A stretch of 60,484 nucleotides of DNA from an uncultured Bacteroidaceae bacterium (GCA_964592815.1 CAZQGE010000002.1:1-60484); one strand, 5' to 3'; shown: positions 1 through 60,484, numbered from the stretch's first letter. Notes: a model not told the origin generated them from the letters alone. Translations and numbers: made by a program.

Positions 1-1
1 A

Positions 2-3000
2 AAACTTATTGTTCCTCTTGAAGAAAGATTTAGCAAAATTACAGAAAACAACGGTGTAAATTATAGACAAAGCACTAATGGCGATTATGCAAAGATTGCA
101 GAATCCACAATTCCTTATGCAATTAAGGATTACAAACTTTACAAGAAATCTGGTGAACAATATACGCAAATTACAGCAAAAGATTTTGTTGCTGGCACAA
201 CGTATATTTTTGTAGATAACATAGCAAAGGAAGTTCAATACCTCTGCGTAAAAGAAGAAGGATACACAAAGACAAAAGAAGGCAATCTTGTCAACGTCGT
301 AACAAAATACAATCAATTAGGTCAATATATGGTTGGCTTGGGCATTGATATTGGCGCGGCTAATTTGAGTTTGAAGATTGGCGCATTGGGACTTGAAATC
401 GGAAATGCAAAATCTATGTTGCCGAGCTACATCAAAAATCAAAAGAGCCACGACGGCACAACAAACGTTACGGTTGTTCCTTATGATGAAACCACAATTA
501 CGGCAAATATCTCTGTTGAATTAGATATTTCTGCAACGGCTGGAAAACTTAACATTGGCAAAATTCTCGGCACAATTTTAGGCGACCTTGACGGTGTAAA
601 ACTTCAAGTTCCGTCAGAAACAATGCTTGATTCCTCTGTCGTCAAACTGCGCTTAGATTTGCAACTGCTTATTGATTTGTCAGATTTGATGAATTCTCAA
701 CTTATTCTTAAATTGGTTGGAGTAAACAAGTACGGCTTCGATAAGTTGATTTTGGGTGTTTATTATTTGCAAGATACCATCTATATTGACGGTAGTTACT
801 TGAATATACCCAAAATTAGAATTTCAGGCTTAAAGATTTCAAAGATTATTGGCGATTTGATTGGTAAGGTCAGCGGCAGCACCGCTTCTACAACCGAAGA
901 CTTGCTTGACAAGCTCACTTCACGCGCAAACGGCGCAATGACAGCCGCAGGTTCAAGCACGTCCAAACCTTTGGGCGCAATGGTAATTCTTGACAAACGT
1001 AGCTTAACTATTAAAGTTGGCGACGCTCTTATCGAATATATCATTAACTTGCTTTTGAAAGGCTCAATTGATTTGAGTGAAGTTCTTGACAAACTCAATG
1101 CTGAACTAATGATTGAAATGAACTTAGTCAAAGAAGAAAAAGGCGTCAAGAATGAACTTCCTACATTAGGAATAACAGCAGGCATCAATTTCAACGATAT
1201 TAGATATGAAAGAATTGCTGACAGCACAACTTTGAAAAATGCAGCGGCGATGGTCAGATATACGGGAACACCAAGTGAAGTCGTATCTGAATATACTTTT
1301 GCAAGATTTGACAGCAGCAGTATTTTCTATCAATATACTGCAAACGACAAGATTACCAACGACACGGATAAATATAAAGCAGTTGAAGTGTTTAAGGGTG
1401 ATGACGGAAAATGGCACGTTGGTTCAGTTTCTGGTACTATAATCGAAAGCCCAATTTTGTGCCAACTCAAACACTCAAACGTTGGTCTTGGACTTGCCAT
1501 CAAATATTTAGACGTTGAATTTGCTCATTCGCTTGCACCTTTGTTTACTGCTGCAGAACTCAGCGATTATGTAGGCTTGAACAACCTAGAAAAAATATCT
1601 CTAAGTGAAAAAATTGACATCACAACAGGCTTTGATAGCAGCAGTGACATCAATTTGAACGAACTTATTCAATATTTCTTCCCTGACGTTGACCCAAGCT
1701 CGTTACAAGTGCTTATTCAAGCATTGTCTGATAATGGCGGTGACGTTAACCGTAAACTTGAACTTGGTTTGCAACTTGACTTAAAGGTCGGCGCACTTAT
1801 CAAGTATATGAAGCAATACGTTAAAGTCAACGACTCAACAGTTGCCAACGAAAAATTGGCTTCTCTCATCAAGACTTTCAACAAATTGCAAGGCGACGAC
1901 GGAACTGGATATAAGGAAACTGTTTCTATTCTTGACGTAATCGTGCTTATTATGGGTGCGGTTGAAGGCAAGATGAACATATTGACATTGACAGATTTCT
2001 TGAGTTTGTCTATTGAGCTTAACACAATCATCGATAAAGACGGTGACGGTTTGTTCTATCCAGAAGGTGGCGTTGACGACAAGCACCTTATGGTTGGCGC
2101 ATATCTTATTGAAGGCGAATATAAACTTTTGAGTGACAAACCTGAAACTCTCAACAAAGATAGTTTTGACTATATTGCAACTACACAACGTTTTAGCCAC
2201 TATTACAAAGATATGAACGGCGGTTATAGATATGATGCAGACACCAAAGATTATGTTATGGCTGAAAAGTCATTCAAGGGTGTCAGATATTCCTATGACG
2301 CTGCAAACTATTACAGAAATCCATTTGGTGAAGCGTATCGCGTAAACGGCGGATTGTACGTCAATTTGTCTTATTTCAATATGCCTGGCATATATGTTTC
2401 AGATGAAAACGTCAACAACCTTTTGGCGTCCGCTTTGAAACTTAACAACAAAGGCAATTCTGCTATGGAAGCTGGTGATTCTTCTAATGCTTCAACAACG
2501 GCAGATATAACTTTACCATTGCTTTCAGAACAACTCAGCAGCTATTTGAAAGTCTTGCTTTATGGCATCAACTTCACTTCAAATTATCTGAGAGTTTTGG
2601 TTGCATCTGACTTTATCAACCAACTTCTTGGTATGTTGATTAAGGATAACAAGTTGCAGTTCAACAACTTTGATTTTGTAAATCAACCATATTTGAGCGT
2701 CAATTACGACCGTCAAGAATATGTTATGATTGCAAGTGCCGAAGGTCAAACAGGCGCGGTTTTGCAAGACAAAATTTATAATATTGCAGTTGAATCTACA
2801 AAAGAATTGGGTGATTACGTCATCAATGCAAACGGCGAGTTCGTTTACAAGGTAAGCCTTACTCCTGACGAATTGAATACTTATGGAGGCAAATTCTATA
2901 AGACTTACAAATCGTACATCAAAGTTGGTGGCGAATACATTGCTTACGCAAAAGCTGGTTCATACGAAAAGGCAACTTGTGATAAGGTTGCAGGACAAAA

Positions 3001-6000
3001 CGTTCCACAATTCTTCTATCACGATGGTACAAATTACGTTGCCTATGGTTCTGCATACAGCATTGTCCACAAACTTTATAGAACAGAGCCTTTGATTGGT
3101 TTGCAGATTTACGTCTTCAACTATGAACTTGGCATCAACATTGGTATGCCAAAATTGGTTGCAACGTCTTATGATTACAAACCTATTTCTGGTCAACTTT
3201 TGACAAATAACAGCGATTACCCAATGGGAATCTACACCGCTAAGAATGGATATTTGAACGGCGACGTTTTCAAAACTACTTATAGACGTGTTGAAATGCC
3301 TCGTGAAATCTATTCAAGTGAAAAACCTGTTGAGTTCAAAGAAGGTAATGCAGCATATAAGAAGTATTACGTCAATGCTGACAGCAGCGGAGAATATTAC
3401 ATTGATGGCAAATACCTTATTAAATTTGCCGAGGGTGAAAAGAAAGATTATCACGGAACAACATATAGTTTAACTCAAACGGCTAATGCGGGAACAGTAT
3501 ATTACGACGTATATTACACAAGAGCTAGCGGCACAACCAACGACAAAGAAATCCTTGACAAGAGAAATGAAATTTTGGCTGACAATGCAAATGGAAAATA
3601 TGTCAACTCTGATAATATCTTCTACGTTTCAGCTATTGTTCGCGGTTCATTCAGTATGGACACAAACTTTGACTTTGATAAATATTACCGCGCTTATAAC
3701 TCTGCTACCGACCAAGGAAAGCAACGCTATACATATACGCACGGTTCTTACGTTGAATCTGCGACTGGAAACTTTGTTAAAGCTGAAAACTATGAAGGCG
3801 TAAATGAATCGTTGAGCGAAGTTTTGGGCGGATTGTTGGGTAACTTGACAGGTAAATTTGTTTCACCTGCCAACTTTACCGCAGACATCAGCTTTGAAAT
3901 TAAACTTAACTTGGCATTTGAATTGAACTTTGTTCCATCATTGAATCTTAGAATCCGTGACATTGACTTAGCTATTGATATGTGGCGTCGTGAAAATGAC
4001 GCAAAAGACGGCTCTGACGGTTCTGTAACTCATATGATTGGTATATACTACGACCACGACACAGAAACTGGAAAAGCTGGGGCATATATTGATTTGAGCT
4101 ATTTGTTAGGACCAGACGCTAAGATTTATATTGATATGAGCGATATGCCTGTTGAAACTCTGTTGTCAGAATTATTAAATGGCGTATTCAACAAAAAACC
4201 AGCTACTGGCGCGGCAACTGCGGCTGACCCCGAAAGTGTTATTCCAATTGCTAACCCCAATATGGTAAGCGCATTCCTTAATATCTACTCAAATGCTATT
4301 GCCATAAATATCGCCGCAAGTTTTGTCAAGATGCTTGTTGGTATGTTGTTGCCTGAACAAAGCAACATTATCAACGCATTGCCAAACTTCAAGGTTTATG
4401 TAAAAGCAAATATGAACCCCTATGATTTGATTTTGGGCTTAGTTTTGTTTAACGAACAAGGCACAAAAGCAGTTTTGAAGGGCGAATTGAAGTTGGAAGG
4501 TTTCAACGGAGTTCCTTACGTTTCTTCTGAATTAGACTTTGGTACTGAAGAAAAATATGCAGGAAAGGTTGATTACAACGACCCCAACTATATCTTCTAT
4601 TACGCAAACTTTAAGCGTGACGACGTAAACGGCACATATTTTAAGTACGACAAAGGTACTTACGGTGATATTTCAGTTGCCATTCCTGGAAAAGGATACA
4701 CGGAAAAAGTTGACCAAGCGTTCAACACAGAAAGAAGATACAAGAAGGGCGACTATAAGTATGAAGCTGTTGTTGAACCAACGCTTTATAGTGGCAAGAT
4801 TTATCGTGAAACAACTCCTGGAAGCCAAGAAATGGTTCCTCTCAGCAACGATTTTGTATATCAAACATTGCTTGAAAAAGGAATTATAAATTCATATAAG
4901 AAAGGACTTTACATCAAAAATAACGATGGTTCTTACTCTTATAAATCAAAGATGCAACTTGTCGGTTTCATTGGCTATCGCGGAAGCGTCTATTCATTGA
5001 AAGATGGTAAGGTCGCAAACAGTCAAGCTGCTTCTGATTACGTGAATTTGGGCGAGTATATTCCTATGCTCACCTCAGGCACAATCTTTAATTACTTCCG
5101 TGCAAATGAAAACACGCTTAATGTAAACTACAACCAAAAAGGTTCTATCCACATTGTTGACGAAAACGGCAAATTCGTTCAAGTTTCAATGCAAGAATTG
5201 TTGAATTACGGCAAATATAAGAAGGTTGCAGACGGTGTGAACTTCAAGTATGTTCCAGTAAATGGAAATACGGAAGCAAGTGTTGACGGCAAAGTATATA
5301 AGAGAGTTGAAAACTTTACAGAATTTAGTAAGTTTATGGATTTGAATTTGGACGAAATTATGAATACTCCAAACTTCAACATCAACACTCTGTTGTCAAG
5401 TCTTGCGGAAAACGTTGAAAACATCGGCGTTGGCGCGAATTTGAATTTGCTGATGACATTGGACGACATCATCAACTGGTCTTATCAACTTACAAAGTTT
5501 GTAGAAACAAACGAAATTGGAAACAAGATTTATTTCTTGGCAACTTCTTTGCAAGAACAAAGTAAGACAAACTTCAAGAGTAAAATTGGCATTGACTTGT
5601 CACTTAAAGCATACCTCAACGTTGGAAACTTTGTTTATAACCTCGGTGGCAACATCGGTAAGATGCTTGCTGGAACAAAACTTTATATAAAGATGGTTTA
5701 TAACACGAACTTCCATGGTGAAGAAAATGCTGTAACACAAATTTATGCAGAGATTTCGGAAACAGGAAAACTTGCTGTATATCTTGACTTGTCTGATATA
5801 AGCAGAATTGTTGGCTTGGGTGACTTCTTTGGCAAAATGAAAGTTGAATTAGATTTGGCTAACATTTTGGCTGGTGGAGATTTCGCTTTGAGTTCAGGTG
5901 ATAATGCTGTAACAGCTGCTGCAAGTTCAACGGGTCTTTTGCCACAAAATATTTGGAACATCATAGAAATGGCATTTGGAAGCCTCGTGTTTGCAAATGA

Positions 6001-9000
6001 TACTCTGTCTATCGGTTTGCGCAGCGACTTGTTTGCCAAGATTTTGACACAATTTGTTCCTGACGGAAGTATGGATAGCATTGCAAAATACTTACCAAAA
6101 CTTCGCGAGACGTTTGACCACTCAACGTCTGGATTGAGCATCAACTTTGCTGGTGATTCTCCGTCTATTGAGTTCAACTTGGGCTTTATTACAGGTATTG
6201 ACCAATTTAATGAAATTACAAGTTTCAACAAAACTGACGGTACTATTGACTATGCTGACACTATCGCAAAATACAACAAAGTCGGCGAAAAATTTGTTTT
6301 GTCACCAGATGGAACTTATTACAAATACGCAGATGAAAGCTGGTCGATGCTTGAATACGCTCAACCAAAATTCCAAGGTTTGAGATACAAATTGACCACA
6401 CAAACGGTTGACGGAAAACTTCAAGAAGTTTATACAGTCGTTGGAGAAGGCAGTTCTTTAGATAAAAACGACGGTATGCTCTATAAGGATATTGAAAACG
6501 GTTGGATTTCAAAAGATGTCAATGGTGAGTATTATACCTTTAATACTGCCACACACAGAAACAACTACTTTGCATCATATTCAATTCAAGAAGACGTAAA
6601 TGGAACTTTGTTTGCAGCAGTAAACAAAGAGGGTGAAATTCTTTACTACACGTCTGAAAAGCCCGCTTTGACAAACGGCAAACGCTATAAGATTGCAGAG
6701 CAAAGAAACAAAGATTATTCATTAAACTATTATTTGGATAATCAAGTTTACAGAGCCTTTACACAAACGACAGTTGCCGAAAAGCAAGCGTTTATCGAAA
6801 ATAACTGCTTCAAGTATTTCGACGGATATAAAGTGGACGTAAACGGTTGGTATTATCTTGACGGTGCAACTTATAAGAGATTTGTTAGTGCTGAACAAAA
6901 GGCAGAGTACATTGGTACTAAATTTACAAACACAAGGGTTGGTAGATACATTAAACTCGGCGACTTTAATATGATGCTTAAGATTGGCGATTTGGCATTG
7001 AGCGTCAACCAAAACATTGACAACCTCAAAGAAGAAACAATCTTCCAAAATGCCTCAGAAGCGGATTATACAAACGTTGTAAAATCAAAACTTGAATTGT
7101 CAATTTCTATTGACCTCTCTGTTTATGGCGCAGAAAAGCCTGACAACTATGCTGACCTTTCGGGTATTCTTGATATGATTTTGGCATTTGCTGCACCAAG
7201 TTTGGGACTTAGCGGTTCAAGCCTCAAAATCTTGATTGACGGTTTGTTAGGACACGAAAGCGGTCCAACTTATAGACTTGACCTTAAAGCATTCTTAGAT
7301 TTGGAAGACTTCAGCAAAACAGAAGTTTTGCTTGAACTCAACAAGTACAGAATGTATAGCGGAGTAACTCCTATACCTGTTAGCAATATAATAAGGGCTT
7401 ATTTGGCAAACGATAGCATCTATGCTGACTTAACAGGTCTTTTAGGAGCAGATTCTAACGCTAAACTCAAAATAAGCGGTTTGGGCTTGTCATCTATTTT
7501 GTATAAAGCACTTGGCAAAGTCTTAGGCAGAGAAGCAACAGTTGGAGAGAACAACGCTCAAACAGCAGGACACGCTAACTTGCCGACTATTGACGGCAAC
7601 AAGGACGAAGCTCAAAAGAACTTTAACTCTTTGGACGTTGCATATATGATTATTGCCGTAAATCCACAAAAGATTTGCTTGCAATTCAATTTGGAAATCA
7701 TAAATGCAATTTACAGTAAGATTTGCGCATTAAGAGGTGAAGAACCTAAGTTTAAGTTGCCAGACCTTGGAGAAATTTTCATTTACGCTGACTCAACTGT
7801 TCCTAATATCACTGGTTCAGGACTCGACAGCACCGATAAGAAATACAGAGGCGGATTTATGGTTAAGTTCAGCGACGGTTTCTATTTCTCTGCTGATATA
7901 AATACCTTAGCTATAAACAAGGGTGTCGATGCCACTGGTGTCCATAATGCGTATATTTCTCAAACAGAACTGAACAACTACACAGAAGCATTCAACATCA
8001 AGACTGGAGAACTTAAGTTACAAAATATCGGTTTGTCTTTGGGCTTGTCATTTACAATGACGTCAAAAGGTCTGTATCCTGGTGATGGAGAATTTATCAA
8101 GGTTTCAGAAGAAGAAGCAGTTTCTTTGGCTGCGGCTGAAAGATATTCTATGTCAACTGTTACAGTACCTAGCGACCCCAACATGCTTGCTGATGGAATT
8201 TATGCTGTACAATCTGGTAATAAATTTGTCAAAACTGATAAGAGTAAACTTATTGCTGGCACAACTGCGTACAAGTTTACGCAAGATGCAGCAGGACTTT
8301 ACAAGTTCTTTGACTACCACGCAAACAGTATGGCTGGTTGGATGAATAAGACTTTGGGTTCATTGTTGTCAGGCGTAGGACCTTTTGGTCAATTTGAAAC
8401 TTACGCAGGTACTTTCAAAACTAACGATGATGGTACAAAAGATTATTCAGTTTACAGCGGCAAACTTTATTACAAGAAAGACGTAACAAAGAATGACTAT
8501 ACACTTGTTGAAAACAATGCTAGCGTTAACGCAACTTTGCAGCTTTATACGTTTAAGGCTGCGGAAATCAATATGATTTTTGCAAACAAAGCTATACGTG
8601 TTGACGTTCAAGTGGATGCAACAATCAATTTGGGCGCAATTTTGAAATATGGTATTGCGGGTATTCTTTCAAGCGACATTTCATTGAAGGTTACTCACGG
8701 CGAAGCAAAAACGACTCTGCTCAATATCTATTATCTTGGTTCGTCCAGCTTGACAAAGACAGGCAATATTTACACCTTGCAAAACAATTCAAACGGTTTG
8801 TTCTCTGATGCTATTTACATCGACGCAACAGGCTTGGGCATTGGGAAAATTAAATTCCAAGGACTTACTGGATTGTTGGGTGCAAATCAACCTATGAATA
8901 CTGCATCTGATAGAGCACAATCAACAGCTGATATTAAGTCAACTTCTGAAAATGGTACAACGTCTGCTGATAACGGAGCATTGAACCCAATGTTTATCGA

Positions 9001-12000
9001 AATCACAATGCAAAACGGCAGAATTGGTCTTACAATCAAACGTTCAGTAATTGATACAATATTTGCTATAGCAAACTTGAAATTGCCTTTCGAATTGCCA
9101 GATATTCAATTTGTAACCCTTAATATGAACTATGATTCTAAGGGTGGAACCGGCTTTAAGTCTTTAGAAATCAAGGCAGAACTTGACAAAGTCGGAACAG
9201 GCGCAGATATTGCAATTTCGCCTATCTCCCTTGACCTCAAAAACGGAAAGGCAAACAAGACTGCAATCTACAATGAGATTAAGTCAGGTTATGCTGGTGT
9301 AACTTTCTCTAAGACTGCGGGAGCTATGTATCTTATCCAAAACATTTTGGATAACTTGGCTCCAAACATTGCTATTCACATTGATAAACGTTCTACAACA
9401 ACTTTCTTCCGTGGTACGTTCGGCGGCAGCCAAATGTCAGCAGTTGAAGGTAGAGCAACAAATGAAGGCTCAGCAACACTCGTGGTTCAAAGAAGAAGAT
9501 ATTCAACCGTTGATAAGAAATTTGATGATAATAATACAAATTATCCGTATCGTTTGATTGCAGATTTGTCAGCAAATTTTGATGGTGTAGCTTTGGGTGT
9601 TAAAGTTGTCATCAGCGCAAATGATATATTGCTTACAGGTATTCAACTTGAATCAGGATTGCAAGCTATTTTGAACGCTGTTAACGTTATTCCAATTAGA
9701 GGTGATAACGGCGCTCCTATATTAGACCTTATAAAAGGAACTGGCGACAACGACAGATGGGGTTATCCGTCTAATGAAACAGCTCAAAGTACGGGCGATG
9801 GCGGTAATGCGCTTTCTGCTGGCGAAGGTTCGTTTACTTATAATGACCAAACAGGTAAATATAACTATTCACCGGATTTGACAGGCTTAATTAAAAAGCT
9901 CGACTTGAATTTATTTACTCCTTACGGATACTTGCCTTACTACAACGGTATGGGCGATATTGACGTAAATAGCGCGGACAGTACAAAATATATGTCTATT
10001 AAGGTAACTTTTGACAAAGACTCTTTTAACGAATTGTTGATTATGCTCTATGTCATTATCTTAGGACTTATGCAAGAAGCCACAGATGCTAACACGGTTG
10101 GTGTTCAATACTTTGTTGACATAAGAAAAATTATGAACCAAACTGACGGCAATACTTGGCGTGATGCTGTAAACGCAAAGCTAGATGTTGGCAACGGAGA
10201 TATGACTGTTAGCACAAAGAACCAATATAATCAAATTATGAAAGCGTTTGCAACAAAGAAAACAACTGCTGAACGAGTTGAGTTTATGAAGATAATTATT
10301 CCTTCAATTCCATTCTCACTCATTCAATGGTTGATGTATGACGTTGTTAAATTGTCAAAATCAGTTATGGTTTTGGCAGGTATAGCAGGAAACACGCTTG
10401 GCAACTTAGGTAGATTGCCTGCAAGTATTTTGCCTATACCTTTTGCAACGCAAGACGCTTATGCAAATATTTATATTGACCTTGACCCAACAAATGCAAC
10501 GTACGGACTTAGCGCAGACAAGAAGATGCAACCTGGCATTCAAGCTATTGAATTGATGATAAACTGCTCTAAACCTACGGCAGGTGGCACATTAGTCAAG
10601 CCTGCGGCGGCTAGCACGCAACAAGAAAACAGCTTGAAGAATGAATACTTCTTCTTGCGTATCAATCCGTATGCTAACGAAAATGCTAATGCAGGCAAGT
10701 TGCTTGACTTTGCAGAGTCTCAAACGGCTGAGAAGGTATCTGGACAAGTTGACCCACCAACAGAAATCATAATCAATGACCCAGCAAAGAGAGAAGGTTA
10801 TGCTAAGTATGGTGAAAGACAAGTCCCAGTATTGTTGAACAACGAGTATTTCTCGAACTCAACTTTGTATCCGCAAAAAGCAAAAGTAACGTTTACAAAC
10901 GGTTCAAACAGTCTTGGCGACCCGAATAACCAGAACGAAAACACCAAAGGTACGCAAATTATTTGGGATTCTTCTTCTGTTGATTTGACGTCAAGAGATG
11001 ATAATGGAATTGCGGGATACGTCTATGGTTATGCGTTGAATACTGTTCTTTACGCTATCCCTGTAAGAGTTACAGATAAGTTTATGCTTAACAACGTTTA
11101 CTCCTACACAAATAACGGCACAGGTTGGCAACAATCAACAATTAGAGTTGATATGCATAACCCTGAAAGTACGTCTTTGCCTGAACTTGCCAGAATTAAG
11201 TTCAACGGCGGCGGAACTTGGACTTTTGCAAACGCATATAAGAACAAGTCTGATAAAGCTATGAATGCAATTCTTGACTATGGCAACCGTAGCTTGGAAA
11301 GCAATCATATTGTTGAGACTGTTTACAAACTTGTTGACGGAAAATATTACGCACTTACTTTAAGTGAAATGAGCTTGTATCGAGGCGAATACTATTTGCT
11401 TGAAGATGCATATTTCAAAGGCGACGAGACAAACGGAACTTATTACGTTAAGAATGACGGTGACAGAAAACTCTACACCGAAGACAGCACAGTAGGCGGA
11501 AGCAAATATTACCTCAAACGTGGCAAGATGGTAAAACAAGAAGGTAATTTTGACGGCAGAGCTAAAGTAATTTATAACAACTTGCTTGACCAAAAAGGTA
11601 AGGCTATTACAAATTACGCTAATGCCGATAAAGGAAGATACGTGATTGTTCCTGCTTATCAAACCGCATTGCAATATACAACTATAAGTGATGTTGAACT
11701 TGTCAATTTCAAAGACTACGTATATAAGAAAGTTGGCGAAACATACGTTCGTATGACTGGTGCAGAAATTAAGACTTATACTGGTCAAAAGTATAAAGTT
11801 TTGACAGAAAAAGTTGGTGACAAAGAATATTGTGTACTTGATTTCAGCAAGTTGCCAAAAGGAAACGCATTCCCTGTTGGAACAATTAGTTGGGACAATA
11901 AGAACTTTGTTTATGGTTGGACAACTGAAAGTGTTAGCATCGGTTTGACGTATCAATGGGGTCTTTCGGAAACTGTAAAAACAGAAGTGTACCTCCCTGT

Positions 12001-15000
12001 TGAAAGCTACAAGATTGAAAGTGCGTTGAAATTTAGTACTGTAGATGGTTCTAAGTCTATCAACTCATTCAGTAATATCGACCCGTTGTCACTTCCATTC
12101 GACGGTAGCAGCGTATCATTGATGGAATACGTTGATAGTATGAAGAAGTTGGACGGCAGATACGTAAGTGGAAAAGGATTTACTCTTGACGTAAAGTGGG
12201 ATTTAACTGAACTTGAAAAAGCAATGAACACAATCAAGAATTCTGCTGGCAAGTTTGATTACTATAAGGGCTTGTCTTGCAACGTTAAGGCTTACGTCGG
12301 ATATAACTACTTCAAGAACGACTATGTGACAGATAACAGCGGAAAGGTAATTTACGGCTTTAATGGCACAGGTTCAACAGACGCAAACTTTGTTGACCCA
12401 GGTTACATTGCACAGGTTTTGGACGTTCGTATTAGTCTTGCGAGCAGAGAATTTAGCTCTCTTGGCTCAAACAGCTTTGTTATTGACCCGTACAATGAAA
12501 ATACATACCTTGCAAACGGCGAATTTAACAACAACGTATTCGACGGTCAAAAAGTCGGAATTTACTTCAAGGGTAACGTTAAAGAACAAGAATACACCGT
12601 CGGGGACGCAGCCTCTGCTATAACCTTTGATTTGCCTTATGTTTTGAATGCTGACGGAACTTACGAAAAAGGTTCAATCAATGTTTCTAAGTTAAGCTAC
12701 GCAGGTTATTCAGATAGTCTTGACAGATATATTAAGATTGTCATTGGAAATGCTTCAAGTGGACAACAAGTAAAATATGTCAAACTTAATTTCTACTCAA
12801 TGACAGCGTCAACAACAAACTTAACCATTGAAGATACGTTCAACCCTGAATGGTACAATGCAAGCCAATATGACAAGCTATCTGTTTACTTCAAAGCAGG
12901 CAAAGGCTTTATGCACAATATGGACATAAACTGGACTGATGCGAACGGAAATAGACTTGTCAAATACTACACAAATTCTAAGTTGACAAAAGAAGTTTCT
13001 GACATAAGTAGCGGCGGCGTATATTATGCAACCGTAACTGCTAACGTTAAGAATGCTGCTGGCAACGCTATCGGTAACGTAATTGATAGCAATGGAAAAC
13101 AAGTTTCTCAAAGCATTACTCTTAAACTTATTGTCAACGAAAAGCAAATAAAGAGAGCGGCAGATGGCTCTGTAACTTCACACAAAGTGTTATTCTTGAA
13201 TACACCTACTGACATTTACGGAAACGGCGAAATAGCTACCAACCCAATTTATACGACGGCATATCTTGCTGACCTCAACAATTATACGTCAGACATTTAT
13301 GCTCCAGTTGGTAATGGATACAGCTTGAATCCTTTGTTTATAAACGATAATACGCTTACAAACAACTACTTCAAAGTCGGAAATTGGGGCAATGGCAAGA
13401 CGGGTACGGCAGTTAAAGTCGAACTTGCAAACGGAAACGTCGAACTTGCCTACGTAAAAGAGTGGACAGTTGATTCCAGATTGGCATTCAATACCCTTAC
13501 TGGTGGTACGTATAACGTCAGCCTTGTAGTTGGTTCTCAAACTATTACTACAACTTTGAAGGTTGCCGATTACACAGTTTCAAACTATACGTTGGGTGCA
13601 TCTTCGTTGACTGCGGTTGAAGGTGATTTGTTCAGCTTCAATTCACAAGAAAAGTGGAATTTGCCGACAAAAGCTAACTTGGTTTTGAACACGGGCGCAA
13701 CTGTTGCAGACGTTGACAAGATTAAACTTAACGATGTCGCAATCACTTGGTTGGATATGTCCGCTCCTAACGCTTTTGAAACTGACACAGTTGGAAACTT
13801 CAAGTTTATTAGACGCTCTTTCAAGGTGTTCGCAGGTACGCCTTACGAACAAACCTTTGAAATTAGAATTAGACTTGACGGCATCAACAATGAACTTACA
13901 GGTCATACGCTTAACAGTTTGACGCCAGAATTATCGTTGACAGACAGCAGTTGGAAATTGCCTGAAACGGCAACAGTAAATTATGCAAACGGAACGACAA
14001 GTAACAACGTTTCAGTAGTTTGGGACAGCAACAGCTTGCCTAACGCTGCTGAAATGAAGGCTGGTACATTCACAAGAAGTTATACGCTTGCTGGCGGAAT
14101 TTACAGCGGTTCGGTAACGTTTACAATTGCAAACTTCACAATGACGGATTGGGACGTTAACAGCGCAGCTGATGGAAAGACGTTTGCTTATACTCTTACG
14201 GCAGACAAGTTCTACAAAGGTTTGCCGACAACTGTTAAGATTAACGCAACTACTGACGCAACTATTACTTGGAATAACGTAACTTACGGCAACGAGGGCT
14301 TGACCAATAAATTAGTTGTGGCAACTTTAGGTTTGGCAAACGGCAATGTGGATATTGACGTTAACCTAACCGTCAGGGCTGCAACGTTCAATTCATTGAT
14401 TAAGGAAAGCGTAATATTTGACGTGTTCAACCCCAATTTTGACGGAGTTGGAACGAACTTGTTTGTTTCTGGAAGTGAAGTTGACGTTAAGGTAAACAAT
14501 GGCGTTGCTGTTGAAAACGGAAAAGCAACTATTTATTACAACAAAGCGAAGTTATATGAAAACCTTGTTTCCAAACTTGGAAAGAGAGTTAGTGTTCCTA
14601 TGACAATCGACTATGGCTATGGCAGAGAAAGTATTGAAGTTGAAGTTCAATATATTGACAGAAGTGCGGAATATCCGAAGAGCTTGGATTTGCGCGCGAT
14701 AGTCCTTGATACGTTTGAACATTCAGATTTCAGTTATTTGCCAAATGTTGTCTCGATGGTTACAGGTAACGGCGATTTGTTTGATATGTACGTCGAATGG
14801 CCAAGTGCAAGTTTCGTCGATAAGTACAAACTAAACGGTTATTATAACGGAGCAAACCATATGGTTAAAGCCAGCTACTACGTTGTTGACAATGATATTG
14901 GCACTTACGGAATAGCGGGTAAAGACGACCTTAACAAGAATATCTATAAACTTATTTCTGAAATTGAAGGTTATAGCGGAGATAAATATGTCCAAATAAC

Positions 15001-17605
15001 ACAAATGGTTAATATTCCAATCACTATAATGGCAAACAAGATAAAATCTGTTAATTTCTATTATGGTGACAACCCCAACTATAAACTTGCTTCAATTGAA
15101 AACAGAATAATAAAAGAAGTTCACACTTATGTAGGACAAAACGCAAATAAGAATTACTTTGAAATTGAATACGGCAGATTGTCAAAAATTCCAACCGACT
15201 TCAACTTCTTCAACCCGTATGCCTATGACAGAGATGAACTTCCTAAACAAGTATTAGTTAAGTTCGGCGACAATAATTTGGAACGTAAGTATTATGCTAA
15301 GTATGTTCCAAAAACAGCAAAAGACACATTTGACAACAGTCAGATAGTTTCAACTGCCGACAAGACCTATAACGTTATTGTAGAAATTTACAATAACGCA
15401 GGTTTGACAGGAAAAGTGTTGACGTCGTTTGAAATTGAAATAAATATTTCTAGACTTGAACTGACTGAAAACAACTCTGACCTTACGTCAAAGTACCTCG
15501 ACTTTGAGACTAAGCCAAGATATACGTTCGACGTATATTCGTCGTACGCTGACAGTATGTTTGTTACAAGCTATTATGAAGGTGGCGTATTCAAGTCCAA
15601 CTATATGAGCGAAAACGGCATACTTAAAGGCAACACAGAAAAAGGCGTCACAAACTATATTGGCGGACACTTTGTCAAATATGGTGACTGGGTAGCCACA
15701 GAACAAGGTATGAAGTATCTTGCTGATGGTTCGTCACTCTACAAGTTGTTGGGTGAAGGTTCAACCACGTACTACTACAACAAGGTCGGCAAGGATTATC
15801 AATACTCTACTGTTCTTGACGTAGCAAACAGTTATGTATACGCTTATATTGATACGCAAGTGTTAGAAGTTAACAACTGGAATACTAAGTGGAAATTAGG
15901 TGGAACAAGCTACGGTTATGACAGCACCCACGCTGTGATAACGGCTAGTGTTGCAGGAATGTCTGTAAATGGAATGAAACTGAACAGCGCAAGCGAGAAC
16001 ATAAAAGTTCAAGTTAAGTTGGTTGGTAAGAAATTTACGACTGCTGACTTTGACACATATCCAAACACGACAGTATTCAACGGAGTAAATAACTTTGTTG
16101 TAAACTATGACTCGTTTGGAAGCGTCAACTTGTTTGAGCGTCAACCATACACTGCTTTTGCTGGAACACGCTATAAGAGGAAAGTTGACAGAAGTTTCTC
16201 GATTGACAATACTCGCGGTCAATATGCAAAGTACACAGGCATAAAGTATTCAAAGAACGTTAGCACAAATACGTTTGTTGAGGATGTAAACGGTACTTAT
16301 GGACTTCAAAACGGTCAGTACGTTGCGCTTGATGAATATTTGGGTAATAGTTATATCCGACTTGAATACTACTATGGCGTACGTTATTCTAAGTACTCTG
16401 ACGGAAAATACTATGTAGACAGAAATGGACTTTACGGTATCAACGAAAAACTAGATTATTATCAATTATCAAAACTTGAACTTGGTAAGTACACTTATTT
16501 CCCGATGAATTACAAACTCACGGGCAAAGACGGTACTGATATCCTTGTACCTATTACTTGGAATTTTGATACAGTTAATATTTCGTATAAGGGCGGAACG
16601 AGTGAGTTCAGCGCATTGGTCAACGCAAACAATGAGTACAACTTTGGTTCTAACGATATTGGAACGCAAACGTTGAAGTTCACGATTAACGTTACACCAA
16701 GAACTGTTGTTAAGACTGATAGCAATATGTGCGGTATAGCAACAGAAGGAACTGGTGTTGGACTTGCAACAGCTGGCACTCAAAACAGCACGCTCAGAAA
16801 TATGGAAGGCTATGCTGGACATATCACAAAGGACGTTTCTGGCAACTATGTAATTCCGTCTGGACAAACTTATATTTATCCTTACGACTATGTACAACGT
16901 GATTTGCCGAACTACATTGACGTAATCATCAAAGACGGTGCAAGCAGCGTAGTTAAGAGGTTCACAGTTGGTGGCGGTGACGGAACAGTTACAAACAATG
17001 CAGACTATGAAAACACAAACAAGACGTTTATGTTGAAATGGAACTTGTCAGAATTCAACCCGACTTACAAAGGTGGCATAATACACTTGATTGCAGTTTT
17101 GATTGGACCAGACGGCTCACAACAAAACTTGAGAATTCCGTTCTTGGTAAATCGTCAAATGGCAAGTCGTATTGAGTCTATCGGAACAAGAGCGTCTGTT
17201 GAAAGTTTTGTACGCGACGTTGCAAATGACGGTGCAGTAATAGGAAATGCTTACGAAGTAAAGAGAAGTGTTGCAATCTCCTACAACTTGCCAACAGCCT
17301 ACAACGTAACATTCAACAGTTTTGCTCCAACCAAAGTCAATATGGAAAAGAACAAAGTGTTAGAGTGGAAGGAAATCAAGAAGACAAGCGAACAGGTTGG
17401 AAACGCGATAACTGCTGCACAAATAGACCAATACACAGCAACGATTGCAAATGCTGACAAGTACAGTAAAGTGTTCAACTATTTAAGTGTTGATATGCCT
17501 GCAAGCTATGACAAGACAAATCCGACACTTGGATTTAGCGGAAAAGCAATAATCCGACTTGGAACAAATCAATCTATTACAACAAACTTTACAGTAATAG
17601 CATAA
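2..17605 (+). CDS. Giant repeat-rich, Cys-poor, probable extracellular/surface protein. 5'-partial: at least 5,867 aa visible and the N-terminus lies upstream of the window.
   Basis: The ORF track starts at the first Met (329). Hand translation of the same frame from nt 2 (KLIVPLEERFSKITENNGVNYRQS...QLGQYMVGLG) has no stop, so the frame is open to the window edge. Stop TAA at 17603-17605. About 10 Cys in more than 5,700 aa. Rich in Y/N/K/G/D. Confidence 0.9.
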   Translation, partial: KLIVPLEERFSKITENNGVNYRQSTNGDYAKIAESTIPYAIKDYKLYKKSGEQYTQITAKDFVAGTTYIFVDNIAKEVQYLCVKEEGYTKTKEGNLVNVVTKYNQLGQYMVGLGIDIGAANLSLKIGALGLEIGNAKSMLPSYIKNQKSHDGTTNVTVVPYDETTITANISVELDISATAGKLNIGKILGTILGDLDGVKLQVPSETMLDSSVVKLRLDLQLLIDLSDLMNSQLILKLVGVNKYGFDKLILGVYYLQDTIYIDGSYLNIPKIRISGLKISKIIGDLIGKVSGSTASTTEDLLDKLTSRANGAMTAAGSSTSKPLGAMVILDKRSLTIKVGDALIEYIINLLLKGSIDLSEVLDKLNAELMIEMNLVKEEKGVKNELPTLGITAGINFNDIRYERIADSTTLKNAAAMVRYTGTPSEVVSEYTFARFDSSSIFYQYTANDKITNDTDKYKAVEVFKGDDGKWHVGSVSGTIIESPILCQLKHSNVGLGLAIKYLDVEFAHSLAPLFTAAELSDYVGLNNLEKISLSEKIDITTGFDSSSDINLNELIQYFFPDVDPSSLQVLIQALSDNGGDVNRKLELGLQLDLKVGALIKYMKQYVKVNDSTVANEKLASLIKTFNKLQGDDGTGYKETVSILDVIVLIMGAVEGKMNILTLTDFLSLSIELNTIIDKDGDGLFYPEGGVDDKHLMVGAYLIEGEYKLLSDKPETLNKDSFDYIATTQRFSHYYKDMNGGYRYDADTKDYVMAEKSFKGVRYSYDAANYYRNPFGEAYRVNGGLYVNLSYFNMPGIYVSDENVNNLLASALKLNNKGNSAMEAGDSSNASTTADITLPLLSEQLSSYLKVLLYGINFTSNYLRVLVASDFINQLLGMLIKDNKLQFNNFDFVNQPYLSVNYDRQEYVMIASAEGQTGAVLQDKIYNIAVESTKELGDYVINANGEFVYKVSLTPDELNTYGGKFYKTYKSYIKVGGEYIAYAKAGSYEKATCDKVAGQNVPQFFYHDGTNYVAYGSAYSIVHKLYRTEPLIGLQIYVFNYELGINIGMPKLVATSYDYKPISGQLLTNNSDYPMGIYTAKNGYLNGDVFKTTYRRVEMPREIYSSEKPVEFKEGNAAYKKYYVNADSSGEYYIDGKYLIKFAEGEKKDYHGTTYSLTQTANAGTVYYDVYYTRASGTTNDKEILDKRNEILADNANGKYVNSDNIFYVSAIVRGSFSMDTNFDFDKYYRAYNSATDQGKQRYTYTHGSYVESATGNFVKAENYEGVNESLSEVLGGLLGNLTGKFVSPANFTADISFEIKLNLAFELNFVPSLNLRIRDIDLAIDMWRRENDAKDGSDGSVTHMIGIYYDHDTETGKAGAYIDLSYLLGPDAKIYIDMSDMPVETLLSELLNGVFNKKPATGAATAADPESVIPIANPNMVSAFLNIYSNAIAINIAASFVKMLVGMLLPEQSNIINALPNFKVYVKANMNPYDLILGLVLFNEQGTKAVLKGELKLEGFNGVPYVSSELDFGTEEKYAGKVDYNDPNYIFYYANFKRDDVNGTYFKYDKGTYGDISVAIPGKGYTEKVDQAFNTERRYKKGDYKYEAVVEPTLYSGKIYRETTPGSQEMVPLSNDFVYQTLLEKGIINSYKKGLYIKNNDGSYSYKSKMQLVGFIGYRGSVYSLKDGKVANSQAASDYVNLGEYIPMLTSGTIFNYFRANENTLNVNYNQKGSIHIVDENGKFVQVSMQELLNYGKYKKVADGVNFKYVPVNGNTEASVDGKVYKRVENFTEFSKFMDLNLDEIMNTPNFNINTLLSSLAENVENIGVGANLNLLMTLDDIINWSYQLTKFVETNEIGNKIYFLATSLQEQSKTNFKSKIGIDLSLKAYLNVGNFVYNLGGNIGKMLAGTKLYIKMVYNTNFHGEENAVTQIYAEISETGKLAVYLDLSDISRIVGLGDFFGKMKVELDLANILAGGDFALSSGDNAVTAAASSTGLLPQNIWNIIEMAFGSLVFANDTLSIGLRSDLFAKILTQFVPDGSMDSIAKYLPKLRETFDHSTSGLSINFAGDSPSIEFNLGFITGIDQFNEITSFNKTDGTIDYADTIAKYNKVGEKFVLSPDGTYYKYADESWSMLEYAQPKFQGLRYKLTTQTVDGKLQEVYTVVGEGSSLDKNDGMLYKDIENGWISKDVNGEYYTFNTATHRNNYFASYSIQEDVNGTLFAAVNKEGEILYYTSEKPALTNGKRYKIAEQRNKDYSLNYYLDNQVYRAFTQTTVAEKQAFIENNCFKYFDGYKVDVNGWYYLDGATYKRFVSAEQKAEYIGTKFTNTRVGRYIKLGDFNMMLKIGDLALSVNQNIDNLKEETIFQNASEADYTNVVKSKLELSISIDLSVYGAEKPDNYADLSGILDMILAFAAPSLGLSGSSLKILIDGLLGHESGPTYRLDLKAFLDLEDFSKTEVLLELNKYRMYSGVTPIPVSNIIRAYLANDSIYADLTGLLGADSNAKLKISGLGLSSILYKALGKVLGREATVGENNAQTAGHANLPTIDGNKDEAQKNFNSLDVAYMIIAVNPQKICLQFNLEIINAIYSKICALRGEEPKFKLPDLGEIFIYADSTVPNITGSGLDSTDKKYRGGFMVKFSDGFYFSADINTLAINKGVDATGVHNAYISQTELNNYTEAFNIKTGELKLQNIGLSLGLSFTMTSKGLYPGDGEFIKVSEEEAVSLAAAERYSMSTVTVPSDPNMLADGIYAVQSGNKFVKTDKSKLIAGTTAYKFTQDAAGLYKFFDYHANSMAGWMNKTLGSLLSGVGPFGQFETYAGTFKTNDDGTKDYSVYSGKLYYKKDVTKNDYTLVENNASVNATLQLYTFKAAEINMIFANKAIRVDVQVDATINLGAILKYGIAGILSSDISLKVTHGEAKTTLLNIYYLGSSSLTKTGNIYTLQNNSNGLFSDAIYIDATGLGIGKIKFQGLTGLLGANQPMNTASDRAQSTADIKSTSENGTTSADNGALNPMFIEITMQNGRIGLTIKRSVIDTIFAIANLKLPFELPDIQFVTLNMNYDSKGGTGFKSLEIKAELDKVGTGADIAISPISLDLKNGKANKTAIYNEIKSGYAGVTFSKTAGAMYLIQNILDNLAPNIAIHIDKRSTTTFFRGTFGGSQMSAVEGRATNEGSATLVVQRRRYSTVDKKFDDNNTNYPYRLIADLSANFDGVALGVKVVISANDILLTGIQLESGLQAILNAVNVIPIRGDNGAPILDLIKGTGDNDRWGYPSNETAQSTGDGGNALSAGEGSFTYNDQTGKYNYSPDLTGLIKKLDLNLFTPYGYLPYYNGMGDIDVNSADSTKYMSIKVTFDKDSFNELLIMLYVIILGLMQEATDANTVGVQYFVDIRKIMNQTDGNTWRDAVNAKLDVGNGDMTVSTKNQYNQIMKAFATKKTTAERVEFMKIIIPSIPFSLIQWLMYDVVKLSKSVMVLAGIAGNTLGNLGRLPASILPIPFATQDAYANIYIDLDPTNATYGLSADKKMQPGIQAIELMINCSKPTAGGTLVKPAAASTQQENSLKNEYFFLRINPYANENANAGKLLDFAESQTAEKVSGQVDPPTEIIINDPAKREGYAKYGERQVPVLLNNEYFSNSTLYPQKAKVTFTNGSNSLGDPNNQNENTKGTQIIWDSSSVDLTSRDDNGIAGYVYGYALNTVLYAIPVRVTDKFMLNNVYSYTNNGTGWQQSTIRVDMHNPESTSLPELARIKFNGGGTWTFANAYKNKSDKAMNAILDYGNRSLESNHIVETVYKLVDGKYYALTLSEMSLYRGEYYLLEDAYFKGDETNGTYYVKNDGDRKLYTEDSTVGGSKYYLKRGKMVKQEGNFDGRAKVIYNNLLDQKGKAITNYANADKGRYVIVPAYQTALQYTTISDVELVNFKDYVYKKVGETYVRMTGAEIKTYTGQKYKVLTEKVGDKEYCVLDFSKLPKGNAFPVGTISWDNKNFVYGWTTESVSIGLTYQWGLSETVKTEVYLPVESYKIESALKFSTVDGSKSINSFSNIDPLSLPFDGSSVSLMEYVDSMKKLDGRYVSGKGFTLDVKWDLTELEKAMNTIKNSAGKFDYYKGLSCNVKAYVGYNYFKNDYVTDNSGKVIYGFNGTGSTDANFVDPGYIAQVLDVRISLASREFSSLGSNSFVIDPYNENTYLANGEFNNNVFDGQKVGIYFKGNVKEQEYTVGDAASAITFDLPYVLNADGTYEKGSINVSKLSYAGYSDSLDRYIKIVIGNASSGQQVKYVKLNFYSMTASTTNLTIEDTFNPEWYNASQYDKLSVYFKAGKGFMHNMDINWTDANGNRLVKYYTNSKLTKEVSDISSGGVYYATVTANVKNAAGNAIGNVIDSNGKQVSQSITLKLIVNEKQIKRAADGSVTSHKVLFLNTPTDIYGNGEIATNPIYTTAYLADLNNYTSDIYAPVGNGYSLNPLFINDNTLTNNYFKVGNWGNGKTGTAVKVELANGNVELAYVKEWTVDSRLAFNTLTGGTYNVSLVVGSQTITTTLKVADYTVSNYTLGASSLTAVEGDLFSFNSQEKWNLPTKANLVLNTGATVADVDKIKLNDVAITWLDMSAPNAFETDTVGNFKFIRRSFKVFAGTPYEQTFEIRIRLDGINNELTGHTLNSLTPELSLTDSSWKLPETATVNYANGTTSNNVSVVWDSNSLPNAAEMKAGTFTRSYTLAGGIYSGSVTFTIANFTMTDWDVNSAADGKTFAYTLTADKFYKGLPTTVKINATTDATITWNNVTYGNEGLTNKLVVATLGLANGNVDIDVNLTVRAATFNSLIKESVIFDVFNPNFDGVGTNLFVSGSEVDVKVNNGVAVENGKATIYYNKAKLYENLVSKLGKRVSVPMTIDYGYGRESIEVEVQYIDRSAEYPKSLDLRAIVLDTFEHSDFSYLPNVVSMVTGNGDLFDMYVEWPSASFVDKYKLNGYYNGANHMVKASYYVVDNDIGTYGIAGKDDLNKNIYKLISEIEGYSGDKYVQITQMVNIPITIMANKIKSVNFYYGDNPNYKLASIENRIIKEVHTYVGQNANKNYFEIEYGRLSKIPTDFNFFNPYAYDRDELPKQVLVKFGDNNLERKYYAKYVPKTAKDTFDNSQIVSTADKTYNVIVEIYNNAGLTGKVLTSFEIEINISRLELTENNSDLTSKYLDFETKPRYTFDVYSSYADSMFVTSYYEGGVFKSNYMSENGILKGNTEKGVTNYIGGHFVKYGDWVATEQGMKYLADGSSLYKLLGEGSTTYYYNKVGKDYQYSTVLDVANSYVYAYIDTQVLEVNNWNTKWKLGGTSYGYDSTHAVITASVAGMSVNGMKLNSASENIKVQVKLVGKKFTTADFDTYPNTTVFNGVNNFVVNYDSFGSVNLFERQPYTAFAGTRYKRKVDRSFSIDNTRGQYAKYTGIKYSKNVSTNTFVEDVNGTYGLQNGQYVALDEYLGNSYIRLEYYYGVRYSKYSDGKYYVDRNGLYGINEKLDYYQLSKLELGKYTYFPMNYKLTGKDGTDILVPITWNFDTVNISYKGGTSEFSALVNANNEYNFGSNDIGTQTLKFTINVTPRTVVKTDSNMCGIATEGTGVGLATAGTQNSTLRNMEGYAGHITKDVSGNYVIPSGQTYIYPYDYVQRDLPNYIDVIIKDGASSVVKRFTVGGGDGTVTNNADYENTNKTFMLKWNLSEFNPTYKGGIIHLIAVLIGPDGSQQNLRIPFLVNRQMASRIESIGTRASVESFVRDVANDGAVIGNAYEVKRSVAISYNLPTAYNVTFNSFAPTKVNMEKNKVLEWKEIKKTSEQVGNAITAAQIDQYTATIANADKYSKVFNYLSVDMPASYDKTNPTLGFSGKAIIRLGTNQSITTNFTVIA
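773..10678 (+). repeat. Seven divergent protein-level super-repeats (period about 1.4-1.7 kb, or 470-580 aa) inside the giant CDS.
   Basis: Conserved cores at about 773-1065, 2348-2646, 4079-4357, 5771-6063, 7412-7738, 8807-9084 and 10458-10678. Each core has three parts. (i) An IY(I/A)D-L..L.....KI.I.GL motif: TIYIDGSYLNIPKIRISGL, GAYIDLSYLLGPDAKIYIDM, LAVYLDLSDISRIVGLG, SIYADLTGLLGADSNAKLKISGLGL, AIYIDATGLGIGKIKFQGLTGL, ANIYIDLDP. (ii) A small-residue linker with A-x-T/E-A-A/G: GAMTAAG, SAMEAGD, GAATAAD, NAVTAAA, NAQTAGH, RAQSTAD, KPAAAST. (iii) A hydrophobic segment. No near-identical DNA repeats. Confidence 0.75.
10850..17602 (+). other. C-terminal array of at least 12 Ig-like modules (Big_4-like 'LP-x-x-V-x-V ... 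V-x-W' pattern) with Tyr-rich inserts.
   Basis: Examples: YPQKAKVTFTNGSNSLG..IIWDSSSVDL; WNLPTKANLVLNTGATV..VAITWLD; WKLPETATVNYANGTTSNNVSVVWDSNSLP; GLPTTVKINATTDATITWNNV; ELPKQVLVKFGDNN; DLPNYIDVIIKDGAS; NLPTAYNVTFNSF. The protein ends ...NQSITTNFTVIA with no LPXTG and no hydrophobic tail. Confidence 0.6.
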
Positions 17606-17613
17606 TGACAAGA

Positions 17614-17641
17614 TATGAGCAGGGTGAAAGCCCTGCTCATA
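17614..17641 (+). terminator. GC-rich 11-bp hairpin just after the giant CDS. No canonical U-tract.
   Basis: TATGAGCAGGG-tgaaag-CCCTGCTCATA, followed by AATAAAAG rather than a T-run. Confidence 0.4.
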
Positions 17642-17696
17642 AATAAAAGTTAGTTAAGCTAACAAAAATTAAAAAGGTTATTTTTACGGGCTTCTT

Positions 17697-18740
17697 ATGG
17701 ATTTCACTACAACGGCAATAAACGTATTACTTCTGGTAGCTATGTCAATCCCCGGCTTCTTGCTTATGAAAGCCAAGGTTGTTAAGCCAAAGGGAATTGC
17801 ATATTTTTCAGCAGTTTTACTTTATGTTTGTCAACCATTTTTATCATTGCGTAGTTTTTTGCAAGTACAATACGATTTGTCTTTATTAAAGAATTTAGGC
17901 ATAGTTTTTTTATTTTCGTTGCTTGCTCAATTATTTGTGCTTGGAATTATGTGGCTTATATTACGCAAATGGTTTGATAAACCTGATGAAACCGCTACTT
18001 TGATAAAAGACGGTTATCTTTTTGGCAACGTTTACACCAATGAACCTATGCTGTTGGATAAAATAAACTTCACCAAACGAGGCAGAGCATACAGAGTTAT
18101 GGTTCTTACAGCTACTTTTGGTAACGTAGGATTTTTTGGAGTGCCTGTTTTGCAGTTTTTGTTTCCGTCGAACCCCGAAACTATTGCATATTCGGCAGTT
18201 TTTATAGTTTCAATGAACTTGATGTGCTGGACCATTGGTTCTTACATACTTACAGGCGATAAAAAATATGTTAAAGTCAAAAAAGCTATATTAAATCCTC
18301 AAACTTTGATATTGCTTTTGGCTTTGCCTTTGTTTTTTTCAAGGGTTACGATGTCGGCAATGCCTGTGGCTTTTCAAAAAGTGATAAACTTTTTTGCGGA
18401 TATGACTGCACCAATGTGTATGCTAATTCTAGGTATGCGTTTTGCGCTTGCTCCTATGATTGAACTGTTCAAAGATTGGAAAGTTTACGTTGCAACGCTT
18501 GTAAAAATTATGATTTTTCCGTTGCTTACGTTTGCCGTGTTGCTACCTTTTAAGTTAGAACCTACTTTATTTACGACTTTGGTGATATTGTCGGGTATGC
18601 CTTGCGCATCAATAAACCTTAACTTGGCGGAGCTTTATGGTTCAGATCAGAAAACAGCGGCAAATTCCATTCTTTTATCTACTTTTTTCTGTATTATTAC
18701 AATTCCAATTATGATGGCTATCTCTCAGTTGGTTTTATAA
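17697..18740 (+). CDS. AEC (auxin efflux carrier / malate permease-like) family membrane transporter.
   Basis: 347 aa, about 10 hydrophobic segments. N-terminus MDFTTTAINVLLLVAMSIPGFLLMK. C-terminal MPCASINLNLAELYGSDQKTAANSILLSTFF resembles the AEC family signature. Confidence 0.7.
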   Translation: MDFTTTAINVLLLVAMSIPGFLLMKAKVVKPKGIAYFSAVLLYVCQPFLSLRSFLQVQYDLSLLKNLGIVFLFSLLAQLFVLGIMWLILRKWFDKPDETATLIKDGYLFGNVYTNEPMLLDKINFTKRGRAYRVMVLTATFGNVGFFGVPVLQFLFPSNPETIAYSAVFIVSMNLMCWTIGSYILTGDKKYVKVKKAILNPQTLILLLALPLFFSRVTMSAMPVAFQKVINFFADMTAPMCMLILGMRFALAPMIELFKDWKVYVATLVKIMIFPLLTFAVLLPFKLEPTLFTTLVILSGMPCASINLNLAELYGSDQKTAANSILLSTFFCIITIPIMMAISQLVL

Positions 18741-18765
18741 AGTGTCAATCTGTTTCAAATAAGTG

Positions 18766-18793
18766 TTGAAAATTTTTGGTTGTATGTTATAAT
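18766..18793 (+). promoter_or_regulatory. Sigma-A-type promoter for the SPFH operon.
   Basis: -35 TTGAAA (18766-71), 16-nt spacer, TGT then -10 TATAAT (18788-93). RBS AGGAGG lies before the ATG at 18819. Confidence 0.55.
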
Positions 18794-18818
18794 ATTTTTG
18801 TCTAAATAGGAGGTTGCT

Positions 18819-19949
18819 ATGGCGTTTTTCAGTGGACTTAAAAAACAAATGTTAAAGGTTATCGAATGGACTGACAATTCAAGCGATACTATGGTTTACA
18901 AATTCCCCGTCAATGACAGGTATGAAATTATGAAGGGAAGCAAACTGGTTGTGCGTGAGTCACAAGCAGCAATTTTTGTTACTGAAGGTCAAATAGCTGA
19001 CGTATTTACGGCGGGTACTTGGAATTTGGATACTGGTAACTTGCCTATCATAACTAAACTTAGGTCTTGGAAATATGCTTTTGAAACTCCAATCAGAAGC
19101 GACGTATATTATGTAAATCTCAAACAATATAACAATATGAAGTGGGGCACGGCAAACCCAATTATGATGCGCGACAAAGATTTTGGTATGATAAGAGTAT
19201 CAGGTCACGGAGAGTATTCATTCCACGTATGCGACCCTGCAACTTTTATGAGAGAGTGCTTTGGAACAATGCATTCTTACGCCACCAACAACATTCAAGA
19301 ACACTTAAAGAGTATTGTAATTGCAGAACTTACGGATATGCTTGGCGAATGCGGAATTCCTGCGCTTGACCTTGCTGCAAATTACTTGGAACTTGGCGAC
19401 TCCACACGTGACCACGCGTCTAAGCGTTTCAAACGCTTGGGACTTGATATTGACCAGCTTTTGATAAGAAACCTCAAATTGCCAGAGGCAGTTGAAAAAG
19501 CAATGGACCAACGCACAGCTTTGGGCGTTTTTGGCGACAAAATGGGCGAATATGCACAATATGAGTCGGTTCAAGCTATGCGTGACGCTGCAAAAAACCC
19601 AGGAACTGGTGGTATGTTTGCTTCTGCTGGTATAGGTTTGGGTTTGGGCACAAAAGTTGGTGGACAATTTGCCCAAAACCTCGACAGCATAAATTCGGAT
19701 ACGCAAAAAACAAAATGTCCAAAATGTGGCGCAGTAATGAAAGAAAACGCAAAGTTTTGTCCCGAATGCGGTGAAAAGAACTTAGGAGTTGGCAAGATTC
19801 CTTGCCCAAAATGCGGAGCGGCAATTTCAGCAAAATCAAAATTCTGCCCAGAATGTGGTTCAGCTGTCGTTCAGGCTTGCCCCAAATGTGGACAACAAGT
19901 TAAGGCTGACGCAAAATTTTGCCCTCATTGTGGTTCAAAAATAAGATAA
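18819..19949 (+). CDS. SPFH/band-7 family protein of the YdjI / 'virion core protein-like' type (COG4260-like), with a triple zinc-ribbon C-terminal tail.
   Basis: N-terminus MAFFSGLKKQMLKVIEWTDNSSDTMVYKFPVNDRYEIMKGSKLVVRESQAAIFV is typical of this family. C-terminus has three CPKCG-x7/8-KFCP(E/H)CG units (about 19715-19946). Confidence 0.75.
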   Translation: MAFFSGLKKQMLKVIEWTDNSSDTMVYKFPVNDRYEIMKGSKLVVRESQAAIFVTEGQIADVFTAGTWNLDTGNLPIITKLRSWKYAFETPIRSDVYYVNLKQYNNMKWGTANPIMMRDKDFGMIRVSGHGEYSFHVCDPATFMRECFGTMHSYATNNIQEHLKSIVIAELTDMLGECGIPALDLAANYLELGDSTRDHASKRFKRLGLDIDQLLIRNLKLPEAVEKAMDQRTALGVFGDKMGEYAQYESVQAMRDAAKNPGTGGMFASAGIGLGLGTKVGGQFAQNLDSINSDTQKTKCPKCGAVMKENAKFCPECGEKNLGVGKIPCPKCGAAISAKSKFCPECGSAVVQACPKCGQQVKADAKFCPHCGSKIR

Positions 19950-19971
19950 GTCAAATATAATAGAGAGAAAT

Positions 19972-21033
19972 ATGAAATCAAATGACGCTTCGGTAGTAAA
20001 GTGCGACGCTTGTGGTGCGGATATGGTTTTTCAACCTGAAAAGCACCAATTAGTTTGCCCTTATTGCAATTCAGTTAAAAACATCGAAAAAACATTGCCA
20101 TCAAGACGTGATTTTATGTCAGAACGAAATATTGGCGACGTTGATGCCTCTGTGTCTGTTTATCATTGCCCGAACTGTGGCGGTGACATAGAACTTGACA
20201 ACTTTGCAACTGCTGACGCTTGTCCGTTTTGCGGTGCGACCAATATACAAAGGTTGGAAGATATGAAAGGGTTGAAACCCGACAGTATCTTGCCGTTTGA
20301 GTTATCTCAGGAAATGACGTTGAAAGCGGGAAAGAAGTGGTTGAAACGCAGAATTTTTGCGCCGTACCGCTTGAAAAAAGATTTTGTTGCTGACAAGTTC
20401 AAAGGCATTTACATACCAAGTTTTGCGTTTGACTCAAACACAAACTCAGTTTATGAGGGGCGTTTGGGCGAAAGACGTACACGAACAGTTGGAAGCGGTG
20501 ACAAAAAACGTGTTGAAACCTATATAGAGTGGTATAATGTCAACGGCTCAATGGCACAAGTGTTTGACGACGTTATTATTGAAGCTAGCACGCATATTGA
20601 ACAGAAGGAATTGAACAAACTTTTACCATACGACATTTCAAACGTTGAAAGCTATAAAAAGGAATACCTGGCAGGGTTTTGCGCAGAAAGATATAACGCG
20701 CCGTTGGATGAGTCCTATGAAATTGCAAAAGGACAAATGAACGACACCATAAGAAAGTTGATTCTGGAAAAATATAACGCTGACGTGGTAGAGTATCTTA
20801 ACGTGCGCACAGATTTTAGCAACATTAAATTTAATTACGTTATGTTGCCTCTTTGGGTGTGCGTATATAAATATAAAGAAAAATTGTATCGTTTTGTGAC
20901 AAACGGAAAAACTGGTAGATGCACAGGTACAACGCCTATTTCTCCTTTGAGGGTGACGCTTGCCGTCATTTTGGGACTTGGAATCGTTGCTCTGCTTGTG
21001 TGGCTGTTTGGTTTCAGCAATTTGATAAATTAG
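19972..21033 (+). CDS. Zinc-ribbon protein with a single C-terminal TM anchor; YdjG-like partner of the SPFH protein.
   Basis: CDACG..x..CPYCN and CPNCGG..x..CPFCGA ribbons at the N-terminus. C-terminal LRVTLAVILGLGIVALLVWLFGF hydrophobic helix. Starts 22 nt after the SPFH gene. Confidence 0.6.
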   Translation: MKSNDASVVKCDACGADMVFQPEKHQLVCPYCNSVKNIEKTLPSRRDFMSERNIGDVDASVSVYHCPNCGGDIELDNFATADACPFCGATNIQRLEDMKGLKPDSILPFELSQEMTLKAGKKWLKRRIFAPYRLKKDFVADKFKGIYIPSFAFDSNTNSVYEGRLGERRTRTVGSGDKKRVETYIEWYNVNGSMAQVFDDVIIEASTHIEQKELNKLLPYDISNVESYKKEYLAGFCAERYNAPLDESYEIAKGQMNDTIRKLILEKYNADVVEYLNVRTDFSNIKFNYVMLPLWVCVYKYKEKLYRFVTNGKTGRCTGTTPISPLRVTLAVILGLGIVALLVWLFGFSNLIN

Positions 21034-21045
21034 GAGGTAGTATTT

Positions 21046-21246
21046 ATGATAACAAGAGATATGTTGATAATCGATATTCTCAAACAAGGTGACGCCGACA
21101 AATTGGCGCAAGTTTTGCAAGATAGCGGTATGCATTGCTTACATTGCATTTTAGCTCACGGCGAAACTTTGGAAGAAGCGGCCGCCGTCCACAACATTGA
21201 CTGTGACGATTTGTTGAAAAAACTTAACGCCGTAATAGAAGGTTGA
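21046..21246 (+). CDS. DUF1858-like small protein (hybrid-cluster-protein-associated redox disulfide type).
   Basis: 66 aa with GMHCLHCILAHGETLEEAAAVHNID, i.e. a GMHC-x2-C motif. GGAGG RBS. Confidence 0.55.
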   Translation: MITRDMLIIDILKQGDADKLAQVLQDSGMHCLHCILAHGETLEEAAAVHNIDCDDLLKKLNAVIEG

Positions 21247-21247
21247 T

Positions 21248-21805
21248 ATGAACAATAATCTAAACGACATTGAAGCCATTTCAAAAAGGCTTTTTGAATT
21301 GCGTACTTTTTCAGATTATTCCGTCAGCCAAATGGCGGAAATGTTGGGAATTGAGCAAGTAGTTTATGAGTCTTATGAAAATGGCGAAAGTGAGATACCA
21401 ATCAATTTAATTTACAAATTTGCGTCCCTTTTGGATACTGAGCCGTCTTATATTTTAAGCGGAACTATGCCGTCTAAGGATGCTGTAAATGTCGTTTACG
21501 ACGGAAAAGGCGTATCTGTAAAAAGATATGAAGGTTATTCTTTCACGTCTTTGGCATCGGATTTCAAGAATAAGACAATGAGCCCAATGTTGGTTAACAT
21601 TGCCCCTACTGATAATCCTGAACTTGTTGTACACGGTGGACAAGAATTTAACTATGTTTTGGAAGGTGAACTTCGAGTTATCGTTGACAATAAGGATTAT
21701 TTTTTGAGGGCTGGCGACAGCATTTATTTTAATCCGAGTTTGCCACACGCTCAATTGGCTATGAACAACAAACCCGCAAAGTTTTTGACCATAATCAACG
21801 AATAG
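21248..21805 (+). CDS. XRE-family HTH transcriptional regulator with a C-terminal cupin domain.
   Basis: N-terminal HTH (LRTFSDYSVSQMAEMLGIEQVVYESYENGESEIP). C-terminal cupin (HGGQEFNYVLEGELRVIVDNKDYFLRAGDSIYFNPSLPH). Starts 1 nt after the previous stop. Confidence 0.8.
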   Translation: MNNNLNDIEAISKRLFELRTFSDYSVSQMAEMLGIEQVVYESYENGESEIPINLIYKFASLLDTEPSYILSGTMPSKDAVNVVYDGKGVSVKRYEGYSFTSLASDFKNKTMSPMLVNIAPTDNPELVVHGGQEFNYVLEGELRVIVDNKDYFLRAGDSIYFNPSLPHAQLAMNNKPAKFLTIINE

Positions 21806-21837
21806 CTGAAAATATTTTGGCTTATAAGAGCTTAATT

Positions 21838-21866
21838 AAGCGCGCTTATGCGCGCTTTTTGTTTTG
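21838..21866 (+). terminator. Rho-independent terminator of the SPFH-XRE operon.
   Basis: AAGCGCGC-ttat-GCGCGCTT followed by TTTGTTTTG. Confidence 0.8.
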
Positions 21867-22032
21867 CTTAAAATTTTTCGCTGAAATCACTTCTTGTTGT
21901 TAAAACTTTTTATGTCCAAAGAGCAGTTTCATTTCGCTATTACGGCATTTGCTTAGGAAATTCTATTAAGTGAAAATTATTGTTGCATAATTTTGTCCAC
22001 AATTTTGTCGCATAATTTTCTGAATTATTTTT

Positions 22033-22539
22033 TTACATAATTCTGCAAAGAGCACAAGCTATAACCATTCCTAAGAACGTCGCAAATAAAGAAACAGGAA
22101 TTGCATAGCGCAGTTTTTTAGCTTTGCAACCAGAAAAGTACACCGCTGATATATAAAATATTGTTTCAGTTGCCCCAGATATTACTGCCGCACACCTAGC
22201 AGGATAACTGTCAACTCCATATTGTTTTATTATGTCTTCCAAAAGTGCGATAACTCCGTTGCCTGACAATGGTACAAGAAAAACTAATTCTGTAATTTCG
22301 GACGGAATGCCCAACCAAGATAATGGAATTGAAAACCAACCCGAAACAATTTTTGATAAGCCACTTGCCTTAAACAATTCAATGCAAACAAATATTGCCG
22401 CGATATATGGAAAAATTGTTTTTACCAAAGATAAACTTTCTTTTGCTCCGTCCAAAAAACAGTCGTAAACTTTGACTTTTTTGATAAGACAATAAACTAT
22501 TAGAATTATGAGAATTGCGGGCAAGATATAGACTGTCAT
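22033..22539 (-). CDS. spmB: Spore maturation protein B (nucleoside-recognition-domain membrane protein).
   Basis: 168 aa polytopic protein. ATGA overlap with the upstream spmA-like gene. The sequence and its pairing are typical of SpmA/SpmB. Confidence 0.7.
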   Translation of the reverse strand: MTVYILPAILIILIVYCLIKKVKVYDCFLDGAKESLSLVKTIFPYIAAIFVCIELFKASGLSKIVSGWFSIPLSWLGIPSEITELVFLVPLSGNGVIALLEDIIKQYGVDSYPARCAAVISGATETIFYISAVYFSGCKAKKLRYAIPVSLFATFLGMVIACALCRIM

Positions 22540-23183
22540 TTACTTTTACCAATTATAGTTCGAGAATTATCATTTATTGTTTTGCTTTTTTTAGAATTAT
22601 ACTTTGTTTTAGTTTTTTGTTTTTCAATTAAGTTTTTACCACTAGAAAAAACTTTGCAGAGTATAACTCCTGCAAAAGTAGAAATAAATGTAGCTATTAA
22701 CGTAGGAAAAAATATCGAGGACGGATTTGCGCTTCCTGAGGTTGCGCGAAGCGCAATTACCGTTGCAGGCAAAATTTGAATTGACGTTGCGTTTATGACC
22801 AAAAGCAAAAGCATATTATCTGTGGCTTTTTCATCAATGCACATTGTATTCATTGCGTTTATTCCAGCAGGTGTGCTTGCTCCGCCCATTCCCAGCATAT
22901 TTGACGCTAAGTTTACGGAAATCCATTTGTACGCTTCATCGCTTTCGCCTTTGAACAACTTTCTTATAAGTGGTTTTAAGCCGTTGGAAAGTTTTATATC
23001 TAAACCGCTTGCTTGCATCATTTTCAGAACGGACAGCCAGACCGCATAGATTGCGGTTAGTTTCATAATAAGTAAAACTGCGTTTCTGACGCCCTCTATC
23101 ATTGTTGGAAATGCCAGCGACGGTGAAGTGATAATCAAAATGATAAGAGATATGAGCGATAAGGCGGTAAATGCAATATTCAT
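22536..23183 (-). CDS. spmA: Spore maturation protein A (nucleoside-recognition-domain membrane protein).
   Basis: 215 aa with ...ISVNLASNMLGMGGASTPAGINAMNTM... typical of SpmA. Unusual basic C-terminal tail (KQKTKTKYNSKKSKT...). Confidence 0.7.
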   Translation of the reverse strand: MNIAFTALSLISLIILIITSPSLAFPTMIEGVRNAVLLIMKLTAIYAVWLSVLKMMQASGLDIKLSNGLKPLIRKLFKGESDEAYKWISVNLASNMLGMGGASTPAGINAMNTMCIDEKATDNMLLLLVINATSIQILPATVIALRATSGSANPSSIFFPTLIATFISTFAGVILCKVFSSGKNLIEKQKTKTKYNSKKSKTINDNSRTIIGKSK

Positions 23184-23228
23184 AGAATATTGTACGATTG
23201 TAGTTAAAGAACTATGAGTGCGATTTTA

Positions 23229-23257
23229 TTTACAAAATGGAAGTTAGGTTGTATAAT
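23229..23257 (+). promoter_or_regulatory. Sigma-A-type promoter for metG.
   Basis: -35 TTTACA (23229-34), 17-nt spacer, -10 TATAAT (23252-57). The leader of about 35 nt is too short for a T-box. Confidence 0.55.
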
Positions 23258-23298
23258 AACTTAGATTATGTAAATCTTCCGAAAAGGAGAAGTCGGAT

Positions 23299-25242
23299 AT
23301 GGAAAAATATTATATTACAACAGCCATAGCTTATACGTCGGGCAAACCTCATATAGGAAATACTTATGAAATTGTTTTGACAGATTTGATTGCCCGTATG
23401 AAACGTAAACAAGGCTATGAAGTGTTTTTTCAAACAGGAACAGATGAACACGGTGAAAAGATTGAATTAAAAGCGCAGGACGCAGGTGTTTCTCCTAAAA
23501 AATTTGTTGATGACGTTTCAACTGAAATTAAATCTATTTGGGATTTGATGAATACGTCTTATGATAAGTTTATCAGAACAACTGACGCCGACCACGAAAA
23601 ACAAGTGCAAAAAATATTCAAAAAACTTTATGAACAAGGCGATATATATAAAGGCACTTACAAGGGTTGGTATTGCACTCCGTGCGAGTCGTTTTGGACT
23701 GAAAGCCAACTCGTTGACGGCAAATGCCCCGACTGTGGACGTGACGTTAAGTTGGCTGAGGAAGAAGCATATTTCTTCCGTATGAGCAAGTATGCTGACC
23801 GCTTGATGCAATATTACGACGAAAACCCCAACTTTATTGTTCCGCAATCACGCAAAAATGAAATGGTAAACAATTTCTTAAAGCCAGGTCTTCAAGACTT
23901 GTGTGTATCAAGAACTTCTTTCAAGTGGGGTATCCCTGTTGATTTTGACGATAGACACGTTGTTTACGTTTGGCTTGACGCATTGACCAACTATATTACG
24001 GGTGTAGGCTACGACGCAGAAGGAAATTCAACAGAACAATACAAAAAACTTTGGCCTGCTGATTTGCACGTAATAGGCAAGGATATTGTACGTTTTCACA
24101 GTATTTACTGGCCAATATTCCTTATGGCGTTGGGCGAACCGTTGCCAAAACAAATTTTTGGGCATCCTTGGCTTTTGCAAGACGGTGGAAAAATGTCAAA
24201 ATCAAAAGGCAACGTAATTTATGCTGACGATTTGGTTAAATTTTACGGTGTGGACGCAGTTAGATATTTCTTGCTTTCTCAAATGCCTTACGACAATGAC
24301 GGCGTAATAAACTGGGATTTGGTTACTGAAACAATAAACGGCGAACTTGCAAACGTATATGGTAACCTTGCAAACAGAACCGTTGCGATGATAAATAAAT
24401 ATTTTGGTGGAGTGTTGGAAAACACAAGTGTAAACGAACCCGTTGATGACGACTTAAAAGCTGTTGTTTGTGCCACAAAAAAGAAAGTTGTTGAGAAAAT
24501 GGACAGCTTTAAGGTTGCTGACGCTTTAAGCGAAATTTTTACCTTATTCAGACGCGCCAACAAATATATTGATGAAACAATGCCCTGGGTTCTTGCAAAA
24601 GATGAAAGCAAACAAGACAGACTTAAAACGGTGCTTTATAATTTGGCTGAAAGCATAGTAATTGGTTCAAGCATATTGCAACCGTTTATGCCGACAGCAA
24701 CAGATAAAATTATTGCTCAATTTGGTGTTGAACCAAGAGCCTATGAAAACTGGGACAAATTCGGGCTTATTGCAAACGGCACAAAAGTAGTTGAAACAGC
24801 AGAAATCGTTTTTGCGCGTTTGGACGCAAAAGCCATAAATGAAGAAGTTCAAAAATTGTATGAAGCAAGAAAACCAAAAGACGTCAAAACTGAAAAAGTA
24901 GAAAATGTGGTTGAAATTTCTGAAATTGGAATTGAAGATTTTGCCAAAGTACAGTTGAAAGTTGGACAAATTGTTACAGCTGAAAGAGTTGAAAAAGCAG
25001 ACAAATTATTGAAATTTTCTGTTCAAATTGGTGAAGAAACCCGCACAATAGTGAGTGGAATTGCCAAATATTACACTCCAGAAGAAATGGTTGGAAAGCA
25101 AGTTGTGGTAGTTTCAAACTTGAAGCCTGCAAAATTACGTGGAATTGAAAGCCAAGGTATGTTGCTTTGCGCAGTAGATGGCGACAATATTGTTTTGGTT
25201 TCTCCTGAAAAGAAAGTAAATTGCGGAGCGCAAGTTCGATAA
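23299..25242 (+). CDS. metG: Methionine--tRNA ligase with a C-terminal tRNA-binding (EMAP/Trbp111-like) domain.
   Basis: Class I signatures PHIGNTYE (HIGH) and GGKMSKSKGN (KMSKS). Zn knuckle CTPCESFW...CPDCG. C-terminus ...VVVVSNLKPAKLRGIESQGMLLCA. Confidence 0.95.
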   Translation: MEKYYITTAIAYTSGKPHIGNTYEIVLTDLIARMKRKQGYEVFFQTGTDEHGEKIELKAQDAGVSPKKFVDDVSTEIKSIWDLMNTSYDKFIRTTDADHEKQVQKIFKKLYEQGDIYKGTYKGWYCTPCESFWTESQLVDGKCPDCGRDVKLAEEEAYFFRMSKYADRLMQYYDENPNFIVPQSRKNEMVNNFLKPGLQDLCVSRTSFKWGIPVDFDDRHVVYVWLDALTNYITGVGYDAEGNSTEQYKKLWPADLHVIGKDIVRFHSIYWPIFLMALGEPLPKQIFGHPWLLQDGGKMSKSKGNVIYADDLVKFYGVDAVRYFLLSQMPYDNDGVINWDLVTETINGELANVYGNLANRTVAMINKYFGGVLENTSVNEPVDDDLKAVVCATKKKVVEKMDSFKVADALSEIFTLFRRANKYIDETMPWVLAKDESKQDRLKTVLYNLAESIVIGSSILQPFMPTATDKIIAQFGVEPRAYENWDKFGLIANGTKVVETAEIVFARLDAKAINEEVQKLYEARKPKDVKTEKVENVVEISEIGIEDFAKVQLKVGQIVTAERVEKADKLLKFSVQIGEETRTIVSGIAKYYTPEEMVGKQVVVVSNLKPAKLRGIESQGMLLCAVDGDNIVLVSPEKKVNCGAQVR

Positions 25243-26021
25243 TGCCTATTATTGACACACATACGCATTTGAACGATGAAAGGTTGAAGCCTATTGCCGA
25301 ACAAATTGTTTCAGATTTTGGAACTGACAATATTGCAGCGGTTGTAAATGTCGGATATGATTTTCAGTCTTCACTTTCTGCATATGAACAATCACAAAAA
25401 TACGATAGCGTATATTCTGCGGTTGGAATTCACCCGCACGACAGCAAAACTGCGGACGTCAAAATGTACGGTGAATTTGAAAAACTTGCAAAAAACCAAA
25501 AAGTTGTTGCAATAGGAGAAATAGGGCTTGATTATTTTTATGATTTGAGCGATAGACAAACGCAAAAGCGTGTGTTTAGGGAACAACTTGAACTTGCTGA
25601 CGCATTAAAATTGCCTGTTATTTTGCACGTGAGAGATGCCTATGAAGACGCAAGACGAATTCTCTTTGACGCAAAACGGTTTTTGAACAACGGAGTACAA
25701 CTCCATTGTTATTCGGGTTCAAGCGAGTTTGTAAAAATATTCGACCAACTTGATTGTTTTTACTCTTTTGGTGGAGCAATAACGTTCAAAAATGCAAAAC
25801 ATAATATAGAAGCTCTAAATAGCGTTCCCAAAGATAGGTTGCTTTTGGAAACTGACTGTCCGTATATGACACCCGTTCCTTTTAGGGGGCAAACAAACTA
25901 CCCAAAATTTATCAATCTTGTTGCGGATAAAATGCGTCTTGAATTAGGACTTGAAAAGGAAGAACTTGAATCAATTACGTCTTACAATGCAAAGACATTG
26001 TTTAAGAAAATAAATATTTAA
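25242..26021 (+). CDS. tatD: TatD-family metal-dependent hydrolase/DNase (YabD-like).
   Basis: MPIIDTHTHLNDE... start. The ATG overlaps the metG stop (TAATG). The ORF-track TTG start at 25221 is rejected in favour of this ATG. Confidence 0.88.
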   Translation: MPIIDTHTHLNDERLKPIAEQIVSDFGTDNIAAVVNVGYDFQSSLSAYEQSQKYDSVYSAVGIHPHDSKTADVKMYGEFEKLAKNQKVVAIGEIGLDYFYDLSDRQTQKRVFREQLELADALKLPVILHVRDAYEDARRILFDAKRFLNNGVQLHCYSGSSEFVKIFDQLDCFYSFGGAITFKNAKHNIEALNSVPKDRLLLETDCPYMTPVPFRGQTNYPKFINLVADKMRLELGLEKEELESITSYNAKTLFKKINI

Positions 26022-26061
26022 TAAATAGCGATAAACATTATCGCTGACAAATAGGAAGAAA

Positions 26062-26676
26062 ATGAACACATACGTTTACGAATTTGACGGAAATTTATAT
26101 CTTAATCTCACAAACAGATGCCCAAACAACTGCGAGTTTTGTTTGCGCCAGTTTAAGGACGGCGTGGCGGGAAGCGAGTTATGGCTTAAACGCGAACCAA
26201 CTTTGGACGACATTATTGAGGACATAAGTTTGTTCGATTTGAACAAATATTCGGAAGTGGTATTTTGTGGTTTTGGCGAACCAATGTGCAACTTATCTAT
26301 GATTTCACAAATTGGACCATACCTCAAAAACAAAGGCAAAAAACTTCGTATCAACACCAACGGTTTAGGAAATTTGATAAATAAAATGGATAATGTGCCA
26401 AAACTAATTAAAAGTTATATCGATTTTATTTCTATATCCCTTAATGCGTCAACGCCTGAGATGTATCAGGAAATTTGCAGAAGTCAATATGGCGAACAAG
26501 CGTTTTTTGAAATGTTGAAATTTGCAAAACAATGTGTTGATGAAGGAATAAATACAACGATGAGCGTTGTTGACTTTGTTGGTGAAGAAGAAATTGAGGC
26601 GTGTCGCAAAATTGTGGAGCAGACGGGGGCGCATTTTAGAGTGCGTAAAACTATTCACGCAGACGACAATTATTAA
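26062..26676 (+). CDS. Radical SAM protein of the TatD-associated type.
   Basis: CPNNCEFC (C-x3-C-x2-C) near the N-terminus. 204 aa. Lies immediately downstream of tatD. Confidence 0.72.
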   Translation: MNTYVYEFDGNLYLNLTNRCPNNCEFCLRQFKDGVAGSELWLKREPTLDDIIEDISLFDLNKYSEVVFCGFGEPMCNLSMISQIGPYLKNKGKKLRINTNGLGNLINKMDNVPKLIKSYIDFISISLNASTPEMYQEICRSQYGEQAFFEMLKFAKQCVDEGINTTMSVVDFVGEEEIEACRKIVEQTGAHFRVRKTIHADDNY

Positions 26677-26679
26677 AGC

Positions 26680-26719
26680 AATAAGGAGCAATTTGTTTAT
26701 TGCTCCTTATTTATCTTTT
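26680..26719 (+). terminator. Rho-independent terminator.
   Basis: Perfect 13-bp stem AATAAGGAGCAAT-ttgttt-ATTGCTCCTTATT, then TATCTTTT. Confidence 0.75.
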
Positions 26720-26822
26720 GTACTTTGGATATTTGTTGTTTTTATCTTCGGTACGTTGTTAATATCCGCAGTATAGGCTAATATATACACGGAAAAATAA
26801 AAAAATAAAAGGAAAAATTTGG

Positions 26823-27641
26823 ATGAACGTAAGTGATGTCTTAAAAGCTCAAGGATTTAAGTTTAACAAGGCTCTTGGTCAAAACTTTATTACGGACGGT
26901 AATTTGCTTAGTGCCATTGTCAGCGACGGCGGAATAACCAAAGACGACGTTGTGGTAGAAATTGGTACGGGCGCGGGTACGCTTACGCGAGCTATTGCTA
27001 ACTGCGCCAAAAAAGTTTTCTCATTTGAAGTTGACCAAAACTTAAAAGACATTCTGTCGTTGACATTGCAAGGGGTTGACAATGCAGAAGTAATTTTTAA
27101 GGACGTATTAAAGTTAAGCGACCAAGAATTTCTGCAAATTGTAAGCGAACCGTTTAAGGTTGTTGCAAACTTGCCTTATTATATTACAACGCCGTTGCTT
27201 ATGCGCTTTTTAGAAAGCGACTTAAATGTACAATCGTTGACTTTGACAGTTCAAAAAGAGGTTGCCGACAGATTTGTTGCAAAATCGAATACGGCAGACT
27301 ATTCGGCAGTTACGCTTGCTATCGATATGAGAGGTAGCGCAACAATGACAAGAAAAATATCAAAGCAAATGTTTTTCCCTGTGCCGAAAGTTGACAGCGC
27401 GGTTGTAAGAGTTGACATTGACAGACACAAACTTGACGGCGAAAATTTTAATCTTATACACAAACTTGTGCGCTCGGCATTTGGAATGAGAAGAAAAACT
27501 TTGGTAAATAATTTGAGTAATGCTTTTGGAATTTCAAAAGACGAACTTACAAAAAAACTTGAAATGGCGCAGTTGTCGCCGCTTATAAGAGGAGAGGCGT
27601 TGAGTCTTGATGATTTTATAAGGTTATCGCATCAATTTTAA
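26823..27641 (+). CDS. rsmA: 16S rRNA (adenine1518/1519-N6)-dimethyltransferase.
   Basis: KALGQNFITDGNLL motif. SAM-binding VVEIGTGAGTLT. 272 aa. The metG-tatD-...-ksgA neighbourhood matches that of Bacillus. Confidence 0.92.
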   Translation: MNVSDVLKAQGFKFNKALGQNFITDGNLLSAIVSDGGITKDDVVVEIGTGAGTLTRAIANCAKKVFSFEVDQNLKDILSLTLQGVDNAEVIFKDVLKLSDQEFLQIVSEPFKVVANLPYYITTPLLMRFLESDLNVQSLTLTVQKEVADRFVAKSNTADYSAVTLAIDMRGSATMTRKISKQMFFPVPKVDSAVVRVDIDRHKLDGENFNLIHKLVRSAFGMRRKTLVNNLSNAFGISKDELTKKLEMAQLSPLIRGEALSLDDFIRLSHQF

Positions 27642-27683
27642 GAGTACACAACTAAAAAACTTTAGTAATTCTTTTACTAATTA

Positions 27684-27716
27684 AAAAAACAAGGTCGATT
27701 TTTCGGCTTTTTTTAT
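27684..27716 (+). terminator. Weak terminator-like hairpin after rsmA.
   Basis: AAGGTCGA-tttt-TCGGCTT (with G-U pairs) followed by TTTTT. Confidence 0.35.
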
Positions 27717-27815
27717 GCGCTTGATTGCTAGCGTATTTTTTTGTCAAAATTTTGACGTAATCAAAAATAGGTATATTATTTTTTTCTACTTCATATCGTT
27801 TAAGGCGAGGTTAAT

Positions 27816-28814
27816 ATGTATAGAAAGGAAATAATCGTTTTAAGCGGAGGAGCAAATAAAGCCGTTGTAAAATTGACAACTTCACTAAATGGAAAAATAA
27901 AGGGAAATTGTAGGACAGAATTTAAGCCAAAAGACTCTATGCTTTATATATTAGGTGAAAACTGCTATGAGATAAAATTGCAAGGCTATGAAACGTCGTT
28001 TGAAATTCCAGATGACGGCAGCGAATATGCGTGTGTACTTTTGTCTGATTTTCCTCCTATGTTTGGAACTGGAAAAGCGCATATTTTGCGTAATGATGCT
28101 ATTTTGCGAGCAGAAATGTTCAGAAAAAATCTTATGCAAGGTCATAATAGCGTAAACAAAGCCGAAAACATAAATTTTGAGCCATCGTTTAGAGAAACCA
28201 GTTCAAACAATATTGAAAAACCTGTGGACGAAAATTATTGCGATAAGCAAAAAAATCATTCTGATGACAAAACAGAGCAAATAGGTGACAAGGCAGACAA
28301 GAATTTTGCAAAAGAGTCTCTAAATAAAAACCGATATAAAAAAGAAGGGCTAGAAGAAAAAACTAGCCAAAATGCAAACTATAAAAAAGGCTCGACGTTT
28401 GCAAAAGACGAGAATGTAAAACATTCGCAAACAGACGAGCGTGAAACGGTTATGGACGTTATGGAAAATTCAACGCAGTACGAGGGCGACAATTTTTACT
28501 ATGCAGTCAAACCTCAGCTTGACGAAATGTTTGTGAGGTATCCCGAAGACGTTGAACTGGATACGGCAATTCCAAATTCACGTTGGATAAGAGTTGATAC
28601 AAAAGATGACTTCTATGTTGTCGGCATCTTGTATGATGATGGCGAACCAGTTTATATATGTTACGGAATTCCAGGCAAATATTCCGAGAAACCATCGGCA
28701 TCGTTAAGCGACGTATGCGTGTGGCTGTCTTTGGATGGAGTTGAACAAAAAACGGCAGAGGACGGTTATTGGGTCATTTATCAATCTGCAAAAGATGGAA
28801 AGATAGTCAAATAA
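27816..28814 (+). CDS. Hypothetical protein: two ordered ends separated by a K/E/N-rich low-complexity centre.
   Basis: 332-aa ORF. RBS-like GGCGAGG upstream. C-terminal block YYAVKPQLDEMFVRYPEDVELDTAIPNSRWIRVD...YVVGILYDDGEPVYICYGIPG. No family recognised. Confidence 0.6.
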   Translation: MYRKEIIVLSGGANKAVVKLTTSLNGKIKGNCRTEFKPKDSMLYILGENCYEIKLQGYETSFEIPDDGSEYACVLLSDFPPMFGTGKAHILRNDAILRAEMFRKNLMQGHNSVNKAENINFEPSFRETSSNNIEKPVDENYCDKQKNHSDDKTEQIGDKADKNFAKESLNKNRYKKEGLEEKTSQNANYKKGSTFAKDENVKHSQTDERETVMDVMENSTQYEGDNFYYAVKPQLDEMFVRYPEDVELDTAIPNSRWIRVDTKDDFYVVGILYDDGEPVYICYGIPGKYSEKPSASLSDVCVWLSLDGVEQKTAEDGYWVIYQSAKDGKIVK

Positions 28815-29216
28815 GTTATGCAACATAATAAAGCCTTAAAAACCGAGTCAATTTGCATCGGAAATTAAACTTATGCAATAGGCAAATATGGAAGTATATA
28901 TTTGTTAGAAATTTTTTAGGAAAAGGAGAAACATTAAGTAAAATCTAACATTGGCAAATTAAGTAGCCTTACACAAAAGCAAAAAATCTTTTTGAAAAAA
29001 GAACTATAATAACTGTCAATTTAATTTATAAAAACAGAAAATGATAAAATGGTATAAACGAAAATAGATTGAAGATAGATTTAACCAAATAAGAAAATTT
29101 GTGTAGAAGAACTCGCTCATATTAGGGCGGGTTTTTCTGTATATACCTAATATATTGTGTCTATAATTTTCCAATCTACAAGACGTAAATATGCAAAAAA
29201 ATATATTGTTTTTTGC

Positions 29217-29245
29217 TTGACATTGCTTTTATAAAATTATATGAT
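29217..29245 (+). promoter_or_regulatory. Strong sigma-A-type promoter of the S10 operon.
   Basis: -35 TTGACA (29217-22), 17-nt spacer, -10 TATGAT (29240-45). Confidence 0.7.
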
Positions 29246-29252
29246 AGTCAAG

Positions 29253-29317
29253 CCGTGTTCTGTGAATGCGGACATTTCGCCGTATTTCGGCGGAAAAAAA
29301 TTATAAGACACACACGG
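29253..29317 (+). promoter_or_regulatory. Structured 5' leader of the S10 operon; candidate r-protein autoregulatory element.
   Basis: Long-range pairing CCGTGT (29253-58) with ACACGG (29312-17) encloses the hairpin TTTCGCCG-tattt-CGGCGGAA (29275-29295). Confidence 0.35.
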
Positions 29318-29346
29318 ATAAGTGTTATAAAGTAGGAGGCTAAATA

Positions 29347-29655
29347 ATGGCTGGACAAAAAATCAGAATCAAGCTCAAAGCGTATGATCACAATCTCATC
29401 GATATTTCTGCTGAAAAAATTGTCGAGACAGTGAAAAAGACAGGCACCAAAGTTTCAGGACCTATCCCACTGCCAACTGAGAAAGAAATCATCACTATTT
29501 TGAGAGCAACCCACAAATATAAGGACTCTCGTGAGCAATTTGAACTCAGAACACACAAGCGTTTGATTGACATCTACAATCCAACAAGCAAAACAGTTGA
29601 CTCTTTGATGAAACTTGACTTGCCTGCTGGTGTTGATATTTCAATCAAACTCTAA
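29347..29655 (+). CDS. rpsJ: 30S ribosomal protein S10.
   Basis: [19 protein letters not shown]... GGAGG RBS. First gene of the S10 operon. Confidence 0.98.
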
Positions 29656-29682
29656 GCGTAATAAAAGGAGGGTGAACTTTAC

Positions 29683-30312
29683 ATGGATAAAGCAATCATC
29701 GGAAAGAAAATCGGCATGAGCCAAATCTTTACAGCCGAGGGCAAAGTTATCCCCGTAACAGTAGTTGAAGCGGGACCTTGCCAAGTCGTACAAGTAAAGA
29801 CAAAAGAAAATGATGGATACGAAGCTGTACAAGTCAGCTTTGGCACTATCAAGGAAACAAGAGTCAACAAACCTGAAACAGGACATTTTAAGAAAGCTGG
29901 TGTTGACGTCAAAAAGTATCTTCGTGAACTTCGTTTCGCAAACTGTGCTAACTATGCGTTGGGACAGGAACTGACCTGCGATATGTTTAAGGAAGGGGAT
30001 AAGATTGACGTAACAGGCACTTCCAAAGGTCACGGCTATTCAGGCGTTATCCAAAGATGGAACCAACATACAGGACCTATGGCACACGGTTCCGGCTACC
30101 ACAGAGGTGTCGGTTCATTGGGTGCAAACTCATCCCCGTCAAGAGTTTTCAAAAACAAACATATGGCAGGACAATGGGGTAGTGAAAAAGTTACGGTTCA
30201 AAATTTGACAGTTGTGCGCGTTGACGCAGCAAGAAATCTCTTGCTCATCAAAGGTGCTGTTCCTGGTCCAAAAGGTGGCTTGGTTGTTGTCAAAGAATCC
30301 ATCAAGGGTTAA
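29683..30312 (+). CDS. rplC: 50S ribosomal protein L3.
   Basis: ...[29 protein letters not shown]... plus operon order. Confidence 0.98.
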
Positions 30313-30325
30313 TCGGAGGTAGGAA

Positions 30326-30946
30326 ATGAAACTGAAAGTTTTGAATATGGCGGGTAAGTCTGCCGGAACAATAGAAATCAGCGATTCCGTATTCGGTTTG
30401 GAGTACAACGAAGCACTTGTTCACCAAGTAGTAGTTGCACGACTTGCAAACAACCGTCAAGGTACAATGAGTGCGCTTACAAGACGTGAAGTTCGTGGCG
30501 GTGGCATTAAGCCTTATCGTCAAAAAGGAACAGGACACGCTCGTCAAGGTTCAATCACTGCTCCTAACCATGTTGGTGGCGGTATCGTTTTTGCAAAAAA
30601 ACCTCGTGATTTCTCACAAAAAATCAACAAAAATATGAAGAAAAACGCATTGTATTCCGCGCTTTCTGAAAAAATCCGTCAAGAAGAAATTGTTATCATT
30701 GACAAGTTTGAATTGGCAGAACCAAAAACCAAATTGGTAGCTTCTGCTATTGATGCTCTTAAACTCAACGGAACAGTTATGTTTGTAACTGCCGATTATG
30801 ATGCTTTGGCTTTGAGAGCAAGCAAGAATATGCCTGAAGTTGGTTTGACTGAAAGCAGACAATTGAGTGTGTATGACGTTGTTGCAACAAAGAACATTGT
30901 TATCACCAAGGATGCAATCAAAAAACTTGAGGAGGCAGCACAATGA
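30326..30946 (+). CDS. rplD: 50S ribosomal protein L4.
   Basis: ...RQGTMSALTRREVRGGGIKPYRQKGTGHARQGS... Confidence 0.98.
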   Translation: MKLKVLNMAGKSAGTIEISDSVFGLEYNEALVHQVVVARLANNRQGTMSALTRREVRGGGIKPYRQKGTGHARQGSITAPNHVGGGIVFAKKPRDFSQKINKNMKKNALYSALSEKIRQEEIVIIDKFELAEPKTKLVASAIDALKLNGTVMFVTADYDALALRASKNMPEVGLTESRQLSVYDVVATKNIVITKDAIKKLEEAAQ

Positions 30947-31233
30947 CAGCATACGACATCATTATAGAGCCTATCCTTTCAGAAAAAAGCTATGATGGCA
31001 TTTCTGATAAGAAATACACCTTCAAAGTTCAAAAGACAGCAACTAAGACACAAATCAAAGCAGCTGTTGAACAAATTTTCGGTGTTAAGGTAGAAAAAGT
31101 TAACACAGCAAATTACGACGGAAAGGTCAAAAGAATGGGACGTAACGAAGGCAGAACTTCCTCCTACAAAAAAGCAATCGTCACATTGACCGCCGACAGT
31201 AAAGCAATCGAATTCTTCGAGAGCTTGGCATAA
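30943..31233 (+). CDS. rplW: 50S ribosomal protein L23.
   Basis: ATGA overlap with rplD. ...[11 protein letters not shown]...KYTFKV.... Confidence 0.97.
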
Positions 31234-31244
31234 GGAGAATAAAA

Positions 31245-32072
31245 ATGGCTATTAAGAGTTATAAACCTACTTCTCCCGCTCGTCGTTTTATGACGGTATC
31301 TGCCTTTGACGAAATTACTTCAAAAACCCCCGAACGCTCACTTTTGGTGGCATTAAGACACTCGGGTGGCAGAAACGCAACAGGTAGAATTACCGTACGT
31401 CATATCGGTGGCGGCAATAAAAGCAAATATCGTTTAATCGATTTCAAACGCAACAAAGACGGAGTACCCGCAAGAGTTGTTTCAATCGAATACGACCCCA
31501 ACCGTTCAGCTAACATTGCACTTTTGAATTATGCTGACGGTGAAAAGAAATATATTCTCGCACCAGTTGGTCTTACAAAAGGCGATATGGTTGAAAGCGG
31601 TCCTAACGCTGATATTAAAGTTGGAAACTCACTTCCTCTTGAATTTATTCCCGTTGGTACTATGATTCATAATATCGAACTTCAACCTGGAAAGGGCGGA
31701 CAAATTGCAAGAGCAGCAGGAAATGCAGCACAACTTATGGCAAAAGAAGGCAGATATGCTATCGTTCGTATGCCTAGTGGTGAAATGAGATATATTCTTA
31801 TTCAATGCAGAGCTTCAATTGGTCAAGTTGGCAATATCGACCACGAAATCATCCGCGTAGGAAAAGCTGGTAAAGTTCGTCATATGGGCATACGTCCAAC
31901 TGTTCGTGGTGTTGTTATGAACCCTTGCGACCACCCGCACGGCGGTGGCGAAGGCAAATCTCCTATCGGTATGCCTTCACCTGTTACTCCTTGGGGTAAA
32001 CCCACTCTTGGTTACAAGACAAGAAAGAAGAAGAACAGATCAAGCAAGCTTATTATTAAGCGCGTGAACTAA
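31245..32072 (+). CDS. rplB: 50S ribosomal protein L2.
   Basis: [17 protein letters not shown]... and ...[16 protein letters not shown]... Confidence 0.99.
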
Positions 32073-32086
32073 TAGGGAGGCGCACA

Positions 32087-32365
32087 ATGAGTAGAAGTAT
32101 TAAAAAAGGACCTTTCGTTGAAGAAAGACTTATGAAAAGAATTATCGCTATGAACGAGAAAGGTGAGAAACGTCCTGTAAAAACTTGGTCACGTTCCTCA
32201 ACAATCTTCCCTGAAATGGTTGGACATACAATCGCAGTTCATGACGGTCGCAAACACGTACCTGTATATGTTACAGAAGACATGGTTGGCTGCAAACTCG
32301 GTGAATTTTCTCCGACACGCACCTTCAAAGGTCACTCTGGTGACAAGACAACCGGCGGTAAATAA
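32087..32365 (+). CDS. rpsS: 30S ribosomal protein S19.
   Basis: [15 protein letters not shown]... and [23 protein letters not shown]. Confidence 0.99.
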
Positions 32366-32374
32366 GGAGGAAAT

Positions 32375-32764
32375 ATGGCTACAAGAAGTAAACAAAAAGC
32401 TTTGAAGCGTAATGCTGAGGCCGATACAAGACCGAGAGCTATCGCAAGATTTGTCAGAATTTCTCCATTCAAAATTAGAGTCGTTCTCGACATCATCAAA
32501 GGTAAATCAGTTAATGAAGCAATAGCAATTTTGGAAAACACTCCCAAAGCAGCAAGCGAAGTTTTGATTAAACTCGTAAACAGCGCAGCGGCAAACGGTG
32601 AGAACAACCAAAACCTTTCAAGAAACGATTTGTTTGTTGCAGAATGTTACGCAAATGAAGGGCCAACACTTAAACGTATCAGTCCAAGAGCTCACGGCAG
32701 AGCATTCCGTATCAACAAAAGAACAAGTCATATCACAGTCATTCTTGACTCTAAAAACGCATAA
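32375..32764 (+). CDS. rplV: 50S ribosomal protein L22.
   Basis: ...[30 protein letters not shown]... Confidence 0.97.
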
Positions 32765-32775
32765 GGAGGTATACG

Positions 32776-33438
32776 ATGGGACAAAAAGTTAATCCAAACG
32801 GACTTAGAACTGGTATCATCAAAACTTGGGAAGCCAAATGGTATGCCGACAAAAAGCATTTTGCAGACAATTTGATTGAAGATAACAAAATTCGTAAATT
32901 CATCAAAAAGAAATACTATGAAACTGCTATAAGCAAAATCACAATCGAAAGAGCCGCTGACAAAGTTGTTGTTGCAATACACACAGCTCGTCCAGCAATC
33001 TTGATTGGCAAAGCTGGTGCAGGTGTAGAAGAAATTAAGAAAGAAGTTGAAAAGATTGTTGCAGGCAGCAAAAAAGTCAGCATCAACATTATGGAAGTCA
33101 AACATCCAGATGCAGATGCACAACTTGTTGCAGAAGCAATTGCAAAACAACTTGAAAACAGAGCTTCTTTCCGTCGCGCTATGAAACAAGGTATGTTCAG
33201 AGCAATGAAAGCTGGTGCAAAGGGTGTCAAAACTATGGTTTCAGGCAGACTTGACGGCGCAGAAATTGCAAGAAGTGAAAATTACCACGAAGGTTCAATT
33301 CCACTTCAAACCTTGCGTGCAGACATCGATTACGGTGTAGCGACAGCAAACACCACATTTGGCGCAATCGGCGTAAAAGTGTGGATTTACAAAGGTGAAA
33401 TCCTTGGGAAAAATAATTTTGAAGGAGGAAATCAATAA
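32776..33438 (+). CDS. rpsC: 30S ribosomal protein S3.
   Basis: [24 protein letters not shown]... Confidence 0.99.
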
Positions 33439-33872
33439 TGTTGATGCCTAAGCGCGTTAAAAGACGCCGTCAATTCCGTGGCAGAATGAAAGGTAAGGCA
33501 AACAAAGGCAACGTCATCGCATACGGTGAATTTGGTCTTGTTGCCCAAGAGCCCGGCTGGATTACCTCCAATCAAATAGAAGCAGCCCGTGTCGCTATGA
33601 CAAGATATATTCGTCGTGGTGGTCAAGTTTGGGTGGATATATTCCCTCATAAACCTGTCACCAAGAAACCTGCTGAAACTCGTATGGGTAGTGGTAAAGG
33701 TTCACCCGAATATTGGGTAGCAGTTGTAAAACCCGGTCGTGTAATGTTTGAAATTGCAGGTATCGAGGAATCAGTAGCAAGAGAGGCTTTGCGTCTTGCA
33801 GCTCACAAACTTCCAATCAAATGCAAGTTTGTTGCAGCAGCAGATATGAAGGCCGAAGGCGGTGAAGAATGA
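33438..33872 (+). CDS. rplP: 50S ribosomal protein L16.
   Basis: [19 protein letters not shown].... TAATG overlap with rpsC. Confidence 0.99.
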
Positions 33873-34087
33873 AATCGAAACAAGTTTTTGAAATGACAGA
33901 TAAAGAGCTTCAAACAAAGCTCAATGAATTGAAGTCGGAATTGTTTTTCCTTCGCTTCAAAAACGCCACAAACCAACTCACAAACCCTATGGTACTTGTA
34001 GAGACAAGGCGTGATATCGCCCGCATTAAAACCGTTATTCGTCAAAGAGAGTTATCTCAAAATACGAATGCGAATAAGAAGGGCTGA
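33869..34087 (+). CDS. rpmC: 50S ribosomal protein L29.
   Basis: ...[25 protein letters not shown].... ATGA overlap with rplP. Confidence 0.95.
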
Positions 34088-34102
34088 TAATCGGAGGTTA
34101 GT

Positions 34103-34357
34103 ATGGAAAGAAATTTGAGAAAAGAAAGAGTAGGAATTGTAGTTTCTGACAAAATGGACAAAACAATTGTTGTCGCTGTTGCCGAGAAAGTTAAGCATCC
34201 TCTCTATAAGAAAATTGTCAATCGCACTATGAGACTTAAAGCTCACGATGAAAACAATGAATGTGGCATCGGCGATAAAGTGCGTGTTGCAGAAACACGT
34301 CCGCTTTCAAAAGACAAATGCTGGCGTCTCGTTGAAATAATCGAGAAGGCTAAATAA
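34103..34357 (+). CDS. rpsQ: 30S ribosomal protein S17.
   Basis: ...[21 protein letters not shown]...[23 protein letters not shown]... Confidence 0.98.
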
Positions 34358-34367
34358 GGAGGACGCT

Positions 34368-34736
34368 ATGATTCAACCACAAACAAGACTTAAAGTCGCA
34401 GATAACAGCGGCGCTAAGGAAATTATGTGTATCAGAGTTTTGGGCGGCTCTTTCAGAAGAAGCGGAAACATCGGTGATGTTATCGTCGCATCTGTAAAAT
34501 CAGCAATCCCAGGCGGCAAAGTGAAGAAGGGTGACGTTGTCAAAGCTGTTATTGTTCGTACAACTTTTGGTTTGCAACGTGAAGATGGAAGCTATATCAA
34601 GTTTGATGACAACGCAGCAGTTGTTATTGACAACCAAAAGCAACCACAAGGCACCCGTATCTTTGGGCCAATTGCAAGAGAACTTCGTGATAAAGATTAT
34701 ATGAAAATAATCTCTCTCGCACCCGAAGTTTTGTAG
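34368..34736 (+). CDS. rplN: 50S ribosomal protein L14.
   Basis: [27 protein letters not shown]... Confidence 0.99.
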
Positions 34737-34745
34737 GAGGTCAAT

Positions 34746-35153
34746 ATGGCTAATTTGAATGTAAAAAAAGGTGATAACGTAATGGTTATCACAGGAAAGG
34801 ATAAAGGAAAAGCAGGCAAAGTTTTGGCTGTTGACACCGACAAAAGCAGAGTTTACGTTGAAGGTGTAAATATCATTTCCAAGAGCAAGAAACCAAAGAA
34901 CGCACAAGACAAGGGTGGTATCATCAAACAAGAAGGCACAGTTGCTGTGTCCAACGTTATGCCGATTTGCCCAACTTGTGGAGCAGTTGTCAGAGTTAAA
35001 CACGCAGAAATTAAAGATGCTAAAAACGGTGTTAAATCTGAACGTATTTGCGCAAAATGCGGTGCTTCCTTAGATGCAAAGAAAGCCTCTGCAAAAAAAG
35101 TCGCAAAAAAAGCTGCAAAGAAAAAAGCAGAGAAGTCTGAAAATCAAGACTAG
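34746..35153 (+). CDS. rplX: 50S ribosomal protein L24: Cys4 variant with a Lys/Ala-rich C-terminal extension.
   Basis: KOW core VKKGDNVMVITGKDKGKAGKVL. CPTCG...CAKCG. Tail DAKKASAKKVAKKAAKKKAEKSENQD. 135 aa. Confidence 0.95.
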   Translation: MANLNVKKGDNVMVITGKDKGKAGKVLAVDTDKSRVYVEGVNIISKSKKPKNAQDKGGIIKQEGTVAVSNVMPICPTCGAVVRVKHAEIKDAKNGVKSERICAKCGASLDAKKASAKKVAKKAAKKKAEKSENQD

Positions 35154-35171
35154 TCACACGGAGGTACTATC

Positions 35172-35768
35172 GTGGCAGAGAAAAAGAATCAGGTTGCTAA
35201 GGCAACTGCAACCGATACAAATGCTCAAAGATATAGAATGAAGGCACAATACAAAGAAGAAGTTGCGCCTGCTCTTATCAAGCATTTTGGCTACAAAAAT
35301 ATTAACCAAGTTCCCCGCATTGAAAAGATTGTCCTCAATATGGGCTTAGGTGATTGCAAAGATAACAGCAAATCGTTGAACCTCGCAGTTGACGAATTGA
35401 AACTTATCGCAGGTCAAAAACCTGTTATCACCAAAGCTAAGAAGAGTGTCGCAAACTTTAAGGTCAGAGAAGGAATGAACGTTGGCGCAAAAGTTACGCT
35501 CAGAGGCAACAGAATGTTTGACTTTTTAGATAAGTTCATTTCTATTGCTCTCCCAAGAGTCCGTGACTTCCGTGGCGTTTCATCCAAGTCTTTTGACGGC
35601 AGAGGAAACTATGCTTTGGGTGTTAAGGAACAACTTATTTTCCCAGAAATCGCATACGACCAAATTGAAAAGGTACGCGGTTTCGACATTTGCATTGTAA
35701 CATCTGCAAAAACAGATGAGGAAGCCCGCGAGTTGTTAAGACTTATGGGTATGCCTTTCTCAAAGTAA
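35172..35768 (+). CDS. rplE: 50S ribosomal protein L5, with a GTG start and an N-terminal extension of about 22 aa.
   Basis: GGAGG sits 7 nt before the GTG at 35172. The conserved core starts at [21 protein letters not shown] (ATG 35238), which has no RBS of its own. Confidence 0.93.
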
Positions 35769-35779
35769 GGAGATAATTT

Positions 35780-35965
35780 ATGGCCAAAACATCAATGATA
35801 GAAAAACAAAAAAGACCGCAAAAATTTACTACACGTGAATATACACGTTGCCGTATTTGCGGACGCCCTCACGCTGTGCTTAAAAAATACGGCATTTGCA
35901 GAGTTTGCTTTAGAGAACTTGCCTACAAAGGTCAAATTCCTGGAGTGAAGAAGGCGAGCTGGTAA
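35780..35965 (+). CDS. rpsN: 30S ribosomal protein S14 type Z (zinc-binding, 61 aa).
   Basis: [25 protein letters not shown] Cys4 motif. Confidence 0.98.
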
Positions 35966-35979
35966 GGAGGCGTAATAAT

Positions 35980-36375
35980 ATGACAGATCCAATTGCAGAT
36001 ATGTTAACAAGAATAAGAAACGCTTTGACTGCGAAACATGAAACCGTTGAGGTTCCAGCTTCAAAAGCAAAGGTTCAAATTGCAGAGATACTCACAAAAG
36101 AAGGCTTTATCAAAGGTTACGAAATTGTTGAGAACGAAGTTCAAAACACAATTCTTATCACTTTGAAATATGCTGCCAACAAAAACCAAAAGGTTTTGAC
36201 GGCTTTGAAGAGAGTATCCACACCTGGTCTTCGTGTTTATGCAAACGTTGATAAACTTCCTAAGGTTTTGAATGGAATGGGTATTGCTATTCTTTCAACA
36301 TCAAAAGGTATTATGACGGATAAACAAGCAAAAGAACAGCACATTGGCGGCGAAGTACTCGCCTACGTTTGGTAA
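35980..36375 (+). CDS. rpsH: 30S ribosomal protein S8.
   Basis: [15 protein letters not shown]... Confidence 0.99.
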
Positions 36376-36387
36376 GGAGGGGTTATT

Positions 36388-36927
36388 ATGTCTCGTATAG
36401 GCAGAGCTCCTATTGCCATTCCGCAGGGAGTTGAATTCAAAAACAATGATAACGTCATTACCGTAAAAGGACCTTTGGGCGTTTTGACTCAGGACGTAGA
36501 TAAGTCTATAGAGGTTGTTGTCGAAGATAATCACATTTTAGTGAAACGTCATTCCGATGATAAAGAACACCGCGCTTTGCACGGACTTTACCGCGCACTT
36601 ATCAACAATATGGTTGTAGGCGTTACGAAAGGCTTTGAAAAGTCATTGATTGTCAACGGCGTCGGTTACAAACTTTCAGTCAGCGGCAATAAACTTATTA
36701 TGAACATCGGCTTTTCTCACCCCGTTGAGTTTGTAGCTCCAGAAGGAATTGCATTCTCGTTGCCCGCTCCTTTGGAAATTCTCGTAAAGGGAATTGACCG
36801 TCAAAAAGTCGGACAAATTGCAGCGTCGATTAAAGCAGTCAAAAAGATTGAGCCATACCATGGATACGGCATCCGTTATAAAGATGAAGCTGTCATCCAC
36901 AAGGAAGGCAAGACTGCGGGTAAATAG
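36388..36927 (+). CDS. rplF: 50S ribosomal protein L6.
   Basis: MSRIGRAPIAIPQGVEF... Confidence 0.99.
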   Translation: MSRIGRAPIAIPQGVEFKNNDNVITVKGPLGVLTQDVDKSIEVVVEDNHILVKRHSDDKEHRALHGLYRALINNMVVGVTKGFEKSLIVNGVGYKLSVSGNKLIMNIGFSHPVEFVAPEGIAFSLPAPLEILVKGIDRQKVGQIAASIKAVKKIEPYHGYGIRYKDEAVIHKEGKTAGK

Positions 36928-36936
36928 AGGTGAAAT

Positions 36937-37305
36937 ATGATTAGTAAGAAAGATAAGAATGAAGATAGAGTTATTCGCCACGAAAGAGTGAGAAAAAAAG
37001 TTTCAGGAACTGCTGAAATGCCTCGTCTTTGCGTGTACAGAAGCTCAAACCATATCTATGCTCAAATTATTGACGACGTAAAAGGCACGACTCTTTGTTC
37101 TGCTAGCACTTTGGAAAAGGCTCTTATAAAGAAAGCCAATGAAGTTTCCAAGAGCGAAGCTGCAAAACTTGTTGGTGTTGCTATTGCCGAAAAAGCTCAA
37201 AAGCTAGGCATTAAGCAAGTCGTCTTTGACAGAGGCGGTTATCTCTACATTGGTAGAGTTGAAGCCCTTGCAGACGGCGCAAGACAAGCTGGTCTTGACT
37301 TTTAG
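36937..37305 (+). CDS. rplR: 50S ribosomal protein L18.
   Basis: ...[31 protein letters not shown]... Confidence 0.98.
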
Positions 37306-37314
37306 GAGGACATT

Positions 37315-37833
37315 ATGGCAGAGCGTGATAATAGAAGAAACGACAGAAACAGAGAAGAAAACGACGGCTTGACCAAAAAGCTCATCGCTGTCAACCGTGT
37401 AACTAAGGTTGTTAAGGGCGGTAGAAATATGCGTTTTGCAGCTTTGGTTGTTGTTGGCGACCAAAACGGCAAAGTCGGTCTTGGTTTGGGTAAGGCAGCC
37501 GAAGTTCCAGAAGCTATCGAAAAAGCAACTCAACTTGCAAAACGTAATATGCAAGACATTGCTTTAAGCGGAACAACCATTCCTCACCAAACAACAGGCA
37601 AATTTGGACGCGGTCAAGTTCTCTTGATTCCAGCTGAAGAAGGTACTGGCGTTATCGCTGGTGGTCCTGTTCGTGCAGTATTGGAAGTTTCAGGTGTTAA
37701 GGATATCAGAACCAAATCTTTGGGCTCAAATAATCCTATAAACTGCGCCAAAGCTACAATCGATGGACTTTGCAGTCTGCGTAGTGCAGAACAAATTGCA
37801 AAACTCCGCGGTGTTGACGTAGTTGAAGGCTAG
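37315..37833 (+). CDS. rpsE: 30S ribosomal protein S5.
   Basis: ...[42 protein letters not shown]... Confidence 0.99.
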
Positions 37834-37842
37834 GAGGATATT

Positions 37843-38043
37843 ATGGCAGCTAAAAAAGAAGAAGCAAAAATGATAAAAGTAACTCTTACAAAAAGCACAA
37901 TTTCTTGCCTTAAAAACCAAAAAGCTACAGTTGAAGCTCTTGGTCTTAAAAAAGTTGGTTCAAGCAACACATTTAAGGATGACGTTGTTGTAAGAGGAAT
38001 GATAAACAAAGTTTCTCACCTTGTTAAGGTTGAGGAAATTTAA
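37843..38043 (+). CDS. rpmD: 50S ribosomal protein L30, with a short N-terminal extension.
   Basis: ...[27 protein letters not shown]...[20 protein letters not shown] before the first ATG. Confidence 0.95.
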
Positions 38044-38054
38044 CGGAGGGCAAA

Positions 38055-38501
38055 ATGAATATTCAAGATATTAAACCAGCCGAGGGCGCAAAGTCCGATG
38101 TTAAAAGAATAGGTCGTGGTATTGGTTCAGGCACAGGCAAAACCTCTACTCGCGGTCACAAAGGACAATGGGCAAGAAGTGGTGGCGGTGTTCGTCCTAA
38201 CTTTGAAGGCGGTCAAATGCCTATGACAAGAAGACTCCCCAAAAGAGGCTTCAACAACAAGCAATTTGCTCACGTTTATAATGTTGTTAATGTCGAAATT
38301 TTCAATAATTTTGAAAATGGACAGGTTGTTGGTATTGACGAATTGGTTGCAAGTGGTATTATTAAAGTTGTCGAACCTTATGGTCTTAAAGTCCTTGGCG
38401 ACGGCAATTTGGAAAAGAAACTTACAATCAAGGCTCAAAAGTTCACCACAGCCGCAGTTGAAAAAATTCAAAAGGCAGGCGGCACAGCAGAGGTGCTATA
38501 A
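38055..38501 (+). CDS. rplO: 50S ribosomal protein L15.
   Basis: ...KRIGRGIGSGTGKTSTRGHKGQWARSGGGVRPNFEGGQMP... Confidence 0.98.
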   Translation: MNIQDIKPAEGAKSDVKRIGRGIGSGTGKTSTRGHKGQWARSGGGVRPNFEGGQMPMTRRLPKRGFNNKQFAHVYNVVNVEIFNNFENGQVVGIDELVASGIIKVVEPYGLKVLGDGNLEKKLTIKAQKFTTAAVEKIQKAGGTAEVL

Positions 38502-39802
38502 TGTTTGAAACATTAGTTAACGCATTCAAGACTAAGGAAATCAGAGTAAAAATTTTCTTTACTCTGCTTCTCCTGTTTGTCTATCGAATTGGTTGTTTTA
38601 TTCCTTTGCCTGGTCTCGATGTCGCGACCGTCAAAGGATTGATGTCTGGCGGAGAATTCTTAGGCATTCTCAGTATGATGACGGGTGGTTCTATGCAAAA
38701 CGCAACTTTGTTTGCGCTTGGTATTCTTCCGTTTATTAACGCGTTTATCATAATGCAACTTTTGACTTTAATTATTCCTAAGTTGGAAAAATTGTCAAAA
38801 GAGGGTGACCAAGGAAGACAAAAGATTACGCAAATCACAAGATATGTTGCGTTGGTGTTAGGACTTATTCAAGCAATTGGTATTATTGTCGGATGGAAGA
38901 ATGCTATTGTTCGTATCTTTCCATTTGAAGCAGGTTGGGCGTTCCCCTATATGTCGGCAATAGTAATAATTACAGTTCTACTCGCTGGCAGCACTATGGT
39001 TATGTGGTTGGGTGAAAGAATTACCGAATACGGAATAGGCAACGGCACGTCCTTGATTATCTTTATCGGAATTTTGGGCACAGCTGGCAAAACAATGGCT
39101 GAATCGTTAAAACTTGTTGGACAACAATGGACTTATATTTGGAACATTCTGGGCTTTGTACTTATCGTTGTTGGAATTTTGTTCTTCATCGTCTTCTTTG
39201 ACCTTGCGGAACGAAGGGTAACCGTTCAATATTCCAAACAAGTTAAGGGCAATAAAATGTACGGTGGACAAACAACGTATATTCCTATCAGAATTAACGC
39301 AAGCGGTGTTATGCCAATTATTTTTGCATCATCACTTGTTATGTTCCCCGATATGATTATGGCATTGTTTTTCCGTAACAGCGAAGCCTATGCTTGGTAT
39401 GCTCAACATATGGGCGCAGGACATTGGCCTTATTATGTATTCCTGACAATTTTCATCTTATTCTTTGCATATTTCTATGCTCAGATACAGTTTAATCCAG
39501 ATGACGTTTCAAGGAATATCCAACAATACGGCGGTTTCTTGCCAGGTATTAGACCAGGTAAACCTACAAGCGATTTTTTGAGAAAGGTAAACAACAGAAT
39601 TACGTTCTTTGGAGCAATTTTCTTGGCGTTCCTCTCATTGATTCCGACCTTTATCTTTAAGGCTTTGTCACAAGACGTATTGCCGTTTAACTCGGCATTC
39701 TCAGCAACAGGCTTATTGATTGTCGTATCAGTCGCTCTTGAACTGAATAAACAGTTGGAAGCTCAAATTATGATGAAACACTACAAAGGTTTCTTGAAAT
39801 AA
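38501..39802 (+). CDS. secY: Preprotein translocase subunit SecY.
   Basis: 433 aa, 10 TM. ...RIGCFIPLPG..., ...GILPFINAFIIMQLL.... TAATG overlap with rplO. Confidence 0.98.
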   Translation: MFETLVNAFKTKEIRVKIFFTLLLLFVYRIGCFIPLPGLDVATVKGLMSGGEFLGILSMMTGGSMQNATLFALGILPFINAFIIMQLLTLIIPKLEKLSKEGDQGRQKITQITRYVALVLGLIQAIGIIVGWKNAIVRIFPFEAGWAFPYMSAIVIITVLLAGSTMVMWLGERITEYGIGNGTSLIIFIGILGTAGKTMAESLKLVGQQWTYIWNILGFVLIVVGILFFIVFFDLAERRVTVQYSKQVKGNKMYGGQTTYIPIRINASGVMPIIFASSLVMFPDMIMALFFRNSEAYAWYAQHMGAGHWPYYVFLTIFILFFAYFYAQIQFNPDDVSRNIQQYGGFLPGIRPGKPTSDFLRKVNNRITFFGAIFLAFLSLIPTFIFKALSQDVLPFNSAFSATGLLIVVSVALELNKQLEAQIMMKHYKGFLK

Positions 39803-39902
39803 TTTGAATAAACAAAAATTCACAAATAGCGCAAAATAGCGACTTATATGACACTCATTTAAGTTGCTATTTCGCACGAAAAGTTGTAAAATAGGAGAAT
39901 AT

Positions 39903-40529
39903 ATGAAGAATATAGTTTTACTCGGCGCCCCAGGAGCAGGAAAAGGTACTTTAGCAAGTATGATGGTGACAAGATATAATCTCCCGCACATTTCGACAGG
40001 AGACATTTTGCGCGCCAACATAAAAGAAGGCACCAAACTCGGGCTGGAAGCTAAATCTTATATTGACAAAGGCGAACTTGTTCCAGATAGCGTTGTTATC
40101 GGAATAGTTGAAGCTCGCTTGAAAGAAGCTGACGCTCAAAACGGATATATTCTTGATGGATTTCCACGTACTATCGCTCAGGCGGAAGCACTCGACAAAT
40201 TTACAAAAATCAACTATGTGTTGAACTTTGACGCAAGCTATGAAACAATCTTGCACCGTATATCGGGACGTAGAGTTTGTGCTTGTGGTGCAACGTATCA
40301 TATCGATTGGTTGAACGGAAGTGAAGTTTGTCCGAATTGCGGAAAAATCCTTTACACAAGAAACGACGATAAACCTGAAACGGTGACGTCAAGATTGGCT
40401 GTGTATGAAAAGCAAACCGCTCCGCTTATTGATTATTACAAAAACAAAGGAATACTTTTCGATATCAATGCGAATATAGGCAAAGACCTGACTATTTTAG
40501 CGATAGAGAAGGTGCTAAAAAATGATTAA
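39903..40529 (+). CDS. adk: Adenylate kinase (zinc-lid type).
   Basis: MKNIVLLGAPGAGKGT P-loop. AGGAG RBS at 39893-97. The ORF-track start at 39864 is rejected. Confidence 0.97.
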   Translation: MKNIVLLGAPGAGKGTLASMMVTRYNLPHISTGDILRANIKEGTKLGLEAKSYIDKGELVPDSVVIGIVEARLKEADAQNGYILDGFPRTIAQAEALDKFTKINYVLNFDASYETILHRISGRRVCACGATYHIDWLNGSEVCPNCGKILYTRNDDKPETVTSRLAVYEKQTAPLIDYYKNKGILFDINANIGKDLTILAIEKVLKND

Positions 40530-41265
40530 CCTAAAATCTTCGTCCGAAATCAAAGCGATGAAGGCGTCGGGACAAAAACTTAGAGATTTATTGCTTTATT
40601 TGGAAGAAAAGGTTAAACCTGGAATAACAACAAAAAAACTTGATGAATTTGCATACGATTTCATAAAACGTAACGGCGCAACGCCATCGTTTTTGGGATA
40701 CGGCGGTTTTCCTGCCTCGATATGCGCTTCAATAGATGAGGTTGTAGTCCACGGAATACCTTCGGAGAGACGCCTTAAAGAAGGCGAGATAATCGGGATA
40801 GACGCAGGTATGATTTTCAAGGGTTGGCAATCCGATGCAGCAAGAACGTTTGCAGTAGGAGAAATCGAACCTGAGAAACAAAGGTTGATTGACGTTACTA
40901 GACAGAGCTTTTTTGAAGGAGTTTCAAAGTTCAAAGAAGGCGGACGTTTAGGAGATATATCAAATGCAATTCAAACTTACGCTGAGTCAAACGGGTTTTC
41001 TGTTGTGAGAGCAATGGTTGGACACGGAATTGGCAGAGAGATGCACGAAGATCCGCAAGTGCCTAATTATGGCAGAGCTGGTCACGGTACTAGGCTTGAA
41101 AAGGGATTGACACTTGCCATAGAACCTATGATTGATATGGGGACTTGGGAAGTTGAAACGTTGTCTGACGGTTGGACTTGCGTAACATTGGACAGAAAAC
41201 CGTCCGCGCACTATGAAAACACGGTGGCTCTTACCGAAAATGGAGCTGAAATTTTGACGTTGTAA
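40522..41265 (+). CDS. map: Type I methionine aminopeptidase.
   Basis: ...VVHGIPS..., ...GHGIGREMHEDPQVPNYG.... 8-nt overlap with adk. Confidence 0.97.
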   Translation: MINLKSSSEIKAMKASGQKLRDLLLYLEEKVKPGITTKKLDEFAYDFIKRNGATPSFLGYGGFPASICASIDEVVVHGIPSERRLKEGEIIGIDAGMIFKGWQSDAARTFAVGEIEPEKQRLIDVTRQSFFEGVSKFKEGGRLGDISNAIQTYAESNGFSVVRAMVGHGIGREMHEDPQVPNYGRAGHGTRLEKGLTLAIEPMIDMGTWEVETLSDGWTCVTLDRKPSAHYENTVALTENGAEILTL

Positions 41266-41266
41266 T

Positions 41267-41536
41267 ATGGAACTTGGACAAGTGGTATATTCAAAAGCAG
41301 GACGTGATAGCGGAAGATATTTTGCTGTTGTTGAGATTGTCGATGAAAGTTACGTCAAAATTGCAAATGGTGATTTGCGTAGAATTAAAAGCGCAAAATT
41401 GAAAAAAATTAAGCACTTACGTTCAAATGGCGACGTGCTTGAAAAAATATCAGATAAATTAAAGAACGGAATGCAGGTATTCGATGCGGAACTTTTTAGC
41501 GCGCTCCGTTTTTATAACGAAAAAGCTGAAAATTAG
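41267..41536 (+). CDS. KOW-domain RNA-binding protein (the small conserved gene found between map and infA in Clostridia).
   Basis: [35 protein letters not shown]... (KOW-like). Starts 1 nt after the map stop. Confidence 0.6.
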
Positions 41537-41543
41537 GAGTGTT

Positions 41544-41762
41544 ATGTCCAAAGAAGATGTAATCGAAACCGAGGGTAAAGTTATAGAGGTTTTACCCAAA
41601 ACGCAATTCAAAGTTCAATTAAGCAACGGTCATATGATTCTTGCTTATCTTGGCGGAAAGTTACGTATAAACAATATCAGAATACTTGAAGGCGACAAAG
41701 TAAAAATTGAAATGTCACCTTATGATTTGACTAAGGGTAGAATTATTTACCGTAATAAATAG
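41544..41762 (+). CDS. infA: Translation initiation factor IF-1.
   Basis: [30 protein letters not shown]...[16 protein letters not shown] at 41535-39. The ORF-track start at 41484 is rejected. Confidence 0.97.
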
Positions 41763-41799
41763 TCAAAAACAACAAATCGAAGAACTTAGGAGGTTCACA

Positions 41800-41917
41800 A
41801 TGAAAGTTAGACCAAGTGTTAAACCAATGTGCGACAAATGCAAGGTTATCAAGAGAAACGGCAAAGTTATGGTAATTTGCTCTAAGTATCCAAACCACAA
41901 GCAACGTCAAGGTTGAT
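41800..41917 (+). pseudogene. rpmJ: 50S ribosomal protein L36 gene with a one-nucleotide frame disruption (true frameshift or sequence error).
   Basis: From the ATG at 41800 (GGAGG RBS) the frame reads [28 protein letters not shown], then TAA at 41884-86. The conserved C-terminus (S)[13 protein letters not shown] is in the +1 frame and ends at 41917. Removing one nt near 41880-41884 restores a 38-aa L36 with the C-x2-C-x12-C-x5-H spacing of E. coli-length L36. Confidence 0.6.
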
Positions 41918-41933
41918 TAGTTAGGCAAAACTG

Positions 41934-41982
41934 CATAGAGCGGCTGGTCGCGCATTCCAAAATCGTAGCGACTATCTATGCG
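41934..41982 (+). promoter_or_regulatory. Structured spacer upstream of rpsM; candidate alpha-operon translational control element.
   Basis: Nested helices GCATAGA (41934-40)/TCTATGC (41976-82) and GTCGC (41948-52)/GCGAC (41969-73). No U-tract. Confidence 0.35.
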
Positions 41983-42025
41983 TAGTATAAATAGAAAATT
42001 TTACACAATTTTTCGGAGGTAGAAA

Positions 42026-42397
42026 ATGGCAAGAATAGCCGGCGTGGATCTTCCACGTGAAAAGAGAGTTGAGATTGGACTTACCTACATTTTTGGTATT
42101 GGTCTTCCTATGTCTCAAAAAATCTTGAGTGAAACTGGCATTGACGGCGATATCCGTGTTAAGGATTTGACCGAAGATCAAGTCAGTTTAATTCGTGATT
42201 ATATTGAAAAACATCTTCATGTCGAAGGCGACCTCAAAAGAGAAGTCGGACTGAATATCAAAAGACTTATGGAAATTGGTTGCTACCGTGGCATCCGCCA
42301 TAGAAAAGGTCTTCCCGTTCGCGGTCAAAGCACAAAGCAAAACGCAAGAACCAGAAAGGGTCCAAAGCGTACTGTCGGACGCAAGAAGTCTAAATAA
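42026..42397 (+). CDS. rpsM: 30S ribosomal protein S13.
   Basis: [26 protein letters not shown]... Confidence 0.99.
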
Positions 42398-42408
42398 GGA
42401 GGCGTGAT

Positions 42409-42801
42409 ATGGCAGCTACAATCAAAAAAATCAAAAAAAGAAAAGACATTAAGCGTGTTGAGAAAGGTCAAGCCCACATCCACGCATCATTCAACAATAC
42501 AATTGTTACGATTACCGATATGAACGGCAACGCAGTATCTTGGTCTTCATCGGGCAAACTTAAGCTCCGTGGTTCAAGAAAATCTACTCCTTTCGCCGCA
42601 CAAATGGTAAGTGAAGACGCCGCTAAGGTGGCATACGATCAAGGTATGAGAACCGTTGAGGTTTATGTAAAAGGACCTGGCTCAGGCAGAGAATCTGCTA
42701 TCCGCGCCCTTGCAAACGTAGGTATGGAAGTTACTCTTATTCAAGACGTATCTCCTATCCCTCACAACGGTTGCCGTCCGCCCAAGCGCAGAAGATTATA
42801 G
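42409..42801 (+). CDS. rpsK: 30S ribosomal protein S11.
   Basis: ...[29 protein letters not shown]... Confidence 0.99.
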
Positions 42802-42811
42802 GAGGTAGAAT

Positions 42812-43405
42812 ATGGCTAAGTATACAGGTCCAGTATTGAAAAAATGCAGATCGCTTGGTATTGACCCTGCTGATATGGGTATCAGCAAAAAGTCAACAAA
42901 ACAAGTAAATTTCCGCAGAAAGAAACAAAGTGACTATGCTGTTCAATTGAAAGAAAAACAAAAAGTTAAGTTTGTTTACGGCATACTTGAAAAACAATTT
43001 AGAGCTTATTACGATAAGGCTTCTGTTCAAAGAGGCATTACTGGTGAAAATATGCTCATCCTTTTGGAAAGAAGACTTGACAACGTAGTTTATCGTTTAG
43101 GTTTGGGTAAAACCCGTGCTATGGCTCGTCAAATCGTAAACCACGGTCACATTACCGTTAATGGCAAAAAGGTTGACATCCCTTCTTATTTGATTAAGGC
43201 AGGAGACGTGATTGCTGTTAAAGAAAACAAGAAGAATTTAGCTCTTTGGAACGAAATTAAAGAAGTCAAAAATCTTAGCATAGTAAAATGGTTGGAATTT
43301 GACAACGCAACATTGACAGGTAAAGTTAAAGCTCTTCCTGAAAGAGCGGACATCAACGACATTGACATCAAGGAACACCTTATCGTCGAGTTGTATTCTA
43401 AATAA
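42812..43405 (+). CDS. rpsD: 30S ribosomal protein S4.
   Basis: MAKYTGPVLKKCRSLG... and ...LERRLDNVVYRLGLGKTRAMARQIVNHGHITVNGKKVDIPSY... Confidence 0.98.
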   Translation: MAKYTGPVLKKCRSLGIDPADMGISKKSTKQVNFRRKKQSDYAVQLKEKQKVKFVYGILEKQFRAYYDKASVQRGITGENMLILLERRLDNVVYRLGLGKTRAMARQIVNHGHITVNGKKVDIPSYLIKAGDVIAVKENKKNLALWNEIKEVKNLSIVKWLEFDNATLTGKVKALPERADINDIDIKEHLIVELYSK

Positions 43406-43425
43406 TCTGATTGGAGGATACAGTT

Positions 43426-44382
43426 ATGATGGAAATCAAAAGACCCAAGATAAGTTTCGAGGAGAACGAAAGCAAAAATTACGCGCGTTTTGTTGTAGAA
43501 CCATTAGAACGTGGTTTTGGTACAACGATTGGAAACAGCTTGCGTCGTATTTTGTTGTCATCACTTCCCGGCGCTGCTGCTGTGGGCATCAAAATCAAGG
43601 GTGTTGACCACGAATTCTCTACTATCAAAGGCGTCAAAGAGGAAGTGACTGAAATTATCCTCAACTTAAAGACAGTTCGTTTCAAAATTACTGGCTCACA
43701 AGAAGGCGCAGATAAAATCGAAGTGAAACTTTTCGCAGACCAAGTTGGCGAAGTAAAAGCAGGGGATATAATTCTTCCGTCTGACGTTGAAGTAATGAAC
43801 CCCGAAAAAGTTATTTGCACATTGGACGAAGGCGGAGTTTTGGATATGTCTATTTTTGTTGACCAAGGTCGTGGATACGTTCCAGCGACACAAAACAAAG
43901 ATAGCCGTCAACCAATCGGATATATCTCAATCGACTCAATTTTTACACCTGTTGTAAAAGCTAATTATTCGGTTGAAAGCACTCGTGTTGAGCAAAGTAT
44001 CGATTTTGATAAACTTACAATCGAAGTGACCACAGACGGCACAGTAACCGCAAAAGAAATTATTTCTTTGGCCGCTAAGGTTATGAATGACCACATTAAA
44101 TTGTTCGTTGACCTCGTTGACAATATGGACGATTACGAAATTCTGGTTTCACAAGATGATGACAAAACTCAAAAGGTTCTTGAAATGTCTGTTGAAGACT
44201 TAGACCTCTCCGTTCGTTCCTATAACTGCTTGAAGAGAGCCAACATACACACCGTTGAGGACCTCACCAGAAGAACCGAAGACGATATGTTGAAGGTGAG
44301 AAACCTCGGAAGAAAATCCCTCGAAGAAGTCGTTAAAAAGCTGGAAAATCTCGGACTCGGCCTTAAAACGCAAGAGGACTAG
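43426..44382 (+). CDS. rpoA: DNA-directed RNA polymerase subunit alpha.
   Basis: MMEIKRPKISFEE...FVVEPLERGFGTTIGNSLRRILLSSLPGAA. GGAGG at 43413-17 sits 8 nt before the ATG at 43426. The ORF-track TTG at 43411 is rejected. Confidence 0.97.
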   Translation: MMEIKRPKISFEENESKNYARFVVEPLERGFGTTIGNSLRRILLSSLPGAAAVGIKIKGVDHEFSTIKGVKEEVTEIILNLKTVRFKITGSQEGADKIEVKLFADQVGEVKAGDIILPSDVEVMNPEKVICTLDEGGVLDMSIFVDQGRGYVPATQNKDSRQPIGYISIDSIFTPVVKANYSVESTRVEQSIDFDKLTIEVTTDGTVTAKEIISLAAKVMNDHIKLFVDLVDNMDDYEILVSQDDDKTQKVLEMSVEDLDLSVRSYNCLKRANIHTVEDLTRRTEDDMLKVRNLGRKSLEEVVKKLENLGLGLKTQED

Positions 44383-44391
44383 GAGGATAAA

Positions 44392-44898
44392 ATGCCAAAA
44401 AAATTAGGAAAACCCACCGACCAAAGAATGGCTATGCTTAAAAACCAAGTTTCAGAGCTTTTGTGGTATGGTGAAATCGAAACAACTGTAGACCGTGCTA
44501 AGGCAGTTAGAAGCCTTGCCGAAAAATACATTACCATTGCAATGCGCTCATATCAAGATGAAGTTGTTGTGACAAAAACTGTTACAAACGCAAAAGGCGA
44601 GAAAGTTGCACAAGAGTTTACCAATGATGGTCCTAAAAAACTTGTTGCACGCAGAAGACTTATGGCAGAACTTCGTGACCTTCAAGAAGCACGCAATGAT
44701 AAGGAAAGCAAAACAGCATACAATGCACGTATCAAAGACGTAAAGCACCCCCTTATTGAAAAAATGTTTAAGGAATATGCTCCTAAGTATGATGCACGTG
44801 CAACTGAACTTGGCAAAGCAGGCGGATATACCAAAATTTTGAAAACTGGTTTTCGTCGTGGCGATGCAGCAGAAGTTTGCATTTTGAGACTTATCTAA
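44392..44898 (+). CDS. rplQ: 50S ribosomal protein L17, an enlarged 168-aa form with an internal insertion.
   Basis: ...KLGKPTDQRMAMLKNQVSELLWYGEIETTVDRAKAVRSLAEKYIT... and ...GGYTKILKTGFRRGDAAEVCILRL. Confidence 0.95.
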   Translation: MPKKLGKPTDQRMAMLKNQVSELLWYGEIETTVDRAKAVRSLAEKYITIAMRSYQDEVVVTKTVTNAKGEKVAQEFTNDGPKKLVARRRLMAELRDLQEARNDKESKTAYNARIKDVKHPLIEKMFKEYAPKYDARATELGKAGGYTKILKTGFRRGDAAEVCILRLI

Positions 44899-44917
44899 GG
44901 TAATTAAATCAATAATT

Positions 44918-44948
44918 AAAAATCTGTGCAATAGCGCAGATTTTTTTT
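44918..44948 (+). terminator. Rho-independent terminator of the ribosomal superoperon.
   Basis: AAAAATCTGTGC-aata-GCGCAGATTTTT, then more T. Confidence 0.8.
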
Positions 44949-44958
44949 GCTTTAATTA

Positions 44959-45000
44959 AAATGATTGATAAAATTTCGGTTAAAATTTTATCAATCATTT
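44959..45000. repeat. Perfect 18-bp inverted repeat with a 6-nt loop, AT-rich, between the convergent rplQ and ttcA.
   Basis: AAATGATTGATAAAATTT-cggtta-AAATTTTATCAATCATTT. Confidence 0.85.
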
Positions 45001-45101
45001 AAGACCATATAATTTATTTGTTTCTAATATAATGTCAAGAGATATTTGAAATTTATTGAGTAACTAATCAAATAAAATTTGGTATATATTATTGAATTTA
45101 C

Positions 45102-45833
45102 TCAATTTTCGGGCTTTTGCCATAAATTGTTGCGTTCTGGGTGATATATTGCGCCTAGAATGCGCTCTTTTGCAAAAGGAATTTCTTTGCAGATATGCTT
45201 TATTAAGTCTTTTGCGTATTCTCGTTTTGACACGTGGTTCATTGGGCATACGTTTTCAACAATAGGTAAATTTAGTCTAGTTACGGTTGCCTTTATGTCG
45301 TGTTCCTCTATATATATAAGTGGGCGAATTAAGTTTACGTTGCTGTTTGACATATATGCGGTCGGAGAAAAACAAGAAAATCTGCCTTCATAAAGCAATG
45401 AGAGCATCATTGTTTCTGCTACGTCGTCTGCATTATGTCCAAGTGCAAGTTTGCCACCACCAAGTCGGTTTACTTCATTGTTGAGCGCGCCACGTCTCAT
45501 TTTGGCACAAAGTGAACACGGGTTTGTTTCCTTTCTGGCCTCAAATACAATTTCTGCAATGTCTGTTTTTACAATATGATGCGGAATGCCTAAACTGTTG
45601 CAATATTCAGTCATCTTTTGCATTTGTTGCGCATCTGTGTTTGGCAAATTCATATCGATGGTGATTGCCTCTAATGTAAATTTTTCTGGCGAAAAAATGC
45701 GGTAATTTGCAAGGGCAGTCATAAGCAAAACACTATCTTTTCCTCCTGAAAGTCCAACGTAAATTTTGTCACCGTCAGAAATCATTTTATAATCAGTTAT
45801 AGCGCGTCGCATTGCGCTCAAAATTTTTTGCAT
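45102..45833 (-). CDS. ttcA: tRNA 2-thiocytidine synthetase TtcA-like PP-loop ATPase.
   Basis: PP-loop VGLSGGKDS. CSLCAKMRRGAL. 243 aa. Confidence 0.85.
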   Translation of the reverse strand: MQKILSAMRRAITDYKMISDGDKIYVGLSGGKDSVLLMTALANYRIFSPEKFTLEAITIDMNLPNTDAQQMQKMTEYCNSLGIPHHIVKTDIAEIVFEARKETNPCSLCAKMRRGALNNEVNRLGGGKLALGHNADDVAETMMLSLLYEGRFSCFSPTAYMSNSNVNLIRPLIYIEEHDIKATVTRLNLPIVENVCPMNHVSKREYAKDLIKHICKEIPFAKERILGAIYHPERNNLWQKPEN

Positions 45834-45895
45834 ATTAACCTCTTAATAACTGTGATTATAATAAATTTTAGAAAATATCGCAACGCCTTTTCATC

Positions 45896-45924
45896 TTGAC
45901 ATAAAAATAATCATAGAATATACT
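45896..45924 (+). promoter_or_regulatory. Candidate sigma-A promoter. It implies a very short leader for the 45938 gene.
   Basis: -35 TTGACA (45896-901), 17-nt spacer, -10 TATACT (45919-24). The ATG is only about 14 nt downstream. Confidence 0.4.
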
Positions 45925-45937
45925 CAAATAGGTAAAA

Positions 45938-46774
45938 ATGACAGTAACTATCGCAGAATTTTTTAGGAATATTTTAGGCAATGATTATTTAACGCTTTTC
46001 GTCATTTCGATAATACCAATTATTGAATTGAGAGGCGCGATTGTCATTATGGGCGGAATGCAAGGCATAAATCTCTTGGCGGGAATGTTTTGTTGCGTTG
46101 CTGGTTCTACTGTCGTTATATTGCCTATTTTATTTTTGATTAGACCTTTGATTATGAAATTGAAACTTAGCAAGAGATTAGCTTCATTTGGCAGAAAAAT
46201 GGAAGAAAATATATCTTATCGAGCCAGCACCGTTCGTACAGGGCAAAAAGTTGATGACATTTTGCACGATGAGGATATAAAGAAAAAGCACCTTTCAGCA
46301 GACGCTAAGAAATTTTTAGGGCTGTTTGTGTTTGTAGCTGTTCCATTGCCAATGACTGGGGCGTGGACTGGCTCAGCGGTCGGCAGTTTTTTGGATATTA
46401 AAATTTGGAAAGCAACTTTGGCTATTTTTTTAGGAAACATTGCTGCGGGTGGAATTTTGACATTGTGCATTAAGTTTATTCCGTCCGATTATATAGATGT
46501 TTTCCTATATTCGTTTGTTGCGCTGGCATTGGCGATTTTTGTTTCGTTATATTTTGCAAGAGTTAAACGACGTGAAAAAAAAGCAGAAAGAGAAATTGCT
46601 ATATATGGCGATAGAAACCGTTACGAACTAGCAAAACTTGAAAGAGAAGCAAAGGAAAGCGGTAGAAAGTTGGAAAAGAAAGCGTTTGTTGATGACAATG
46701 GCGACGAGCATATTATAATTGGAAACAATGAAGAAATAAATAAAAAGTATTTGGACAAAAATGATTTGATATAG
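45938..46774 (+). CDS. Membrane protein of the 'small multidrug export' (COG2426-like) type, with an internal charged loop and a C-terminal charged tail of about 80 aa.
   Basis: ...LFVISIIPIIELRGAIVIMGG... motif, 4-5 hydrophobic segments. Tail RVKRREKKAEREIAIYGDRNRYELAKLEREAKESGRKLEKK... Confidence 0.55.
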   Translation: MTVTIAEFFRNILGNDYLTLFVISIIPIIELRGAIVIMGGMQGINLLAGMFCCVAGSTVVILPILFLIRPLIMKLKLSKRLASFGRKMEENISYRASTVRTGQKVDDILHDEDIKKKHLSADAKKFLGLFVFVAVPLPMTGAWTGSAVGSFLDIKIWKATLAIFLGNIAAGGILTLCIKFIPSDYIDVFLYSFVALALAIFVSLYFARVKRREKKAEREIAIYGDRNRYELAKLEREAKESGRKLEKKAFVDDNGDEHIIIGNNEEINKKYLDKNDLI

Positions 46775-46823
46775 AAATTTAGTTTTTTTGGCTGCATTGC
46801 ACATATTGAATAAAACTGATAAC

Positions 46824-46853
46824 AAAAAAACTACCTAATTAGGTAGTTTTTTT
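46824..46853. terminator. Bidirectional rho-independent terminator between convergent genes.
   Basis: AAAAAAA-CTACCTAATTAGGTAG-TTTTTTT (perfect palindrome flanked by A- and T-runs). Confidence 0.8.
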
Positions 46854-46895
46854 ATTTTACGTAAATTTATGTTACTTTAATTTTTGTATCCGCTA

Positions 46896-47825
46896 TTAAG
46901 CCTTGCCGTTGCAACCTAAAACTTCAACAATTTTGTGTCTTACGATTTGCTTTACTGCTTCTCTAGCTGGCCCCAGGTATTGACGAGGGTCAAAGTGTGA
47001 CGGGTTCAAAGCCAAATGTTCACGAATTGCGCCTGTAACTGCCAAACGAATGTCGCTGTCAATATTGATTTTGCAAACTGCCATACTTGCAGCTTGACGG
47101 AGCATTTCTTCTGGAACACCTTGTGCGCCAGGCATACTGCCACCAAATGCATTGACTTGTTTTACGAGTTCTTGTGGAACGCTTGATGCGCCGTGCAAGA
47201 CGATTGGGAAATAAGGCAAACGTTTGCTTACTTCATCAAGAATATCAAATCTAAGTTGTGGTTGACCTTTGAATTTGAATGCTCCGTGAGAAGTTCCGAT
47301 TGCAATAGCCAAAGAGTCAACGCCAGTTTTTTCAACAAATTCTTGAACTTGGTCTGGGTCTGTATAACTTGCGTCCTTTGAAGAAACTTTGACGTCATCC
47401 TCAATGCCTGCGAGCTTGCCGAGTTCGGCTTCAACGGTTACTCCACGGTCGTGAGCATATTCCACAACTTGGCGAGTGATGTTGATGTTTTCTGCAAACG
47501 GGTGCGCACTTGCGTCAATCATAACGGAGGTAAAACCGCTGTCAACGCAGTCCTTGCAAAGAGCAAAGCTGTCACCGTGGTCAAGATGCAGAGCGATAGG
47601 CAAACCGCTGACTTCAACTGCCGCTTCAACCATCTTTGTGAGATAGGTTGTGTTTGCGTATTTTCTTGCGCCTGCAGAGACTTGCAAAATCAAAGGAGCG
47701 TTTTCTTCCATACCTGCTTCGACAATTCCTTGAATAATTTCCATATTATTCACGTTGAATGCGCCGATAGCATATCCGCCTTCATAGGCTTTTTTGAACA
47801 TTTCAGTAGTATTAACTAATGGCAT
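46896..47825 (-). CDS. fba: Class II fructose-1,6-bisphosphate aldolase.
   Basis: MPLVNTTEMFKKAYEGGYAIGAFNVNNME... and ...IALHLDHGDSF... Confidence 0.95.
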   Translation of the reverse strand: MPLVNTTEMFKKAYEGGYAIGAFNVNNMEIIQGIVEAGMEENAPLILQVSAGARKYANTTYLTKMVEAAVEVSGLPIALHLDHGDSFALCKDCVDSGFTSVMIDASAHPFAENINITRQVVEYAHDRGVTVEAELGKLAGIEDDVKVSSKDASYTDPDQVQEFVEKTGVDSLAIAIGTSHGAFKFKGQPQLRFDILDEVSKRLPYFPIVLHGASSVPQELVKQVNAFGGSMPGAQGVPEEMLRQAASMAVCKINIDSDIRLAVTGAIREHLALNPSHFDPRQYLGPAREAVKQIVRHKIVEVLGCNGKA

Positions 47826-47985
47826 ATATGTTCCCTCCGTATATTATTTCAAATTTATTATACAACTGAACTATTAAAAGCGCAACTAAAAGATGCAAAA
47901 AGCATTTTTCTTCAAAAAAATTATTTGGAGGTTAAATGCTTTCATTTTTGTTACTATAGGGTATAATAATGTTGGAGGATAAAAA

Positions 47986-49104
47986 ATGATTTGTGATAAT
48001 AGACAAAAACTGTTAGCAAAAAACCTGGTAAATTATTCTGTTAAGGTTAAAAAGGGAGAGAAGGTGTGGATTGACGCATCTGGTGCAGACTATCAGTTTA
48101 TAAATTGTTTGGTTGAAGAAGTTTATAAAGCGGGCGGCTTTCCGTTTGTAAATTTGAAAGACAACAAAGTTTTGAGAGAAGTTTTGAAGGGTGCAACTCC
48201 TGAATATATTAAAATGTGGGCGGAGCGTGACGCCGCATTTATGGAAAAAATGAATTGTTATATTGGCGTCCGTGGGGGCAATAACTCTTATGAATTGAGC
48301 GACGTTCCTGAAAAGAATATGCAAGATTATGACAATTTGTATGCAATAAAAGTCCACCACAATATTCGTGTAAAAAAGACTAAGTGGGTTGTTTTGCGTT
48401 ATCCAACAGAAGGAATGAGCCAACTTGCAGGTATGAGCACGGAAAAATTTGAAGACTATTACTTTGACGTTTGTTGTTTGGATTATGGAAAAATGAACAA
48501 AGCTATGGATAGCTTAAAAGCTCTTATGGATAAGACTGACAAAGTTAAAATTGTTGGCAACGGCACAGATTTAAGTTTTTCAATAAAGGATATTCCTGCT
48601 GTAAAATGCGCGGGAGATTGCAATATTCCCGACGGTGAAATATATACGGCTCCTGTTAAAGACAGCATAAACGGTACGATTGCATATAACGTTGCGTCAA
48701 TAGAAAATGGCTTCCGTTTTGAAAACGTAAAGTTGGAATTTAAGGACGGAAAAATTGTCAAGGCAACTGCAAATAACTCTCAAAAAGCCAACGCGATTTT
48801 TGACACCGACGAGGGTGCAAGATACGTCGGTGAGTTTGCATTGGGAGTAAACCCTTACGTTACTGTGCCAATAGGGGATATTCTTTTTGACGAAAAAATC
48901 AGCGGTTCAATTCACTTTACGCCAGGGGCTTGCTACGATGACGCTCCAAATGGAAACGTAAGTGCAGTGCATTGGGATTTGGTTTTAGTTCAAACAAAAG
49001 AATACGGTGGCGGAGAGATATATTTTGACGATGTTTTGGTAAGAAAAGACGGGCTTTTCGTCGTTGATGAACTTAAATGCTTAAACCCTGAAAATTTGAA
49101 GTGA
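47986..49104 (+). CDS. M29-family aminopeptidase (AmpS/PepS-like).
   Basis: N-terminus ...KLLAKNLVNYSVKVKKGEKVWIDASG.... C-terminus ...GSIHFTPGACY...GNVSAVHWDLV... Confidence 0.75.
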   Translation: MICDNRQKLLAKNLVNYSVKVKKGEKVWIDASGADYQFINCLVEEVYKAGGFPFVNLKDNKVLREVLKGATPEYIKMWAERDAAFMEKMNCYIGVRGGNNSYELSDVPEKNMQDYDNLYAIKVHHNIRVKKTKWVVLRYPTEGMSQLAGMSTEKFEDYYFDVCCLDYGKMNKAMDSLKALMDKTDKVKIVGNGTDLSFSIKDIPAVKCAGDCNIPDGEIYTAPVKDSINGTIAYNVASIENGFRFENVKLEFKDGKIVKATANNSQKANAIFDTDEGARYVGEFALGVNPYVTVPIGDILFDEKISGSIHFTPGACYDDAPNGNVSAVHWDLVLVQTKEYGGGEIYFDDVLVRKDGLFVVDELKCLNPENLK

Positions 49105-49225
49105 TTGTGATTTTTGCTTGCATAATTTCATAATCAAAGCTGAGAATATTATTGATACAATCATTAAAAATTGTTAGGAGATATTCAAGAAAAATTCAAT
49201 CGATAAAAATAGTACGTTAATTCGC

Positions 49226-49254
49226 TTGCGAATTTTGGTCATAAATTGTAAAAT
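49226..49254 (+). promoter_or_regulatory. Candidate sigma-A promoter for gap.
   Basis: -35 TTGCGA (49226-31), 17-nt spacer, -10 TAAAAT (49249-54). Confidence 0.45.
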
Positions 49255-49316
49255 ACTGTCGAGATAAAAATTTATCTAAAATATTTGTAATTACCTTTTG
49301 GAGGAATGAAAAAATT

Positions 49317-50336
49317 ATGGCAAAGAATGTTAGAGTTGCTATCAACGGTTTCGGAAGAATTGGTCGTCTTGCTTTCAGACAAATGTTTGGCGCAGAAGGC
49401 TATGAAATTGTAGCTATCAATGACCTTACCGATGCAAAAATGCTTGCTCACCTTTTGAAATATGACAGCGCACAAGGCAGATATGCCCTTGCTGATAAAG
49501 TTGTAGCCAAAGAAGGCGCAATTATTGTTGACGGAAAAGAGATTAAAATTTACGCAGAAAAGAATGCTGCTGATTTACCTTGGGGTGAAATCGGAGTTGA
49601 CGTTGTTTTGGAATGCACAGGTTTTTATTGCTCCAAAGATAAGTCACAAGCTCACATTGACGCTGGCGCAAAGAAAGTTGTTATTTCTGCACCCGCAGGA
49701 AACGACCTTAAAACAATCGTATTCAGCGTAAACGAAAATATCCTTACAAAAGAAGATGCTATCATCTCAGCTGCTTCTTGCACAACAAACTGCTTGGCAC
49801 CTATGGCAAATACTTTGAACAAACTTGCTCCCATCCAAAGCGGTATTATGGTAACAATTCACGCTTACACAGGCGACCAAATGGTTTTGGACGGACCACA
49901 CCGCAAAGGCGATTTGAGACGTGCTCGTGCAGCAGCTGTAAATATTGTTCCAAACTCAACAGGTGCAGCTAAGGCAATCGGCTTGGTTATCCCTGAACTT
50001 AATGGCAAACTTATTGGTTCAGCACAACGCGTACCAGTACCAACAGGTTCAACTACAATTTTGACAGCAGTTTGCAAAGGTAACGTTACAGTTGATGCAA
50101 TCAACAATGCAATGAAAGCAGCTCAAAGCGCATCATTTGGTTACAATGACGAAGAAATCGTTTCAAGCGACATCATCGGCATCACATACGGTTCTTTATT
50201 TGACAGCACACAAACAATGGTAAAATATATTGCTGAAAGCGATACCACAGAAGTTCAAACTGTTGCTTGGTATGATAACGAAAACAGCTACACTTCACAA
50301 ATGGTAAGAACAATCAAATATTTTGCAGAACTGTAA
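49317..50336 (+). CDS. gap: Type I glyceraldehyde-3-phosphate dehydrogenase.
   Basis: [12 protein letters not shown]. Active site [10 protein letters not shown]. Confidence 0.97.
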
Positions 50337-50362
50337 GAATTTGTTTTACGTTTGTTAAAATT

Positions 50363-50391
50363 AAGCCGTTGCAAAAAGCAACGGCTTTTTT
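50363..50391 (+). terminator. Rho-independent terminator after gap.
   Basis: AAGCCGTTGC-aaaaa-GCAACGGCTT followed by TTTT. Confidence 0.85.
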
Positions 50392-50604
50392 GTTTGTAAA
50401 GACTAAGGCGATAATATGTTTTTTTGAAATAACAGAATTTTTAAGAGCAAACGTGAAAATAAAAAATAAATCTTATAAAAGGTTGTTTAATTTGAAAATT
50501 TGACAACTAAAAACAATTTAGTTTTAATAATTTATTGTGAATAAATATATTTTGTGCTAAAATCAAATAAAATAAATTGATGGTAAACCATCTTGGAGGG
50601 TTAT

Positions 50605-51813
50605 ATGAACGCATTGTATCGTGCATATTGCAGAATTTATCAAAAAATTATGTATGTTGCCGAATATTGTTTGCCTTGGAATTTTCCTGAGCAAATTTCT
50701 GGCGAGGGAAGTGTAGCAAAACTTCCTAAGTTTGTTAAAGACAAAGGTTTCAAAAGTGCATTGCTTGTTACTGATGAAATGCTTATGAAACTTGGTCTTG
50801 CAACTCCGCTTATTGACGGAATGAAGGCCGAAGGTTTGAACATAACCGTTTTTGATAAAGTTGTTCCAAACCCCACAATTACCAACATCGAAGATGGCTT
50901 GAAATTGTACAAGGAAAACAACTGCGACCATATTATCGCTTTGGGTGGCGGTTCAGCAATGGACTGCGCAAAGGGTATCGGTGCAAGAGTTGCACGTCCA
51001 AATAAAACCATTCCTCAAATGAAAGGTTTGCTTAAAGTGTTTAAGAAATTGCCTCCATTGGTTGCAATTCCAACCACTTCTGGCACGGGTAGTGAAGCAA
51101 CTTTGGCTGCTGTTATCTCAAACCCAGATACTCACGAAAAATATGCAATGAATGACCCAATGCTTATTCCAAAATACGCTGTTATGGACCCATTGCTTAC
51201 TGTTGGACTTCCTAAACCAATCACTTCAACAACAGGTATGGACGCATTGACACACGCAGTTGAGTCATATATCGGCAAGGCTAACACCAAGGACACAAAA
51301 GCGTACGCTATTGAAGCAACGCAACTTATTTTCAAATATTTGCAACGCGCTTATGACAACGGTGAAGACAAAGAAGCAAGAAATCAAATGCAAAAGGCAT
51401 CATTGCTTGCAGGTATGGCGTTTACAAGAGCATACGTTGGTTACGTTCACGCAATGGCTCATACTTTGGGCGGTTTCTATGGCGTTCCTCACGGTCTTGC
51501 AAACTCTGTGATTTTGCCTTACGTTCTTGAAGCGTATGGTGAATCTGCTTATAAAAAACTTGCTGAACTTGCTGATGCAGTTGGCATCAAAGGCGCAGAC
51601 GACGCAGCAAAAGCAAAGGCATTTATCCAAGCAATAAAAGATATGAACAAGGCAATGGCTATTCCAGAAAAGATTGAAGGAAAATGGACAATCAAAGAAG
51701 AAGATTTGCCAACAATGGTCAAGAGGGCTTTGCATGAAGCAAACCCACTTTATCCTGTTCCAACAATTTTTGGTGCTGAGGAAATTGAAGTATTGTATAG
51801 AAAAATTATGTAA
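50605..51813 (+). CDS. Iron-containing (group III) alcohol dehydrogenase.
   Basis: GGGSAMDCAKGI motif. His-rich metal site ...YVHAMAHTLGGFYGVPHGLAN. GGAGGG RBS before the ATG at 50605. The ORF-track TTG at 50593 is rejected. Confidence 0.9.
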   Translation: MNALYRAYCRIYQKIMYVAEYCLPWNFPEQISGEGSVAKLPKFVKDKGFKSALLVTDEMLMKLGLATPLIDGMKAEGLNITVFDKVVPNPTITNIEDGLKLYKENNCDHIIALGGGSAMDCAKGIGARVARPNKTIPQMKGLLKVFKKLPPLVAIPTTSGTGSEATLAAVISNPDTHEKYAMNDPMLIPKYAVMDPLLTVGLPKPITSTTGMDALTHAVESYIGKANTKDTKAYAIEATQLIFKYLQRAYDNGEDKEARNQMQKASLLAGMAFTRAYVGYVHAMAHTLGGFYGVPHGLANSVILPYVLEAYGESAYKKLAELADAVGIKGADDAAKAKAFIQAIKDMNKAMAIPEKIEGKWTIKEEDLPTMVKRALHEANPLYPVPTIFGAEEIEVLYRKIM

Positions 51814-51885
51814 TTTATAAATTACCTAGCTTAGTTTTTACAGTATGTTGTAAAATATTTTCAAAGATAAGTTAAAAAGACATAG

Positions 51886-51914
51886 AAACCGCGTCCAAAT
51901 GGACGCGTTTTTTT
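51886..51914 (+). terminator. Rho-independent terminator after adh.
   Basis: CGCGTCC-aaat-GGACGCG followed by TTTTTTT. Confidence 0.85.
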
Positions 51915-52155
51915 AATGTTTACAATGCATTTATATCTTTTACATTTTGTATTTGTACCGTATCTTATTTTTGTTTGCTATACACATTTCACATTTAGTA
52001 AATGCCAAAGCAAAAATTTTATTAAATATTTTAGAAAATAAAGTTTCTTAGTCGCTTACTTATATAGTTTATCAAACGGTATTTTATATAATAGGCTTCT
52101 GACACACTTATGCATTGTTATATAAATTTTATTAAAAAGTTATTTTCCGTTCAGC

Positions 52156-52596
52156 TTATTCGATAATCACAACGCCGTCTTTTTTTATGGTTACGGACAT
52201 ACCGTCTTTTACAAAATCAAGGAATTCTTCACCTAAGCTGTCAACGGTTGGCATTCCTTGATTTGTCCATACGTCAGACAAAATTGCGCCTGCACAAGCA
52301 AGTGAGTCAATAGGTTTTGCAAACAAAAGACAAGTTGGTTGACTTTTAAGTGCTGTTGCGCAATATAAAACCATTCCTCCAGTTGTTGAACCTATGGTTT
52401 GTGGCAAACACAACGCTTTCCCTGCCATTTTTTTGCCGTATAATTCGGGGTTGTTTTGGTCTGAACAGGTTGCGCTTTTATCGCCGAACATCAATGCTTT
52501 TTGAAAACTTGCCAAAGTGTTGAAACCTTTGTGCGTAACCAATGCAGGTGCGCAGCATTCGCCTTCTACTATAACTCTGCCTTTGAATTCTTTCAT
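52156..52596 (-). CDS. Aconitase X small subunit / swivel domain (DUF126-like).
   Basis: 146 aa: MKEFKGRVIVEGECCAPALV...GKALCLPQTIGSTTGG.... ATGA overlap with the upstream large subunit. Confidence 0.72.
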   Translation of the reverse strand: MKEFKGRVIVEGECCAPALVTHKGFNTLASFQKALMFGDKSATCSDQNNPELYGKKMAGKALCLPQTIGSTTGGMVLYCATALKSQPTCLLFAKPIDSLACAGAILSDVWTNQGMPTVDSLGEEFLDFVKDGMSVTIKKDGVVIIE

Positions 52597-53873
52597 TTTA
52601 AGTCGCCTCCCGTTATTTGTTTAAGTATCTCGTCACTTGTGTAAAATCTACTTGAAGTGTAGGTTCTGAGTTTGTTTGAGTTTGTGATTACAGGCATTTT
52701 TCCGCATAATGGATTATTCATATACATAAGCGGACAAATATGTGAGAGAATAACTCCCGTTGCTTGCAACTTGAAATAATTTTTTGTTTCCTTAAATTTT
52801 TCTACTACGTTTGGCGCGGCTGTAAATACTGTCGGAACTGTAACTTTTCGCAATCCGTTAGTTTTTAGCGCGTCAAAAACTTTTTCAGTCCATTCGTTGA
52901 GTTGCTCAAAGCTTAAATGTGGACAGCCGATAAAACAAAGTTTTGGTTTTGCGTCCTTGTTTTTCCAAATGACAGGGTAACTGTCTTTAACTCTTTTAAG
53001 TTCGGCGTCGTCAATCACGTATGTTTTGGCGTTGTCAGCAATCAACTTTTCGCCTAATTCAACAGCTTCGGGGGTGAGATTTTCAATATGATATAGACCT
53101 ACTGCACCGTTTGACGCGGTTGCTGCTCCAAAATCTTTCAAATATGCCTTTGTTGTGTTGTTAAGTTCTTTGCCAATAAATTTGTCCAATCCTTTGACGT
53201 AAGGCACGTCTTCCATAACTTTCATTCCGATTGCCGAACCCAAAACTTGCGCTTCCGGCACTTTGGAAGTTTTGACTTCAATTATCCAAGTGGCTTTTCT
53301 GCCCTTATCGGTGAGCAACCCAAAGTAGGGGACACAACCAACTATGCTGCCAAAAAGCTCCAATATTCCTGAGTTTCGGTTGCATCTTGCACCTAAAACA
53401 GAGTTTGCGTAAACTACTGCGCTAGATTCCGCCCAAGAAAGGATTTGTCCCTTTTTTGGAATGTTCCCAACTTCGTCCATATAGCAAGTGCAGGTGTATG
53501 CTTTGTCACTTGTTATGCCAAGTTTTTTCAACTGTTGGTCATAAAAGTCTTGCTTGCTATACATAAATTTGAAAATAAGTTTTTGCAAAGCATTTGCAGG
53601 GACTTCTTTGTCTAAAGGGTGCGGGTCAACGGTAAAAGGCTGTGCGCTTTTTACGTCGGCAGACAGAATTTCGTCCATAAGGTCGTAAACAGGACTCATA
53701 ACGGACAAACCAAAACTTGTTACCAAGTGACCCTTTTCTGAAGTTATATCAACCATTTTTGTTGCTCCAAAAGCGTCGCCGTACATAACCAAAGTTTTCA
53801 TAATTTTGGCTTTTACTTCCCCTTCTTTGCCGTCATAAACAGCTTGTTGGGAGGGTGATAGTTTAATTTTCAT
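52593..53873 (-). CDS. Aconitase X large / catalytic subunit (DUF521-like).
   Basis: 426 aa: MKIKLSPSQQAVYDGKEGEVKAKIMKTLVMYGDAFGATKMVDITS..GHLV. Several conserved-looking Cys (CTC, CNRNSG, GCPHLS). Confidence 0.72.
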   Translation of the reverse strand: MKIKLSPSQQAVYDGKEGEVKAKIMKTLVMYGDAFGATKMVDITSEKGHLVTSFGLSVMSPVYDLMDEILSADVKSAQPFTVDPHPLDKEVPANALQKLIFKFMYSKQDFYDQQLKKLGITSDKAYTCTCYMDEVGNIPKKGQILSWAESSAVVYANSVLGARCNRNSGILELFGSIVGCVPYFGLLTDKGRKATWIIEVKTSKVPEAQVLGSAIGMKVMEDVPYVKGLDKFIGKELNNTTKAYLKDFGAATASNGAVGLYHIENLTPEAVELGEKLIADNAKTYVIDDAELKRVKDSYPVIWKNKDAKPKLCFIGCPHLSFEQLNEWTEKVFDALKTNGLRKVTVPTVFTAAPNVVEKFKETKNYFKLQATGVILSHICPLMYMNNPLCGKMPVITNSNKLRTYTSSRFYTSDEILKQITGGDLK

Positions 53874-54069
53874 ATTTTGACCTCCAACTTTAATACGTAT
53901 ATATTATATAACTCGGCAATTCATAATACAATAGCTATCAAATATTTAAGATGACAAGTTAGGTATAACTTTGAAGATAAAAATATAGAGGTGCGAAAAG
54001 GACATTTTTAAGGAATTTGGCATAGATATAGTCAATTGAACATATTAGCATTTGAGAATATGATTTTTT

Positions 54070-54089
54070 AGGATACATATATGTATCCT
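54070..54089. promoter_or_regulatory. Perfect 20-bp palindrome; candidate operator in the AcnX/FGGY divergent promoter region.
   Basis: AGGATACATATATGTATCCT. Confidence 0.5.
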
Positions 54090-54284
54090 TAGCATTAAAA
54101 ACTCATCATAACTCTGAATAATGTGGATAACTAAAAAATAACGGCGCAAAATTTTTTTTATGTAAATTCATAATTCGTACAAAATCACGTTTTAGTTTAG
54201 CTAAAACAAGGTTATCGGTATTTACTTGAATGGTTCAATGTGTTAAAATATTTTATATTGGAATTTTGAATTCGGAGGAAAAGA

Positions 54285-55877
54285 ATGAAAACTTTTGTTA
54301 TCGCTTACGATATAGGCACAACGGGCGTAAAAACTTGTGTTTTTGAGATTGAAGAAACAATCAAAATGCTTGCTGCTGCAACAGAAGGATACGATTTGTA
54401 CGTTTATGACGACGGCGGAGCTGAGCAAGACGCCGACCAATGGTGGGCAGCAATGTGCTCAACAACAAATAAGGTTATAAAAGAAAGCAAGATAAAACCA
54501 GAGCAAATTGCAGGTTTATCATTTTGCTCACAAATGCAAGGTATGGTATTGGTTGACAAAGACGCAAACGCTGTCCGTCGTCCTATGAGCTATATGGACT
54601 GTCGCGCAAAAGCCGAAATCAAAAAAGGTTTAGCACACGGTTTGCAAATTGCAGGCGCAAATATATTCAAATTACTTCCGTCTTTGATTAGAACAGGCGT
54701 TGTTTCTGCAAGTGTTAAGGACCCTCTTTGGAAGTACAAGTGGGTTGAAGCAAACGAGCCTGAGAACTTCGCAAAAGCTCACAAATGGCTTGACGTAAAA
54801 GAATATCTAATTGCAAGATGCACGGGCGAATTTGTTATGACAGAGGATTCTGCTTTTGCGACTATGATGAAGGATAAAAACAAGTCAGAGTGGAGCTATG
54901 AAACGTGTGATATGTTTGGCGTAAAACACGAGCATATGGCAAAAATTATAAAATCAACCGACAAAGTTGGTGGACTTACTTCAAAAGCGGCAAAAGAGTT
55001 AGGGCTTAAAGAAGGTACTCCTGTTTTTGGCGGCGGCGGAGATGCGTCGTTGATTGGTTTGGGTTCAGGTTGCGTCGAGATTGGTGAAACACATATCTAT
55101 TCAGGTACGTCTGGTTGGGTAAGCACAATCGTTGGCAAACAATCTGTTGATATTGCAACAATGATAGCAGCAATTCAAGGCGCTCAAACGGGGCGTTATA
55201 ACTATTTTGCTGAGATGGAAACGTCAGGAAAGTGTATGGAATGGGTTAAAAACCACTTGGCTTTGGACGAAATTAACATTTATCTTAAAAAACAACACGT
55301 TGCTGAAAGTTTTGAGTCAAAATATACAAGTTTATATGAATATATGACTGACTCAATAGCTTCTGTTCCTGCTGGAGCGGGTGGCGTTATATTTACACCT
55401 TGGCTTCACGGCAACAGATGTCCGTTTGAGGACCCAAATGCGGCGGGTATGTTTTTCAATATTAGGCTTGAAACTGGCAAGACGGAACTTATTCGTGCAG
55501 TTCTTGAAGGTATATGCTATCACAAAAGATGGATGCTTGAATGCGAAGCCAAAAAAGTTAAAGTCGGAGAAAAAATTCGCTTTGTTGGCGGTGGCGCAAT
55601 AAGCCCTGTAACAAGCCAAATACTCGCAGACATAACTGGCAAAACGGTTGAAACGATAGGCGAACCACAAAACGTTGGCGCAGTTGGCGCAGCGGCACTC
55701 GTTGGAGTTGGACTTGGAGTTATACCTAGCGTTGAAAAAGTCAAGGAATTTATCCCTGTGTTAAGAATTTTTGAACCTAATAAAGAAGTAAAAGCTGTTT
55801 ATGACAGAAACTTTGAAGTTTTCAAAAGACTATATAAGAGCAACAAGGAAAATTTCCGTATGCTTAATGAAAGATAG
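54285..55877 (+). CDS. FGGY-family carbohydrate kinase (xylulokinase/gluconokinase-like); substrate unknown.
   Basis: N-terminus FVIAYDIGTTGVKTCVF. ...GGGDASLIGLGSG.... C-terminus ...FVGGGAISPVTSQILADITG... Confidence 0.85.
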   Translation: MKTFVIAYDIGTTGVKTCVFEIEETIKMLAAATEGYDLYVYDDGGAEQDADQWWAAMCSTTNKVIKESKIKPEQIAGLSFCSQMQGMVLVDKDANAVRRPMSYMDCRAKAEIKKGLAHGLQIAGANIFKLLPSLIRTGVVSASVKDPLWKYKWVEANEPENFAKAHKWLDVKEYLIARCTGEFVMTEDSAFATMMKDKNKSEWSYETCDMFGVKHEHMAKIIKSTDKVGGLTSKAAKELGLKEGTPVFGGGGDASLIGLGSGCVEIGETHIYSGTSGWVSTIVGKQSVDIATMIAAIQGAQTGRYNYFAEMETSGKCMEWVKNHLALDEINIYLKKQHVAESFESKYTSLYEYMTDSIASVPAGAGGVIFTPWLHGNRCPFEDPNAAGMFFNIRLETGKTELIRAVLEGICYHKRWMLECEAKKVKVGEKIRFVGGGAISPVTSQILADITGKTVETIGEPQNVGAVGAAALVGVGLGVIPSVEKVKEFIPVLRIFEPNKEVKAVYDRNFEVFKRLYKSNKENFRMLNER

Positions 55878-56008
55878 TTTTTGTTGATGAGAAATTGAAA
55901 CGTGTTTCTTAAAGCCGTTCAATACTTATAAAAAGACAAAACTTTTAGAAAAAGTTAACACATTTCAAAATATTCAATACGAATATAAAAAATTTAACGT
56001 TTATAAGC

Positions 56009-56037
56009 AAAAGCCCGTTTGATGACGGGCTTTTTTG
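56009..56037. terminator. Rho-independent terminator, possibly bidirectional (FGGY gene and the Dlt-like operon converge here).
   Basis: AAAA-GCCCGT-ttgatg-ACGGGC-TTTTTT. Confidence 0.75.
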
Positions 56038-56120
56038 TTGAGTTGATTAAATTAGAACTTGCGTATTGCTATATTCAATAAGTTTTTGAAGATTGCAAGA
56101 TTGAACCAGCAAAAGTATTT

Positions 56121-57110
56121 TTAAGCTGCCGAAATCTTATATTGGCTTATCCTTGTTTTATAGTTGTTTATAACGCGCGTCCAATTTTGACTGTCATCAG
56201 TCAAATTCTTTGAAATTACGTCAGAGTAATTTGTTTTTAGATATGCGCCGATATGGTCTGTAATCTTGATTGCACCAAAGGTGTTTAAGTGTATGCCATT
56301 ATCACAAAACGAGGTTTTTAAGTCAAGCCCAAATTTGGCTTTTGTTTCATAGTTGTAGTCGATAAAAGGAATTTGATATTTGTCTGCAATAATCTTTATT
56401 TTAGCACTTTTTTTTGCAGACCATTCTAGTGTGGGTATTTGCGTCAAAATTACCTTGACGTTTTTCTTTTGGCAGTCGGCTATAATCTTTTGCAATTTTT
56501 TAAGGTTTTTCCAAGCATAGAATTTATTGAAGTCCTTATTGATGTTCATATAGTCGCCTATATGGTCGTATTTATGTATGATGTTTGAATATACGTAACC
56601 TTTGTCAACGTCAATTCCCGTTTTCAAATTTGATTTGCCAAAGAAGTCGTGTGCTTTGAATTTTTTCCACTTAACACCAAAAATAAACGGAGAGGTAACG
56701 TACATAAAATTCTCATTCAATTTGCCAAAATCAATGGTATTTATGCAGTTTACGTCAATTATTACAACTTTAAGATTTTGATATTTTGAGGCGTGTTTAA
56801 TTCGTCTTCCGATGTTGGAAATTACTTGTCCGTTAATTCCACAGTTGTATGAATAAATGTCGTACTTATCTTTTAATCTAGCGGGTATAACGCCAAGTCT
56901 TACGTTGGAGTCTCCAAAAAACATAACGTCGAAACTGTTTTGTTTTTCGTTTACGTATTCTCTGCCGTGGGTGTAGGCATTTGCGCCTAAATCAGTTTTT
57001 GTTTTAGGGTTAAAGACGTAGCAAGCGTAAGCATATATGCAAATCGATAAAATAATCATTCCTATCGGTGTTAAAATTTTATATAGTGTTTTTTTGTTAA
57101 AATTCAACAT
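56121..57110 (-). CDS. Membrane-anchored SGNH/GDSL-like hydrolase-fold protein (DltD-analogous).
   Basis: Start taken at MLNFNKKTLYKILTPIGMIILSICIYAYA (TM anchor), 1 nt after the MBOAT stop. FFGDSNVRLG (GDS block). C-terminal CDNGIHLN. The ORF-track start at 57164 is rejected. Confidence 0.65.
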   Translation of the reverse strand: MLNFNKKTLYKILTPIGMIILSICIYAYACYVFNPKTKTDLGANAYTHGREYVNEKQNSFDVMFFGDSNVRLGVIPARLKDKYDIYSYNCGINGQVISNIGRRIKHASKYQNLKVVIIDVNCINTIDFGKLNENFMYVTSPFIFGVKWKKFKAHDFFGKSNLKTGIDVDKGYVYSNIIHKYDHIGDYMNINKDFNKFYAWKNLKKLQKIIADCQKKNVKVILTQIPTLEWSAKKSAKIKIIADKYQIPFIDYNYETKAKFGLDLKTSFCDNGIHLNTFGAIKITDHIGAYLKTNYSDVISKNLTDDSQNWTRVINNYKTRISQYKISAA

Positions 57111-57111
57111 A

Positions 57112-58686
57112 TTAAAACGCTCCGTAAATCGGGTCTGCTGGCACGTAACTTGCGCCGTAGGCACCCAGCATAACTATTGTTAAAATTAAGAATAGCAAGA
57201 CAAAATAATTTGTCCATACGCTTTGCTTTGCTATTGCTCCAAAAACGTCTATTCTTTTGTAGGATACAAAGTTCTCTGCAAAAATTATAAGCGTGCCTAT
57301 TGAAAGCAAAACTATGTCAAAAACATCTATAACGTTTGCGCTTATCCATCCTGCGTTTCCTGCCTCAAATATCGACTTAAAAATAAGCCCGAATTCCGTA
57401 AGATTTTTTGCTCTAAACAAAAGCATTCCGATGCTCATTAAAATAAAAGTTCGCAAAATTCTAAAAATTCTTAATGCGGTTGCGTCATAAGAAATCTTCG
57501 TTTTTTCACAAACTTTCTTTTCTAACGGCTCAAGACACAGCCCGAGTATCATTAAAACAAAGTAATAAAGTCCGTAAACAACGTATTTCCATCTTGCGCC
57601 GTGCCATAAACCTGTCAAAAACCAAACAGGTAGAAGAGCAAGAGCGGTTGGAATAAACGTTTGCAAAAAAACAAGAGATTTGTCACGAAGTTTTTTGCTT
57701 AACGACAGCATAGGCTTTGACATTGACGCTGAAAAGAAGATGTAATCTCTGAACCAAGTTCCAAGCGAAATATGCCATCTGCGCCAAAACTCGCTTATGG
57801 TTTGCGACAAAAAAGGACCTTCAAAGTTGTTTGCAAGGTTTACGCCAAACACTTTGCTTACTCCTTTTGCGATGTTTACGTAACCTGAAAATTCGGCGTA
57901 GAGTTGAATTGTAAACATAAATATTCCAAGCAATATAAAACCATTGCCGTACGTTGAACTGTTTTTGAAAATCTCATTTGAAATGATTGCGGCACGGTTT
58001 GCAATAAATATAATTTTCAAAATCCCCCAAGTGAATTCTAAAATTCCAGTTCTGACATTTTGGGAATTATATTCGTTTCCATTATAAAGTTGATTTGCAA
58101 GTTGGTCATACCGCCCGAATGGTCCTTCAAAAAGCTGTGGAAAATAACCAATAAACAAAGCTATTCTCAAAAAGTTTGTGTCGCCTTGATATTTTCCGCG
58201 ATAAACGTCCAAAATGTAACCTATTGATTGCAAAGAATAATAGGAAATGCCTATAGGTAGGGCAAGTTTTAATACGGGAGATGCAAGTTTAAGCCCAAAT
58301 AATCCAAAAAAACCGACAAATGAATGCACCATCATATTAAAATATTTGAGAATAAACAAACATAACAATATGAAGAATACTCCAAAGAATACGCACCACA
58401 TTTTTTGCTTTTTAGCAATCAATTTTAACGGCTTTATCTCCTCTTTGGTCAATCCGACTTTTTTGGCTTGAAAATTTTGATTGACTTTGTTTATCATCAA
58501 TCCAGAACAATAAGTTATTACTATATCGAAAATTAGGAAAAGAGACATATAGGTACTGAATATTGCAACGCCGACAACGCTGAAAACAAAAAGCACTATG
58601 TATCTTTTTTTTACGGGAACGATATAATAAATTAGAAATGCTAGAATTATAAAAGCGAGTGAAATTCCAAGAATTTTATAATTCAT
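57112..58686 (-). CDS. MBOAT-family membrane O-acyltransferase (AlgI/DltB-like).
   Basis: 524 aa polytopic protein. FWRRWHISLGTWFRDYIF signature with the catalytic His. Confidence 0.88.
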   Translation of the reverse strand: MNYKILGISLAFIILAFLIYYIVPVKKRYIVLFVFSVVGVAIFSTYMSLFLIFDIVITYCSGLMINKVNQNFQAKKVGLTKEEIKPLKLIAKKQKMWCVFFGVFFILLCLFILKYFNMMVHSFVGFFGLFGLKLASPVLKLALPIGISYYSLQSIGYILDVYRGKYQGDTNFLRIALFIGYFPQLFEGPFGRYDQLANQLYNGNEYNSQNVRTGILEFTWGILKIIFIANRAAIISNEIFKNSSTYGNGFILLGIFMFTIQLYAEFSGYVNIAKGVSKVFGVNLANNFEGPFLSQTISEFWRRWHISLGTWFRDYIFFSASMSKPMLSLSKKLRDKSLVFLQTFIPTALALLPVWFLTGLWHGARWKYVVYGLYYFVLMILGLCLEPLEKKVCEKTKISYDATALRIFRILRTFILMSIGMLLFRAKNLTEFGLIFKSIFEAGNAGWISANVIDVFDIVLLSIGTLIIFAENFVSYKRIDVFGAIAKQSVWTNYFVLLFLILTIVMLGAYGASYVPADPIYGAF

Positions 58687-58691
58687 TACTA

Positions 58692-58916
58692 TCAGTCCTC
58701 ACATTTTTCAATAAGTTGCATAATCGTTTTGGCATTTTTGAAATTTTCAGGAACTAATTCAACGGGTGAAATTTCGATTTCATAGTCGCAACATATTTCC
58801 ATTACCAACGACACGATGTCGATTGATGACAAAACCTTTTTTTCAATTAGGTCGTCAGCTGTCGTAAAATCTACACCTGGCTTGATTTTGTTCAAGATTT
58901 TCATAAGTTTGTCCAT
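58692..58916 (-). CDS. Acyl/peptidyl carrier protein (DltC-like).
   Basis: 74 aa, acidic. Candidate phosphopantetheine Ser in VLSSIDIVSLVMEI. Confidence 0.75.
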   Translation of the reverse strand: MDKLMKILNKIKPGVDFTTADDLIEKKVLSSIDIVSLVMEICCDYEIEISPVELVPENFKNAKTIMQLIEKCED

Positions 58917-58926
58917 TTTTTTTCTC

Positions 58927-60411
58927 CTATATGAAATACTTATCTGCTAAAAATTTTCTGTCAATTTTACCATTTTGATTTATTGGCAATGCGCTTAAAC
59001 AAAAAACTTTGTTGGGTATCATATATTCTGGTAATTTTATTTTTGCTTGTGCAATCAGTTCAGCCTCGTTCAGTTTTCCGCTGTAAACGAACACAATACT
59101 ATCTTTATCTTTGTCGAATAAACACGCACACATATCCACGCCGTCCAAAGCGTTAAGATTTTTTTCAATTTCGCTAAGTTCGATACGGTAACCCAAATGC
59201 TTTATTTGAAAGTCTTTGCGTCCTGCATATTCAAGTTCTCCGTAACTGTTAAAATAAGCCAAATCTCCCGTTTTGTATAAGAAATCCCCGCTTTTATTTG
59301 GATTGGGAACAAAAACTTCTCTTGTTTTTTCTTCATCGCCATAGTAACCAACCGCAACAATTTTTCCTTCAACAAAAATCTCACCAAGCGTGTTGCGTTG
59401 AGTTACAAGGTTTCCGTCATTGTCTATGAGCATAAGGTTGCAACAAGAACACGTTTTTCCTATTGGTAGGTTTTGATTATCGCTAAAATCTCGGTTTATT
59501 ACATAAAAAGCGCAAATATCTGTTGTTTCAGTTGGGCCAAACAGGTTTGCGTAAAGGGCGTTTGGTAAAAAATTTCGCCAATAATTCAAAATTTTGACTG
59601 GCATAATTTCGCCTGCAAAAAGAACCTTTTCAACATAATTTAGGTTTGCATATTTAAGTAAATTCAGTTTTGAAACTATCGCGTACGCAGATGGAACCCA
59701 ATAAATGGTATTTACTTTTCTTGAATTGCAAAATTCGACTAATTTTATTGGAAATGAAAAATATAATTTTGGAATTATTTCGTATGTTGCGCCAGAATAC
59801 AGACTTGCGTAAAAATCGGATACGGACATACTGAAGTAAAAAGGAGTTTGACTTCCAAAAACTGTGTCTTTTGAAATTTTGAATTCTGAAACAAACCATT
59901 CTATGTATGTTATTACATTGGAGTGAGTAATCATTGTTCCTTTTGGCGCGCCAGTCGAACCTGAAGTAAACAAAACGTAGGCTAAGTCATTACTTTTAAT
60001 AATTGGTTTTGCAATTTGAATTTCGCAAGTTTTTGCATCTTCAATAAGAATTAAATTTTCGCAAAGATTTTTTGCTGTATCCAAATATTTCTGTTCTGTA
60101 ATTATCGCCTCAAGCGACAGCACGTCACAAATTTTTTTAAGGCGTTCAAAAGGGGAGTCCGCATCAAGCACAACGTAATAATTTCCACTTTTCATAATCC
60201 CTAGCATAGCTACGGGAACATTTACGTTTCTATCCAATAGAATTGCAATGGCGCAATTTTTGTTAACAGTCTGATTTAGTATTGCGTTTGCAACATTCTC
60301 GCTTAGATTGTCAGTTTCAAAAAAAGTTATGGATGAATTGACATCCTCTAAAAATACTTTTTTAGGTATAGACGTAGCATTATTTTTTAGGAGTTCTATC
60401 AAATTTCTCAT
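58927..60411 (-). CDS. Adenylate-forming enzyme (DltA-like carrier-protein ligase); substrate unknown.
   Basis: LAYVLFTSGSTGAPKGTMITHSN (A3), YKTGDLAYF (A8-like), GRKDFQIKHLGYRIELSEIE, PINQNGKIDRK (A10). Confidence 0.88.
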   Translation of the reverse strand: MRNLIELLKNNATSIPKKVFLEDVNSSITFFETDNLSENVANAILNQTVNKNCAIAILLDRNVNVPVAMLGIMKSGNYYVVLDADSPFERLKKICDVLSLEAIITEQKYLDTAKNLCENLILIEDAKTCEIQIAKPIIKSNDLAYVLFTSGSTGAPKGTMITHSNVITYIEWFVSEFKISKDTVFGSQTPFYFSMSVSDFYASLYSGATYEIIPKLYFSFPIKLVEFCNSRKVNTIYWVPSAYAIVSKLNLLKYANLNYVEKVLFAGEIMPVKILNYWRNFLPNALYANLFGPTETTDICAFYVINRDFSDNQNLPIGKTCSCCNLMLIDNDGNLVTQRNTLGEIFVEGKIVAVGYYGDEEKTREVFVPNPNKSGDFLYKTGDLAYFNSYGELEYAGRKDFQIKHLGYRIELSEIEKNLNALDGVDMCACLFDKDKDSIVFVYSGKLNEAELIAQAKIKLPEYMIPNKVFCLSALPINQNGKIDRKFLADKYFI

Positions 60412-60484
60412 TTAATTGCCTATCTTTTGTTTTTTTACTTATTGATACATTTTAGCATATCTGTTTTATTAAAAAAACTTGATT

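Follow-up and report, generated by a model that had tools for sequence, protein, structure and literature searches.

A giant, probably lipid-anchored protein built of cryptic super-repeats in the core genome of uncultured Christensenella-like gut Clostridia

We identified the 3' part of a gene for a giant protein that is real, native, encoded in the core genome and under purifying selection. Its relatives form a small orthologous family that is restricted to a lineage of uncultured Christensenella-like gut Clostridia. The window (the whole stretch of DNA analyzed, 1-60484) covers 5,867 codons of the gene, and the complete protein is estimated to carry about eleven super-repeats, six of them in the window, that are too diverged to be recognized by pairwise comparison. 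The function we favor, with confidence only slightly better than even, is that of an extended, lipid-anchored protein for cell-surface contact or adhesion. About 99% of the protein's length is invisible to all of the domain and structure libraries searched.

Results

Integrity of the open reading frame

Frame 2 of the + strand is free of stops from nt 2 to 17602, and is closed by a stop codon at 17603-17605. The translated portion comprises 5,867 aa (649 kDa). A listing of ORFs that requires a start codon places the beginning of the gene at ATG 329 (329..17605). A preliminary reading made from the sequence alone (hereafter the sequence-only reading) noted that the same frame is open from nt 2, as translation verified; the 5' end is truncated by the window edge. 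Also accurate was its description of a nearly Cys-free protein rich in Y, N, K, G and D. We counted 10 Cys (0.17%), and the other residues make up 7.0% (Y), 8.25% (N), 7.35% (K), 8.25% (G) and 6.3% (D) of the protein. The peptide quoted in that reading, GLGIDIGAANLSLKIGALGLEIGNA, is located at aa 112-136.

Stop trinucleotides make up 5.1% of the window, and the chance of 5,867 open codons is P ~1e-133. The GC content of the gene is 38.7% and its GC3 is 37.5%, versus 39.0% and 35.4% for the other genes of the window, and codon frequencies of the two sets correlate with r = 0.87. Thus, we conclude from the match in GC, GC3 and codon usage that the gene is native.

Along its whole length, the window protein aligns collinearly with independent orthologs. 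Genome GC at 46 ortholog loci spans 32-61%, and at each of them the frame runs without interruption from the edge of the locus to the stop, over distances of up to 21 kb. Stops or misassembly within 1-17605 had been named as grounds for rejecting the protein; we found no stop and no rearrangement relative to the 46 orthologs. In the only closed long-read chromosome, at 92-20576 of L044 (CP091723.1), the ortholog is present as four ORFs that overlap and use different frames. This split is the sole observation that favors an artefact, be it a misassembled, chimeric or decaying gene. The L044 gene is broken by three frame shifts such as long-read indel errors typically cause, and this is probably their origin, with pseudogenization of that copy as the less probable cause. 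Only one of the three lies near a homopolymer, so the indel-error explanation is not proven. For the window, an artefact is effectively refuted by the improbability of the open frame, the native codon usage, the collinearity with 46 independent orthologs that are themselves open, and dN/dS values far below 1.

Distribution, divergence and selection

In a scan by alignment that took one genome per species, the gene was located in at least 52 species-level genomes. Nearly all of these are MAGs from the gut that carry the labels Christensenella sp. UBAxxxx, uncultured Clostridia/Clostridiales or Firmicutes CAG:238, and lineage assignment of the carriers rests on these labels. The hosts include humans, mice, rabbits and sheep/ruminants. 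Some carriers (L005-L007, L010, L025-L027, L040 and L052) are titled Bacteroidaceae, Bacteroides, Phascolarctobacterium succinatutens or Butyrivibrio crossotus despite synteny of the Clostridia type. These titles are inconsistent with the shared gene and gene order, and the bins are probably mislabelled. One locus bears a strain name, Firmicutes bacterium TM09-10, a label to be read with the same caution.

A profile of the six window repeats was searched against 1.84 billion representative proteins and returned only 29 matches. Each of the 29 proved to be a collinear ortholog or a contig fragment of one, with 23-39% identity over the segments aligned by BLASTP. The sole name given to any member is "hypothetical protein [Clostridia bacterium]", and literature searches returned no description of the family. 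When the N-terminal 600 aa were used as a single-sequence query, no related loci were recovered from genomes or metagenomes; alignments of orthologs did find loci.

The genes of full-length relatives are ~22-24 kb long. On the closed 1.65-Mb long-read chromosome, the ortholog exceeds 20 kb and occupies at least ~1.2% of the genome. Identity to orthologs at the same loci is 27-34% for the giant protein and 43-73% for the products of neighboring genes. Conservation peaks in the repeated modules described below, and the Tyr-rich segments are hot spots for indels (occupancy down to 0.17-0.5). In seven close pairs, dN/dS is 0.07-0.27. When the gene is divided, the modules have the lowest values (0.03-0.18), compared with 0.05-0.21 for inter-module segments and 0.08-0.24 for the C-terminal part.

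The value of dS varies several-fold along the gene. In the pair L002/L053 it is 1.09 in the central region vs 0.2-0.3 elsewhere, and in L011/L015 the corresponding figures are 0.085 vs 0.29. Variation was also seen in the pair L006/L007, in the equivalent of window aa 3030-3660. This unevenness suggests a recombinational mosaic within the gene.

The missing N-terminus and the lipoprotein signal

Five orthologs are complete, with lengths of 7,286-7,924 aa and 11-12 matched stretches each. Window residue ~4 aligns to residue ~2409 of one of these (P0001, 7,881 aa), so ~2,400 aa, or roughly five more super-repeats, are missing upstream. This agrees with the earlier placement of the true N-terminus beyond the window edge. 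From these alignments, the complete protein would have ~8,200-8,300 aa and a mass of ~0.9 MDa.

All five full-length orthologs start with M-[RK]-[RK]-x-K, a hydrophobic stretch and then L-[VA]-A-C, which constitutes a lipoprotein signal peptide and lipobox. Using an N-terminal alignment, the same start was found in six metagenome loci, where it lies behind a strong RBS (AGGAGGG). The lipobox takes forms such as ...LVAC-N and ...LAAC-N, which satisfy the pattern [LVI][ASTVI][GAS]-C. These observations cover the five full-length orthologs and the six metagenome loci, and the N-terminus of the window copy lies upstream of nt 1. By extension from orthologs that are ~25-34% identical to it, the window copy is very probably lipid-anchored as well. 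In that case, we know of no larger bacterial lipoprotein.

In addition to the lipobox Cys, the first 150 aa of the five full-length orthologs (P0001-P0009) contain two more invariant Cys. One is inside the signal peptide and the other is in a YDC(T/S)G sequence near residue 146; elsewhere these proteins have almost no Cys.

No TM segment was detected in the 5,867 aa of the window protein. Its C-terminus, ...GTNQSITTNFTVIA (ending in ...NFTVIA), lacks an LPXTG motif, a TM segment and a basic tail, and the same is true of the orthologs. The orthologs are very acidic (pI ~4.1, net charge of -590 to -790). High acidity is common among secreted and surface proteins.

Cryptic super-repeats

BLASTP comparison of the window protein with itself, relaxed settings included, identified no repeats. 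By contrast, phmmer searches with 200-aa tiles gave a self-consistent set of weak diagonals, and an iterated HMM converged on a two-part module that recurs six times. The first ~3,030 aa thus consist of six super-repeats of 400-575 aa (Table 1) that share 18-27% mutual identity. Profiles built with one repeat left out scored the omitted repeat at up to 92 bits, vs ~30 bits for the best single sequence. In the orthologs we identified 8-11 module copies each, the first of which begins at residue ~80, straight after the lipobox.

Each super-repeat contains a sheet-plus-helix module, which is conserved, and an acidic linker; the third component, a Tyr-rich insertion, is variable. Tyr-rich segments separate the modules. 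The core motif, phi-Y-phi-[DN]-phi-[ST], is followed by an amphipathic helix (LLxxLLG), then by a linker of Ala, Ser, Thr and acidic residues, and then by a strand-strand-helix element. The Tyr-rich segments are not choline-binding, cell-wall-binding or YG repeats; this identification was ruled out, as they had no Pfam match when scanned alone (E <= 1).

Table 1. Features of the giant gene, its product and the adjacent genes. Nucleotide positions are those of the window; residues are numbered from the first codon of the open frame.
Feature	Position	Strand	Description
Giant gene, 3' part	2..17605	+	5' end truncated by window edge
Super-repeat 1	2..1201 (aa 1-400)	+	End of a Tyr-rich segment; module A aa ~104-240, module B aa ~250-353; core IYIDGS aa 260
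Super-repeat 1 linker	932-952 (aa 311-317)	+	GAMTAAG
Super-repeat 2	1202..2656 (aa 401-885)	+	Module A aa 485-611, Tyr-rich insertion aa 612-776, module B aa 777-881
Super-repeat 2 motifs	aa 785; aa 829	+	Core LYVNLS (aa 785); linker NASTTAD (aa 829)
Super-repeat 3	2657..4366 (aa 886-1455)	+	Long Tyr-rich segment aa ~900-1269, then module; core AYIDLS aa 1361; linker GAATAAD aa 1403
Super-repeat 4	4367..6091 (aa 1456-2030)	+	Tyr-rich aa ~1500-1800, module A aa 1859-1955; core VYLDLS aa 1926; linker NAVTAAA aa 1968
Super-repeat 5	6092..7726 (aa 2031-2575)	+	Tyr-rich aa ~2080-2299; complete A+B module aa 2297-2580; core IYADLT aa 2473; linker NAQTAGH aa 2518
Super-repeat 6	7727..9106 (aa 2576-3035)	+	Best-conserved block of the family, YYLGSS...IYIDATGLGIGKIKFQG; core IYIDAT aa 2938
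Conserved non-repeated central region	9089..10981 (aa 3030-3660)	+	19 invariant columns over 47 orthologs; no family or PDB match
C-terminal region	10799..17602 (aa 3600-5867)	+	Weak internal domain repeats; no C-terminal sorting signal
Big_4 bacterial Ig-like domain	13946..14074 (aa 4649-4691)	+	Only recognizable domain; 29.8 bits vs cut-off of 22.1
Perfect 11-bp GC-rich hairpin	17614-17641	.	9 nt past stop; A-rich tract next, no U-tract on + strand
AEC/Mem_trans transporter	17697-18740	+	Between giant and SPFH genes; same in 16 loci, 43-70% identity
SPFH/Band_7_1 protein, 376 aa	18819-19949	+	Three C-terminal zinc ribbons; in most of 52 genome loci, 56-73% identity
Zinc-ribbon protein, 353 aa	19972-21033	+	Syntenic downstream in most of 52 genome loci, 44-56% identity; with SPFH gene at ~40 other loci, e.g., L037 19147-21246

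Within the linker, each of the six window repeats has an x-A-x-T-A-x motif 34-51 residues past the core; its form in the orthologs is SEA[VILM]TA[AD]. Over 94 module sequences (two paralogous modules from each of 47 species), the Ala positions of [E/D]-A-x-[T/V]-A are 96% and 90% conserved within a linker that is otherwise low-complexity and variable. The small residues at alternate positions of the motif resemble those of peptidase cleavage sites. Its conservation and recurrent placement would suit a polyprotein precursor that is cut or decorated at Ala-x-Thr-Ala to yield ~11 module subunits that assemble on the surface. However, no protease or modifying enzyme could be linked to the locus, and a short docking strand or helix, left unresolved by AF2 (pLDDT <50), would explain the motif equally well. 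We consider processing of this kind to be very unlikely.

Predicted structure of the module

AF2 modeling of 761 aa from an alignment of nine sequences gave an unusable result (pLDDT 45). For one module (aa 90-365, in super-repeat 1), an alignment of 34 module sequences gave a model with a pLDDT of 71.8 (70-93 in the core) and a pTM of 0.56. The model consists of eight long strands, the longest of 14 residues, together with three amphipathic helices, all short, and a linker that is disordered (pLDDT <50). In several of the predicted strands, one face is 100% hydrophobic and the opposite face is polar. Foldseek identified no significant neighbor of the model in the PDB (best E 3.5e-3, TM <= 0.2), and nothing significant in a viral library. 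The ~280-aa module is thus predicted to have a new fold; as it lacks a recognizable neighbor, the structure offers no functional hint.

The model raises the question of whether aligned module faces could form a hydrophobic groove that shuttles lipids, or hydrophobic molecules of other kinds, between the membrane and the exterior, as in TamB/YhdP, VPS13/ATG2 and TULIP/BPI proteins. The likeness lies in repeated long amphipathic antiparallel strands, a helix and a disordered loop, in a protein that is tethered to the membrane, here by a lipid. The repeating unit of beta-grooves has this same order of strands, helix and disordered loop. In addition, members of these groups were among the non-significant Foldseek matches: TamAB (9xdd_B; E 0.81, TM 0.10), LBP (4m4d), BPI (1ewf) and SPLUNC1 (4kgo) (E 0.9-1.6, ~1-1.6 for LBP/BPI; TM ~0.1), and a chorein-N protein. 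These matches are at noise level, however. AsmA, DUF490, DUF748 and Chorein_N had no Pfam or NCBIfam match in the window protein, and AsmA, DUF490 and Chorein_N had no Pfam match in the orthologs. A continuous groove is also hard to reconcile with the flexible linkers and the large Tyr-rich insertions that separate the modules. Moreover, the envelope of the carriers is assumed from their phylum to be monoderm, and there would be no outer membrane to bridge to. Overall, a conduit seems quite improbable. Nevertheless, in the model the three short helices do not obviously cover the large hydrophobic face of the sheet, and a different function, in lipid binding or oligomerization, is conceivable.

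Central and C-terminal regions

The super-repeats are followed by a conserved, non-repeated central region and a long C-terminal region (Table 1). The latter is probably beta-rich, as judged by eye from the sequence. It contains weak internal repeats that pair aa 4244-4365 with aa 4558-4678 and aa 5290-5400 with aa 5749-5852. The Big_4 domain passes the Pfam cut-off in an 801-aa tile and is sub-threshold in a long tile. Six of 37 orthologs have the Big_4 match, and Big_3_4 matched weakly in two orthologs. We did not identify a recognizable array of Ig-like domains (Big_1-Big_13) in the window protein.

Other than Big_4, searches of Pfam, NCBIfam and PHROGs found nothing in either half of the window protein, and three orthologs scanned with Pfam gave no match. 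A phmmer search of the window protein against all PDB sequences returned nothing at E <= 1. Profile HMMs of the module, the pair of super-repeats 5 and 6, the central region and three C-terminal tiles (built from 37-94 sequences each, and from nine for the pair) matched no PDB sequence. The view that no enzymatic motif or named family is recognizable in the first ~3,500 aa therefore held up, with nothing significant there from Pfam, NCBIfam, PHROGs, PDB profiles or Foldseek. Neither was there a full-length match to any characterized adhesin or S-layer family.

Also lacking are the domains expected of several known types of surface protein. SLH, CWB2 and CW_binding_1 were absent from the window protein, from three orthologs and from the Tyr-rich segments scanned alone (E <= 1). 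FIVAR was absent from the window protein by Pfam, and RCC1, Listeria-Bacteroides, YG, dockerin and LRR repeats had no Pfam match in the family. The sequence-only reading considered the N-terminal architecture to be unlike that of the common adhesin repeat families. In terms of domain content this was correct, given the lack of LPXTG, SLH/CWB2, FIVAR and RCC1 and the presence of a single recognizable Ig-like domain, but the N-terminal part does contain repeats, as the six diverged super-repeats demonstrate.

Genomic neighborhood

The gene is located in the core chromosome. Downstream are metG, tatD, ksgA, the S10/spc ribosomal-protein operons, secY and adk, in addition to the genes listed in Table 1. 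The AEC/Mem_trans gene is a lineage-specific insertion into otherwise conserved synteny. A functional link between the SPFH protein, as a membrane-microdomain scaffold, and the lipid-anchored giant protein is possible. The hairpin that follows the stop codon is succeeded by A-rich rather than U-rich sequence and is therefore not a canonical intrinsic terminator; it is possibly a terminator or a stabilizer of the mRNA 3' end. Two ORFs among the housekeeping genes (22536-23183 on the - strand, 215 aa; 27816-28814 on the + strand, 332 aa) had no Pfam match. Scanning of window 1-60484 identified no tRNA and no Rfam match at the gathering threshold, though the window spans ribosomal-protein operons.

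The region upstream of the gene was studied in orthologs. At ~9940-10000 of L054-L059, the 5' leader has a conserved TATTA(T/G) box and a GC-rich palindrome (e.g., GGGCGCGCTATATGCGCG), then the RBS AGGAGGG. The palindrome may be a regulatory hairpin or an operator. Further upstream (L054 4228-9575, conserved in L056-L059) are co-directional genes for a GH20 beta-hexosaminidase, a 293-aa protein without an assigned family and a PIG-L-family de-N-acetylase, with a gene for an HGSNAT-like acyltransferase on the opposite strand. This cluster of amino-sugar (GlcNAc) enzymes might relate to the ligand or to the modification of the giant protein. Four divergent conserved genes that seemed to occur upstream of the orthologs were ruled out as antisense artefacts of a high-GC region.

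The fixed position of the gene beside housekeeping genes in most of 52 genome loci, over a range of 32-61% GC, suggests a constitutive structural part of the envelope, rather than an adhesin, as a further explanation. The protein would then be a lipid-anchored coat, a spacer or an S-layer-like lattice that might organize or protect the wall or determine cell-surface distance. Purifying selection on all regions of the gene is consistent with this role, as are the presence of an SPFH membrane-scaffold gene downstream in most of the 52 loci and the retention of a costly >20-kb ortholog in a 1.65-Mb chromosome. The acidity of the protein also fits, given that S-layer proteins are typically very acidic. 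However, S-layer proteins are normally self-assembling and 40-200 kDa in size, and the giant protein shows no sign of lattice formation. No SLH, CWB2 or other wall-binding domain was found, and divergence far faster than that of the neighbors (27-34% identity) is more typical of exposed interaction surfaces. We regard a purely structural role as a tentative possibility, on the unlikely side.

Discussion

The features of the family can be combined in a model for a contact or adhesion protein. Export would occur by Sec, with lipidation on the lipobox Cys and tethering to the outer face of the cytoplasmic membrane; the signal was identified in the orthologs and is presumed for the window copy. 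The ~eleven tandem super-repeats would build a long, strongly acidic, segmented stalk, the extended geometry of which is conjectural. Each unit of the stalk is predicted to consist of amphipathic beta-strands and three short helices, a flexible linker and a variable Tyr-rich insertion. The central region and the ~2,300-aa C-terminal part, with at least one Big_4 domain, would form the membrane-distal end, which may contact host glycans or mucus, food particles or other cells.

We infer adhesion only from the large size, anchor and acidity of the protein, its single Ig-like domain and its rapid evolution. Most classical adhesins are accessory and vary among strains, and the core, syntenic status of the giant gene counts against an adhesin of that kind. 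Given that the gene is core, syntenic and under purifying selection, rather than part of a strain-variable island, its function is probably a constitutive one in the envelope or in contact. A more radical proposal is that the protein is not an adhesin but a new envelope apparatus. In this case, a ~0.9 MDa lipid-tethered chain of ~11 modules, new in fold and with their hydrophobic sheet faces exposed, would serve lipids and hydrophobic molecules as a conduit or reservoir through the monoderm wall, or would be cut at Ala-x-Thr-Ala into a self-assembling surface layer. We consider this rather doubtful. If true, the apparatus would be a core structure that defines this lineage of uncultured, health-associated gut Clostridia.

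In its working, the contact protein proposed here may be most like the megadalton surface proteins of Gram-positive bacteria, such as Ebh (~1.1 MDa) of Staphylococcus aureus, Embp and SasC. All are very acidic, extracellular, fast-evolving proteins of tandem modules, and are presumed to form an extended fiber. Ebh, Embp and SasC have many near-identical repeats that are recognizable by Pfam (FIVAR, GA, DUF1542), and their anchor is either LPXTG or a TM segment at the C-terminus. In contrast, repeats of the giant protein are 450-570 aa long, ~18-27% identical, invisible to BLASTP and without a Pfam model. Its anchor is an N-terminal lipobox (in the orthologs), with no C-terminal sorting signal, and its gene is core and syntenic whereas those of the Ebh type are accessory. 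Proteins with Big domains provide another point of comparison, given the one Big_4 domain and a C-terminal region that looks beta-rich with weak domain-sized repeats. Only ~40 of the 5,867 residues can be assigned in this way, however, and profiles of the other C-terminal tiles match nothing in Pfam or the PDB.

Giant predicted extracellular proteins have been reported from MAGs of mammalian gut Clostridia, including RCC1-type Oscillospiraceae proteins without membrane anchors and 10,000-30,000-aa proteins with Listeria-Bacteroides, YG, dockerin or LRR repeats (West-Roberts et al. 2023, bioRxiv 10.1101/2023.11.21.568195). The present family resembles these in size class, predicted location and source. 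Unlike those proteins, which are defined by known repeat domains, it lacks such domains and has a lipoprotein signal. New in the present case are the fold of the module, the type of anchor for a protein of this size class and a conserved linker motif.

In summary, giant proteins that appear to be non-repetitive can conceal super-repeats that are visible only to profiles. This gene has been kept intact in at least 52 species, yet is annotated only as "hypothetical protein". Its product is an obvious candidate for how these uncultured commensal Clostridia touch host mucus, particles or partner cells. Knowledge of what the giant protein binds or forms could aid cultivation of these bacteria and explain the host associations of the lineage.
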